From: Paragordius varius
Taxonomy: Eukaryota; Animalia; Nematomorpha
DNA length: 64,000 bases
Direction of reading: 5' to 3'
NCBI GenBank assembly: GCA_964247055.1
Contig: OZ176052.1
Location: 3,968,001 to 4,032,000, forward strand
The notes beneath the pieces are model-generated. The model had not been told where the DNA came from, ran no database searches, and saw only the letters and a list, made by a program, of their open reading frames with translations. This document shows positions 1-64,000 of the stretch, in pieces (position 1 is the first letter of the stretch; every line of letters begins with the position of its first letter). Both the position numbers and the translations under genes were made by a program.

Positions 1-125
1 GAAAAAATAATAAACTATGCCATAAGAATATATTTGTTATTCATGATGAGTAATATTAGCCCGAAAACACATAATTTGTTTTTAGGGAGAATCTTAATTG
101 TTCAAGGGTGAATTATTGTAAATGG
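1..125. mobile_element. Right end of a CCATTT-terminated MITE (same family as 37793-38078), in a METTL24-like intron
   Basis: 78-127 reads tttttagggagaatcttaattgttcaagggtgaattattgtaaatgg|ta, matching the right TIR of the other copies. Confidence 0.6.
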
Positions 126-173
126 TATATATTCAAATGCAAATAATTAACAATTTTATACATTTAATAAAAG

Positions 174-1528
174 CGCAAAGAAAAAAATCCAAACATACAA
201 TTAATTAAAGTTAATGTGGAACCTAAAAACTCAATTCCAACCAGAAAAATGGAATTACTTCGATACTTTCAAAGGTAATAAAACTATCGTCCATACACTT
301 TTATTTGAAATCCTAATAACGGTTAATTTTTTTTAGTTTTGCCAACAATATCACGTACAATTGTCAACATATGAAACGGATAGGTCATGAGGGAAACGGT
401 GGTTGGAATATGTGTTTGGATGGAAAATTCGCTCTTAAAAAACCGTGCATCGTTTACTCATTTGGGTATTAATTGTACAGTGTATTCTCATAAATTGTTT
501 ACCTCTATTCGTATTTTATGCTTATATTTTTGTTACCCGTTAAAAAATTAAAATATATTAAAAGAATTGATTTATTTACCCTTAAGGATATTAAAAATAA
601 AAAGTAAATTTCTTTATTACCAAGGACTTTCCCGATATTTCTTGTTATTTATTTATATAACTAAAAACAAGGGTAGGAAGTGATTGGTCTTTTGATACTT
701 CAGTATCCAATATGTTTGGATGCGAAAACCATGCTTTTGATCCCACAGTCGCTTTCAAGGGAAAAATGCTGAGTAAGGGTGTCTATTTTCACCCATGGGG
801 TATAAAAGCAAAGGACGAAACTTCCTCAAGTGGTCAGGTATAAATAAATTTTTTACACTTATAATTATATGAACAAATGATTGTCGGAAAAATATAAGTA
901 CAAAAACAGATTTTAGCACTGTTTTTTTAATTGTATAAAAAATGTTGTATCAACAATTCAAAAATTTAGAGGGGGTTAAAAATCGATGAGATTTTACAAA
1001 ACTGATATAATTTAAAGTAAAAACGTTTGATTATTAAAAAAATTGACATATAGTAATTAAAAATTAAATGTCCAATAACTTCTAATTACTTTAATTTCAA
1101 ATTTTTCAGGAGTTATTAATCCTGTTTGTATCCATTTGTAAAATCAGGTTTATTTATCCCTTCCCTCAATAATGCAACGCTTGGGTCATCAAACTACATC
1201 ATCTATACCCAATACTGCTAAGAAATCCGAAGAAAAACTAATAGATTTCCTAAAAATCGATATTGAAACTTGGGAATGGGAATCATTAGATGCACTAGCA
1301 AATTCAGATTTCCTTTCACGCCATGTGAAACAATTGGTTGGGGAATTTCATTATTATGGTATTGTACCACTGACCTTTATGAAACGAGTCCATCAAAAAC
1401 TTGTGGAACAAGGTTTTAAACTCTACTTTGCCCGTGCCAATCCGGGCTGTAAAATTAATCAGATCGGCGTTTTCCTACATTTCTATTGCTATGAATTGCA
1501 TTTTATTAACAAACGTTTTATGGAGTAG
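174..1528 (+). CDS. METTL24: Methyltransferase-like 24 family (Methyltransf_22) protein, 3' exons; 5' end lies outside the window
   Basis: Exons ~174-274, 337-465, 672-837, 1148-1528 join in frame through GT-AG junctions. They give ...MELLRYFQSFANNITYNCQHMKRIGHEGNGGWNMCLDG...CIVYSFGVGSDWSFD...CENHAFDPT...YLSLPSIMQRLGH...IDFLKIDIETWEWESL...KQLVGEFH...CYELHFIN*. These are the family motifs (GDGGW-x-C, VYSFG, FDPT, LKIDIE, QL-x2-EFH). The first exon boundary is uncertain, and the symbol is a family-level call. Confidence 0.85.
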
Positions 1529-3861
1529 TAAAGCATTAATTTTATGTAAAAATGTAAATACTTGCAAAATCCAAATTTATCATGGGTGCTAATTATGTCA
1601 ATAAATATATTGTTATTATATAACCATTTTTGATCCAATGCAGGCCCCTGGCCATATAAATTATTTAAGCCTTGCAAATTTACCATCGATCTCGCCTAGT
1701 TTTTAGCTATCTGAACCTTTTTGGGTAAATTTTTAAGCCTAAACCTCATATTACTTTCAAACCCGATTTTCTATATAAAGAAGGCAATTTTTAATTTATG
1801 AAAATTGATTAAGTTTAGCACCATTTTTGATTTAATCACAACAGAAAAAAAATCCTAATTTTTATTCACACCATGAAAATTATGTAATTACTTGCGAAAA
1901 TCTAAAAACATCCTTCTATTCAAGGGTATATATATTAGAACAATGGTGAATCAAAACATGGTTCGAAAAGATTAAGGGTAAATTTAAATGGGTGAAGGAT
2001 TGATATATTAGGTATTTGTTTAAATATTCTGGAGTATTAGTTTTTAAGGTGGAGTTAATAGGCTTATCCGAAAAAATTCGGGGTTAAATGAAAAATGGAA
2101 AAAATATAAACCAACTAGCCGATTCTGGGTATTTTGGATAAATAATTATAAAGCATAAAAAATTAAAACTTATTGTGGGCTTACTGAGTTATCTATAAAA
2201 TTTTATCAAAATTTCAATACTTCACCCCCAAATTAATATATATATAGTTTAAATTTATGTTACACCCATTGATTTGTGAGAAAAGTAATTGCTTTCTAAA
2301 AAAACTTTGATTTTGGATAGGAGCCAAATATTGGGATTCGGATTTTATTTTTCGTCCTATAATTTAATACACAAATCATGCCTAAAACAATGAAAATTAT
2401 AAAAAGGCTATTTAATTTTCATTCAAAAGCATAACAAGGGATATACCTCCCTGCTTTGATGTTCAATCAAATATAAATTAAGTTGGGAAGTTGATACAAT
2501 TTTCATATTTTACCCCATTGACATTAAAAAAACTAATGAAATTATCATTTAACTTTGCCATTAAGCTAATTTTATAAGTACATAATCTTTTAATCCCGTT
2601 TCGACTAATGGAAAATAAGTCAATCTTTCACTTACAAAACTCCCTTAGTTTTTACATATTTAATTAATTTTGAAAATATAAAAATCGCATTAAAATACAA
2701 TTAAAACCGTCTTTCTCAAAAGGGGATATTTGTCAAATTTAATTTGAATAATGGCAGAATGGTACTCAAAATTATTTAATTTTATTATTTTTAAAGGTGT
2801 CATAACGCTGATAACTATGTATATTTTCCACAATCGAGGTCATTGCTATATATTTACTTTAATTATATGAAATTATTTGCGGCAAATCTCAAAATTATTG
2901 CTAAAAATGTTGTTTAGTGAAAAATCATATTTCAGGTAAATATCTCGCAAGTCTTTTATTATTTTATAATATATAATTTAATTTACGTTGCCTATTCACA
3001 CTAACCATATACTAATAAAATAAATACATATACTTTAAGGTTGAATCGAAAACTTGATATTGAAACAGCAATGAAGCGACAACCTAAAGTAAATATTTAT
3101 AAAGATCAAACACGGATATGAGGCGTTTGTTATCATTATATGAAAACTAAATGAATAAACTGGTTGAATATATTTCTTAAACAATTATTACCAAATGAGT
3201 TTTAGAGTTTAAGTTTAGATATATGGCGATAAATATAAAATGAAATGTAATCAAAGCTTTAAAAATAAATAATAATCTGGTCGAATTTAGATTAAAAAAA
3301 GCTACGTCTACTATTTTCAAAAATAGTGTTATCAATAAGGTATATTTATATAAAAAAAAATATATTATGGTCTGTTTACAAGAATAATTATGTATAATAC
3401 AATTTATTTATATATAATTACACGCGATTAGTATAAATAAGGTGGTGGTGATACTAATCAAACAAACATTGATTGCAATTAAACCGTTTTTTATAAATTA
3501 TGCGTTAAAATTATACTATAGTAATTTTATTGCCCCCAAAAAATAACCTATATAATAAAAATATATCTTAAACTTTGGGTAAATAATAAGCGGTGGCTCC
3601 ATATAATAAATAGTGTATATTAAGCAAAATGCCAAGATGTAGTTTGGTTATAATATATACAAGTCATCTTAAAATAGTACACGGTGATATGGTTCATTAT
3701 TTTTAAAAATTTAAGTGATTACTGTAAATATTACGCAATGTTGTCAATTTAAATACTAAAAGAGCGAATAAATGTATTCAGCGCATTAAAAATTATATTA
3801 ATTTAATAATATTAGTATTAGGCATCTTTTAATGCCTATACAAAATTTCTATCAGTAAAGT

Positions 3862-5754
3862 TCAAACATTTAGTTTGGAATGGTCCGTGTCACCAAGTTT
3901 ATCATATAAAAGTTGTTGATGTTGACTAATAGATATATCACTCGGTTCACTTTTGGAGACAAAAATGGATGTTAACCTTCGTCGAATAATTTTTCGTTGG
4001 AAAGTTAACATGCGCATCCATGATCTCCAAAGGTGCGCCAATTTGTGTTCTAATGATTCACCCGTGGTATAGGGCAATCTTCCAGATCCAATAAAGCCAT
4101 TTTGTGTACCTTCGCCTAGCCCTACAATATTTGCTTTATTCTGACTCGCTTTTCGACGGGCACGGGATGAAAGCTTAATTTTGGCAAAAAGAGCAGCGAA
4201 GACAAGCAAAATCCCACTTAGGCCTAATGCATTAATTTTGTGTCCATAAACAAAACATGAAAGAAGAACGGCAAAACCTTGTCTGATAGTCATGGCTGTA
4301 ATGAATGTTACAGCCCCAAATGCAGATATGGTTGTAAAGATAAATATTTGGCCCAATGCTGAACATAACGAAAGTGTCATTAAATCAAGGAGAAAAGCGG
4401 ATTCATGCGTACGTGCAAAATTAATTGAATACCCTAAACCGGACATACCTTCCCCCTTTGTATGCCTTAAAGCTAAAGCAATCGCAGTGAAAATGGAAGA
4501 GAATAAATTGACGTAACACATCATATCCCACGAAGATATAATTTTTATTTCACGTGATTGACTATTGTAGCGTTCAAACAGTTCGGATTGCCAATTGGAG
4601 GTAAAACTGTCAAAAATGACATAACCTGAAAGTATTAAAATTCCGCAAAAAGTAGTCCAAGAAAACCAATTGGTGGATGGAAGAGCGGTAAAATATGGAG
4701 ATCGTTTGACTCTTAACAAATGAGGCAATTGAGTATTGTTGTTTTCAATGTGAGTATTTTCCAAATTCGGTAACGTAAAAGAGTGTATATTTCGTTTAAT
4801 CGCTGAGGGAAATTTAGGTTGCAATATTTCTTTGTCAATTATTGGAATATCATTCAAATTAAAAATTTTAGTTATAGCTAAAATATGGTGATGATCAGGT
4901 TTATCTGTTGTTTGATCTTTTCTTGATATTAGAAACGCAGCTATACCCAAAGAAACAAAAGCAGCACAAATATATTCATGCGGCGCATATCGTTTTGACT
5001 TTTTGGATAATAATTTTCCAATCACCATAACTGGTATAATTTTACCAGATTTAAACAAAACTTGAGTTGGGAACGATACGTATTTCAAAGCTTCATACTG
5101 GCACCAACTGCTAAGAATGTTAGACAAAGATGCAAAACTAAAACGGTAAAGAGCTGGATACGTAACATGGGATTTTACTTCGGATAAATGGGTTGTAGAT
5201 ATCGATATACGTCTTTTATAGCGAATCAGAGAGCGCGTTATGATCCATAAACCGGCAAGAAAAAAACCGGATAATTTATTTGTAAATACTAAAAATTGAC
5301 TATCATCAAATTTATCCATACCATAGGGTATTTTAATTCTTTGGTAAGGGCGAGTAATAATTTTTTCCTGCACTAATCCCCATGTAAGAAAAACTAACTG
5401 TAATCCCAAAAAGCAAAATATTAACGTTGGATAATATCTTTTGTCTTTTGGGGTGATGTGAGTGGAAACTGATTTGACAGAAGCTTCTTCTGATTTATTA
5501 ATTAAACTTTCTTGATCATCATAATTTTGAATGCCTGTGTGACGAAATTTTGTAAAAGATTTAATAACAGTGGTAAAATCGACAGGTTTGTGATCTAAGG
5601 CAAATATTTTTAAAAGACATGGTGCAGATTCGGGATTTTTTCGATATTTCCGTTTCACGCAATATATTAGAAAAGCAGAAGGTATGAGTATTGTCCCATA
5701 ACACAATATATTTATAATAAAATCCGAATGAAATAATTTGAAGGAATCTGCCAT
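3862..5754 (-). CDS. SLC35B2: PAPS transporter 1 (SLC35B2/slalom-like), single-exon ORF with ~85-aa loop insertion and C-terminal extension
   Basis: Uninterrupted ORF; first ATG at 5754 (the track starts on an upstream TTG). Family motifs: GLQLVFLTWGLVQEKIITRPY, DSQFLVFTNK, SFASLSNILSSWCQYEALKYVSFPTQVLFKSGKIIPVM, GYVIFDSFTSNWQSELF, SALGQIFIFTTISAFG, TIRQGFAVLLSCFVYGH. The N-terminal hydrophobic segment followed by KRK is typical of B2 rather than B1/B3. Confidence 0.92.
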   Translation of the reverse strand: MADSFKLFHSDFIINILCYGTILIPSAFLIYCVKRKYRKNPESAPCLLKIFALDHKPVDFTTVIKSFTKFRHTGIQNYDDQESLINKSEEASVKSVSTHITPKDKRYYPTLIFCFLGLQLVFLTWGLVQEKIITRPYQRIKIPYGMDKFDDSQFLVFTNKLSGFFLAGLWIITRSLIRYKRRISISTTHLSEVKSHVTYPALYRFSFASLSNILSSWCQYEALKYVSFPTQVLFKSGKIIPVMVIGKLLSKKSKRYAPHEYICAAFVSLGIAAFLISRKDQTTDKPDHHHILAITKIFNLNDIPIIDKEILQPKFPSAIKRNIHSFTLPNLENTHIENNNTQLPHLLRVKRSPYFTALPSTNWFSWTTFCGILILSGYVIFDSFTSNWQSELFERYNSQSREIKIISSWDMMCYVNLFSSIFTAIALALRHTKGEGMSGLGYSINFARTHESAFLLDLMTLSLCSALGQIFIFTTISAFGAVTFITAMTIRQGFAVLLSCFVYGHKINALGLSGILLVFAALFAKIKLSSRARRKASQNKANIVGLGEGTQNGFIGSGRLPYTTGESLEHKLAHLWRSWMRMLTFQRKIIRRRLTSIFVSKSEPSDISISQHQQLLYDKLGDTDHSKLNV

Positions 5755-6547
5755 CAAAAATAAAGCATGTTTATCAGGAATGTATATGATGTTGTGCGTA
5801 TCAGTCCATAAAATATTTTTTAAATTTTTGCATGGAAAAAATATATAGGATATTGTAACTTATTTTGCTTATTAATTTAATTAAATTAATGCCTCACTTT
5901 TTCATAAAAAGTGCAAATATAAAATAACGATTTATGTAGTGGATTTTATTTATTAATATAATTTAAGGTAAAAACTTTTGACGACTTGTACCTCAAATAG
6001 TTGAAATTATCTTGTTAGGTAATCTAATTAAAATACTTTGCTTAATTTAGGGGGTGTCTATTTCGGGGTCAAAATCCGAGGACCTAAACTTTGTATTAAG
6101 TTTTACAATACAGTATTTTAATTGCCTAGATAGAATCATGCAGTTTTATATGTTTCGGACCTAGAATAATAAATTATTAGAAAGCATTAATCTTAAAAAA
6201 CAGCTTTGAAGTTGTTGAATTATACCGAAATCAAAAACATAGTTGACACTTGCTTATTTTGTTTGCAGACCATTGCCTCTATTTGTCACATTTAAGATAT
6301 TGAGATAGCTACGAAACCCGATTGATATCCGCTGATTAAAAAAATAATAAAAATAAAATCCAGAATGTATTTGAAAGCTTTAGGTTAATTATTTACAATA
6401 CACAGTGTTCACAAAAAATAAGTTGATGATATAAGTATTCAGATTAAAAATGCAATCTTTAGTCTTTCAGACACATTGTTATAAAACATTTCTAAAAAAT
6501 CATTATTTCAAACTTCGTCATCATATTTCATTTAATCAGTAATATAA

Positions 6548-7721
6548 CAATGTGCGTCCAAAATCGGGGTTATAAAAAAATTACCTGATAAAATATATAT
6601 ATTATAGGAAAATGTATCAGCATAATCATGGTGCTTTTGGCTTTCCTTACTATTGATTTAAGGGTAAGTGCTACCTATCAAAAAATATTTGCGCACATTT
6701 TTTTAATGATTTTTTTTGGTATAGAGGCTTCATTTCAAAAACTGTTACTAAAAATATATCATGAATTGCCTATAAAAAAACAATTTCAAAAATTTCAAAT
6801 TTTTAATGTGGGCTCAGAAAGTCCCAAATTATTTCGTCTTCTAAAATGAGAAATTCATCTTAAAAGTCCTGGGATTTGGCGATAAAAATTTCAAATAAAT
6901 CCATTTTGATATCAACTAAACTTTTAAATTGCATAATTTTTTCACAGTTAAATTTAACAAATTTTCTTTAAGCATACTTCATATCATTTGAGTGATGATG
7001 GAAACGGTGAACGCTTTAAAATGTTTAACATTTCTATTACCTCAGAACTTACATCTTAGTATGTCTTTAAATTAACATCACAATATTGGGATATTTAAAA
7101 ATTCAATAAAATTATAAAGCAAACGAACCTTTAGATTATAATTTGGAGGTAATAAAAATGTTCAGTATTATCGAATTATATTTTAAAGCGTTTCCACACC
7201 GTTTTTATCGTGACTCAAATTTTATGAAGTACGCTTAAGGAGAATTTAGCTAATTGAATTTTTGAAAAATATGCATTTTTTAAAAAATATTTTCATTGAT
7301 ATCAAAATTTAGCATTTATTTTATATTTTATCTCCGAATCCAGCATTTTAGTATTTATTGTAAGAGACTATCTTATTTTAAATGAACGAAAAAAAATTAG
7401 AACTTCGGAACCCACATCTAAAAATTTAATTTTTTGGAAAATATTATTTTTCTTTTAATATGAAGTTAATAATGTATTTCACTGATTTTTTTTGGACTGA
7501 AACCTCTAGCTTTCACCAAAAAAAATTATTTTAAAAAATGTGCACAAATTTTGCATTTTCTAATAAGGAGGACTTGCCACAAAAGTGTAAATAACTTTAT
7601 TATACCACTCGTAAGGGCCAAAACCAAACGCACCATGATAATCCTGATACAATTTAATTAAATATATATAATTCATCAGGTTGTTATTTTATACCCCCGA
7701 TTTCGGACGCAGTGCATATTG
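6548..7721. mobile_element. Foldback/MITE-like element with ~500-bp diverged inverted arms
   Basis: 6548-~7045 is the imperfect reverse complement of ~7141-7721. Example: gcgtccaaaatcggggttataaaa vs ttttatacccccgatttcggacgc. Also ttaagcatacttcatatcatttgagtgatgatggaaacggtgaacgctttaaaa vs ttttaaagcgtttccacaccgtttttatcgtgactcaaattttatgaagtacgcttaa. No coding capacity. Confidence 0.75.
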
Positions 7722-9459
7722 GTATAATTTAATACCACCTTTAAACATCTATCGCTTTTATTCTTTCCCTTAGTTTGCAAACTATTATTAATACTGCCAA
7801 ACTTTTATATTACTTTATAAGTCTCTCTATGTAAATGATAAAGATCCTTATTTAAACTTAGCCAGTTAGAATTAAAATTTTTATTTTTATATAATAATAT
7901 TTTGTACAATTAAAATAATGCATGGTTTACTATAAAAATTTTTTTTTGTTTGTTGGACAGAATGCAAGATTATGATAGATTAGCTTTCTATATACATAGG
8001 CATAAACAATAACAAAGCTTTAAGTGTTAAACAAAATGTCAAAGCGCTAATGTCCAATTTAAGTTACACCTGTAAATTATTATTGCAAGACATAATTTTT
8101 TTAATTCAAGGTCATTTTTTACAACGATCACTTATTTTATAATTTGGGAATTTTAATTATTTGATTTCTTTTTTAACGGCTTATTTTATTAATTAATGAT
8201 TTTATCTAACAAGAAAAAGATTCAGAATTCAATTGTAAAGGTTTTTTTGATTATAATTTTTATTATTTTGTGTTCGGCCACTAAGGAAAAAATATTTAAT
8301 TTATTATTAAAAATAATTTAAATTAATTTATAGATCGATACATATACTAAAATTATATGTTACAGCAAACATTGAAATATTCATAACAATAAATACAATT
8401 AGTATTATTTCTTTTCGACGCTTGTGATTTTCCTAATGCTAGAACCATCAATTTGATCCAAACATAAGATTTTATATTTAAAGCAAAATTTTATTGATAA
8501 AATAAATTGATAATTTAGATAATGTTTTTAAAAAGCGCTTGTTGCCTACGCGTTATATGATTTTTACAATTACCACATTAAACTGTATGTTTAACGACTG
8601 ACTGGAAATACCAAATAAAGCATAAATTCCCAGAACATTAAAATTTTGAGCGAATTGCCTTAGGTTAACACATTTTTAGGCTAACAACTGGCATAGCTGT
8701 TAATGAAGAACTAGTTAAGTAACAACCAAAAATAAAGGCAAGCATAAAAATTGAGATAATAACTCTTATGCAAACTTATAGTAGGACATATTGTAAAAAA
8801 TCAACCAGGTAAAGCCCTATGTACCGGTTTTTTTAAAAAAAACATGTAATTTTTGAAAGGAAATAATTATTTCTTTTTGTATATCGACTTTTACACATTT
8901 GTCTCATTCAGTTATGTAAATGCCGTGTCAGAAAAACTGATTATTTTTCAAAAAAAACCATTCGTCAAGCCATTTCAACGTCTTATAAAATAGGAGTACT
9001 GCTTTGCTAGGCTCCTTATTGATTCGTTATTAGTTAGATGACGCGAGGTCAGGAGAGTTCAACGGATGCAAAGGAATTTCCATCGAAGCGATATCAAGGT
9101 GACTTTCACTGGCGTTTCTGTGAAATATGGATATGTGACAAAATCACTTTGACATTGGCCAATTACTGTTTCAATTAGTGCATTTTAAATTGATCATTTG
9201 TTGGCAATAGCGTATAACGATTTCACAGTGTTTCAAAATTCTCCAATACCTACTTGCCTAAGCGAAATGGGCGTAGATGGACCGGCTTAAGAAAATAAAA
9301 GTCAGAATTGTATATACAAAATAAAGGGACTTTTCATTAGCTGTTACAATTCGATGCTAAAAATTTCTGGTTTATGATGCATGAAATGCTTCTGTATTAA
9401 ATTTTTTGTTGGGACATCCAATGACTATTACAACTAGCGTCTTCACAGTTATGTAGTCT

Positions 9460-9678
9460 ACCAGAGCGCTCTTACTCTTTTACAAGTAAACAAGTAAAGG
9501 GTGTAGCGTCGGAAGATCGTCGGCCACCTGCCGTCAAGGCAATCCCTACCCACCCGTAATGCATTGAGCTTCAGAGCGGGGAAACACATCGGAGGTTGGG
9601 TTTGACGTTAGTATCTACATACATAAATAAATGCCTTCATGTTAAATGTGTTAATGTGAGTTAGTATAGTTAATAAGC

Positions 9679-9721
<43 letters not shown>

Positions 9722-10105
9722 TGAGATGTTAATTTCGCCTTGTTAGGTAGGTAAAAGCAATATTTGAGTTTAAATAACCGTACAAACAGGGTTTGATTAC
9801 TCCAGAAAGTAATGTCAAAGGTCTATGTCGGGTCAAATGTAGAGTTTATTTTAAGCTCTTATCTTTGGTGTGGAAGGGGGTCTTCTTTTGCTTCTAAATG
9901 AGTGTGGCCTTTGGGTAAACCAATTTTGGAGATATTAGACATTACAAGCGTCAACGTTACCCCTTCGTGCGACCATGTTTCAGTTGTACCTTCAACTGGG
10001 ACGCTAACCCGGGATAAGTGGTTGTTGACGTTGCTCTCAGCTAAGTCTCAACTCCGACCAACAAAGATGTCGGAGATTGGTAACCAGCCCTGCTCAAATA
10101 TCAGC
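9460..10105. other. Unassigned insert inside the mariner: two GC-richer blocks flanking a (TA)n tract
   Basis: Mariner homology stops at ~9460 and resumes at ~10105. In between lie GC-rich 9500-9605, (TA)n ~9683-9717, and a degraded minus-strand reading frame ~9870-10100. Confidence 0.4.
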
Positions 10106-10271
10106 GGATAAAATATTTTAAACCATGTTTCACATGTTATAATCGATAGAGCATGTTCACCATATGTTTCTGCCAACGAACGATAGATTTCACCAGCCTT
10201 TTTCTAATGGCAATGCCCGCCACAAATGTTCTTTTTCAGGAAAATTTGGAATGACTAAAAATAAGACGATC

Positions 10272-11400
10272 GGGTGGAGTGAATAAAAAAAAGGAAACCC
10301 TTTAAGTGTTTCCTGTGCTCACTTTTTCAAAGAAAGGGTTTCCTTATAATTCATATAAAAAACACATCTGATTAACTCTCGAGTTTCCTTAAACCATACC
10401 TAAAACCGATATAAATGTACCTAAAGAAAAATTGAGACTTCTTCTTGCAAAGTAACTTAATATTTAATATTTTAGATATCCCATAGTTTTTAACAAATCT
10501 ATGGTACCGTATATTGTAATTCAAAAAAAGAAGCTTATAAAAATCTACAAAATGATTTGTTGACAGAAACAATGAATTATTATTATATAGATCAGATATA
10601 GCGATAGATATGAAAACTTCAATCAAAAAAATATGATTTAAATAATACAGGAAAAAGATCGCACGAAATCTGAGGGAATATTCCTAAATTCTTAAGATCG
10701 CACAGAATCGAAAGAATTTTTAAATTATTATGACAATCTAATTCACATTTTATATTAAATAATAAATAGATTAAAGTCTATTTAAACATTTTTTTATGAT
10801 AAAATAATAGTTTGTATACAAATTTTCATTTAACAAGAATAACATAAGAAACTGATTGACAATATTTTTGAGGCTTGCATAAACTAAAAAATGAGATTTG
10901 TTCGTTAATCTAAATCAGGAAAAAGTATTTTGTCATAAAGTTTATTGTTTGATTATTAAATCGTAGAATTTGTTTCATAGATAATTGATTCTCTTATATC
11001 TTTTTTTGTTTCTTATCTAAGATCGTTGAGCAAACATTTAGTTTCTACGCTGTATTCCAAATATACTAGAAAAATCTAAAATGTATAAAAATAACTTGAA
11101 AATTGAAATTTAAACTTATCGAATCTAATATCAAAACCGTATTAGCTCTAATTGCCTTGTTTGATCCTCTACTATCGATTGTTATAAAATTTATAAATAT
11201 TTAAGGATGGTATTTAGCATCCTAAAAAATATGTAGGGTTTCCTTTAATAAATTTTTTTATTCACTTGAAAACAAATGTTTCCTTAAAAATCTAATGTTA
11301 ATTTTTTTAGGGTTTCCTTAGCTTTTTATTCACTCCAAATTAAGGAATCTCTTAAAAAAGCTAAGGAAAGAGTGTTTCCTTTTTTTTATTCACTCCACCC
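10272..11400. mobile_element. 1129-bp non-autonomous DNA transposon with GGG-ended TIRs, inserted in the mariner 5' region
   Basis: Left end gggtggagtgaataaaaaaaaggaaac (10272) is the exact reverse complement of gtttcctttttttattcactccaccc (11400). A subterminal GTTTCCTT motif is repeated at both ends. No TSD is evident. Confidence 0.8.
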
Positions 11401-11634
11401 TTTCGCATGCTTTCTTTTCACTGAATTTACTCAGTTAAACCGGTAATAACTTTTGATTATACCTTTGGTATATGAAAGAAAATTATTTTTTATCAGAACT
11501 AAAAATACTGTAATTATCCCATTTTTGAGGGTAAACAAGAGATTCCGCTATAATAACACAAAACAAATAGTTTAAATTCTAAAAAACCAAGGTTAGATTT
11601 CGAAGATTATATATATATATATATATATATATAT

Positions 11635-13381
11635 TAGCTGGCCCTGTCACGCTTCGCTGAGACGTAGTCTCATCGATAATTCTTCTTAATAATTTGCAAA
11701 AAATAGAGGTAATGGAGATAAAAAAATAATAATAAACATATATAATAAAAAAATGTCTTTAATTATTTTACGGGGTTTTGCATAGGCAAAAATTTACTCG
11801 AAATCGACCATATTTAACTGTCCCTTATTAAAGTTAATATTCAACTATCACTGGATTTATTTTAAGATGGTCGTTTTACGAAATCGTAGTTAAAAGTGTT
11901 ATATTGAAATTGTGTTCACAAGCTAAGATCAAGGGGTATAAAAAGTAAATCATTTGTGGCCCCTTTAAATAATGAGATTATCCAAATTTCCCAGAAATGT
12001 GTTATACTCGACTCGTATGGCTTCTTATTTTTTTTGAAAATTAGCTCCAAAACCACACCATTTTTGTACGGCATTTCAGTTTTAAACCGGTAGACCCACC
12101 TTTATCAAAAAGCCCTGAGTTAAATTCTTTGCCTTTATAAAGCAAATATTTGGAATCATCTTTGATGCCATCTCATAGGTTATTCGAAAAAATACCTCAA
12201 CACTAAATAATCGTTATATGATGGCGATTTTTAGGGCATAAAGGCCCCAAATTAACAGGTAATAAAAAAATGCCTGACCTTTTTAACCTAGTTACGGGTA
12301 ATATTTCAAGCTTTTGATGAGCTCATATGGCTTCATAAATTTTATGTAATTTAGCTCCAAAACAACGCAATTTCTATATAATGGCGCAGTTTTTGGCTGG
12401 TAGCTCCTTACTCAGGGACAGGTATAAAAAAAGCGTTGAGCAAAATTTTTGCCTTTATATGGGGAATATCTCGAATTATCATGGATTCCATATGTTCCTA
12501 TTAGACTCATAAGTTTTTTCAAATTTGGCTAAAGGCATGGTGTATCGATATGTTGACGCGGTTTTACGCGGTTAGCCCCCTAATCAAGGGCGAAACAAAA
12601 AAACGCTCGACTAAAATTAATTCTGTTAATACCTGGAATCATGATTGATTCCAATTCGTGGGATTTTTGAAAAATTGCCTCAAAACCAAAAAGTAATTCT
12701 ATGGTGGCGCATTTTTTAGGGCAAGGGCCTAATAATTAACGGCTAATTATAAACAACACGACCTAAATTTTTGCCTTGTTACGGTTAATATTTACGCATA
12801 TAGAACTCATATGGCCTGATAGGTTTTCTGAAATTTAGCCCCAACACGCAATTTCGATATGACGGGTCAGTTTTTAACGGGTATCTCCTTACCCGGCAGC
12901 CAATATAAAAGAAACGCTCGACTAAAATTTTGGCTTTTTAACAGGAAATACCTGGATTCCTTATTGAATTTTTACAGTCTCATACCTTGGGCGAAAAATA
13001 GATTCAAAAAATTATTTTTGTGGACATTGTTTTTTTGAAAATAAAAGCATTTTACGGAGGGAGCGGGTAAAAAGAGGGCCTAAATCAAAAAAGCGAGCCG
13101 ACTATGTTAGGCGCAACTGAAAATAAGTAAATAAAATCACATTTGAAATCGAACGGTCCAACACGTTTTCCGGAAAATTGTCTCAAAAACACGATTTTTG
13201 TGGACTTGCGCTTTCAAAAAAACCGTTGTTTACACAGGGTGGGCCCGAACTAGAGGCCTAATTCAAAAAATGGCGAAGCTATTGTCGGGGCATTCATTAA
13301 TGATTATATTTTTTCGACATTTGGATTTAGATGGGTCCACCGGTTTTCCGGAAACAGATCACAAAACCACCACTTTCTATT

Positions 13382-13412
<31 letters not shown>
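11635..13412 (+). mobile_element. Helitron/Helentron-associated non-autonomous element (DINE-1/HINE-like) inserted in a TA microsatellite
   Basis: Begins tagctggccctgtcacgcttcgctg, resembling the TAGCTG-n-CCCGG...CTTCG 5' ends of such elements. Ends with cggtccaacacgtttt / gggtccaccggtttt...cacaaaaccaccactttctatttatatatat. Flanked by (TA)n on both sides, with no TIR/TSD and an internal tandem array. Family assignment is by pattern resemblance only. Confidence 0.55.
11960..13000. repeat. Diverged ~160-bp tandem array (~6-7 units) with alternating, dimer-like variants
   Basis: The recurrent motif gcct...aata(t/c)...g(g/a)a starts near 12131, 12286, 12450, ~12615, 12773 and 12931. The motif ctc(a/g)tatggc...ttagc(t/c)ccaa occurs at ~12010, ~12322 and ~12805. 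Confidence 0.65.
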
Positions 13413-13413
<1 letters not shown>

Positions 13414-13470
13414 AAAGTCACTTAACAATTTCTATTCATTCCCTTTTATTAAATAAATTATTTAATATAG

Positions 13471-14360
13471 AGTCGATTACTAAAAGAATTTTACGATGTA
13501 CAACAAGAATCCTGGATAACGGTGTATTTGCCTGAAGAATCATTGAGGTGCTGGACCGTAAAATTCTTGAGTGAGATTGATTCCTTGTATTATGGGCAAC
13601 AAATCGAGTTATGCTTAAAATTTCCATCAAGTTATCCAAATAAGCCACCTATCGTGAGTTTTTAATTTATGGATATTTAGAAATTGATTATTAAAACTAA
13701 ATAAAAACTATGAGAGGTTCACGGAGTCGATTGCATTTATAAATTATTCTTTGACATAACTTATAATATGAATAAGCAACATATGAAAAAGGTATTGAAA
13801 GTGTAAATCAAAAAAAGAATAATATGCATTATATGAATATTTTCCACGTTAGGTAACTTTTGTTGGCGATGTTCCAATCCATCCTCATGTTTATTCTAAT
13901 GGTCATATTTGTTTATCCTTGCTTTCAGAAGATTGGGACTCCAGCATGTCCATAAAAGCTATTTGCCTAAGCATTTTAGTTTTACTTAAAAGCGCATCAT
14001 CCAAGGTAATTTGATTTTTTAAAACTTTTTTTGTCATTTTTAAGCCTTAAATGTAAACCAATGCCGTTAAATTTTATTTATTGTAAGACAATTTGATGCT
14101 ATTTGAAGTTTAACATGATGCTTTAAAAATTACCGGTGCAAAAAATCATATAAAATTAGATTTCAATTAAAGCGTTTCAAAGCTCTGCACTTGAGTTACA
14201 CCTTTTTTACAGTTATAAAATAAAAAAATATTTTTGGACGCATATTATTTATTTTTACTGATGCACATATAACTAGATTAGGCCAAGAGATGATCATATT
14301 TACACCAAAAATTGTCCCAAAGATCCCAGAATAATGCAATGGAATTACCATTTAATTTGA
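13471..14360 (+). CDS. UBE2W: Ubiquitin-conjugating enzyme E2 W-like; three exons found, ATG-bearing first exon not located
   Basis: Exons 13471-13653, 13853-14005 and 14277-14360 (all phase 0, GT-AG) give SRLLKEFYDVQQESWITVYLPEESLRCWTVKFLSEIDSLYYGQQIELCLKFPSSYPNKPPI|VTFVGDVPIHPHVYSNGHICLSLLSEDWDSSMSIKAICLSILVLLKSASSK|IRPRDDHIYTKNCPKDPRIMQWNYHLI*. HPHVYSNGHICLS (HPH instead of HPN) is the UBE2W signature, with the catalytic Cys intact. Confidence 0.9.
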
Positions 14361-15539
14361 TGATTTATAAATTTGGTAATTTTTAAAACACTGACTGATA
14401 TGCTTATTTTAAACATTATAATGTTATAAAATTATATTTTACTGTTATCAAAAATAAATTCCCCATTAATTATTTTTATCATACAGTTAGTTATATCATA
14501 AAATGGCCTTAAGCGAAATATAAATATTTATTTTAATTAATGAAATAACGATGGTTGTACACACGGCTTAGGATAATGATATAATGAATACATTTTCCCC
14601 CCAGCAGAACCCGTAAGAAATGATATTATCGCATCTTGATCTTTCTACAAGATGATGGCATAAAAACATCCATCATGTTTATAACTCATCACAAAAGAAT
14701 TATTGAAATTGTGAGGATACCAAAGCTTATAGGTAAATTAAATTAACACCATAAAAAATATTGAGGAGAAAACTAAAATAAAGTTTTTAATTTGCCAAGA
14801 TTAGCTTGGGATCCTAGAAATTTAAATTATAATTCTATTTTGCTTGAAACATGTTAAATAGCTGACATGACCTGGTCTTACAGTGCGCAGAAAAATTCAG
14901 GAAAGGCGTAAAAAAATCTTGCGACCCCTTCATATATTTACCAAAAAAATTACATATTTACTAGCTAAATTTAATTTATTTTTGTTAATGATTGACAGGA
15001 TATTAAAGTAGTTTTCAAGATTCTTAACATTATTAATAATAACAAAACTGAGGTTTATTTTTCCAAAGTTCTTTTTCATTTAGAAATCATGATACATTTT
15101 ATATTGAGATAAAAATAAATAATATCAGTTTAGAGTCACTTTTTGTTTAAAGGGTAATGACTTAAGATGTATCATGACTTCCAGGGACACTGTTGAAAAA
15201 ATGCCCAGTTTAGGAATTCGAACTCTGGCACCCTAAAAAGTTTGGTGTACAATATCACCCCTTGATGAATAATATATTTTTACTTATTCACACATGTCAT
15301 GTTGGATAAACATTTACTTTTGGTTTGCCTCTAAATAAGTAATATAAAGTATTTTTGAATAAATCTTTTATTAGATTTCGGTTCAGTAATGTTATATAAG
15401 TTCTAACTTTTATGGTTTCAATTTATTCCATATTTTTTAAATTTTGAATTTTAAACAAGCCTAGGGTATCTAACTACCTCATTTAAAAATGAAAGACTGA
15501 AAAAAATGCGTTGTATCCAAGTGTTCGCAAAAATGCGGA

Positions 15540-16320
15540 AATTCAGCAATGAAATTTTATATATATGCTAAATTTTGAAATCAAAAAAATATATTTTTTA
15601 ACAAATGCACACTTTTAGAAAAATTTTGTTGAAGCGTACTTTCTACTATTTACAATCCTCTCTAAAAACGCTTCTAGATATGGTAAAAACACTTTTCTAT
15701 ATAATACATTCGCTTCAGAAATTTTTATTTAAAGGCTCGTTTACCTTCAAAATTTAGTGAATTTATATATAAAAACAATCCATATTTGATACATTTTACT
15801 AACGAACAAATCAAAATCTGAGGTGCCAGATATGTTCAGCATTATTAAATTATATAAAGTGCTTTAATAATATCTACAGGCGTATTTATACCGTTTCCAT
15901 CATGCCTAAAAAGGGTAAAAACGCTTCAACGCTAAAAATTGAATTTATCTAAAAATGCATTTTTTATAAAAAATTTTGATGTCAAATTTTACCATCCGGA
16001 ATTTTTTTTATTTTAAAAACTATAGCCCGTTCTAGTAGAGCAAATAAATTCAGGACATTCGGAGCCCACATAAAATTAAAAGAGTAAAAATATAGTTTTG
16101 CTTTTTATAAACATATCATATACATTTTGATATTTTTTGGAATGAAGCATTTAGCTTTCGTCAAAAAAATTTAATTACCAAAATTGTTTTCAAATTTTGC
16201 CATTATATATAGGCACTTGTCGCAAAATTGAAAATAACTTTCTTATATCACTCGTAAGCTCCAAAATCTAAATAATAATGAAATTTCTCTTACTTTCTAT
16301 CGGAATATATATCATTATTT
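15540..16320. mobile_element. Second, truncated copy of the 6548-7721 foldback family
   Basis: 15560 atgctaaattttgaaatcaa... matches the left arm. 15820-16270 (gaggtgccagatatgttcagcattatt; ttcggagcccacat; tttagctttcgtcaaaaaaa; tatcactcgtaag) matches 7141-7620. Confidence 0.65.
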
Positions 16321-16800
16321 TTGTGTATACTGAGCTTTAAGAAAATGTTCGCAAATGTTGGCTATCTGATATGGAGCACTTTTCATAAGTATAAATAAAT
16401 TTCTTAAATCACTAGTAATAAACCAAAAGTACGATGATATCACATCCTCATAATATATATAAATATATCTATATATATTTCATCAAAATGTTTTTTTTGG
16501 AAACGGGATGAGACAGCGTCGTTATAATAATTAAATGCAGCGGAATACAATAGATTTGTAAGCTATCTAAATTTAAAACCCTTATATAACATATTTACTT
16601 GCTAATATTTTAACAAAATAATATATAGTGAATAATTCTATACGAAGTTTGGCAAATACCAATAATTTTATACTATATATGTCCCCAGTAAGCCCATTGA
16701 ATTTTTAATATAAATATAATTTATTTAAACATTATAAATATTTTATTGCTCACTTACCGTTTTATGTTCGTTCATTGAAAACACATGCATTTTTTTTAAA

Positions 16801-19800
16801 ATGACAGAAGCGGAGAAAACTTTAAATAATTTGCTGGGCGATGATTTGGGTAAAATTGGATCGGAATCAAAAGAGAAGCTTAAAAACTTTATAGAAATTA
16901 ATTCATTATATAATGAAGGCGTTAATGAACAGTTGGAAAAAATTAAATATGATTATGGTAGTTCAATTTAATTGTGTAGATCATCGCCTTTTTTTGAGCG
17001 AAAATAAGTACAAAGAATTACTAGCAGAATACAATACATCCAACCAAACAATGTACAATTTACAGAAAGAAATTTGTTCTGTTGGTAAATTTTGATTTTT
17101 ATTTATAAGAAAACAACCAAAACTTTTTAAAAGATGAATTAAATACTGTTAAAAATCAAGCGGAAGAATCTCTTACTGAAAAAGTTTTTTTATAATATAT
17201 TTTAGAATCAATATATGAACAAGGTTTTATTGCTTGAATATGATATTGTTACACTTAAAACACTTTGTTCTGACAAGGATAAACTTATTGATTCGATTCA
17301 AAGTATATATTATTTATAAGTTTTTTAGATGACAATGCACTAATGGCCTCAAAAATTGATACTTTGCTTAAAAATAAAAAACAAACGCAATTAGAATTGG
17401 ATGAGAAAGCTCAGCAATATTTATTTGATCAAGTTTTTTATATAGATTTTTGGATTATTTTTCATAAGGTTAGGTGGATCAAGTTATATTATATTTTATA
17501 AAATGCCCTCCTATCTATTGTATCAACAACGTTAAGGTTTTTAATGGAATATAAAAAAATGATTGTTTTTTTATAGGTGCAAAATTCTTTATAGATTTTG
17601 CTATGAGAGTTACTAATTTTATGTACGTACCAACACTTTTAACACTTGAATACAACACATTAATTTCAGTCCTTTGATCAATTGGGGTAGTTGGATACCA
17701 CAGGCCTGTTTAAAATTAAATACTTTAAAAAATGGAAGGAATTAAAACCATGGCAAAAATTTGCACTTATATAACATTTATGAAGTGAGATATAGAAAAA
17801 AATTCATTCAAAAAAACTTGATTTTATGTATTTTAAGGTAAACCCCAGGGGTAAAAATTTAAACAATTTGACATGTTATCACCTAAATTTAAAACAATTT
17901 AAAATAAACCACTTTTTCTGTTTCTATCAATGGATGTGATTTAAATAAAAAATTAGCTTTAATTTTAGCTTCAAAATTAAATAAACACGATATTTTGCAA
18001 AAATGTTGCAATATAAAAATGGCGTCGAATTTAGATATTTCGGCTTATTATAATTTTTGACACGATAGATGCATAAATAGAAATTGGAACCGTTTCTTTC
18101 ATTAGTTTTTTAAGAAAATTATTTTGAATATATCTGGGGCATTTAGACCCAATTTGAATCGAAGTGTTGAATTCGGTTTATTAAAAGTTTTGTATTATTT
18201 AATTGGTTATGGCCCAAATTTTAAAATAACTAAAGATTAAAGAAATATTGTTTTATGCCTGCATCTAACTTGTACCACTTGTTATTGTTAACGTGTTTGT
18301 TTTAAGAAATACATTTTAATCGTTGCATTTTAGAAGCCTTATTGGACCCTTTTTTCGATAGCTTTTTGTAAATATCCCTACACCACATCTTTGATGTATG
18401 TACAAAGGAATCTCTATTATTTTATTATAATTTTTACCTTTTATAATAAAGCACTTTTTTCTTATTAATCATAATTTGCATTTGCGACACAAACTTATTT
18501 TTAGTAAATGAAACAAGGATATCTGAATGATTCATTTTTATCTTTTATCATTATTTTTTATTTTTGTGGGGTTATAATTATTTTTATGGCTAGCTTTATA
18601 ATTAGCTTTATAAATTTGAATATATTATTCATATTAGATTATTTTATTGTTACAGTTTTTGTGTAAAAAATCCGTTTTCATTGATATAAATAGTTGTTCT
18701 TTTCCTTTTTTCTACGCCATGATTATTTTGTAATTTACATAATTTTCACACTATATAGCTAATTGTAATGTAATATTTAGTTGGTTAATATTTTTTAAAA
18801 TTTTTGCCTATATAACTTGTTTTATAGGTAAAATTATTTGATTATAGTTATTCTGTACTGTTATGCCAAATTTAAACCCATATAAACAAAATAGTTTTTT
18901 AATGATTTGCCTCTTTAAATATAGCATGCTTTGGAAGATACCAAATTGAAGTTGACTAATTTGGAAAAGCAGATCGAATTATTTCAAACTGAAATTAAGA
19001 CAAAGGATGTCATGTATGTCAAAGATATGGGAGAAAAGGTATAATATATGCATTTAACATGCCGAAATTTTAAACAGGTAACAGATTGAATTTTACCAAC
19101 AAGTTAGCTTAAATTTTTATTAATGTCATTTTACAATTAATGACTGGATTTTTACATTCATAAACATTGTTTTTTTAGAAGAATATCGCAATGGCAATGA
19201 AAAAATATGTTTTTTTAAAAAAGGCTGAAAATGTTTAAATATTACATTGGTTATTTAAATAGTTCCATTATATATAATATGTATATGCGTACTTAGACTT
19301 ACTAATACTCCAAATTAGTATTAATTTCATATTCTTAATTCTGACATCAGCTTATATATTAATTATCCCAAAGATGTTAATCTCTTAAAGTTATAAATAT
19401 ATAAGATATTGTTTCAATCTTTCGTTTTGGTGATCATTTAATTTTAAATATGTTACATGCTTTTATAACATTTTTCCCTAGATTTCAAAATTGTCCAAAT
19501 TAGAATACAAATTACAAGAGTGTGAAAGCCAAAACACGGCCTTAAATGAAGTCATTAATGATATGCAAGATAAATATAAGAAACTGGAGGAAAAATCATT
19601 ACAAATTGCCGATGAAACTTACCAAGTTTATATGGCATCAATTATAATTTAATAATCAACTTCTTTACTTTTGACTTTTGTTTGCGGATAAAATAAAAAA
19701 TGATATGAGAGTTTTTTATTTATTTTATAATTCGGGTTTAAACTGGTTGTATTGATACATACTATTTACACCTCAAATTTACCTTAAAAAATTCACTCTT

Positions 19801-22800
19801 ATTCAAATTTACCCTAAAAATAAATTTGTTTTTGGGTTAATATAACTCATCATTAATATAAAATTATTCTTTATGACATTTATTATTTGTTCTGTACTGT
19901 GTTAATTTTAAACGAATCATTCTTCAAAAAATATGTAAAAATATGTGGGTAATTTTTAGTTTTTAAAAACACACAATTTATTTTAGGGTGAATTTAAATT
20001 GTTCAAGGGTGAGTTTGAAATGTATATAATATATTTTAACCCCAAATACAGAAACAAAATGAATTGGAACGTGAATTATTTGATACAAGAAACCAACTTC
20101 AAGACTCACAATATAAATGTAGTCGTTTAGAGCAAGCCCATAAACAAGCTATAGAACAATATACAGGTTTAAAGGATTCTTTGCAGGAATTACAAGAAGT
20201 TTTTACGCAAACTCGAACTAGTAACACTCTGATTGAGAGTCAATTGACGCAACTTAAACAAAATCACACTGATGCCATAAACCAAAAGGGTACCTATCCT
20301 CTTTACTAATTAATCTAATAGATTTTAAAACATTAAAACATGATAAAACTATGTTTACTTTTTTGGTGAAATTAGATTAAAAATTTATTTTGTATTTTTA
20401 TTTATAACAAGTGTTTTAATTATTTTTTAAATACAATTGATCACATCAAACTTAATACCTTTAATCTTTATAGTAATAACGATAAATAAAAATACTTTAA
20501 TCCAAATTTAATAATATTGTTTAAAAAGTTATGATATTTATTTTATATTATCCCTTATTTCAATTTCTACCAAAATCATTCGTATTTTTCTTAGAACTTG
20601 TTATAACATCATTGGAACAAAAATTGGATGAAAAAGACACTGAAATATCGCGACTTAAGAAAGTTTTAACTGGCGTTCAAATGGGCGATAATTCCAAAGC
20701 AATTTTATCATCTGCAGAAGGCCAATTAACTAATGAAAGCTTTAATAACGTCCCTGTAACTCAAGAAGCTGACACAAGTGGAGAAAATGGTATATATATT
20801 CTTTTGATTTAATGATTTGATTTTTGATAACGTTTTATGTTGGGCGGGGGGATTGTGGATTTAGAGTGATTTAAAATTTATAGTTAATTGAATAATATAT
20901 TTAATTTGGAGATAATTTTTTTTATTGAATTGTTAAAGATTTACATAGAAAAATATTTGTGCATAAGCTTTATACTGCCAAATATATTTTATGGTATAAT
21001 TGCTATTAAACTTAAAATTGAATATAATTTGGCGCTAAAATTATAATTTGATTTTTGTATCTTTCGTTGAAATCGAATTATTATATCAAAACTTAAGATA
21101 AAAAGCTTTATAATGTAATAAATATATTTGATGTTAATACAAATAGTTATACTATGTAATAAATTTCTGATTTTCTCAATCATATATTAATTTCAAATTT
21201 GCTAAGGTAAAAACGCCAATGGTGTCTAAGATCTTATGTACTTTAGGGTTACATATACCCACTGGAATTTTCAATTAAAACGATAAAAAATTTTATTTAA
21301 TCGCATCAGAAACAATTTCTCATATTGGAGAAGCGTCAATAGGAGGTACAAATATGACTTTTTCCGAGCTATATGCCCTTTATATAAGTACAATTAAACA
21401 GCTTGATGTGACACGTGGTGAGAATAAAAAACTTAACATGTCAATGGGATGTATATTGCAAGTAATAATTTTATAGTATATTTTTAAGTTAAAATATGAT
21501 ATATTCATATAAAATTTTTTATGTTCTTTTTGCAAAAATGATAAGGGTGAGTTTCAATACGAAATTTTCCCCTTATTCTTATAATAATTATTTGAAATTT
21601 TCATGATTGGCTTTAAACGCGTATTTATTGCATTTATTATCCGTTTTGGATGATAAATTATACATTCAGCCTGATGATCATAAACCATACCCTCGGAGCG
21701 GATTGATTTATTTAGTATGTATGGTTGGATATCTGCAGAATAGAGGTTAAAATACATAAATAGAGGTGGTTATTAAACTAAATGTTTATTTTAACATTAC
21801 ACATAAGTCGGTTTTGATGTATCAATTACACCAAATTTACCTCCTATGTTTTCATAAATTTGGATAACTCATCATCATACTTCGCTATTTTACATATCAA
21901 ATTAGATCATCTGCCTGTTTTTTTCAGATATTTCTTATAAGTATAATAAATTAAGTGAGAAATAAATTTTGTTTAATCACACATGCACCATAGTTGCGTT
22001 TTTCTAAAGGCTTTTATTGTGTTAATGATTCCGCATTTTTTTGTTTTCTTGATAATTAAGCGAAAAGTGTTGTTGTACTTAAGTATATGTTTGGTAGAAT
22101 AGATATTATTAGATGAGCATTTTGCAGTTGTCGTATTAATGGGGCATTTTTATGGTTTAAGCAATAGAAAGAAAAAAATAGCAAAAAATTAACATGATTA
22201 GGCATCCGTTTCATACGCTGTACATGCTCCTACTATATCCGGTAAGATATTATTTCATAAATTCAACCAAATAAATTTATTATATTTATTGTCTTATCGT
22301 TTGCTTTACAAACCAACTATGATTTTAATTTTAAGGATTTTTCTGATTTTCTATATCCATTTATTTCTTTGTAAATATGATTTAATATTCATCAGTGGGG
22401 ATCCTTATGCGCATTATTTAATATCATATACCCTTATTATATTGTGGCATTCGCATTCTTATCTGAAGTAATGAAAACAGTGCATTATTGCCCATAGCAA
22501 AAAATATTAATAGTTCACCTATGTATCAGTTTTAATCGTTAAAGAATGAATTTGAGTCCAACACCCGCGATGCCTAAATTAAAAATATTAAAAATTTTTC
22601 TTCCCTAGAATTACAACATAATTATCAGCTATTTACGGTATGATTACAATTATACTTCAAAGTTTATTTTTTTACTTTTATGATATATATATATTTTAAT
22701 ATGAATATATCTAATAAAAACATCTATTTTCTTACAAGGATTTTAAAATATTAAAAACGTAAATTTGCTCACACTCTTTTAAAAAAATTGGTTATTATGG

Positions 22801-25800
22801 ATTTATATGCTATTTTAAACCAATTTCTTAATACATTTTTAAAACTTGTTGACCACATATTTAAATACATTTATTTTAAAAACCTGCTGTATTAATTTTA
22901 ACTTGTCTATTAACCATTTTAATACATATTAACCAATAAAATAATTATTTTTGACACCCTCAATTAGGAAATTGAAGAAAAAGGTCCCCTGCTTATCAAA
23001 CAAAATCGAGATTATGGTCGACTCAGCAAAACTGTAGATGCCCTCTCTCAACAACTCGATCAAGCCAGAGAACGCATGCATGGTCTTAAGCTTGAAAATG
23101 TGTCACTTCGCCTTAAATTTGATAAACTGGCACAGTCTTTGACTGAAACTAAGCGAAAAATTTACCTTGTTTCTGCTACTTGTCTCAATGAATTTGATAA
23201 TACTAATATGAATCTTACTGGCGCCAATGTGGATGTAAATAGTACTAAGATTAGTGATGATGAGCATTACTTTAAAAATTCTAAAATAACTGATCAATAC
23301 AAATATGGTTCATTGCTTGAAGGATCTTTTGCTGAGTATATATTACATTTATTATTGTTTTAAAATACAATTGATGGCGATAAACAAATTTGATGTGTAG
23401 TTAGTTTAGAAATGATATCCTCATTAATAATATAAAACATTGTGAAAACATTAACACTCTAAATGAAATCTTTAGATATTTTGCCCGAAATAGTAATTAC
23501 AACTTGAAAGTGTTTTGAATTAGTGTATTTTACTATTTATGAATGCATTCATGACAATGACTGTAAACGCTTATATTACCACCAGTTATATTTTTTTTAA
23601 ACATATGTTATAAACACTTGGTCTAAACTAATACTATATGTAAATAAATAGTTTCAATTTAAATTAAAAAAATTTACTTTATAATTATATTAAATTTTTA
23701 ATAATTGTTTTCAACTTTTTGCAACCATTAAAAAACGATTTAATCGGTTAATTTAGTCGCATCATATATTTTACATTTGTGATAATGACAACTGTTTATA
23801 ACCATTCAATGCATTCATAAACGACCAAAAATTATTATTTTTGACCTGCTAAAGCATAAGCGTACTTAAAATGTTAAAATATAATTATTTTTCTACTCTA
23901 AGAATTGGTTATACAAGATCCATTTAAAATATCTACTATATTTAATTAAAGATTAACCATTTACTATATCATGTAATATATTGTTATATAATATATTTTT
24001 ATCCCATCCATATATAATTTATTGGATTTAGTTTGGAAAAAGATTTCGCTGCGCCATGTAAACGACCACGATCTGATAAAGATGTTTCAATGCTTTCTCA
24101 TACCAGGTTTTTTTAATTATGTCTTAAGTTTTTTAGGCAATATATATTTTAATTGATAAACGCACATATATTAGGTATAAAATTATATACAGTAAAAATA
24201 TAATGATAAACCAAAATGTAAAAGAAGATTATTTTTAAATGATTCTATTATTCAACTCGAATGATTATAATTGTAAAATATATATTTGAACGAATTAAAT
24301 CCTTTATTAACTAATTTTCCCGCTATAATATATTAGGTAAGAAACATTAACTTTTCAAATATAATTATCCATTGTTTTTAATTCCTATGTCTGGTGTAAT
24401 AGTCACTACCGGTTTAACTAAGAGAAGACGTCAGCGAATAGAACGCAGACGATTAATTTTACACAGACCACATTTTGTTCATCTGATATAAACTAAAATC
24501 ACTTGCAACGTTAATTGGTCAAAACATAGCTTCTTATTTTTGTCATTCACTCATTTTGTGACTTGAGGCACGCGTTCTTCTCTTATTTTAGAAAAAGGTT
24601 TTTGAAAATCATCATTTGCGTAGAACCATGTAGGAACTTGCTGTATCAATTGAAGCATGTGAAACATGGCTAATTTTAAAAATAATATTCAGACCACACA
24701 ACTGCGAATACGATAAAATGTATAATAGTTATGATTACAACTCACACTTCATGGTAATTGGCAGAATCATACAAATCACAAAAAATAGCAGACGTCTACG
24801 GCAATGGGAAAGATAACTCGTTATATGGGTTCCACACTATCAATGGATGTCAAATCGAAAATTGCAAAGTGACTGCAAAATCCTGATTCAGCGTCATATT
24901 TGAATCAGATTAATACGTGAGATGAGAAGTGGTATTATTTTGTAACGAATCGAAAAAATGGCTTTCACCCTGCCAAGCCAGTTCAACACTCAGACCGAAT
25001 CGCTTAGGTCAAAAAACCAAAATCTGTGTCAGGCGGGACCAAAGCGGTATTGTTTGCTATAAATTTTTTCAAACCCAGTGAAACTGTTAACACATAAACC
25101 TATCGCCTACAAATTAATAACCGTTCATTAACAAAAAAGTCTAGAATTCGCCAGTCATGACAAAGTGATATTGCTACATAACAATGCTTAGTTTAAATTT
25201 TTTCCATGGAATATTCTTCCGTATCCGCTGAACTCTTCTGACCTTGCGCCATCTGACTTTACCTCTTCACATAATGGGGCACACACTCACAGAGCAGCAC
25301 TTTAATATTTTAAAGACTTGGACAATTACTTGTAGAATGGTTTACCGTAAAAGACAATCATTTATAACACGGCATTCATATATTACTTGATAGATGGGCC
25401 AAAATTTAGAAGCCGATCAAAAATTTTTCATTTTAACTTAGATAACCTGGTAATATTAATTTTTTATCGTTATATTAGTAACTCGGAAAAGATACTCGTT
25501 GCAAAATACGAAAAAGCCTTGAAATACATACTTGATTACGTTACTTTGGAAACGCCCACCTCCCAACAAAATTCTTTTGATAATTGCCAACAAATGACTG
25601 GACAATCATTTTTAACCAATTTAAATAATTCATATAGTAATTTCTCAAATATTAATACGACAATTCCTATGATCAAGGATACAAATGATAATAATATGAG
25701 TTTAAGCCTTATAGACCCTGAGATTGAATCTCTATATAACTTAGAGAAAAAATTGATAGAAAGCGAAAAATTGGCAACAAGTTTGCGACAAATGGTCGAT

Positions 25801-28800
25801 GATCAGGTATTTATGTTACACAAATAATTTTTTACAAATGAGTTTTCGTATTTTTGGCTGTATAAATTATAAAAATAATTTGGGTATTTATCAAAGAAAA
25901 AGGATTGCAAAAGAAATTAAGGTTTTATTTTAACAATTTCTGTGCATTAAAACCAATGTTTAAATATTTTTGTCATTTATTACTATAGAATAAATTGATT
26001 GATAAATTGAAGACGCAAAATCAAACATATGAGAACATTGTTAATAAGCAAGCTGGTCTTTTACAAGGAAACAATGCAAAAGGTATTCGCACATAATATT
26101 TAATTAATAATTTTTTGTTTTTGTTTAAATGGTTAGATATTTATTAAGGGCTTAAACTTATGTACGCCTCTTTCTCCCAGATAAAATGGTTACATGTCTT
26201 TCAATAAACACTAAAATTTGTAACCAACTGTTTTTTAAAATTTATTAAATTAAGGTGTTCTTAAAAATTATGCTTTTAAAATTTTGGATTTGCAAGTTCT
26301 GCCATGTTTTTTATAATTTAGGTAATGAATTTGCCGTCCCTTCTAAAGACATTATTTCGGATATTCAAAGGCATTATGAGGCTTTAAAGAAGGAACATAA
26401 AGCAGTAGAAATCGAGTTAAAATCTCAGCTCAAAGAAACGAACAACATAATTGCTGCCTTAAAACTTGAATCAAATGCGTTGACTTACAAGGTAATTTGT
26501 TTTATAAAAATCCGTAATCTGGCCCTTAATTAATTAACCTATTTTACCTACATCTTATATTTAAGATATATGGAATATTATTGAGTAACTTTATTTTCAT
26601 GTTTTTTATTAATTATCATATTTTACCTACATACTATATTTTTGACCATTCCTGTATCACCGCAAATATCACTAAACATTACGATATTTATTTCGTTTTA
26701 AAACTGTTTTTGAAACATGAAGTTGTATAAAATGAAATAAATCAATACTTAAACTTTTATACATACCATTTTTATTGGTTATTTAAAATTTAAATTATAT
26801 TCATTACCTACTAAATCATTTTTCCCAAAATTAAATAATTTGCAGCAACGTTTGGCTCAAGATAAAGAAAATAATTTGAGGAGAGATTTAGAGCGTGCCC
26901 GCAAAGAAGTACAAAACGAAAGACAACAATTAACAACTCTGGTTAATAAATTAACTGAAAAAGATGCGGATATTTGTAAAATACAAATGGTAATATATTT
27001 AATTAAGATTATCAAATCAATGCTAATAAAATAACCCCTCTTTTAATCTTTATAAAAATTATTGTACTTTTTTAATTTTTAAATTATAATTGTTAAAAGT
27101 TGTTATACTTTCCCATATTTTATGGGTATAATGTGACCCCCATAAAAGCCAAAAATGAATCATTTTTAATTTTTTCCTTTTTTTAAAAATTTTTTATTGA
27201 TTATTATGTATTATTCAATAAAATTAAATATTCATGAAATTTTTTTAAAAAAATATAATTTAATATTTTTTAAAAGTATTCATTATACGGATTATAAGCC
27301 ATAATTTGTTTTTCTTAATAGGATAAATTATGAGGAGAACATCTATTGTACATATCAATTAAAAATTTATAATATTTTCTTTTGTTATAGAAAACAATTG
27401 AATTACAACAAGAAATATCGAGCAAGGATCTGAATATTAAACGGCTAGAAAGTCAAATTGAAACGTTAAAGAGTCAAGTGGATGTTATGTCCAAAGCCAA
27501 ATCTTTAGAAAATAGTGAAAATTCTCTTTTGAATAACATACTTGGCAACATTAAAACTCTCCAGGTAAATATTTTTCTTTTTCGCAATGTTTTAACATTT
27601 TTTATCATAGAATTCTAAAAAATAAATATGTTAATTCTATCCTATGATAGGTGGTTTAATATCTTTGCATATATTTTAAGAGTGAATTAATTTAAATAAT
27701 TTGCCGAATGATTTATATTAAAAAATCATTTAGTCGTTTTTTATAATAAATAGGGAATATTGAGATATTTTTCAATTCTTATTTACATATATCATTTTAA
27801 TTTAATATATTCTTACACACATTAGACTTCGTTTGAATTAACGGAAAAAGATACGGTCGGTAAATTAGCCACTGAAAACGCAACATTGATTGAGGAGAGA
27901 AAAGAATTAAAATACAAATTAGAAAGCTTACAACTGGAATCACGTGTTAAAGAACAAGAATATATGGTATATTCCGTTTTATTTGCTATTTAAACCAAAA
28001 ATTAATTTTCATGTTTTAGCTTTTTTTTAAAATTGTCCATGGTTCGGTTCTTTATTATAAACTAACTTCTCATATAATCCAAAATTGATTGCGATGCAAT
28101 ATAATATACAGATCATTTTTAAAATTCTCTATTATTTTTGTAAAATTGATTGAACATTTGTTGTAACTAAAATTATCAAAGATTAAATAATGTAAATTTA
28201 AACACTAATATATAAAATGAAAATGTTGGACAAGCAATGTGTTCTACAAAGGATAGAAAAGGAGTATACAGAAAAAAAATGTTACATATCAGTTTACATA
28301 TGTATTTAAACAGCATTCCATTAATTTTATCCTTTATTGTTATGACAATACTAGAAAAAGGTTGAAGAACAGACCTATAAATCAGATGCGTTGGGAAAAG
28401 AAATTAGTCAATTAGTTTCAGAGAAATCTAAATTCTCAACACAAATTCAACAATTAACGCAAGAATTAAATGAAAGTCGAAGCGCACAATTTATCACATC
28501 TACGGTCACAGGTTTGTTGGGTGAAGAACAACCCAGCGGGCTTGGAAATACCAATGATTCAATCTTATCTTTTGGTGTTTTTTTATTTATTTTTCCTAAG
28601 TTTTCATATAATAATTTACAGGGGGGGCATCCTTTGAAAATTACTCTGATCATGGTTAAAAATATCATTAATACAATGCTTTTGTTGATATATTCATTAA
28701 TATTTAATTTTTCCAAGAAAAAATTTATTTACAGTGGACTGCGTCATCTTGACCCTGAAAGTGGGTATATATGAATCGAAATCCGCATCATGACCGTTTT

Positions 28801-31800
28801 TTGGGAGATAAATTAAAAAAATTTAGTTTATAATTAATGATAAATATATGTTAATAGTGGCCCTATTTTTATCCAAATTGTTGTAAAATATATGGATATA
28901 TTATCTACATCTTTTGACTTTTTTTGAGAATATTTAGTTAATATTCACATTTTTTTCAATATTTTTTGTTATGTTAAAAATAATTGAAAATTTTTTTCGC
29001 TTAATTACACTTGTAATAGTTTGTGGCAAGGTATACGCAATTTAGCCGTTGTATCTTAAAATTAGATAGTTCAAGAATTGGAAAATTAGTAACAGTTTTA
29101 ATTATAACGGACGGTTTATTTAAAAAAAGTTTATAAGGGGTCAATATTTAGATTATCTATTTTTAAAATGTATCATTTCGTATATTTAGTAATTTTTTAT
29201 TACATTCATACAAATCATGAGCCATATTTGCTTAAAATTATTTTTTAGGTGATATTGGAGCTAGTTCATCATTTATGCAAATACCAAAGTTGGATACGAT
29301 CACTAAAATTAAAGATGAAGAAATCTTCGGTAAAAATATATTAAACATAATATTTATACGATGCGATGTATTTTTGTCAAAATTTTTGGCTTAATTTTTA
29401 AAACATCCGAAAGATATAAATACTTTAAATATCGATAACAATATTTTTAAATAATATCTTAAAATAAAATTTATTTATTTTTAATCCAAAGATTTAAAAA
29501 ATACGTTGAAAACGAACGAAGAACATCTCGCCAACTACAGATCCATGGCAGAAAATATGGAAAAACAATTGAATCAAAGTCAAGAACTTATAGTTAAATT
29601 GGAGACTACGTTGGAACAACATACAAAAAAGCATGAATCTTACGTTGAAGAACGTGAATCTATGGTTTCATTTTATAAAACAATTATCTTCACCTCTTTT
29701 TTAGTTATATATTAGTAAAAGTTGGAAATTAGCCTAAGTCTTTACAATTTTTTATATTTTTGTCATGTACTTTTACCTAATTATAACAAAATACCGGGAA
29801 AAACTAATAAACAGTAACATAATGATGAGTCAATATTTATATACTTTTATTATTTATTATTTTCATGTTTAAATAATTTTTGAAACTTTTTTTTTTCATT
29901 TTTTTGATCATACATTAAACATTAATTACGCATTTAATAATTGAATTCGTGTACCCATCGCTCGCTAGTTAAAAGATTTGAAAACGCGACTTGAAACCCA
30001 AACGAATCAATATAACCAAGAGTTGTCTGAATTAAATGCAACCGTTAAAAATCAATCGGAGGAGATTGAACGTTTACAAAAACTAGCTAATGAACGCAGT
30101 GAATTACGCGATCAAATGGCTGAGAGGTGTCGAACACTCGTTTCTCAAAACTGTGAATTAACTGTTCAAATTGAACAAATTACGCAAGAAAAATCAGTCT
30201 TAAAGGATGCTTTAAATAACCTTAAAGGCTTGATTTGTACTAAAGCAGCCAAAGGAATTACGTCAACAATACCAGCCTTGGATAGGCCAGATGGCAAAGG
30301 GATTGATGATAAAGACATAGTATTGAATTGTTTATCACATCATCCATTATATACATACCTACCTGCATTTTTGATTTTTATTAATTTTGAATATTAACGA
30401 AATTTGGTAACATATACATACATAATAAGCATTATACGATTTAAAGCAAAACGATTTTTCATAAAACTATTTGAAAATGCCATATTTTTATATCTCGTGT
30501 CACATTTTAGCCAAATGCGAATAGAAAAAGAATTAGATACTATAGTTTATTTTAAAAGCAAGAATTCAATCTAGTCATTAAAATTAAACATTTTTATTTA
30601 AATTTATATAATATTCATTGTAAGTTCTTTATTATAAACTAATCAAAAGTAGTTATAGAGATCTCTTTACCACCTATTTTTTATATATAGTAACACTAAG
30701 AAAATAAGTCAAAAATTACAATAATATACAGCTTTCATATATAATATTTCAATTTTAGTATATTAAATTATTATTATCCATTATTTATATTATATGACAT
30801 AGGATGAATATATACAATCAAATATTAAAATTAAGTCAGAATACGATAATTTACTCAAAAAGTATGGCCAACTTGAAGAGGCTTGTAACACATTGTCTCA
30901 AGAATGTGACAAGGTTTTTTATTTATTCATCTTTATCCACATTGTTACCAAAAATTATTATTTTCAAAGATAATAAATAGCAGATATTTAAAATAAATCA
31001 TTTTCACATTTATTTATGTTTTAGTTAAAATCTGGATATTCTCAAATGTTGGGTACAGCTTTCGAAGATCCTGAACGCTTAATTACGTTGGATGATTTGA
31101 AAGCCGTGTTTACTGAAGGGGAAGGAAACGCAATGAATTCTAGTGGTACGAATACCACGACCCCTGCTCAAAATATAATTTCATACATCAAGTAATTAAT
31201 AAAATTATTTTTTAAAAGAATTAATTATACATCAGAATTTAATAAGATTTAGAATCGGAACCACTCGGCTTTAAAATTAAAAAATGGTTTCAAAAACGAG
31301 ATTTTACATCCAAATGTTAATTCGTGAATTTTTTATTGTTTGATTGCAATATATTTTTGTATTTTCTGTGTATGTAACCATTCATATATTGTATATTTTT
31401 TAACAAAAAACAGGTACACAATTAAGGTTGGAAGCATACATATTTTTTAGGCAATTACCCAATAATGCAAAAAAATAAAATTTATATATAAAACGGAAAC
31501 TCATATATAATTTTAAAACGCAATAACTTTAATTTGTGCTGCTTTTATTTATAGCTATTTACGGATGTACAACCAAAAATTTCTTAAGGAAGGTCAAGAT
31601 TACAAAATTGAATGCAAAACGCTCCAAATGAAGTGTGTTGATTTGGACAGAAAATTGGTTGAATTAACGGAAACCATTGAAAAGTCAACCAAACAAAACA
31701 CGATCGATGAGGTTAGTATATTTTTTACACGCGAGATAATTTTTAATCGGTTTATCAAATTGTTTATAATATCGATTCTAAAAATTTATATATTCGCTAT

Positions 31801-34800
31801 TATCATTTTCAATCATACCAACTATTTTTTGATTTAAATTAAATTTATTTCAAAAAGCGAAATATTGCAAACATTTTTTTAAGATTTAGAAACCATGATC
31901 CGTACTTATAAAAACGGTATTCCTTATTGTTTTTGTAAAAGTTTCCCCTATATCGTGTCCAAAAAAGTTATTTTTTTACATTACCTATATAATTTATTAT
32001 ATAAATAGTCTGTAGAAACCAAATACGTAAAAGAACTAGTAGAGTGCAAAAATCGCATTAGAGACCTTGAATCAGAACTTAGGATTAGTGTGGCTAATTA
32101 TGAGGATTGTCACACCAAATACTTGATCCTTTTGGATAAAAGCACTCAGCCACCCTCCATACCTGATAAATTAGAACCAATTTTGCCCATAGGTCCCACA
32201 CCCCAGGAATTGGAGCTTAAACGAATCAATACACTGTTAGAAACGGAAAATACTGAAATGAAGTTAATTTTTGTTTTTATTTCTTTTTTTGTTTTGCTTT
32301 AAAGTGCAATATATTGACGGTTTTTCGATGTGATGTTTACATATTGACATCATTTGAAACTAACATATTTAAATTTTTTAGGTCATTTTGCATGAGTATA
32401 TAATGCCTTTATTGGAATCATTTTGTGTGAACAACATTCGTAAAAAAGTTTACTTTAGTATAAAATTTACGTTTTAGATAAATTTATATTTTATTAAAGC
32501 CTGTTTTTCAATTAAATGTTTTTTTTGTTTAGACACGCAATTAAAGATTGGGAAGAAAAATATCGGGACATGTCACAAAGGCTGGATGATTTAAGCAATA
32601 AAAATCAGAAAGAAACTGAACAACGCGATCAAAACGTTCAAAGGTTTATAATATACTTATTGTTACATTATAATTTATTTAATAAAATTAATTTAATATA
32701 TTGTTAAAATGGCGTTTTACTTTTTTTTAATATTTTTGTTTTGGGATTCAAATACATTCATGTACGAAATGGCTTAAATATAAATAATTAATTTTGTTTT
32801 TTTATTTATTAAAAACAGAATAATTTATACATAATAATATTTAGTCTTGTAAATCTCATAACTCTTATTCATACATCATTATTGTTTAAAATCGATCAAA
32901 AATTTTATATGTGTATAGAAAAACATCATGTTTTATCTAATTTAGGTATAATTATCGGATTACGTAAATTTAACAATAACTACTTTATTTAATCGGTAAT
33001 TTTTTTACCACACGAATAAACATTGTCAAATGTTAATAAACAAATCGAATAAACACTAATAAAACCAGGATTAAAATCATTTTTGTTAGTTCAAAATTAT
33101 ATAAAAAATTATTAGTTTGAAAGAGGAAATCGAAGATATGACACTCAAACTTGCCGTATACATTAACAAAGATGCAGTGAACGAAGATAAGCTTAGGGAT
33201 ACCGAGGAACAGAATCAAACACTTTTAGCCAAGATTGAAGAAATGGTAAATTTTATTTATCATTTAAAATGATATAAAAGGGAGATTATTTTCAAATATT
33301 TATTAATGTGATTAATTATTTTCTATCGAATGATGATTGCTGTAAGAAATAAACCATTATTATTTATCAAATATGACCATTGTTATAGAGTGTTTTTATG
33401 ATATCATACTATAATTTATACTATATTTAAAGTTAAAACAACGGTATTAAGAATCAGAGAACCGTTATATGTTCCTGTTCTAGTACAAATTTCGCCAAAA
33501 AATGATTCCTTTAGTTTTTAAAAAAAAAATTTGATTCGGTTCCACATAAACGGTTTTGGTTTTGATTCCTGGTAAAAACTAAAGAAACTCCTGACAAAAA
33601 TTTAAAATTGGTGGCTAATAAATTTATCATTATAGGTAAAGTAGTATGAAACTTTTTTTGATCCTTGTTTAAGCTATTGTATACCAAAGTTTTTGCTTAT
33701 ATTACCTAATAATTTTTTGACTTAGTTTATTTAAATTCATAAAATATTACACGTCGTGGTTTATGTAGCGCGTAACCAACAATAAAATCCGTGCGCTTGC
33801 CCGCAAATACAAACAATTGCACGAAGAATCGACCGGGAATATGAGTGGAGAGGCCTTAATTTCAAATTTAATTAGCACTAATAATAATGTTATAACAACT
33901 TGCTCTAACTCAACGGCTATAACGCCAGGATTATTAAGCCACCTTTCAACAACACAGTTTGCCCCCCCATCCACAACGGATAACATTGAAAGTGCATTAG
34001 CTAATGTTGACCAAGTAATTATAATTGTTTGCCTCTACATAATGCAGAAAAATATAAATTAATAAGTAATAATAAAAGGCATGACCAAAATTATGATCAC
34101 GTTAATAATTTTTCATTGTATCAATTGGTAGATTAATATTTAGTTTTTAAGGTTTTAAGGGTGTATATGATGGATTTTGTAAGAAGTGTTAGGATTTTGC
34201 CATCATGTATAATCAATATAATGATGATAGTATTCTTTGTAAATATATATATACTTTTATATATAATGTCATCAAAAAAGTATGGCTTTAGAAAAAATAC
34301 ATTTTTTGTGTTATTTAGCTATTATTGTATTATATAATTTTTTTGCTTAATACTTTTTTGAATCTTAGATAAATATGGATATTAACCCCGGTGAACAACA
34401 ACATTTGGATACGACCGATTTTAAAAGTATGTTTTTTCGATATTAAATCTAATACAATTTATATTAAATGTTAATCCATATGTTGTCGTCCTGTAGATAA
34501 ATACGAACAAACCGAATCTGAACTTCAAACTGTGCGAGACAAATGCGATGACTTACAAAAGGAATTGGGTAATTTTTGTCATATTTGGGGATTAAAAAAA
34601 TTAAAACCTAATTGTTTTAGTGCTTTAATAATCGCATTTTATAGTTAAAGTTTTGACCATTAGCAACTGAGACGACTAGCGATGATGTAAATGAATGATC
34701 AATTTCATTATTTTTACCGCAAAGCAGTAAAATATTATGGACGATAGAAATTATATATACTTGTATAAAGTTATATACATTTCTCCCAACGTTTTAAATT

Positions 34801-37736
34801 TACACCTCTATCTTACTTATTTTTACAGAAGAAAAAAATTTGCGTTTGGCCTCCCTCAAATCCCAATATGAGGCGCGAATCAATAAAATGAAATCACAAA
34901 TGATGGTAGTAAGTGAACAACAATCAGAACAAAAAAGCTCAATTATTGCTAATGAAAGCGAAATATCAATATCCAAATCACCATTTGTTACAACAAGTGT
35001 CGAGGGTCGTGGCGATATGTCATTTGTCCAATCTACATTATTATCATCGACGATGACAAATGTAGTAGTATCTAATATAGAGCCGTCGTCTATCAATAAT
35101 AAAAATAGCTCAAATTTGGACTTTGAATTGTTGTCCCCAAATCGTTCTGATTCTCTACTGCAACAATTTTTGCCTGTTAAGAGTGAGGTAGTAAAATATA
35201 AAAAAAATTTGATAGAGAATTAATTTTTTTTATCATTAATTCGTTTTTTACGCATACATTATCTATTATTTATTTTAAATAAAAAAAGATATTTTTTTGG
35301 CTGTTTAATTTTATATGGAGTGTACATCCTGATGTAGAAAATTTATACCAATTACAGTTCAAATTTACCCTTCAACAATTTAAATTCACCCTTGAACAAT
35401 TCAAATTCATCCTAAAAAATAAATTATGTGTTTTCGAACTAATATAAATCATTATGAATATGAAACATATATCTTTATGGCATTGTTTTATATTTTTTTA
35501 GTATTGTTTTAATTTAAAACAAAATATTAGTGTTTAAAAATATATTAAAATATAGGCAATTTTTAATCTTTCTATAAACACATAATTTATTTTTAGGGTG
35601 AATTCGAATTGTTCGAGGTTGAATGTGAATTGTGTAAGGGTGAATTCGAATTGTAAATGGTATATTATATAAGTGTACAGTTAGAATACTATATTTGTAT
35701 TTTTTGACTCTTAGCAAATAGGTTTTAATCAAGAATCAACATGTCAACCAATCACTAAGAAGGCTGCTGCCAATGTTAAAGGATTTGTTGTGTCTCCAGC
35801 TTTTACTATATCATCATCCGATGCAAACATAGGTATATTATTTTATATTTAAATTTAATTCGTGTACTATTTTTCCAAATTGTAATGGGCGAAATTTGAT
35901 AATGCTTCTATTTTTAGCCATATTTTGTTGTAGTTTTTCCATAATTTATTTAAGAAAATATTTGGTATTCTCATATATATATATATATATATATATATTT
36001 GTATATATATTTGTGTAATTTTTTCATTATAATTTTTTGGATAGAAATATTTCATAATCTGTAATGATTATTTAAATATATACAATTTAAAACATTTTTT
36101 CCCTTGCTACTGTGAAATAAATTGATTTTTTAATTATTATTTTTTACAGATTTTAAATTCTATTTTACAAAAAGATATGAATTTGATTATTATTGTTTTA
36201 GAAAACGCACCCGAAAGAAATACTGTTGAGGAATCAAGTGTTTATGGAACACCCTTTTGTAATATTAACTCGGTGACAACTAACGTACTCTATTATCAAG
36301 CTTCATCAAGTGATAATCTTTTATTGTTCAATATAATTTAGATATTTTTTAAATATTCTACGACATTAATTTATTTAAAACTATTGACGCCTTTTCATTG
36401 GAATTGTGTAAAATATTCGTAAATTTCTAATTTTGATGAAATTTAAATTTTAAATATCAATTATTTAATCAACTTTTTCAGGTACCATAATTATTCCATA
36501 GCTAACCTAAATATATGTATGTAAATTCAATTATTTATTGAAAAATGTATATTAATCTATCTTCATAAAACAACCTAAATGAGGAATTCTAGATAAAATT
36601 TAATGACAATTTAATTAATAATCTTTTTTTGCTGGACCGTTTTTAGTTTTATTAAATTATAAATATAATATAGAGTAGTTTCAATTAATTTCGTTAAATT
36701 GTACAAAAATATTCATTTATATGATATAGAAAAGTTTAATCTTAATTATAAACATTTTTATAGGTATAACCAGCTCAAATGTAAGCACGAAACCTGCCGT
36801 TAGTATTAAACCATTACTTTTCCCACCAGCGCCGAAAATATCTCAATATTATTTGGGGTCAACTGGAACTTCAAGTTTGCCTGTTTTTAAAGAAACTTGT
36901 ATTGAATGAAAATTTGAAAAAATATCAAAATTTTTGGTTGGTTTATTGAAATACTGTTTTTGGAAAAAATATAATGTAGTCTATTGATGGTATATTTTAT
37001 GGAATCCACTTTTATTATTATAATTATATAATCATTTAAATTATGTTCACAATATATTTGGAATTAAGTATATTCAGCGATAATCGTAATATTTTTTATA
37101 TAAATTCTCGTTTACTACGAGGAAACCTACTTAAACTTAAAAAACCAAATCAAATAATATATTAAATACCTTAAAAATGGAATCAATAAAAGTCCTCCTA
37201 AAAAATGAAAAATAAAATAGTCATTTTTTGCAAAAACATATGAAAAAATTGAAGTTATAAAACAAGTATGTCATCCAAATATATGTGTTTTTACATTTTT
37301 AGTCTGTATAAAAATTAGTTTTTTACTGAAAATAATTTTTTTAGGAACACATACTAGCACAATTGGTATTGCTGCCCCTAATGTACACGCAACAATGTTT
37401 CAATCTCCCATATCTTTTACGCCATTTTCTGTCAACCATACTAACGCGATGAACACAGATTTCGAATCAATCATGTCGGGACAAGGTTCATCCGATATAA
37501 TTGAGCAAAATGAAGGTAGACTTATTGATTATGATTTTTCAATAAATTTTTAATAAAAACTAAGTTTTGTAGAAAAAAATGGTTAGAATTCTACAACCCT
37601 TTTTATTAATTCATGACAACTTAAAACGACAACTAAGGTTATATTATAAAAATCTGAGTAAGATAGGTTAATTTTTATGGAAAAAAATTGCCTGTTTGTT
37701 TTTAATTATTGTGAAATTTTTATATTTTTATCCACT

Positions 37737-37784
<48 letters not shown>

Positions 37785-40700
37785 AATATATACCATTTAC
37801 GGTTCAAATTCACCCTTCAACAATTCAAATTCACCCTAAAAATAAATTATGTGTTTTCGAACTAATATAACTCATTATTAATATAAAATATATCTTTATG
37901 GCAAAAATTATTATTTTTTCAGTATTATTTTAATTTAAAACAAAATTTTATTTTTTAAAAATATATTAAAATATAGGTAATTTTTAATCTTAAAAAACAT
38001 GTTATATATTTGAGGGTGAATCTGAATTGTTTGAGGGTAAATTTGAATTATTTAAGGGTGAATTTGAACTGTAAATGGTATATATATATATATTTAATAT
38101 TTATATACAGGCAATAATTTTCAAGATGTCGGTAGCAATTTTACTCAAAACGCATCTCTCATGAGTAATACAATTTCAACTTCAGATCAAAATGTCATTA
38201 GTTCTGCTTTTGTTAGCCCTGTTCCATCAAGTATGGTTCGCATAAACCCTTATCAGCATAATCAAGGAGTTTCAATACCTTTCACTTCAAATTTAGAGTA
38301 AGTTTTTTTTTGTCTAAATTAATAGATTGTCTATGTTAATGGATGGAAATACATCAAAGTAAATTTACATAAATGTGAAATTTTTGATTACACTATTAAT
38401 ATTTGTCAACAGTAATGATAAAACAAAAAAATGCATTAGAAATGAAATCAAAAAACATATTTTAATAATATTAGGTGGTATTATATAAACTATTAATCAT
38501 TTTCTTTTCATCATCCTTGTTCTTTGATAAAGCTTCGTTGAATATTATCTTTTCTTTAAAACCTATTGTGGGATCCCTGTTAATTTATGCTAAGACATGT
38601 AATCTTCATAGGCCATTTGTCTATTAATTAAAATCATTAATGTAATTTGCTTAAATTATGCGAAAGCTTTATATATATATATATATATCACTTACAAGAT
38701 TTTAATTTGTATATAGCATAGAGAATTTTGAATCCGAAATGCTAACAGATGAAGTCGATGCAAGTTTAGCAGTCAATGGTAAGAATAAATTTAGATTAAC
38801 ACTTTATTTCCTTTTGGGGTGGTTACCCCACAATTTTAAATTTAATTAGTTTATAATATGGATGTTTTGGGCCAAAAATATATATCTATGACCTGGCATA
38901 TTATCTAAAAGTATTGTCAAAAATGAAAAAATTCGCATCTCAAATTTTTACCCCTAATGCTCTCCATTAAATGGCTGATGAAAAATTGGCATATAAATAT
39001 ATTGAAAATTAATAAATGTGTAGATTTTAATTTGACTTATTTCTATTAAGTTATATTTTTAACGGGATTAAACCTCTAAAACAGAAAATCACAATTTAGT
39101 GTTAAAAGAAAATAATTATATTAAAACAACTTATATTATATATATATATATATATATATATTATACCTTAGTTTCAAACGACGGATATTTAACCTTATCA
39201 CCACGTGAGCTATTATCAGCTGAAGATACTTCTACCCAATCGGTATATACCTTTTTAACCTCAATGTTCTTTCTGGAATATTAATTATTATTAAATTTAT
39301 ACAATAATTGAAATATTACTTTAGCTTATTGATTTGGAAAACTCGCAATTTCATACACAACAAGAAGAAAACGAATTTATTGAACAAGAGGAGATTGAAG
39401 AACAACCTGGGCCATCTAGTGCTTATGTGGAACAAAAAAGTATGGAAAAAAATTCTAAAAAAATTTTAAATAATAATTTTTTTAGAGAAACGCATAGGTA
39501 CATTTTGTGAATCAAATGATCATTTTCGATTTCTACATATATGCTTTTATCTATATTCAGGTTTTAGTCAGCAAACTCTCATTCGATTAACACCACGTGC
39601 CAAAGCTGAGATAAATAAAGTTTCAATCACACAAAACGTAAATGAGACCATACCTTTTGATTTTCGTAAGTTTTTATCAATTTTGCAAATATTTTTTCTA
39701 GGAGACATTGATTGAAGGGACTATTTTAATTGCATTTAACGTAATTTATATCGTTGAGCCATACCGATTCGATTATGACTTTATGATATAACATATATTA
39801 CAAAATATATTTTCCTTCCAATATTATAGGGGCCGAAAATATACCCTTCAATTCTAATAATCAGGAGAAATTGTGCGGCGTGGAGGTTTCATCCAATACA
39901 CAAGATAGTACAATAAATGTTAGCCATTCCACAACTACGCTTTCCACCATTCAACCTTATAGTTCGCAACAATATTCGAATTCTGCTGCGTTTTCTTCTA
40001 ATTCATATGTTGTTGGCCCCCTTACCACAACCCTATCTGCAGTGAGTAGTAATTTAACTTCAACAACGCAACAACAAGCGGCATCAACATCATCAACGTC
40101 TACTAATCGCATAAGTTTAGTTTCTGGTCTTTCAATCTATAGTACTCAACATAGCCAATCATTGGCTTCCACTACACTTAATATGCCTTTGAGTGCTTTT
40201 ATAAGTGGTGGTGGTGGTGGACAAGGTACCGCTAATCCTATCAATGCATCACACAGTTTATTATTAACTAATACCAATAATTTTATCAAAATGGGAGGAA
40301 AATTTTCTNNNNNNNNNNNNNNNNNNNNNNNNNNNNNNNNNNNNNNNNNNNNNNNNNNNNNNNNNNNNNNNNNNNNNNNNNNNNNNNNNNNNNNNNNNNN
40401 NNNNNNNNNNNNNNNNNNNNNNNNNNNNNNNNNNNNNNNNNNNNNNNNNNNNNNNNNNNNNNNNNNNNNNNNNNNNNNNNNNNNNNNNNNNNNNNNNNNN
40501 NNNNNNNNTGCAAGTAACCTAATAACATCAGCAATCAATACAACAAATTCTCAAACCTTTATGGCTGAAAAAAAGGATCAATCTATGCCACTGAACTTTA
40601 AGGAACCACCCCTGTCATTGGCTAATTTAACGTTTGCTCAACATTTAAAAATGCGTGCACCTTATCCCAGTGCTTCTAATCCGAATAAAAGGGGAGGAGG

Positions 40701-40962
40701 TCGACAATTTTTGGGGTTTGGGGGTCCAAGGCTCCACCATCATCGTGGAACGCCAAATTATAAACGAGGCAGACGGGGAAATAATAATACTCATCAAGGT
40801 CGTGGTAATAGAGGAACTACGAATTTTAGCATAAACAGAAACGTTGGGGCAGGAAATCATACTAATATAGCAGGGAATAATAATAATGTAAACACTTTGA
40901 CGAAAACTCCAACAAAAAAGGATAAAGATAACATTGGTGGTGATGGGAATGCGACGAATTGA
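16801..40962 (+). CDS. TPR: Nucleoprotein TPR / Megator / Mlp1 (nuclear basket coiled-coil protein)
   Basis: Exons joined in consistent phase: 16801-16957, 16980-17084, 17110-17183, 17206-17302, 17329-17432, 18925-19038, 19482-19625, 20052-20289, 20595-20789, 21310-21461, 22968-23335, 24032-24106, 25479-25806, 25989-26082, 26322-26491, 26846-26989, 27391-27564, 27826-27966, 28355-28574, 29249-29329, 29492-29664, 29969-30319, 30803-30913, 31025-31191, 31555-31711, 32009-32262, 32533-32643, 33116-33245, 33769-34014, 34369-34426, 34497-34568, 34829-35187, 35715-35832, 36202-36309, 36764-36874, 37345-37515, 38111-38297, 38717-38778, 39172-39242, 39325-39439, (39486-39497), 39561-39665, 39830-40962. 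Diagnostic segments: MTFSELYALY...EIEEKGPLLIKQNRDY (cf. MKLTELYNAY...EVEAKAPILKRQREEY), NNILGNIKTLQ, EEHLANYRSMAENMEKQL, KIRALARKYK, RLASLKSQYEARINKM, AVSIKP, and an RG-rich tail. Some 3' exon boundaries are approximate. Confidence 0.88.
17643..18166. mobile_element. TTAA-flanked (piggyBac-like) MITE in TPR intron 5
   Basis: ttaa|cacttgaatacaacac...ggggtagttggatacc at the left end and cccaatttgaatcgaagtg|ttga at the right. The body matches 41772-42302 and the 51-52 kb copies. Confidence 0.7.
19762..20029. mobile_element. CCATTT-family MITE (diverged) in TPR intron
   Basis: Left arm has tcaaatttacc(c)t repeats; right arm has agggtgaattt/agggtgagtttgaa repeats. Confidence 0.65.
24388..25450 (+). 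mobile_element. Near-full-length degraded Mos1-like mariner in TPR intron
   Basis: Ends ctggtgtaatagtcactaccggtttaac and ttagataacctgg|ta. Remnant motifs in order: ACETW (~24655), WVPH (24826), DEKW (24921), DKVILLHNNA (25161), YPLNSSDLAPSD (25221), HGIHILLDRWAK (25370). Frameshifted and stop-ridden. Confidence 0.85.
35348..35660. mobile_element. CCATTT-family MITE, TA-flanked, in TPR intron
   Basis: ta|ccaattacagttcaaatttaccctt ... agggtgaattcgaattgtaaatgg|ta, with subterminal ttcaaattcaccct repeats. Confidence 0.8.
37793..38078. mobile_element. CCATTT-family MITE, TA-flanked, in TPR intron
   Basis: ta|ccatttacggttcaaattcaccctt ... aagggtgaatttgaactgtaaatgg|ta: near-perfect TIRs with a TA TSD, adjacent to a (TA)n tract. 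Confidence 0.85.
40309..40508. other. Assembly gap (200 N) inside the TPR terminal exon
   Basis: Run of N. The apparent frame continuity across it depends on an arbitrary gap size. Confidence 0.99.
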
Positions 40963-41479
40963 TTGAGAAAATAAGAAAAAAAAAGACACGTTATAGAATA
41001 TATAATGTATTTAGTTTTTGTTTTTTAGATACATGGTATTCAATTAATAAATTTCAAAGTCATCAGTTTTTGGGGTACAAAAAGTGATTTGTGTGACTAT
41101 TTGCGAAATATGTTTTAATCCTATGTTAAACGTTGTGTTTTATTATTATGTGCTAAATCTGTGACTTTTCTTTATATCTTTAATATTAAAAACAGTGCCT
41201 AAAACAAAGACTGATTAAGCCATAATTTGATAAAATTCTTGCAAAACTTAAAGACTCATTCCTGAGATATTGCAATAGGTTAAAAATGAGAGGATTTGCA
41301 TTTTAGTTATTGCAACAGATATGGTAATAATCAAAAATTACATAATTAAATAGAAGCAATATATATTTATTAATGTAAGGTACTTAGATTAACTTCATTT
41401 ATCTGAGAAAATTTTGAAGATTCCTTAGCCGTTTAAGAAAAATGGGAATAACTATCAAGGCTTATAGGTTTAAAGAGTT

Positions 41480-42430
41480 ATTACTACAGGGCTTTACCAG
41501 TTTTTGGTAAAAGTGCACTTTATCGTCTTTGTGTGGTCTACCTAAGCGTCTTCTATCTTTGAGATTGGAATCGCAACTTTAAATTTAACCATTTTTCCAT
41601 GTTCACCATATGTTTCTACCAGCAACCGATGACTTTTAACAGCTTTTTTCTGATGAAATATTGCAAATCTTGCCGCAAATGTTCTTTTTTAGTCACACAA
41701 TACGACATGATTATTGGATGATAAAAATAAGGCGCTAGTTTTTGGCGGGCCATTGTATGTGTTAGTTTTAACACGATCAACATATTCCTCTTTGTTCTTC
41801 AATTCTAATTAGGGTAGTTGGATGTACCATGATTGTTTAAAATTAAATAATTCAAAAAATATGGAAGGTACCGAAGCTATGGCAAAAGTTCGCATTTATA
41901 TAACATTAATTAACCAAAATATAAAAAAAATCAAACATACTTGTTATCTTTTTTAAAGCATCAAGGTAATTAATTTAGTCAACATGACATGTGGGCATTA
42001 GCTAAATTAAAAATACAAAATAAACCACTTCTGCATCTATATATGTTGGATGTGATTTAAATATAAATTTAGCTTTAAAATTAGATAAACACCATATTTT
42101 GCAAAAATGTTTGGAAATAAAAATGGCGTTGAAATAGTTTGGTATGGAACTTTTTTCAAAACTAAATTTTATTTGGAGTCGGCTTACATGTATAATTTTT
42201 ATTAGGACAGAAGCATAAATTTAAATTTGGACCGTTTTTGGTAGTTTTTAAATATCAACTTTATAGTCTGGGTATTTAAATACACCAATTTAAATTGAAG
42301 TGTTAATGTCCGATTAACATAATGCATCTTTTCAAATTAATCGCCTAAGTACTTCCCGCTGACGTCTCATTGTAAAAAAGCATAAAAACGATCATTGCAT
42401 TATAAAGGTAGACCTTGATTCATTTATACC
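41480..42430 (-). mobile_element. Internally deleted mariner (5' part) interrupted by a TTAA-flanked MITE
   Basis: Minus strand 41520-41690 encodes remnants EHLRQ...HQKKAVKSHRLLVETYGEH and ...GRPHKDD (Mos1-type N-terminal HTH region). After the MITE, cgctgacgtctc (~42357) matches the 5' UTR of the 24388 copy (gaagacgtcagcg). Confidence 0.65.
41772..42302. mobile_element. TTAA-flanked (piggyBac-like) MITE
   Basis: ttaa|cacgatcaacatattcc...agggtagttggatgtacc at the left end and ccaatttaaattgaagtg|ttaa at the right; TTAA on both sides. Confidence 0.75.
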
Positions 42431-42504
42431 ACATTTTAAAGTAATTTTATATTAAACAAATCATCTTTAAACCAGAAGTGTTTGACATGCGGCCATCAAA
42501 AAAT

Positions 42505-42790
42505 ATACACTAAAAAGTAAAACTATACGGACAAAATGTAAAAAAAAGACAAATATTTCTAAAAGACACTCATACTTTCAAAACTTTAATTAATTTTATA
42601 ACTCATTGTTTTGACCTGTAAAGTATGAAAAAGAGATGTAAATTGGTAACACAATCAATTATGTATTTTACGATTGTAACTAAATGTTTTTATAGGATAA
42701 ATTAATGTTAAATAAAGATGGTTGTCTTTTAAAAAAATAAATTTGTCTATATATTTTTATATTTTGTCCGTATAATCCAATTTTATTGTA
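42505..42790. mobile_element. Small MITE with ~35-bp inverted ends
   Basis: tacactaaaaagtaaaactatacggacaaaat vs attttgtccgtataatccaattttattgta; an inner agacaaat/atttgtct pair is also present. Confidence 0.55.
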
Positions 42791-43413
42791 TTATTTACAA
42801 AATAGTTAAAATTAAATTTAAAAATAAATAAAACTTCTTTCCTTTAGATATTATTACTAAATATTCACCATTATTGTTGGGTTGTTATATAAAAAATTTT
42901 GGAGAGTTAAAAGAGATTATGTAACCTTATATTAAGGTATTTTGTAACTAACTTTAAAATATAATCCACTTATTAGTTTTCATAATGGATTCGACTATAA
43001 AACCCTCAAAATCACTGCCCTTGACCCCTTAAGATACAAAAATTTAAGATAGGCTGATTACATTTATTGTAAGCGACCAATTAAATAAATCCAAATAATA
43101 AAAACCTACACAACAACAAACAGCTGGCTATGTACTCTAAGAGATGAAAATTAAACATAATTGGAAAATGGATTTCATTCAAAAATTTACGATTATTTAA
43201 AAGATATATCATACAAAATTAGGTCAAAATTAAAAAAGCAAGCAGATGCGAAGATATTTTTGTTGGTTTGATCTAAAGGCAAATATTGTTGACGTAATAA
43301 ATAGCAAAACTAGTAATTAATGGTTATATAAATTGTGATTATTGTTTGTAAGACCCCCCGGTCATATAGTCACACGGTCAGTACAATCCTAATGTTAACA
43401 TATATTTATTCTA

Positions 43414-44008
43414 CCATTTGCACTTCAAAAGTGTCCCTGAACATTTCAAGTTGGTCCTTAAACACTTCAAGTTGACCCTTAAACACTTCAAGTTGGTCCT
43501 TAAAATTTTTAAATATTCCATAATTTTTGCATGTATTTTTTTATTTCATTTAAACATAAAATTTTTTATTCATAAACCACTTTTTTATTTCAAACTAATA
43601 TTTTACAATTTAAAAAAATTATCAACTTTTAAATGTTTTCGATGAAAAATATTAAATAATAACCCAGAAAACTTAAATATTTTTTAATTACGTGTTAAAA
43701 TCTTATAAATATCAAAAATAATTTTAAGAAATTAATAAGGATATACGATATCTCAAAGATTAAAAGTTGATATTTATTAAAAATATATGTTGAAATAATA
43801 GAAAATATGTTAAAAACAATAAAGTAGATGAATGATATAAGATTGGATTGATAAAAGTTAAAAATAAAACAAAAAAGTCAAAGGACCCACTTGAAGTGTT
43901 TAAGTACCAAGTTGAAGTGTTCAAGGACCAGCCTGAAGTATAAAGACCACCTTAAAATGTTCAAGGACCAACTTAAAGTGTTCAAGGGCACTTTTGAAGC
44001 GCAAATGG
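43414..44008. mobile_element. 595-bp TA-flanked MITE with CCATTTG TIRs and 21-bp subterminal tandem repeats
   Basis: ta|ccatttgcacttcaaaagtgtccct ... agggcacttttgaagcgcaaatgg|ta. Three copies of acacttcaagttggtccttaa lie on the left arm and ~5 inverted copies on the right. Confidence 0.85.
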
Positions 44009-44352
44009 TATCAAATTACGGAATTTTATCAATAATAATACATGAAAATCTTTACTTTAAATCGAACCTCAAATTTAAATTAATTCATTTGGTTTACACT
44101 TTTGACTAAAAAAGATTTTAGCCAATTTTTCCCAAAAATATAATAACTTGATGCAAATGATAAATTTATTTATTTGACCAGTAAATTTACAATGAAATTA
44201 AAACAAAAAATATTCGACATAAATGATTAGGCTGCATGAAATATGTACATATTTATAAGAAAAGAGTTTAACTATAGTCATTTACACAAAAAAATATGAT
44301 GCATATGTATTGTAATTACATAAAAATAATCAAAATCGGTAAAATATCACAA

Positions 44353-47300
44353 TTATCGGATTTGAATGATGCCAATATCAATCAATTTTTGAATTTTCTC
44401 AGCGATATTTGGATTCTTTAAATGCCTAAAAATAATATAAGCATAATATAAATTAATATCAAAGAGAAAATATTTTAAAGCTCAAAGAACATATAACAAA
44501 ATAAAAAGTATCATTAATGAATACAGACAGTATAATGGTTGCTGATTTCACAATATAGTAGGGCAATTCGCAACACAGGAGTGTATGGAAAAAAGAAAGG
44601 AATTAATTATTTGTTCAACATTTTGTTGTTTTTCCAACACTACTGTTTTGCGAATTGCCCTACTAAAGTGAATAAGTAACCATTAAAATGCATACTGTAA
44701 TTAATAAATTATTTAACACCAATGTATGATTTAAATTTATTATTATAATGTAGTAAAATAATAAGCCGTAATTAAGTTAAGAAGCCGTAAATAAAAAATT
44801 AAAAAACGTCAATTTTTTGTAAAATTCATCATATTTTTAAAATCCCTAAATATATATATATTTATATATATAGTAAAGGAACCCCAATTCAATATTTCTC
44901 AACCCCGATATCTAACCTTATAAAGTTACATAAGTAAATCTAAAAATTAATCTAATAGCTTTAGTCTATTTAAAAAAGCTTTTATTAAAATATTTTCAGC
45001 ATTATTTAAACATTTTTTTGTCATGAATATCTCCTTTGTAAAAAGATTAAAATACTCTTTGAGGGCTTTAGGGTCAGTTTGCATTTGTTCCAAAATCATT
45101 CGCATAGCAGGATCGCTCAAAATAGCTTGAACTTCTGGATCAGACATGGCTTTAGCTTTAACCTCATCCAATGTTTGATTTTGGGTGGAACCGAGGGCCA
45201 TATAACATTTACGCATGCCTTCCATCGCTTCCTACATAAATTATATAGTTTATGTTTGGATATCAAAATGATTATAAATTTTTTGTAAAAACTTTAGTAA
45301 ATATTTGAAATATAAAGACAAAACGAACTAAAATATGTTATAAAAGACAACCATACTTTTTAAACCAAACGACACAATTAAAATATTGAAATATATGATT
45401 GAGTGTATTACTAATTTACATCTTTATTTCCAATTTTGTACCCAAAATAATGAGTTATATAAAAATACTAAGGTAAAAAAGTATTGTTTTCTTTTTTAAA
45501 ATAATATGTCTTTTATTTTGTATGTTTTATTTATTTATTTGAATTTTATTGTAATATTTGATTCTAATCTCAAATAATGACAATAAATTTATATTTTGTT
45601 ATAAAGATGGTATATTCCGATTACTGATGCATTTATAATCGTAAACGTGACTGCTTTAAAAATAAGCAGTCAAATTTTTTGACCATGGGTTTATTCACGT
45701 TATAATAAATAGGAAAACAATTAAGAAAAAAATTGTCTTAAAAAATTTTGATGTCAGTACTAAAAGCAGTTTAGTTAATTGCATATTGGATTCAAACATA
45801 TTTTCATAAGGATTAATTAAATGACCATGAACATAATTTAATGCAAATGTTCTCTTATAATCACACGTAATTTCTAAATTAATCGAGCAATCTTAAAAAG
45901 TAGTTTCAGAATAAAAAATACCTGAGAATTTGGTTCAAGTTCGAGTGCCTTTTGATAAGCCGACATTGCTTTCGAATTCTCTTTAAGGCCCAAAAGAATG
46001 TGACCTTTCCGTATGTAAGCCTTAACTGCAAGCACAAAATAGTTTATATTAAATTTGAAATATACAATTTTCATTGGCTAATTTATTATATATTAATAAA
46101 AATAATGGGGTAAAATATAAAAAATAAAAGTCCATTTTTTAAACAAAAACATCGCTTTAAAATTTATTTTTTTGCAAATCGTAAATTATATATAATTTGT
46201 ATGAAATTAGCAAAAATGGATTTGAGTTATTAAAAAACCCTAGACCCAAAATAATCATAAATTATAGAAAAAATTGGAATCAAAAATATAGTTAACTTCA
46301 TATATAAACACAGCCTTACTTTCTAAGAGTTATATTTTTACGCGCCTTAAATAATCACTTTATGGTAATCTAACGGTCTAGAGTTCACCGTAAAATGATA
46401 ATAAACTAAATTACATTATTGATGCTCAAATTTTCAAGAGCATCTTTAAGAGATTTAACAAAAGAATATAAAACAAAATGTATAAAATTTACCAAAGTTG
46501 GGGTCAATTTCAATGCACTTTTCACAATCAGCCAGTCCAAGTCGAAACTCGGCAAGTTTTGTATAGCAGGCCGCTCGGTTGCTGTAAAATACAGCCTCGT
46601 CCGGATTCCTCTTTATAGCTTCGGAGTAATGTTTCAGTGCATCCGGATAATTTCCTATTATTATGAATTATAAGGACAAAACGTAAAAACTGAAATGCAA
46701 ATGATTGCAATCGTAAACTACACAATTTATTATGTTATCAATTTACATCTCTTATCCGCAATACAAAATAATAGGTTATATTTAAAAAAATAAAGGTATA
46801 AAAAAGTGTAGTTATTGTCTTTAAAAAATATTTCTTTTTGTATATCATTATATTTCCATTTTTACTGCAAGTAAATTTAATAATAAGTGACAAATTTGGC
46901 ATGGTTAATTAGCTTTAAGGCTTATACCATAAGGTTAATTTTGTTGAAATAAATGAAAAAGTCAGGAATAAAAACATTTATAAGACATATTGATTCCATC
47001 TTCGTCTTAAAATTTATTAATTTATGTTTTATGCAACAGGATATAAAATTTGTAATATAATATAATCTTTTTACGTCTAAAACCCACAATATTGGGACTC
47101 TGACTACTATTTCTTGAAAAATGTAAAATCTTTACAATATTCCAATGTTAATGAACTTAAAAAAAGACCAATTTACTCAATAAACGATTATATAAATACC
47201 CTTCTGAAACAATTCATTTCCTTTATTCTTTTCTTCCAAAGCGATTTCAGGATTAATGTAAGCCTTTCGTTCCTCTTCTTTCTTAATCTTTTGTAGCTAA

Positions 47301-50300
47301 AAATTTTGAAAAATTATAAAAACAACCCACTCAAATTTTAACAAAATAGTCAAAAGTATAATCCTTATTCAGCTCAAAATTTAACCATTCAATAAATAAA
47401 AAAATTAAACCTCATTAACTTTTTTGACTATGACAGGGTCTCTGTGTTCAACCAAAGATTTTTGATAAAAATTAATGGCGTTTGTCCAATCATTTTGTTT
47501 GCTATATGCATTTCCAATTCTGGAATACGCTCTTTATAAATTGAATTTTTAGAAATATTTTAGCGAAAAATTATTTGAAATTTATATAAAATAATTTACT
47601 TGGCTAAAAGTTTATAATCAGATCTATTTTCTTTGCCAATTTCGATGGCCTTTTTGCAAAGTTCGATGCATTCCTCTAACTTTCCTTGTTCAAAAAACAC
47701 GGCTAAAAATATTAATTTAATTAGATTAATAAAAATATATACATTAAAACTTTTATTGCCAATTCTTTAATAAACATTAAAAGGTATTATTCATGTATCT
47801 ATTAGCAAGAGTTTTATAATTGATAAATTAAAAAGCATTTCAATACAAAAAATTTCTTATCAATTTTAATCCATCCAATATTTGGACAAAAGGGGATATA
47901 TTAAGTATAAAAAATATTTCAAATCGTAAGTTTATAAATTTTGTTTAAAGTCAAACTTTTTTTTAAATTAATAAAAAAATTACCTGATTTGTTGGTTAAG
48001 AAAGTTATGTTTGTAGGGTCGAGTTCAATAGCGGCATCGTAATGTTTAATGGCTTCATCAAAACGTTTTTGTTTGTAGGCTTCGTTGCCCAAATCTTTTT
48101 CTTTCAGAGCCTAACAATATATACATACCATTTACATTTCAAACTCACCCTGAATTCAAATTCACCCTAAAATAAATTAAGTGTTTTTTAAGATTGAAAA
48201 TTCCGTATATTTTTTATATTTTTAAAAAACGAAATTTTGTTTAAAATATAAATAATACTGAATAAATAATAAACTATGCCATTAAGCTATATATCATATT
48301 TATGAGGAACATTTAGCCCAAATCATATAATTTATTTTAGGGTGAATTCAAATTGTAAATGGTGTATATAAGTAATTTTAAATTTAAAAAAATAAATAAT
48401 TAAAAAATATATAAAATAATAAAAAAATATAAGACAAAAATTTGACTTCCGGTTAAAAACAATTTTTGGGTAAAAAGTAATTCTAGTTGATACTTTTCGT
48501 TGATCATCTGTTAAATCAACATTCATGGATTCATCTTCTGCAGATCGGTGTTGAGTTTGTGATGTTTTGGTTGTTGAACCTATAGATATACAAAATTCAT
48601 AATTGTTTATATTATTTAAAGTTAATAAATATTTACACATATTTAAACACCGAGTAAAATACTCAAATTTGGGTAATAAGTGATATAAAATTTTATTTCA
48701 AAGATTATTTTTCCCTCTATTTTTATATAAGATATATATATATATATAAGGTACATTATATAATTCATGTTTATATGAAAAAATTTAACCACTAAAACAT
48801 ATAATTAGGTTAAAAAAAATTTAAAAAAATTCCAATTTACAAATATGACAGGTTTTAAAAGTAAAAATAAAAGTAGTACCATTTTTTGTGTTATTATGGT
48901 TAAAGGTTGAAGTAGGCCCTCCTTTGCTACCGTTAACGGAAAAATTATCACCATGGGAAGGGGAGTCTTCAGCATCCATTGCATTCATATCGATGCCAAG
49001 TAAAACGCTCAGGGATGTCATAACGCGTGGATCCATTAATTTACTGTTGTTGTGATATATATATATATATATATCTCATTATTTCATAAATTAGATTGAC
49101 CACAAATTAAAACTTTTGCGGCAAATGAATACGCTGGTCATAAGCTATCATCTCATGAAAAAAAAATTAACCATCTTTTTTGCACACAATATATAACATA
49201 TATATATATATATATATATTAGATTGTTGATCCATTTACATTATTTTTCGCCAATTGTTAATACAGTAGCGTATGTGGTTAATAAACAACAAATGGTAAA
49301 AATTTATTTTCTATCTTACAAACACTAAATTTAATTTGATTATCGACAAAATGTGTTTTATATCATACGCTAGTGTATTATCAATCGGCCAACAATAGTG
49401 AATTGATCAACATTAATGTGCATAGATATGGGTTAAATACAGTGAGTTCATTTCTTTTTCATTTAGTCCAGTGTGAACATTAATTTTAAAATCTTTATTC
49501 AATAATTATGGGTATTTTTTTAATTTTTCGGGATGAGTAGCAATAAAAATAATTATATTTTTATTTTATGGCTAAATATTTATAATATGTACTGAAATAA
49601 TTAAATAAAAAAACCAGGTGTTAATCTAAATTTGCAATCAATTACGAAATTCATAGGTTAAAATTCGTTAAAAAATTTTAAAATACCACATTATAAATCC
49701 TTATATAATAGTCAAAAAGTAGCTAATAATCCATACGTAGAAAGTGCTTTTGGATTAGTTTGTAACTCCATGAGCAAAGCCTGGTAATCGGGTTGATTGA
49801 AATAATCTTTGGTTCTAGGGTCATTGCGTAATTTGTTGAGAGCGCCTGGACCCCCAAACAAATTGGGTAAGCCCATAGAAGAAGGTCCACCTCCATTTGA
49901 ATGCCCGGTAGTCCCACCCCCAAATGGGTTAAAAGCGTCTGGAGATAGAAATTATTAGAGATATAAATTTATTGCATAAAGTAGATGGTCTTAAGAAAGA
50001 TTCCCTTAAAACAAAGCCTGGAAATCAGATCATGCTGATGATCATTCTTCTTTGCTTAAGTAAGACCCTGATTAAAAATCGTTTATAAATTAAGAGCATA
50101 GTATTCCAATTATGGATAAATTCCCTCAATATCACCAAAAATAATAGCTAAAATTAATTTTTAATTTTGAAAATATATTGATCATTATGCTTAATGATGC
50201 GGATAAGGACCCGTATTTTTTTTCGGAATCTTTGAAAAAAAATTACTTACCAAAATAAATATCTATTATAAATGTAAAACCAATAAGCATGGACCATAAT

Positions 50301-50974
50301 TTTGGCTATTTAAATCGTTTTAGATCCACATTTCCAAAAACGTTTTTTAATAACCGATCACGGTTTTTACAAAGTTTTTTTTAATTTTATTATGTACTGT
50401 ACTTTGTATACATAAATGGTTTTCTGAAAATTCGAATAAATAAATATAATTTATCTATTTGGCCCAAAATATTGAACCATAATTATACTAGTTACAAAGG
50501 AACAAAATCAAACAGAATTTCAGTAATCCCGTATTAAATGCTTACCCGATTTTTCTAATTCTACTTCTCTTAGCCCTTCTAACAGTTGTGGATTTTGAGG
50601 ATCGATTTCAAGTCCCTTTTTGTAAGCATTTTCAGCTTCATCCCATTTTTCGAGAAATGAAAGAGCTGCACCTTTCCGCGAGTACCCCTGAATTGTTTTA
50701 AAAAAGATAAATTGTATGAATATTAATAATACCTTGGGCCAATCCGGTTTTAACTGTATGGTTTTTTCAGAATCTTCTAAAGATTCCTCATAACGAGCAA
50801 GTTTCGCCAACGCAGCTGCGCGATTGCTATATAAGACGTGATTTGATGGATCAATTTTAATAGCTTTAGTATAATAATCATAGGCCTCTTCATAGTTTCC
50901 ATCATTCAATGCTTTATTGCCAAATTCTTTTAATTTATTTGACTCCTAAAAATATAAAAAAAATGTACCTGCAT
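44353..50974 (-). CDS. STIP1: Stress-induced phosphoprotein 1 (Hop/Sti1), TPR1-DP1-TPR2A-TPR2B-DP2
   Basis: Exons 5'->3': 50974-50969 (ATG CAG), 50945-50733, 50687-50546, 49938-49737, 49043-48880, 48579-48494, 48110-47984, 47702-47600, 47531-47411, 47296-47200, 46654-46493, 46025-45922, 45231-45056, 44425-44353. Peptides: [146 protein letters not shown]. Confidence 0.96.
44524..44697. repeat. 174-bp palindromic mini-element (TA|CAG...CTG|TA) in the last STIP1 intron
   Basis: acagtataatggttgctgatttcac..tagtagggcaattcgcaacacaggagtgtatggaaaa pairs with ttttccaacactactgttttgcgaattgccctacta..gtgaataagtaaccatta..atactgt; loop ~40 nt. Confidence 0.75.
48128..48362. mobile_element. CCATTT-family MITE in STIP1 intron
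   Basis: ta|ccatttacatttcaaactcaccctgaattcaaattcaccctaaaa ... ttttagggtgaattcaaattgtaaatgg|tg. Confidence 0.8.
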
Positions 50975-51056
50975 GCTTAATATCGAGAATTTTCAATGGA
51001 TGAACAAAATTATTACTGAATTAGAACTGCTAAGATTGCCTTATCAAACGAGATTT

Positions 51057-52766
51057 AACACTTGGATAATATCATTTTAGTCTTTCGATTCAAATTGGGG
51101 TAGTTAAAATACTAAGGCTGTTTAGAATTAAATTCTTTTAAAAATATAAAAGGAATCGAAATCATGGCAAATTTCTGCACTTATATAACATTAACACTTG
51201 GATACAACACATTCATTTTGGTCCTTCAATTCAAATTGGGGTAGTTAGATACCATAGGCCTGTTTTAAAAAATATGGAAGGAATTTAAACCATGGCAAAG
51301 TTTTGCACTTATATAACATTAACACTTCGATTCAAATTGGGGTATCTAAATACCCCAGACTAAATTTAAATTAAAATTTTTAATCTACTGAAGGAAACGG
51401 TTTTAATTAAAATTTATGCCTCTATCCTGATAAAAATTATATAAATTTGCCAAAATATCCTGATAGAATTTTGTTTTGAAAAAAAGTTCCATCTCAAACT
51501 ACTTCGACGCCATTTTTATTTTGCAAAAATTTTGCAAAATATCGTCTTAATTTAATTTTAAGGGTAAAACTAAAGCTTATTTTTTATATAAATTACATCT
51601 AACATGATAGAAATAGAAAAAGCGGTTTATTTTGTATTATTTTTTTATTTTAAAATTTGACACATTTCACGTTGACTAAATTTTTACTTTCCACTTTTAG
51701 CTCAAATAAATAATATCAAGAATTGAATAAAATTTCTTATATATTTCGGTTTATTAATGTTATATAAGTGCAAAATTTTGCCATGGTTTGGATTGCTTCC
51801 ATACTTTTTAAAGTATTTGATTTTAAACAGGCCTGGGGTATCCAACTACCCCAATTTGAATCGAAGGACTAAAATGAGTGTGTTGTATCCAAGTGTTAAA
51901 CTGAAGTTTATAAAAAAAATTATTTAAAAATACTTGATATTACTTATTTTAAGCTAAAACCGAAAGGTAAAAATTTAGTCAACGTGACATGTGTGCAATG
52001 GTAAATTTGAATATTAAGACAAAATAAACCGCTTTTTCTAAATCTATCATTGTTTGATGTAATTTAAATAAAAAATTAGCTTTAATTTTACCCTTAAAAT
52101 TAAATCAAGACGATATTTTGCAAAAATTTTGTAAAATAAAAATGGCGGCGAAGGAGTTTGACATGGAGCTTTTTTTTCAAAAAAAACTTTTATTTAGATA
52201 TTTTGCCATATTTATGTATTTTTTATTAGGATAGAAGCATAAATTTAAATTGGGACCGTTTCCTTCAGTAGTTTTTTAAAAACCCTAAAGCAAATTTAGT
52301 CTGGGGTATTTAGATACCCCAAGTTGAATCGAAGTGTTAATAAACAAAAATATAGAAAAAAAATTTATTCAAAAATACTTGATAATTTTAATTTAAGCTA
52401 AAACCGAAAGGTAAAAATTTAGTCAACGTGACACGTGTGCAATGGTAAAATTGAAAAATAGTACAATATACGCTTTTCTATTTCTATTGTTAGATGTAAT
52501 TTAAATAAAAAAAAATAGCTTTAATTTTATAAAATCAAAAGAAGGCGATATTTTGCAAAATATTTGTAAAATAAAAATGGCATCCAAGTAGTTTGACGTG
52601 GAACTTTTATTTCAAAAAAATTTTATTTAGATATTTTGGCATATTTATATTATTTTTATTAGGATTGATGCATAAATTTAATTGGGACCGTTTCCTTCAG
52701 TAGTTTTGTAAAAATCCTAAATCAAATTTATTCTGGTTTAGATACTACAATTTGAATCCAAGTGGT
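51057..52766. mobile_element. Nest of TTAA-flanked piggyBac-like MITEs between STIP1 and eIF3d
   Basis: Complete unit ttaa|51195-51895|ttaa with ~130-bp TIRs (cacttggatacaacac...ggggtagtt(a/g)gatacc). Further ttaa-cactt termini occur at ~51057 and 51319, and aagtg-ttaa at 52336. Two tandem ~430-bp body copies lie at 51900-52340 and 52340-52766. More decayed copies are at ~53150-53900. Confidence 0.8.
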
Positions 52767-54062
52767 AATATGCCCAAAATATTTTGATTTTGGAAGCAAC
52801 TAAATTATATTTAAAATTTTAAGAGATTTTATATATTAAATATATTTTAATCATCGTTTTTATATTAAGTATTGCTTCCAAACGTGAGTCTTTTGGTAGT
52901 TTTGACTTTGGTGTACTTTTATGGTATTTAATAGTGAAATATAAATTTAGTGAACTTATTTTAGAACATTTCCTAAATAAAACTTATTTAAGCACAAAAA
53001 GTTTTTTTTTGTGGACCAACAAACAGTTAATACTTTCAAGGACAGTGCAAGGATTTTATCTCATGCTCTATCATAACGTTAAAAAATTTTACCAACAATG
53101 ATAATTATATTGTATGCTGAATTTATCATATTTTGGGCAGTTTTTACTTTGGAAACAGGCCTGTATTAAATCAAATACAAAATATGGAATAAATTGACCC
53201 ATTGCAAAAGTTGTAATTTCATGCTAGGTCATTATGTTAAAAAATTTTTACAAACAAAGTAAATCTATTGTAGGGTGAATTAAAGTCTATGTTTCCTCAA
53301 AACTATGGTTTCACTTCTTCATATTTTGGGTAGTTTTTACCCTATAAATCCCGGTCAGTAATAATATTACAAAATATGGAATAATTGAGCCATTGTAAAA
53401 GATTTCACTTATCACTTGAATACAATGTATTCATTTGAGTCTTTCAATTCTATTTGGGATAGTTGGATACCACAGACCTGTTCATTTTTCAAAAAATATG
53501 ATTTGAAACGATGGCAAAAGGTTGTACTTATATAACATTATTTATACCTAAAATTTAAAAATTATTTCATAAATGTTACTACTTATTTTTAAAAACACAA
53601 TATTAAAAATTTAACCTACATGTGTGCATAAATATAAAATAAACCAAAATATACCATGTCTTTGTATTAATGTTACGTGCTATTTTAATAAACAAGTTAA
53701 TATGATTTTAGCCTCAAAATCAAATAAACACGATGTTTTGCCAAAATGTTAAAAAATGGCGTCGGGTAGTTTAATACGGATTAAACCAATATTCCCTAAT
53801 AATGTAATTTTTATTAGTTTCGAAGCTTAATTTAAATTAGAACCCTTTCTTTCCGTAGTTTTTTTTAAACAAATTGAATATAGTCTGTGTTCTTTAGATA
53901 TTATTATTTTAAAGTGAATATTCCTGGAAAATAGGTTTTAAAACGGTTTGTTTTTAACATATAAAATATTATATATCGTTAATTTCTAGATAACTCTAAA
54001 TTTACCAGTTGTGTTTTTTTATTTTTTAACATCACATTTTTAGGTTCAAAATATTTGCACAC

Positions 54063-57000
54063 ATGTCTTTTAAAATTGCGTTTCCCAAAGTTACAGATAA
54101 TCCTGATGGATGGGGCCCCTTACTCACCACCGACGGAGATGAAGAAATTATGAAAGGAATGCCTTATCAACCGTTTTCAAAAGCGGATAGGATTGGAAAA
54201 GTTTTATGGCTTTTTTAAAGCTTAGGTTGCTGATTGGATGGGACTTCTTTATCAAGATAAAAAATATACAAGTAATTCTATTGTTTTAACCAACATATAT
54301 AATAATTTAGATAAGTATAGTTCACAATATGGTACCGGTACTCAATACGCTTATTTTCATGAAGAGGAGGAGAGTGGATTCCATTTAGTCAATACGGCTA
54401 AGATACCTAAACCTGCATATCAGCGTACAGCTGCAAAGTATCGTCAAAACCAGGTAGATATTTTATACAATTTTTATTAATTTTATATGAATAAATTTTG
54501 TTTTTAGCAACGAAATTACGCTAGATATGGAAAAAATAATCAGAATAGAAACGCTAGGTAAGTTATATTTTTGGTAATTTTTTATTTAATTAACATTAAT
54601 AAAAAATTTTTAGACAAGGCGGAAGACCCGGAATGAATACAGGAAATATGAATGCCAATAAAGGTATTTACAGTATAAACTGAGAGTATTCACCTTAACT
54701 AAGATTTTTACCGATAAATCTTTATATTCCATGTATCTAAATTTATTATTAAAAATATTTATAAATTAAATCCTATCAACTAATAACACATTGTAAATTA
54801 ATATTTCTTTCAACAATATCTCACGATGTAAAAATATATGAATATTATTTTTATAAGGTATGAATATGAGAAGCGGCGGACCAGGTGGGCAAATGATGGG
54901 AGGCGGTTCTCAGGGGGGCGCTTTTGGCTCTGGGCCCGGTGGCGCAAACCGTCACCATCATCATTATGCACAACAGAGGTTTACTTTAATTTCAAGATAT
55001 TATTTTCAAAATATCCATACATATTTTTAATCTTAAAAAATTACAGCAACGATTATCCGAGCCGCATTTAATTTAAATCTGTACATACATAATTATTTTA
55101 TTAAATTTTAAATCTAAAACTCTAAAATGAAAACAAAATATAACAATTTTTTCTAGTTTGTTGATTTAAGTGACAATTTTGAAATTTTTTGAGCATATAT
55201 TTGCAAATTATGGATTTACAAAATTTTCGCCGGCCTAACGAAGCCGACGCTCATATGTTGACACCCTTGGCTGAGAAAAACTGTTTCCTATAAGTTTTCA
55301 AAGAATTTTCGCCCTAAAACAGTCCTATGACAAATTCAGTTTTAAGAGGAATTTAAAATAATCTTAATTTGGGTTCCATCGTTGTTTTTTGCCGTAAGAA
55401 TTTTTATTTTTTGTAATTTTGAGATATCATGATTTTTCGATATAATGGTAATACAAAAATAAAAAACTAGAATAATTGATTGTATGGTGCCTTTTTTTCT
55501 TCAAAATTAATATATATTTTAGCTACTTGATAGAAAGATAATGAATAAATAAGATTTATATTGTTTAAAACGGTAATCAAAAAACGCTCTGGTCCCAATT
55601 AATATATTTGAAAAATTTTATTGAAAATGTGGATTTCATTCATTATCAAAAAAATACACTTTATTAATTTGATAAATCTTATTAGAATAATATGAATTAA
55701 TGATTATTATCTGTTTATTTTATTTAAATTGTATAAAATCAATGTCTCCCCGAATAAAAATCCAATTATATTTTCGAAAATTATATGTATCGTAGTAGTT
55801 CGGGGATAAAAAACGTGTCTAGAGTTTACAAAATGAATTGTTGAAACTTAATATACACAAGACAAAATTCGCATTTTGGTTGTAACTCTTCATAATTTTT
55901 TACCAACAATGCTAGATTCTTTCGTTTTGCTACGAAAAGTGCCGTGCCAGTACGCATTCACCGAGAATCGAGTGTCCGTATTCGACCTGAATGGAAAGTT
56001 CTGGAAGAAATGGATTTTGCCGATTTGAATAAAATGTCTCTTCCTAACATGGATAAACCGACCGATTTGTAAAACTTTAATTTGTCTATTATTTTCTTTT
56101 TTTGGTGATTATGTATAATATTTAAATTTGTAACGGAAGAATATTTGATGTTTTGAATTATTTACCTTTGGTATTGTTTATGGATTTAGATGTTTATAGG
56201 GGGTTTTAATTAAAAAATATTGAGAACGCCTTTTTTGCCCTCTTTTTATTTTCTAATATTAACTAAAATTGTGATTTTTATAATTACCCTTTAAAATAAA
56301 AATGTTTATATGGACCATTTAGAAAATCATGTGGGACCCTTGAATTTTATGATAAATCCTATGATCGATGCAGTACACGTAATGCCCGGCCTTTGTTACG
56401 CATTAATAGAATTTATCCGCAAGTCACCACCACTGATGATCCTATCATTAGAGAGGTGTATATATATATTAAATTTTATTTATCCAGTTTTGTTAAAAAA
56501 TGAGTTATAGCCATGACTGAATTTGTTTTAAAATATATCCACTGTTTGATAACCATTTAAAATATTTTCTTAAAAATGATTTCTAAAATATCGCCGTTAA
56601 ATTGTAAATATAAAATCTTTATTTTATATCTAACGCCATATATTGCTTGTTTCTTCCGACTAAAAAACTATTTTATGGCTATTTTTACATTATAACACTA
56701 GACAACAAATTTTTCTGCCATTCGAGTTTTTTGCATTTTTTGATATTTAATATCATTTTAACAGTATTTCTGAAATAAAAATTATAACTCGTTGGAAGAA
56801 TTTTGTATAATTTGATTTTTTAGATTATGCGCCCTCTTTATCAAAATTTTACTAAAAAATGTTTTTCTTTGAAAATATACAAGTAATGCCCATTTGTAAT
56901 ATATCATTCGAAAGAGTATTAAAAACTCTATAAAAAGTATACTAATATGTATTACATCGACAGTTAATATTGGACACAAAGAGCGACAAACGCGATAAGC

Positions 57001-60000
57001 GAGAGCATTTTTTTTAATTATTATATTTTTAAAACTAATGGATGAAAGTAGCTCAAACTTTGTTTAGATGGAGATGAATGTCCAAAAAAGATAACACAAG
57101 AAAGTTTTTTTTGATTAAAACATTTTTTATTGCTTTTATGTCACTCAAAACAGCCATTTTTAAGTTTTTTGTTTTTTAAAAATTACCATCTCATCAATAT
57201 TAATTTATTTTCTTTATAAGACTCATAATTTCGAAATTTTAAAGATAAAAACAAAGTTTAAGGTATTTTTGATCTTTTATAGCCATTATGTAATAAATTT
57301 ACAGTTATAACTATGCATTTTAGTATCCACTAGGTAAAATATTTATGATAATAATAATTTTTATTAAAAAATCAAACCAAAAGCTTTTCCAGAAATTTTT
57401 TTAAATTAAATACTAATATAACCCTAATAATTATATTAAAATAATTTATATGATTTTCAAATTAGTTTGTCTGTGAAAATTCTTGAATTATTAAAGGATT
57501 GAAAATTTTGACCATTTAAATCCAAATAACTTTTACATCCGATGGATTTAAATGACTTACTACCATTTAAAAGATGAATTTTTTTTAGATCTTTCGAATG
57601 ATATAAAATACATGGCTTCATATCTAAAACTTTAAATTTTTGAAATTTCGAGTTTAATGTTAAATCGGGGCCAAAAATTATCGATAAACTCTAATATAAA
57701 ATAATTCTTCCATGTAAGACTAATTTTCTTTTCAGGTATACTAATTCTGTACTTTAATGAAATAAATTTTAAATTTACAAGAATGGCAGTTAAAAAAAGT
57801 TAAAATTTGTTGTCTAGTGTAATTAACCAAAAACAATATTATTATAAAATAATGAAGGTTCATACCTATATATTTTCGTAAAATCAATTGAGGAGTAGTG
57901 TTTAATTTACAAAAAAATGTTGTAATAACCTTTCATTAAATTAATTAGATCTAAAAAATTTTATATTAGATTTCCCGGAGTGAAGGTAATGTGTTTTTTA
58001 CCGACACCATTTTGGCAACACTAATGTGTGCCACTAAAAGCGTTTATAGTTGGGACATTATAGCTGAAAAGATTATGGGAAAAATATTTTTTGATAAACG
58101 GGATACCCCTGAAGTCGGTAAGATAAATAATTTTTTTTACTTTTTAGAAAAAAATCATAATTTGCATATTTAATTAATATAATATAGATTAAAGTTTTAT
58201 ATATTAAAACTTTGGCGGATAAAAATATAAGAAAAATATTATTTTATTTCTGCTTAAATCAAAAATTATTTTTGTATGTATAAGTTAAAGTACATTATTT
58301 AGGTTTTTATATTTATAAAACTATTTAAAATTTTTGAATAATTATTTTAATAAAACTACATTTTTAGATTTATTATCTGTGAGTGAGACTTCGGTCGATC
58401 CACCCAACGATGACCCCGAAAGCATGAATAGTGTTAAAAATTTGGCTATGGAAGCCACTTATATCAACCATAACTTTTCTCAGCAAGTTTTGAAGGTTTT
58501 TTTCATTAATTTTATCACATTTGACTTTCAAAACTTTAAAAACTTTCACAAAAAAACAAAATTGAAACTTCTCAATATTTCATAAAACTATTAATTTAAA
58601 TTACTTTGCCAATAGCCTAATGATGAGAAATATCGGGCTGACTTACCAAACCCATTTGAATCAACAAATGAAGAGGGTGAAATTGCACCAAAAATATACC
58701 GGTATCTTAGCATTTTTTGAGCATATTTAGTTTATTTAATTTATAAAGTTATTCCAATGGAATCGTAATTTATAGTGTAAATGATTCTGAAAAAAACAAT
58801 TTTTTTTAATTTTTAAAAAGATACGTATTTTTTGCATTATTTAGAAGCATTCAATAATTTTTTTGGTTCTTTTTATCTTTTCGGATATGAATTTACATCT
58901 TTCAAAAAATTAAAATGTCTCTTTGATAAATAAAGTCAAGATTAATAATTCATATTATCACTGAAAATAGACATTTTAACCATAACCACGGTTTCAGTTC
59001 CAATCTTTGTTTGAATACAAAATGAAAAACATGATTAATTTTTTTAAAAAAACACATTTAATAATTATTTTATAAAAATATTAAATTTTCATTTACTTTT
59101 AGTTACCGTAAATGGGATTTGGGGAATAATGTATCCCTGATTGCTCGCACAGAAATCGATGCTGTTCAGTTGGCCGCTGAGAATGCCGATATGCAATTCC
59201 TAAACATTAAATGTTTGAATGAATGGGATAGTCGCGTATATTTTATTTTTTGTTGTTTATCTCTTTTGCTAAATTAACGTTATTAATTTGCTAAACTTTT
59301 ACATATATCCATTAATACGAATGTGTTTATTTCCTATAGTTATAAAATTTTAATTTAAACAATGATTCACCATTTGTGGAATCGAAAAACTATTATGATT
59401 TTATAATTATTTTGCTATCGATGAATATATAATGTAATTATATTTGGGAATTTAGTTTAGCTATTATTAATATTTTAATATAATTTTATTTTGAATAATT
59501 TTTTTTATATAATTAGTATTCGAGTGGGATAGATTGGAGAAGTAAATTAGATACGCAGAAAACATCAATCCTTGCCAATGAATTGAAAAATAATAGTTGT
59601 AAACTTGCGAAATGGACAGCATCTTCTATCCTTTCAGGAGCCGATTTCTTTAAACTTGGGTATAAAGATAATTTCATTACATTTATTAATACTATTTTGG
59701 TTTGTTGATTTTAAACATTTGAAAATCGATTACATGAGAGTTTCAGAAATTAATTATATAAGAAATATTTTTTTATTGTTAAAAAAATGTATGTATGATA
59801 TTTAGATTCGTGTCTCGAGTTATGCCCTCTGATTCAACTAAACACGTAGTTTTGAGCGTACAACAATTCCGACCCCCGGATTTGGCTCAAAACATAAATT
59901 TGAATTTGGTTAATTGTTGGGGCATTGTGCGTTATATTATTGATCGGATAAGTATGTTACCTGATGGCAAATTTGTCATTATGAAGGATCCAAACAAGGT

Positions 60001-61888
60001 TTGATTTTATGTAAAAATCTGGTTTACAATTATTTTTATATTTACTCATAAACTTTTATAAAACTTTCCAAATAATATCCTAAGATAATGGTTTAACTAA
60101 TGTTTAATATATTTTATTTAATATGACATTTATTCTTAATTCATATAACATTTTCATCTCAAATTATACTTATGCTCATAACTACCTATCTGTTTTAAGC
60201 GCTTATCTACTTGAATAATTGAAAAACAATTTTTTCTTCCTCCGAACTGCCTACTTTATGGCATTGAGGTATCTAAACTAAAAAATAATTTCCATAAACT
60301 TTCGCTTTTATATTTTTTATTATCATTTTTTTAATTCACGGCCATCTGTTTAAATGGGATTTTTTAGTTTATTTAACGTTTTTGTTTCGCGCATTATGTA
60401 CCGGGTTAGTCATATGTTTTTACCGGTTTTTTAGTCAAATATAATTTAAAAAATTTACTTGTTTTATGCCTCTGCACACTTGTGCATTTTCGGTAATATA
60501 TAAATGCCATGCCATAAAATCTTCTTGTCTTTTGCGGGGAGCCATTTGACATTTTCATTATGATTAAAGCGCTTCTTGATGCTCGAAGAGGTAAGAGTCA
60601 GATGGCCAGGTCAGTGGAGTACCGCGGATGCGGAACAAGTGCATTTTAAAGCGATTTTTAGTCTCTTTCACTGATTTTTCAAAAGTTCGTGACACCGCTC
60701 ACGCAAGGTTTTTTGCCTAGGCGATTTGATCTTGTTGTTGATTACCGGGTTGGCAAGATGGGCGCCACGATTTTTCCCGCTTTGGAATTATAAAATAAAG
60801 CCACTTCTCATCACCCGTCACAATTCAATGCAAAAATGATTTCCTTTTGTAGCGGCAGAATTTAATAGTTCACTTTGCGATTTTCGATTTGACGTTCATT
60901 CAAATTGTGTGGGACCCATTTACCGAGTTTATTGGTTCACATTACTCTTAGACGTCTTAATTGTTATTTGTAATATATGTAATTTTGCCAAAAGTTTGAT
61001 TTGTCCATAATAACTCTTACGCTTGATCGTCTGAGTGGTGTGGTCTATCAGAGCTCCATGTCTTTCTTATAGAAGTCACAACTTTGAATTTTTTGGACCA
61101 TATTTCATATGATTTAATCGATAACGCATGGTTATCGTATGTTTCCAAATAACGTTGACTTTCAACTCCTTTTTTTACTTATTAAATAAGAAAAGCAATG
61201 CGGCCGTAAATGTTATTTTTCAGGCACAAAATCCGCAAGATTAATAAATGATAAAATTAAGACGTTATCTTTTTTCAGACTCAGATTATAGATGTTTGTA
61301 GTTAAATGTCAGATAATTGAGGTGTGTATCAAAATCGTCTGCGTACTTTTAAACCAGTAATGACTTTAGAATAGACCTGGTAATATTCCAAAAATAATTT
61401 TACTCCACCTTTATACCGTATCATAATTTATAATTTTATAGCAATGTCTTAGGCTTTACAGTGTACCTCTCGATGCATTTTCTTCATCCTCGTCATCAGA
61501 GGAGTCATCAGATTCTGAAAACGAAGAAAATCAACACAATATGAACGATGGTAACCTGCTAGAAAATGATAATGATAACAAATTTTTTGAGCGTCCCACT
61601 TCAAAATTATCTAATAAGGAAAATTATAACTCTACTATACCAACCATTAATGATTCAAGCCATGTTGTTGCTGTAAATGGAAATCTTGAGGACGTCGTGG
61701 GTTTAGAAAAGGGTTAGTAGTTACACAGTTAAATTTGAATTTATGATTTTTATTATTTAAAATACTGTAAAGAATGAATTAATTATCGTTAAATTTTGTT
61801 TAAATAATATTTAGATTTAACTTTATATTAGAAATAATTTTATTTTTTTATTTAGGCCTGGAAAATACCAACATTGATGGACAATGAT
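54063..61888 (+). CDS. EIF3D: Eukaryotic translation initiation factor 3 subunit D
   Basis: Exons 54063-54200, 54226-54271, 54311-54453, 54508-54557, 54614-54663, 54858-54978, 55916-56068, 56323-56455, 57970-58117, 58368-58495, 58616-58701, 59103-59235, 59517-59659, 59806-59998, 61442-61712, 61857-61888. Without the last splice the ORF stops at 61717. Peptides: [132 protein letters not shown] 5'-UTR acceptor is likely at 54043. Confidence 0.96.
60401..61380 (-). mobile_element. Degraded Mos1-like mariner with both TIRs and TA TSDs, in eIF3d intron
   Basis: ta|ccgggttag...ttaccggtttt at the left end and aaaccagtaatgactttagaatagacctgg|ta at the right. Minus-strand remnants: [10 protein letters not shown] (~60900-60930), [11 protein letters not shown] (~60790-60825), HPRYSTDLA (~60605-60630). 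Internal deletions. Confidence 0.85.
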
Positions 61889-62199
61889 GAAAATTACCTA
61901 AACAAATTCTATTTATTTTATATACGTATTTTACATATGTTAATTTCGCTTATTTTTTGTATCTTTGTTTGAAAAAAATTAATTTTTTTATTTGTCAATT
62001 TTATTAATAAATAATTTCTCTCTCTCTCTCTCTAATTAATATCATACGTTTTTAAAATTTCCAAACAAAAAGGTTGTTTGAATGTAACTTAATTAAAGAT
62101 ATACCAACATCATAAATTATTTAAATTCAATAATCACAAATGATAGCTGAGAAACAAGTTTTAAAAAAAAGTAAGTTAAAGAGGTTTAACGGTTTACAG

Positions 62200-62512
62200 C
62201 AAAAATATTTTAATGAAAGCAATACCATGTTATGGCATATTTTAGGGGGAAAATATGCGAATTTTAGAGCCTGCGTATAAAAATTAAATGTATTATAATT
62301 ATGGTTTAGCTTTTGTTTAAATTATATTGTTATAAAGCATTTAGCTTTCACCAAAAAACTAGCGATTACCACAAATTTAAATATATTTCTTAAATTACTT
62401 GTAAGGCCTAAAAGCACTATTAGAATCCTGATACATTTATTTATCAGGATATATATGTTTCATTAGAATATTTTATATCCCCCGATTTTGTGCTCAAAAT
62501 TTGACCACACTG
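62200..62512. mobile_element. Single arm of the 6548-7721 foldback family
   Basis: ttagctttcaccaaaaaa, gtaaggcc..aatcctgataca and tatcccccgattttg match 7505-7700. The arm ends in cacactg (reverse complement CAGTGTG). Confidence 0.6.
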
Positions 62513-63263
62513 CTATTTGTACTTCGATTTTTTTAAATTACGATCACATGAAAAAGGAGCCCATATAAAATATGTTTATATAAATTTATTTCCTGTATTA
62601 CTAACCCATATTGCTACAAAGTATATGGTTGAAAAAAAAACTATTTTAGGTTTTTGGCATCTTAGGGGAAGTTAATATATTTATTACCCTTAATATATAT
62701 TAAAAAATATTAATACAAGATAATTTGGTGTAAAAAAGGTTTTATGTCAACTTAATAATTTGAGGTCTACTGAAAATTGGAAACGAAAACTTTATAGGAG
62801 CCAAATTCGATTTCCGTGGATGAGAAAATAATAAATTAAAAAATTGAGTAAGTTTTTTCGAATGGGATATAACAAGTAATATATGATGTATTGAAAAATT
62901 TATTATGCATTATTAGCGATTCTGGAGGGCAGATTACAATTCACATAAATGCAATTTACGTTTTTCTACCCCATTTTTAGATTTATGCATTGTTAGTTTC
63001 AACAACTCTCCGAAAAATATAAAGATTCCATTTAAATTATTTTGTTAGGTTCGGCTAAAACTTTGTGAATCTTAGTGAGAAATAAAATTTATTTGTTGGT
63101 GCATTTTCCGCAACTCTATTGTTTTTATATGGACTAATATGCGAAAAAAATGCGATAATTTAATTTTTTATGATAGTAAAAAAAACTTGTAGGACTCTTT
63201 CTATTATTTAACCGCGTTCATTTCGGTAAGCGTATAAAGCTCGTCAATCGGATGATCTATACT

Positions 63264-64000
63264 TAAGGTGACCAGACGTCCCGCTTTTTCACACTTAGTC
63301 CCGCGTCCCGCTACGTTTTTGAAATGTCCCGCTTTTTCACGATTATATAAAAAAAATTTTATTGAAATTTTTTATAAAAATTTATTTTTTTATTCGTCTT
63401 TTTTATCATTAGTTATCTTAAAAATCTAGATGAATTTCAAATTAAAATTTTTTATTTTTAAATTAAAAATATTTAGTTTTTTCGAATTTATGAAACACTT
63501 TGCTTCCTACCCCTACTATCATTATCAAAAGACAAATTAATACCTCAAATCGTAGCTTATACGTTATCTTCAGAAAATCAAGGTAATATAATATTTTTTA
63601 TACTAATATTAGTTTAAAAATATGAATACAAAAAGAGGATGTAAATTCAAAGATGAATTAATAAAAGAATTTCCTTTTATCAAAAAAAACGAAGAATTAA
63701 TCATTTGTTAAATGTTCTTTATGCGGGGAATTCACCCTAGCACATGGCGGAAAGCATGATATTACAAATCATATGGAAACACAGAAACATAAAAAATGTT
63801 TCGATATGGCGGCATCATCTTGCAAAATGAGCGATTTTTATCGAAAAACCGCTTTTGGAGAGGAAGAAAAGAATTTGGCACTAGCCGAAGGCGTTTTATC
63901 TTTTCACGCCGTTAATCACAATCACTCCTTTAGATCTATGGATTTTACCTCACAGGTTATATTTTACCTTATTCAATAAAAAATTTACATGTGCCCGTAC
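63264..64000 (+). mobile_element. 5' end of a hAT (Blackjack/Charlie-like) DNA transposon with a disrupted BED-finger transposase; runs off the window
   Basis: TIR taaggtgaccagacgtcccg with subterminal gtcccgc repeats. From 63622: MNTKRGCKFKDELIKEFPFIKK / frameshift / KCSLCGEFTLAHGGKHDITNHMETQKHKK (C-x2-C...H-x5-H) ... AEGVLSFHAVNHNHSFRSMD ... stop ... FTCART. Confidence 0.8.

Follow-up and report, generated by a model that had tools for sequence, protein, structure and literature searches.

The 5'-end of a long gene on the forward strand of a hairworm genome raises the question of whether an animal can remove introns of less than 30 nt from a transcript that also carries introns exceeding a kilobase. 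The reading frame starting with the ATG at 16801 shuts four times if the sequence is left unspliced, with every frame of the region being repeatedly closed. A sequence-only reading of the window, which comprises the whole analyzed stretch of 64,000 nucleotides (26.8% G+C, interrupted by a single gap of 200 N), had assigned these breaks to four consecutive segments with GT..AG ends and lengths of 22, 25, 22 and 26 nt. The location and the ends of the segments proved to be exact, and the same holds for the lengths and phases assigned to the adjacent exons. Taken as a set of four, the segments are very likely genuine U2-type (GT-AG) spliceosomal introns, as judged from the properties of the sequence described below. 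The region is composed of the following elements:

exon 1, 16801-16957, forward strand: 157 nt, begins with ATG, phase 1 at its end, codon score +20 bits
mini-intron 1, 16958-16979, forward strand: 22 nt, GT..AG, in-frame stop if kept
exon 2, 16980-17084, forward strand: 105 nt, phase 1 to 1, its sole open frame is the required one
mini-intron 2, 17085-17109, forward strand: 25 nt, GT..AG, 88% A+T
exon 3, 17110-17183, forward strand: 74 nt, phase 1 to 0, positive codon score (+12.7 bits) confined to the proposed frame
mini-intron 3, 17184-17205, forward strand: 22 nt, GT..AG, 91% A+T
exon 4, 17206-17302, forward strand: 97 nt, phase 0 to 1, positive codon score (+7.5 bits) confined to the proposed frame
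mini-intron 4, 17303-17328, forward strand: 26 nt, GT..AG, 88% A+T
exon 5, 17329-17432, forward strand: 104 nt, phase 1 to 0, positive codon score (+17.7 bits) confined to the proposed frame, followed by a GT donor at 17433

Excision of all four segments leaves a continuous sequence of 537 nt, equivalent to 179 codons devoid of stops, which ends at the GT donor at 17433 and in which the phases following the five exons are 1, 1, 0, 1 and 0. Upstream of the ATG of exon 1, the frame is closed by a stop at 16735-16737. None of the four mini-introns has a length that is divisible by three, and the retention of any one of them introduces a stop inside the intron itself. Their A+T content ranges from 73 to 91%, compared to 70-76% in the exons. 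The acceptors are, in order, TAG, AAG, TAG and TAG, and in the printed sequences A residues are found 6-11 nt upstream of each of them. In case of mini-intron 1, a 19-nt version starting from a donor GT at 16961 keeps the frame equally well.

Host gene and genomic context

The sequence downstream of exon 5 shows a very different organization:

intron 5, 17433-18924, forward strand: 1492 nt, GT..AG, with a dispersed repeat of about 530 bp at 17638-18168
exons 6-8, 18925-19038, 19482-19625 and 20052-20289, forward strand: with intervening introns of 443 and 426 nt, GT..AG
rest of the gene, 20290-40962, forward strand: about 26 more exons, stop after 40959, last exon containing the 200-N gap

The gene was modelled by exon chaining with a penalty applied to each intron, after training on other genes and with exclusion of all sequence of the candidate itself. 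The resulting model encompasses 34 exons with 6606 coding nucleotides without exons 2-4, and about 6.9 kb if the latter are included, and its introns past 20290 extend over 70-1512 nt, with none shorter than 35 nt. Up to about 35.2 kb, the translated exons have the character of a coiled coil, followed by an S/T/N-rich part and an arginine/glycine-rich end. By its size of about 2,300 codons and its layout, this coiled-coil gene is likely to encode the nuclear-basket protein TPR, whose 2,000-2,400 residues form a long coiled coil at the N-terminus and continue into a low-complexity tail at the C-terminus. The identity as TPR had already been proposed from the sequence, and the architecture of the gene fits this proposal, whereas searches with single exons in Pfam, the PDB, the Atlas and with HMMER returned nothing specific. 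A search of Pfam with 20 single exons found nothing above the cut-off, with a weak match to TPR_MLP1_2 at 20040-20306 remaining below it (E = 0.045). Exon 1 had no match among 1.84 billion representatives in an exhaustive HMMER search, phmmer searches of the PDB with exon 1 and with 22968-23210 did not reveal any TPR or Mlp match, and the Atlas search returned generic coiled-coil clusters only. In the same single-exon searches, no orthologue was found that could be aligned across the mini-intron junctions, and a contig search with an exon open reading frame of the TPR candidate and with the PAPS-transporter protein of Gordionus has no matches on record.

The repeat in intron 5 matches eight further stretches distributed over four other loci of the window, with 67-80% identity, and its word depth of 1e5-1e6 compares to a baseline of a few hundred. 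Because of these repeat copies and this word depth, the earlier description of introns of 1-1.5 kb filled with transposable elements can be considered as fair for this 1492-nt intron. Transposase-like fragments in the intron at 24.3-25.4 kb gave no Pfam match. The window is matched by the genome of Gordionus, for which 26.9% G+C and 64% repeats are given in a hairworm genome paper.

A separate observation concerns an intronless open reading frame of a PAPS-transporter at 3865-5757 on the reverse strand, which encodes 631 residues. Its best match is an unnamed 624-residue protein of Gordionus sp. m RMFG-2023 (442 bits, 47% identity), followed by a protein of Ixodes (282 bits), and the unusual length is common to the proteins of the two hairworms. 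The window thus derives from a nematomorph, and the level of identity indicates that this worm is fairly distant from Gordionus. A myxozoan origin, considered in view of the short introns published for that group, was rejected because the best protein match is to Gordionus and because eIF3d follows its Pfam family over the full length.

Mini-introns in other genes of the window

Short introns are found in two further genes of the window:

eIF3d intron 1, 54201-54225, forward strand: 25 nt, GT..AG, Pfam eIF-3_zeta profile continuous between positions 39 and 40
eIF3d intron 2, 54272-54310, forward strand: 39 nt, in frame, stop-free
STIP1/HOP intron 1, 50946-50968, reverse strand: 23 nt, GT..AG, after a two-codon first exon (ATGCAG)
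STIP1 intron, 50688-50732, reverse strand: 45 nt, in frame

In eIF3d, the match to the Pfam family eIF-3_zeta stops with profile position 39 at base 54200 and restarts with position 40 at 54226, and eight more exons match the family in order, which is thus covered over its whole length. By this continuity of the profile, the predicted 25-nt intron of eIF3d is confirmed by homology. The exon following the 23-nt intron of STIP1, a tetratricopeptide-repeat protein according to Pfam, does not contain an ATG of its own. Both genes also have introns of several hundred nucleotides. All six mini-introns of the window occupy the 5'-most intron positions of their genes (intron 1 in eIF3d and STIP1, introns 1-4 in the TPR candidate), and with six of about 50 introns they form a minority rather than the predominant class. 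The donor is GTA in four of the six and the acceptor TAG in five, the sixth being AAG, numbers that are too small for a sequence logo. The mini-introns of the TPR candidate, STIP1 and eIF3d appear to belong to a discrete 5'-proximal class. No RNA family was found in the window by Rfam.

Statistical and coding properties

We have searched both strands by dynamic programming for the longest stop-free path that starts from any ATG and makes no more than four GT..AG jumps, each 20-30 nt in length. On the forward strand, the best path in the window is located at the TPR candidate and uses exactly the four proposed introns, so that the restored frame of the sequence-only reading was recovered by a search unbiased towards it. 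On the reverse strand, only the intronless transporter frame of 631 codons, which does not use any jump, exceeded the mini-intron path. When the 64-kb strand was shuffled 1000 times with preservation of its dinucleotides, the path length of 605 nt was reached in six cases, a result that is significant but not overwhelming and that is on its own only moderately strong.

The coding character of the exons was quantified by a codon log-likelihood ratio trained on other exons within the window. In the proposed frame, exon 2 scores +5.9 bits, compared to -14.9 and -3.3 bits in the remaining frames, and as in this exon, the positive scores of exons 1, 3, 4 and 5 listed above are accompanied by negative values in the other two frames.

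Presence of the segments in independent DNA

The locus was found in four sequencing runs (X1, X2, X3 and X4) from three samples and two studies, all of which are DNA-like, with a depth that is level across exons, introns and upstream DNA and that shows big peaks at repeats. Gap-free contigs cover 16986-17293 in X1, 16989-17542 in X2, 16979-17150 and 17206-17519 in X3, and 16733-17048 and 17019-17175 in X4. Mini-intron 1 is crossed without gap by the first of the X4 contigs, mini-intron 2 by contigs of all four runs, mini-intron 3 by those of X1 and X2, and mini-intron 4 by those of X2 and X3. An X4 contig over mini-intron 4 contains two indels somewhere within 17257-17439. Since the segments are carried by DNA contigs of three samples and two studies, they are not assembly errors, which answers the reservation of the sequence-only reading that the breaks might originate from errors in the consensus. 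Two polymorphisms are listed for the exons. The first, 17247 T>C in exon 4 (X1, X4), affects a third codon position and is synonymous, and the second, 17054 T>A in exon 2, replaces Tyr by Asn; neither of the two causes a frameshift. In runs presumed to contain RNA for this species label, sampled words of the locus were absent, as were words of eIF3d.

Alternative explanations

The exon-chaining model, with its penalty for each intron, skips exons 2-4 in favor of a single intron of 371 nt (16958-17328), an arrangement in which exon 1 is joined straight to exon 5 with preservation of the frame, and this solution was therefore subjected to a direct threading test. In this test, the outer splice sites were kept and the 359-nt interior between them was randomized. 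A stop-free threading by mini-introns was obtained in one of 20,000 shuffles and in none of 592 real windows taken from introns of the gene, and even under much looser rules in only eight of 5000 shuffles and two of the 592 windows. If the region were a single intron, or if exons 2-4 were cassette exons that are rarely included, these three exons would owe their open frames to coincidence or would be expressed only on occasion. In light of the threading result and of the fact that each of these exons is coding-like only in the needed frame, we regard this as highly improbable. A different concern is raised by the possibility that ordinary minimal introns of about 40-70 nt, with splice sites lying farther away, span some or even all of the breaks, as exemplified by 16958-17015, 17085-17133, 17184-17223 and 17267-17328, in which case the 22-26-nt solutions would merely maximize the open frame. 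In-frame and stop-free options of this kind exist at every break (55-70 nt for intron 1, 49 nt with an acceptor at 17133 for intron 2, 40 nt with an acceptor at 17223 for intron 3 and 56-62 nt for intron 4), and introns of comparable size are found in the same window, with 39 nt in eIF3d and 45 nt in STIP1. Yet the 105 nt that would become intronic in this way score +7.6 bits as coding sequence (p = 0.004 against intronic windows and 0.037 against open intronic windows) and have an exon-like G+C content, and the distal acceptors are all AAG, whereas the long introns and those of 39-45 nt use TAG or CAG. Moreover, the proximal AG located 25 nt from the donor must be used in eIF3d, and all four minimal solutions fall into a narrow band of 22-26 nt that is common to eIF3d and STIP1. 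We thus consider longer introns at these positions as unlikely.

The two remaining explanations do not involve splicing. In one of them, the 5'-end would be part of a decaying pseudogene or affected by sequencing errors, with the breaks being true frameshifts or artefacts. Nothing specific speaks for it except that the assembly contains a 200-N gap in the last exon of the gene, and it is rendered extremely unlikely by the concordant DNA contigs from three samples, by the exact placement of GT and AG at the borders of each break with sizes confined to a narrow band, and by the listed exon polymorphisms, with one synonymous and one Tyr/Asn exchange and no frameshift. In the other, the segments would be removed by a process unrelated to the spliceosome, such as programmed DNA elimination or a non-canonical excision from RNA. 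Ciliates eliminate short DNA sequences that are similar in size to the segments described here. However, every DNA contig examined contains the segments, their GT..AG ends match those found at the gene's long introns, and we know of no system for DNA elimination or non-canonical excision at this scale in ecdysozoans, which leaves this explanation with a minimal probability. Genuine spliceosomal introns of 22-26 nt thus remain our preferred interpretation of the four breaks.

Relationship to known tiny introns

According to a study of September 2026, introns below 30 bp are among animals known only from myxobolid myxozoans and Dicyema (PMC13644364), and the occurrence of such introns in more lineages was predicted there by Hadjez et al., 2026. 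The earlier view that sizes in the low 20s are, among animals, limited to dicyemids has thus become outdated with the myxobolid introns reported in 2026 (PMC13644364). The myxobolids Henneguya salminicola, Thelohanellus kitauei and Myxobolus rasmusseni resemble the hairworm in having GT-AG introns of such a size, with 20-27 nt in their case. The splice motifs of these myxobolid introns are reduced and hardly extend beyond GTa and AG, and a few A residues that precede the acceptor are regarded as the presumed branch site (PMC13644364). A residues are also found at this location in the hairworm. Short introns adjoin other short introns in the myxobolids, and the authors propose a conventional U2-dependent splicing (PMC13644364). 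In these fast-evolving parasitic cnidarians, tiny introns constitute the bulk, with median lengths of 22-27 bp (PMC13644364). In contrast, those of the hairworm are, within the window, a minority class at the 5'-ends of genes, located beside introns of 39-45 nt and of 0.4-1.5 kb, in a repeat-rich ecdysozoan genome that encodes well-conserved proteins.

Dicyema japonicum (cited in PMC13644364, PMC6736024) shares with the hairworm the size range, the GT-AG ends and a weak consensus, but dicyemids have reduced genomes with uniformly short introns, whereas the length distribution in the hairworm is at least bimodal within one gene. A similar size is also found in ciliates, with about 25 nt in Paramecium and 15-16 nt in Stentor (PMC5014332, cited in PMC13644364). 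As protists with uniformly tiny introns, ciliates are unlike the hairworm.

In Schistosoma and tapeworms, which are parasites with repeat-rich genomes, small introns with a mode of about 30-37 nt are enriched at the 5'-end as part of a bimodal length distribution. The 5' bias and the bimodality are as in the hairworm, but the small class of flatworms is mostly above 30 nt and belongs to another phylum (Spiralia). The word 'intron' is absent from two hairworm genome and comparative papers, and none of the papers covered by our literature search joins the terms 'hairworm' and 'short introns'. Compared with these systems, the hairworm appears to be a new lineage for an already known kind of intron, which is distinguished as a 5'-proximal minority class in a repeat-rich genome.

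Proposed splicing mechanism

In the mechanism that we envisage, the mini-introns would be recognized by intron definition, with GTA or GTT serving as a short donor and YAG as the acceptor. The A/T-rich stretch located 6-11 nt before the acceptor would provide the branch adenosine, leaving no more than about 11-17 nt between donor and branch, as is the case in dicyemids, myxobolid myxozoans and ciliates. It is in this respect from the genomic sequence that we infer the excision of the four segments from RNA, the position of their branch points and the nature of the splicing machinery. Since their lengths are not divisible by three and an in-frame stop is contained in each of them, a transcript retaining such an intron would be truncated and probably degraded. 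This combination recalls Paramecium, where intron retention is subject to translational surveillance, although the avoidance of multiples of three in four hairworm introns is of no statistical meaning at n = 4.

In their donors and acceptors (GTW... and YAG), the mini-introns look like the long introns that these genes also contain, with equally weak signals in both. If anything, these shared signals would favor one ordinary U2-type machinery over a dedicated pathway. The co-occurrence of mini- and long introns in one gene, as put forward in the sequence-only reading, is borne out insofar as the segments behave like GT-AG introns and later introns of the gene reach 0.4-1.5 kb; the modified lariat geometry or dedicated mini-intron pathway that had been derived from it would be pure inference.

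Implications

Whether hairworms, independently of dicyemids and myxobolids, form a third lineage of animals in which spliceosomal introns fall below 30 nt and are organized as a discrete 5' class beside kilobase introns laden with repeats, is in our view evenly balanced. If true, the miniaturization of introns would be independent of genome compaction, and, if confirmed by RNA, the hairworm would provide the first case in an ecdysozoan and the first in a repeat-rich, non-compact genome. The presence of introns of 22 nt and 1.5 kb in one pre-mRNA would permit a comparison within a single gene, which could be used to define how short a distance from donor to branch is tolerated by the metazoan spliceosome and whether separate factors are needed for such introns. 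Gene models that bar introns below about 30-40 nt would truncate or break the 5'-ends of hairworm genes and may thus inflate estimates of gene loss. Since such introns are not provided for in common gene finders, the reported loss of universal genes in hairworms and their low BUSCO values could, if our interpretation is correct, in part be an artefact of annotation.

Position of mini-introns within genes

The six mini-introns (GT-AG segments of 22-26 nt) seen in the window, at 16801-17432, 50946-50974 and 54063-54225, all precede the other introns of their host gene, as intron 1 alone or as introns 1-4, which suggests that they are biased towards the gene 5' end. Later introns of the three genes that carry them range from 39 nt to 1.5 kb. 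The introns of STIP1/HOP and eIF3d include:

50946-50968, minus strand: STIP1/HOP intron 1, 23 nt, directly after a first exon of two codons
50688-50732, minus strand: further STIP1/HOP intron, 45 nt, in frame and stop-free, separating the PDWPK codons from the GYSRK codons
54201-54225, plus strand: eIF3d intron 1, 25 nt, interrupting the Pfam profile exactly at position 39/40
54272-54310, plus strand: eIF3d intron 2, 39 nt, in frame and stop-free

Since it preserves the frame and contains no stop codon, the 39-nt intron of eIF3d would escape a simple ORF scan.

Other genes

Two further genes are located in the first part of the window:

371-1591, plus strand: gene encoding a domain of the FkbM type (Methyltransf_21), whose match at E = 1.7e-4 narrowly misses the Pfam cut-off
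3865-5757, minus strand: PAPS-transporter ORF (SLC35B2-like), intronless, 631 codons

The 5' part of the former requires at least one intron, and the mini-intron paths proposed by the search in this region look spurious. The PAPS-transporter ORF exceeds the length found in other animals by about 200 residues, a length common only to the protein of the hairworm Gordionus (624 residues).

Dispersed repeats

Two repeat families are dispersed in the window:

17638-18168: family of ~530 bp; copies at ~15292-15525, 41807-42133, 51054-52764 and 53409-53764, identity 67-80%
19759-20037: second family, ~280 bp, containing internal segments in inverted orientation; other members at 35345-35636, 37785-38047 and 48130-48348

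In the DNA runs, the word depth of the first family is 1e5-1e6. It comprises several nested or tandem copies at 51054-52764, and the spacer that separates STIP1 from eIF3d is taken up by a cluster of them. The second is located in introns of STIP1 and of the TPR-like coiled-coil gene, where the copy at 19759-20037 ends only ~15 nt upstream of the acceptor of exon 8. The low-complexity last exon of the same gene contains an assembly gap of 200 N at ~40273-40472.

Sequence variation at the TPR-like locus

Contigs of the DNA-like run X4, obtained from a second sample (S3) with the same species label, cover 16494-17439 and diverge from the window by ~2-7% with few indels, a sign of very high heterozygosity or else of a cryptic sister taxon. 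A pair of sequences of this kind could serve to contrast substitution patterns between exons and mini-introns.
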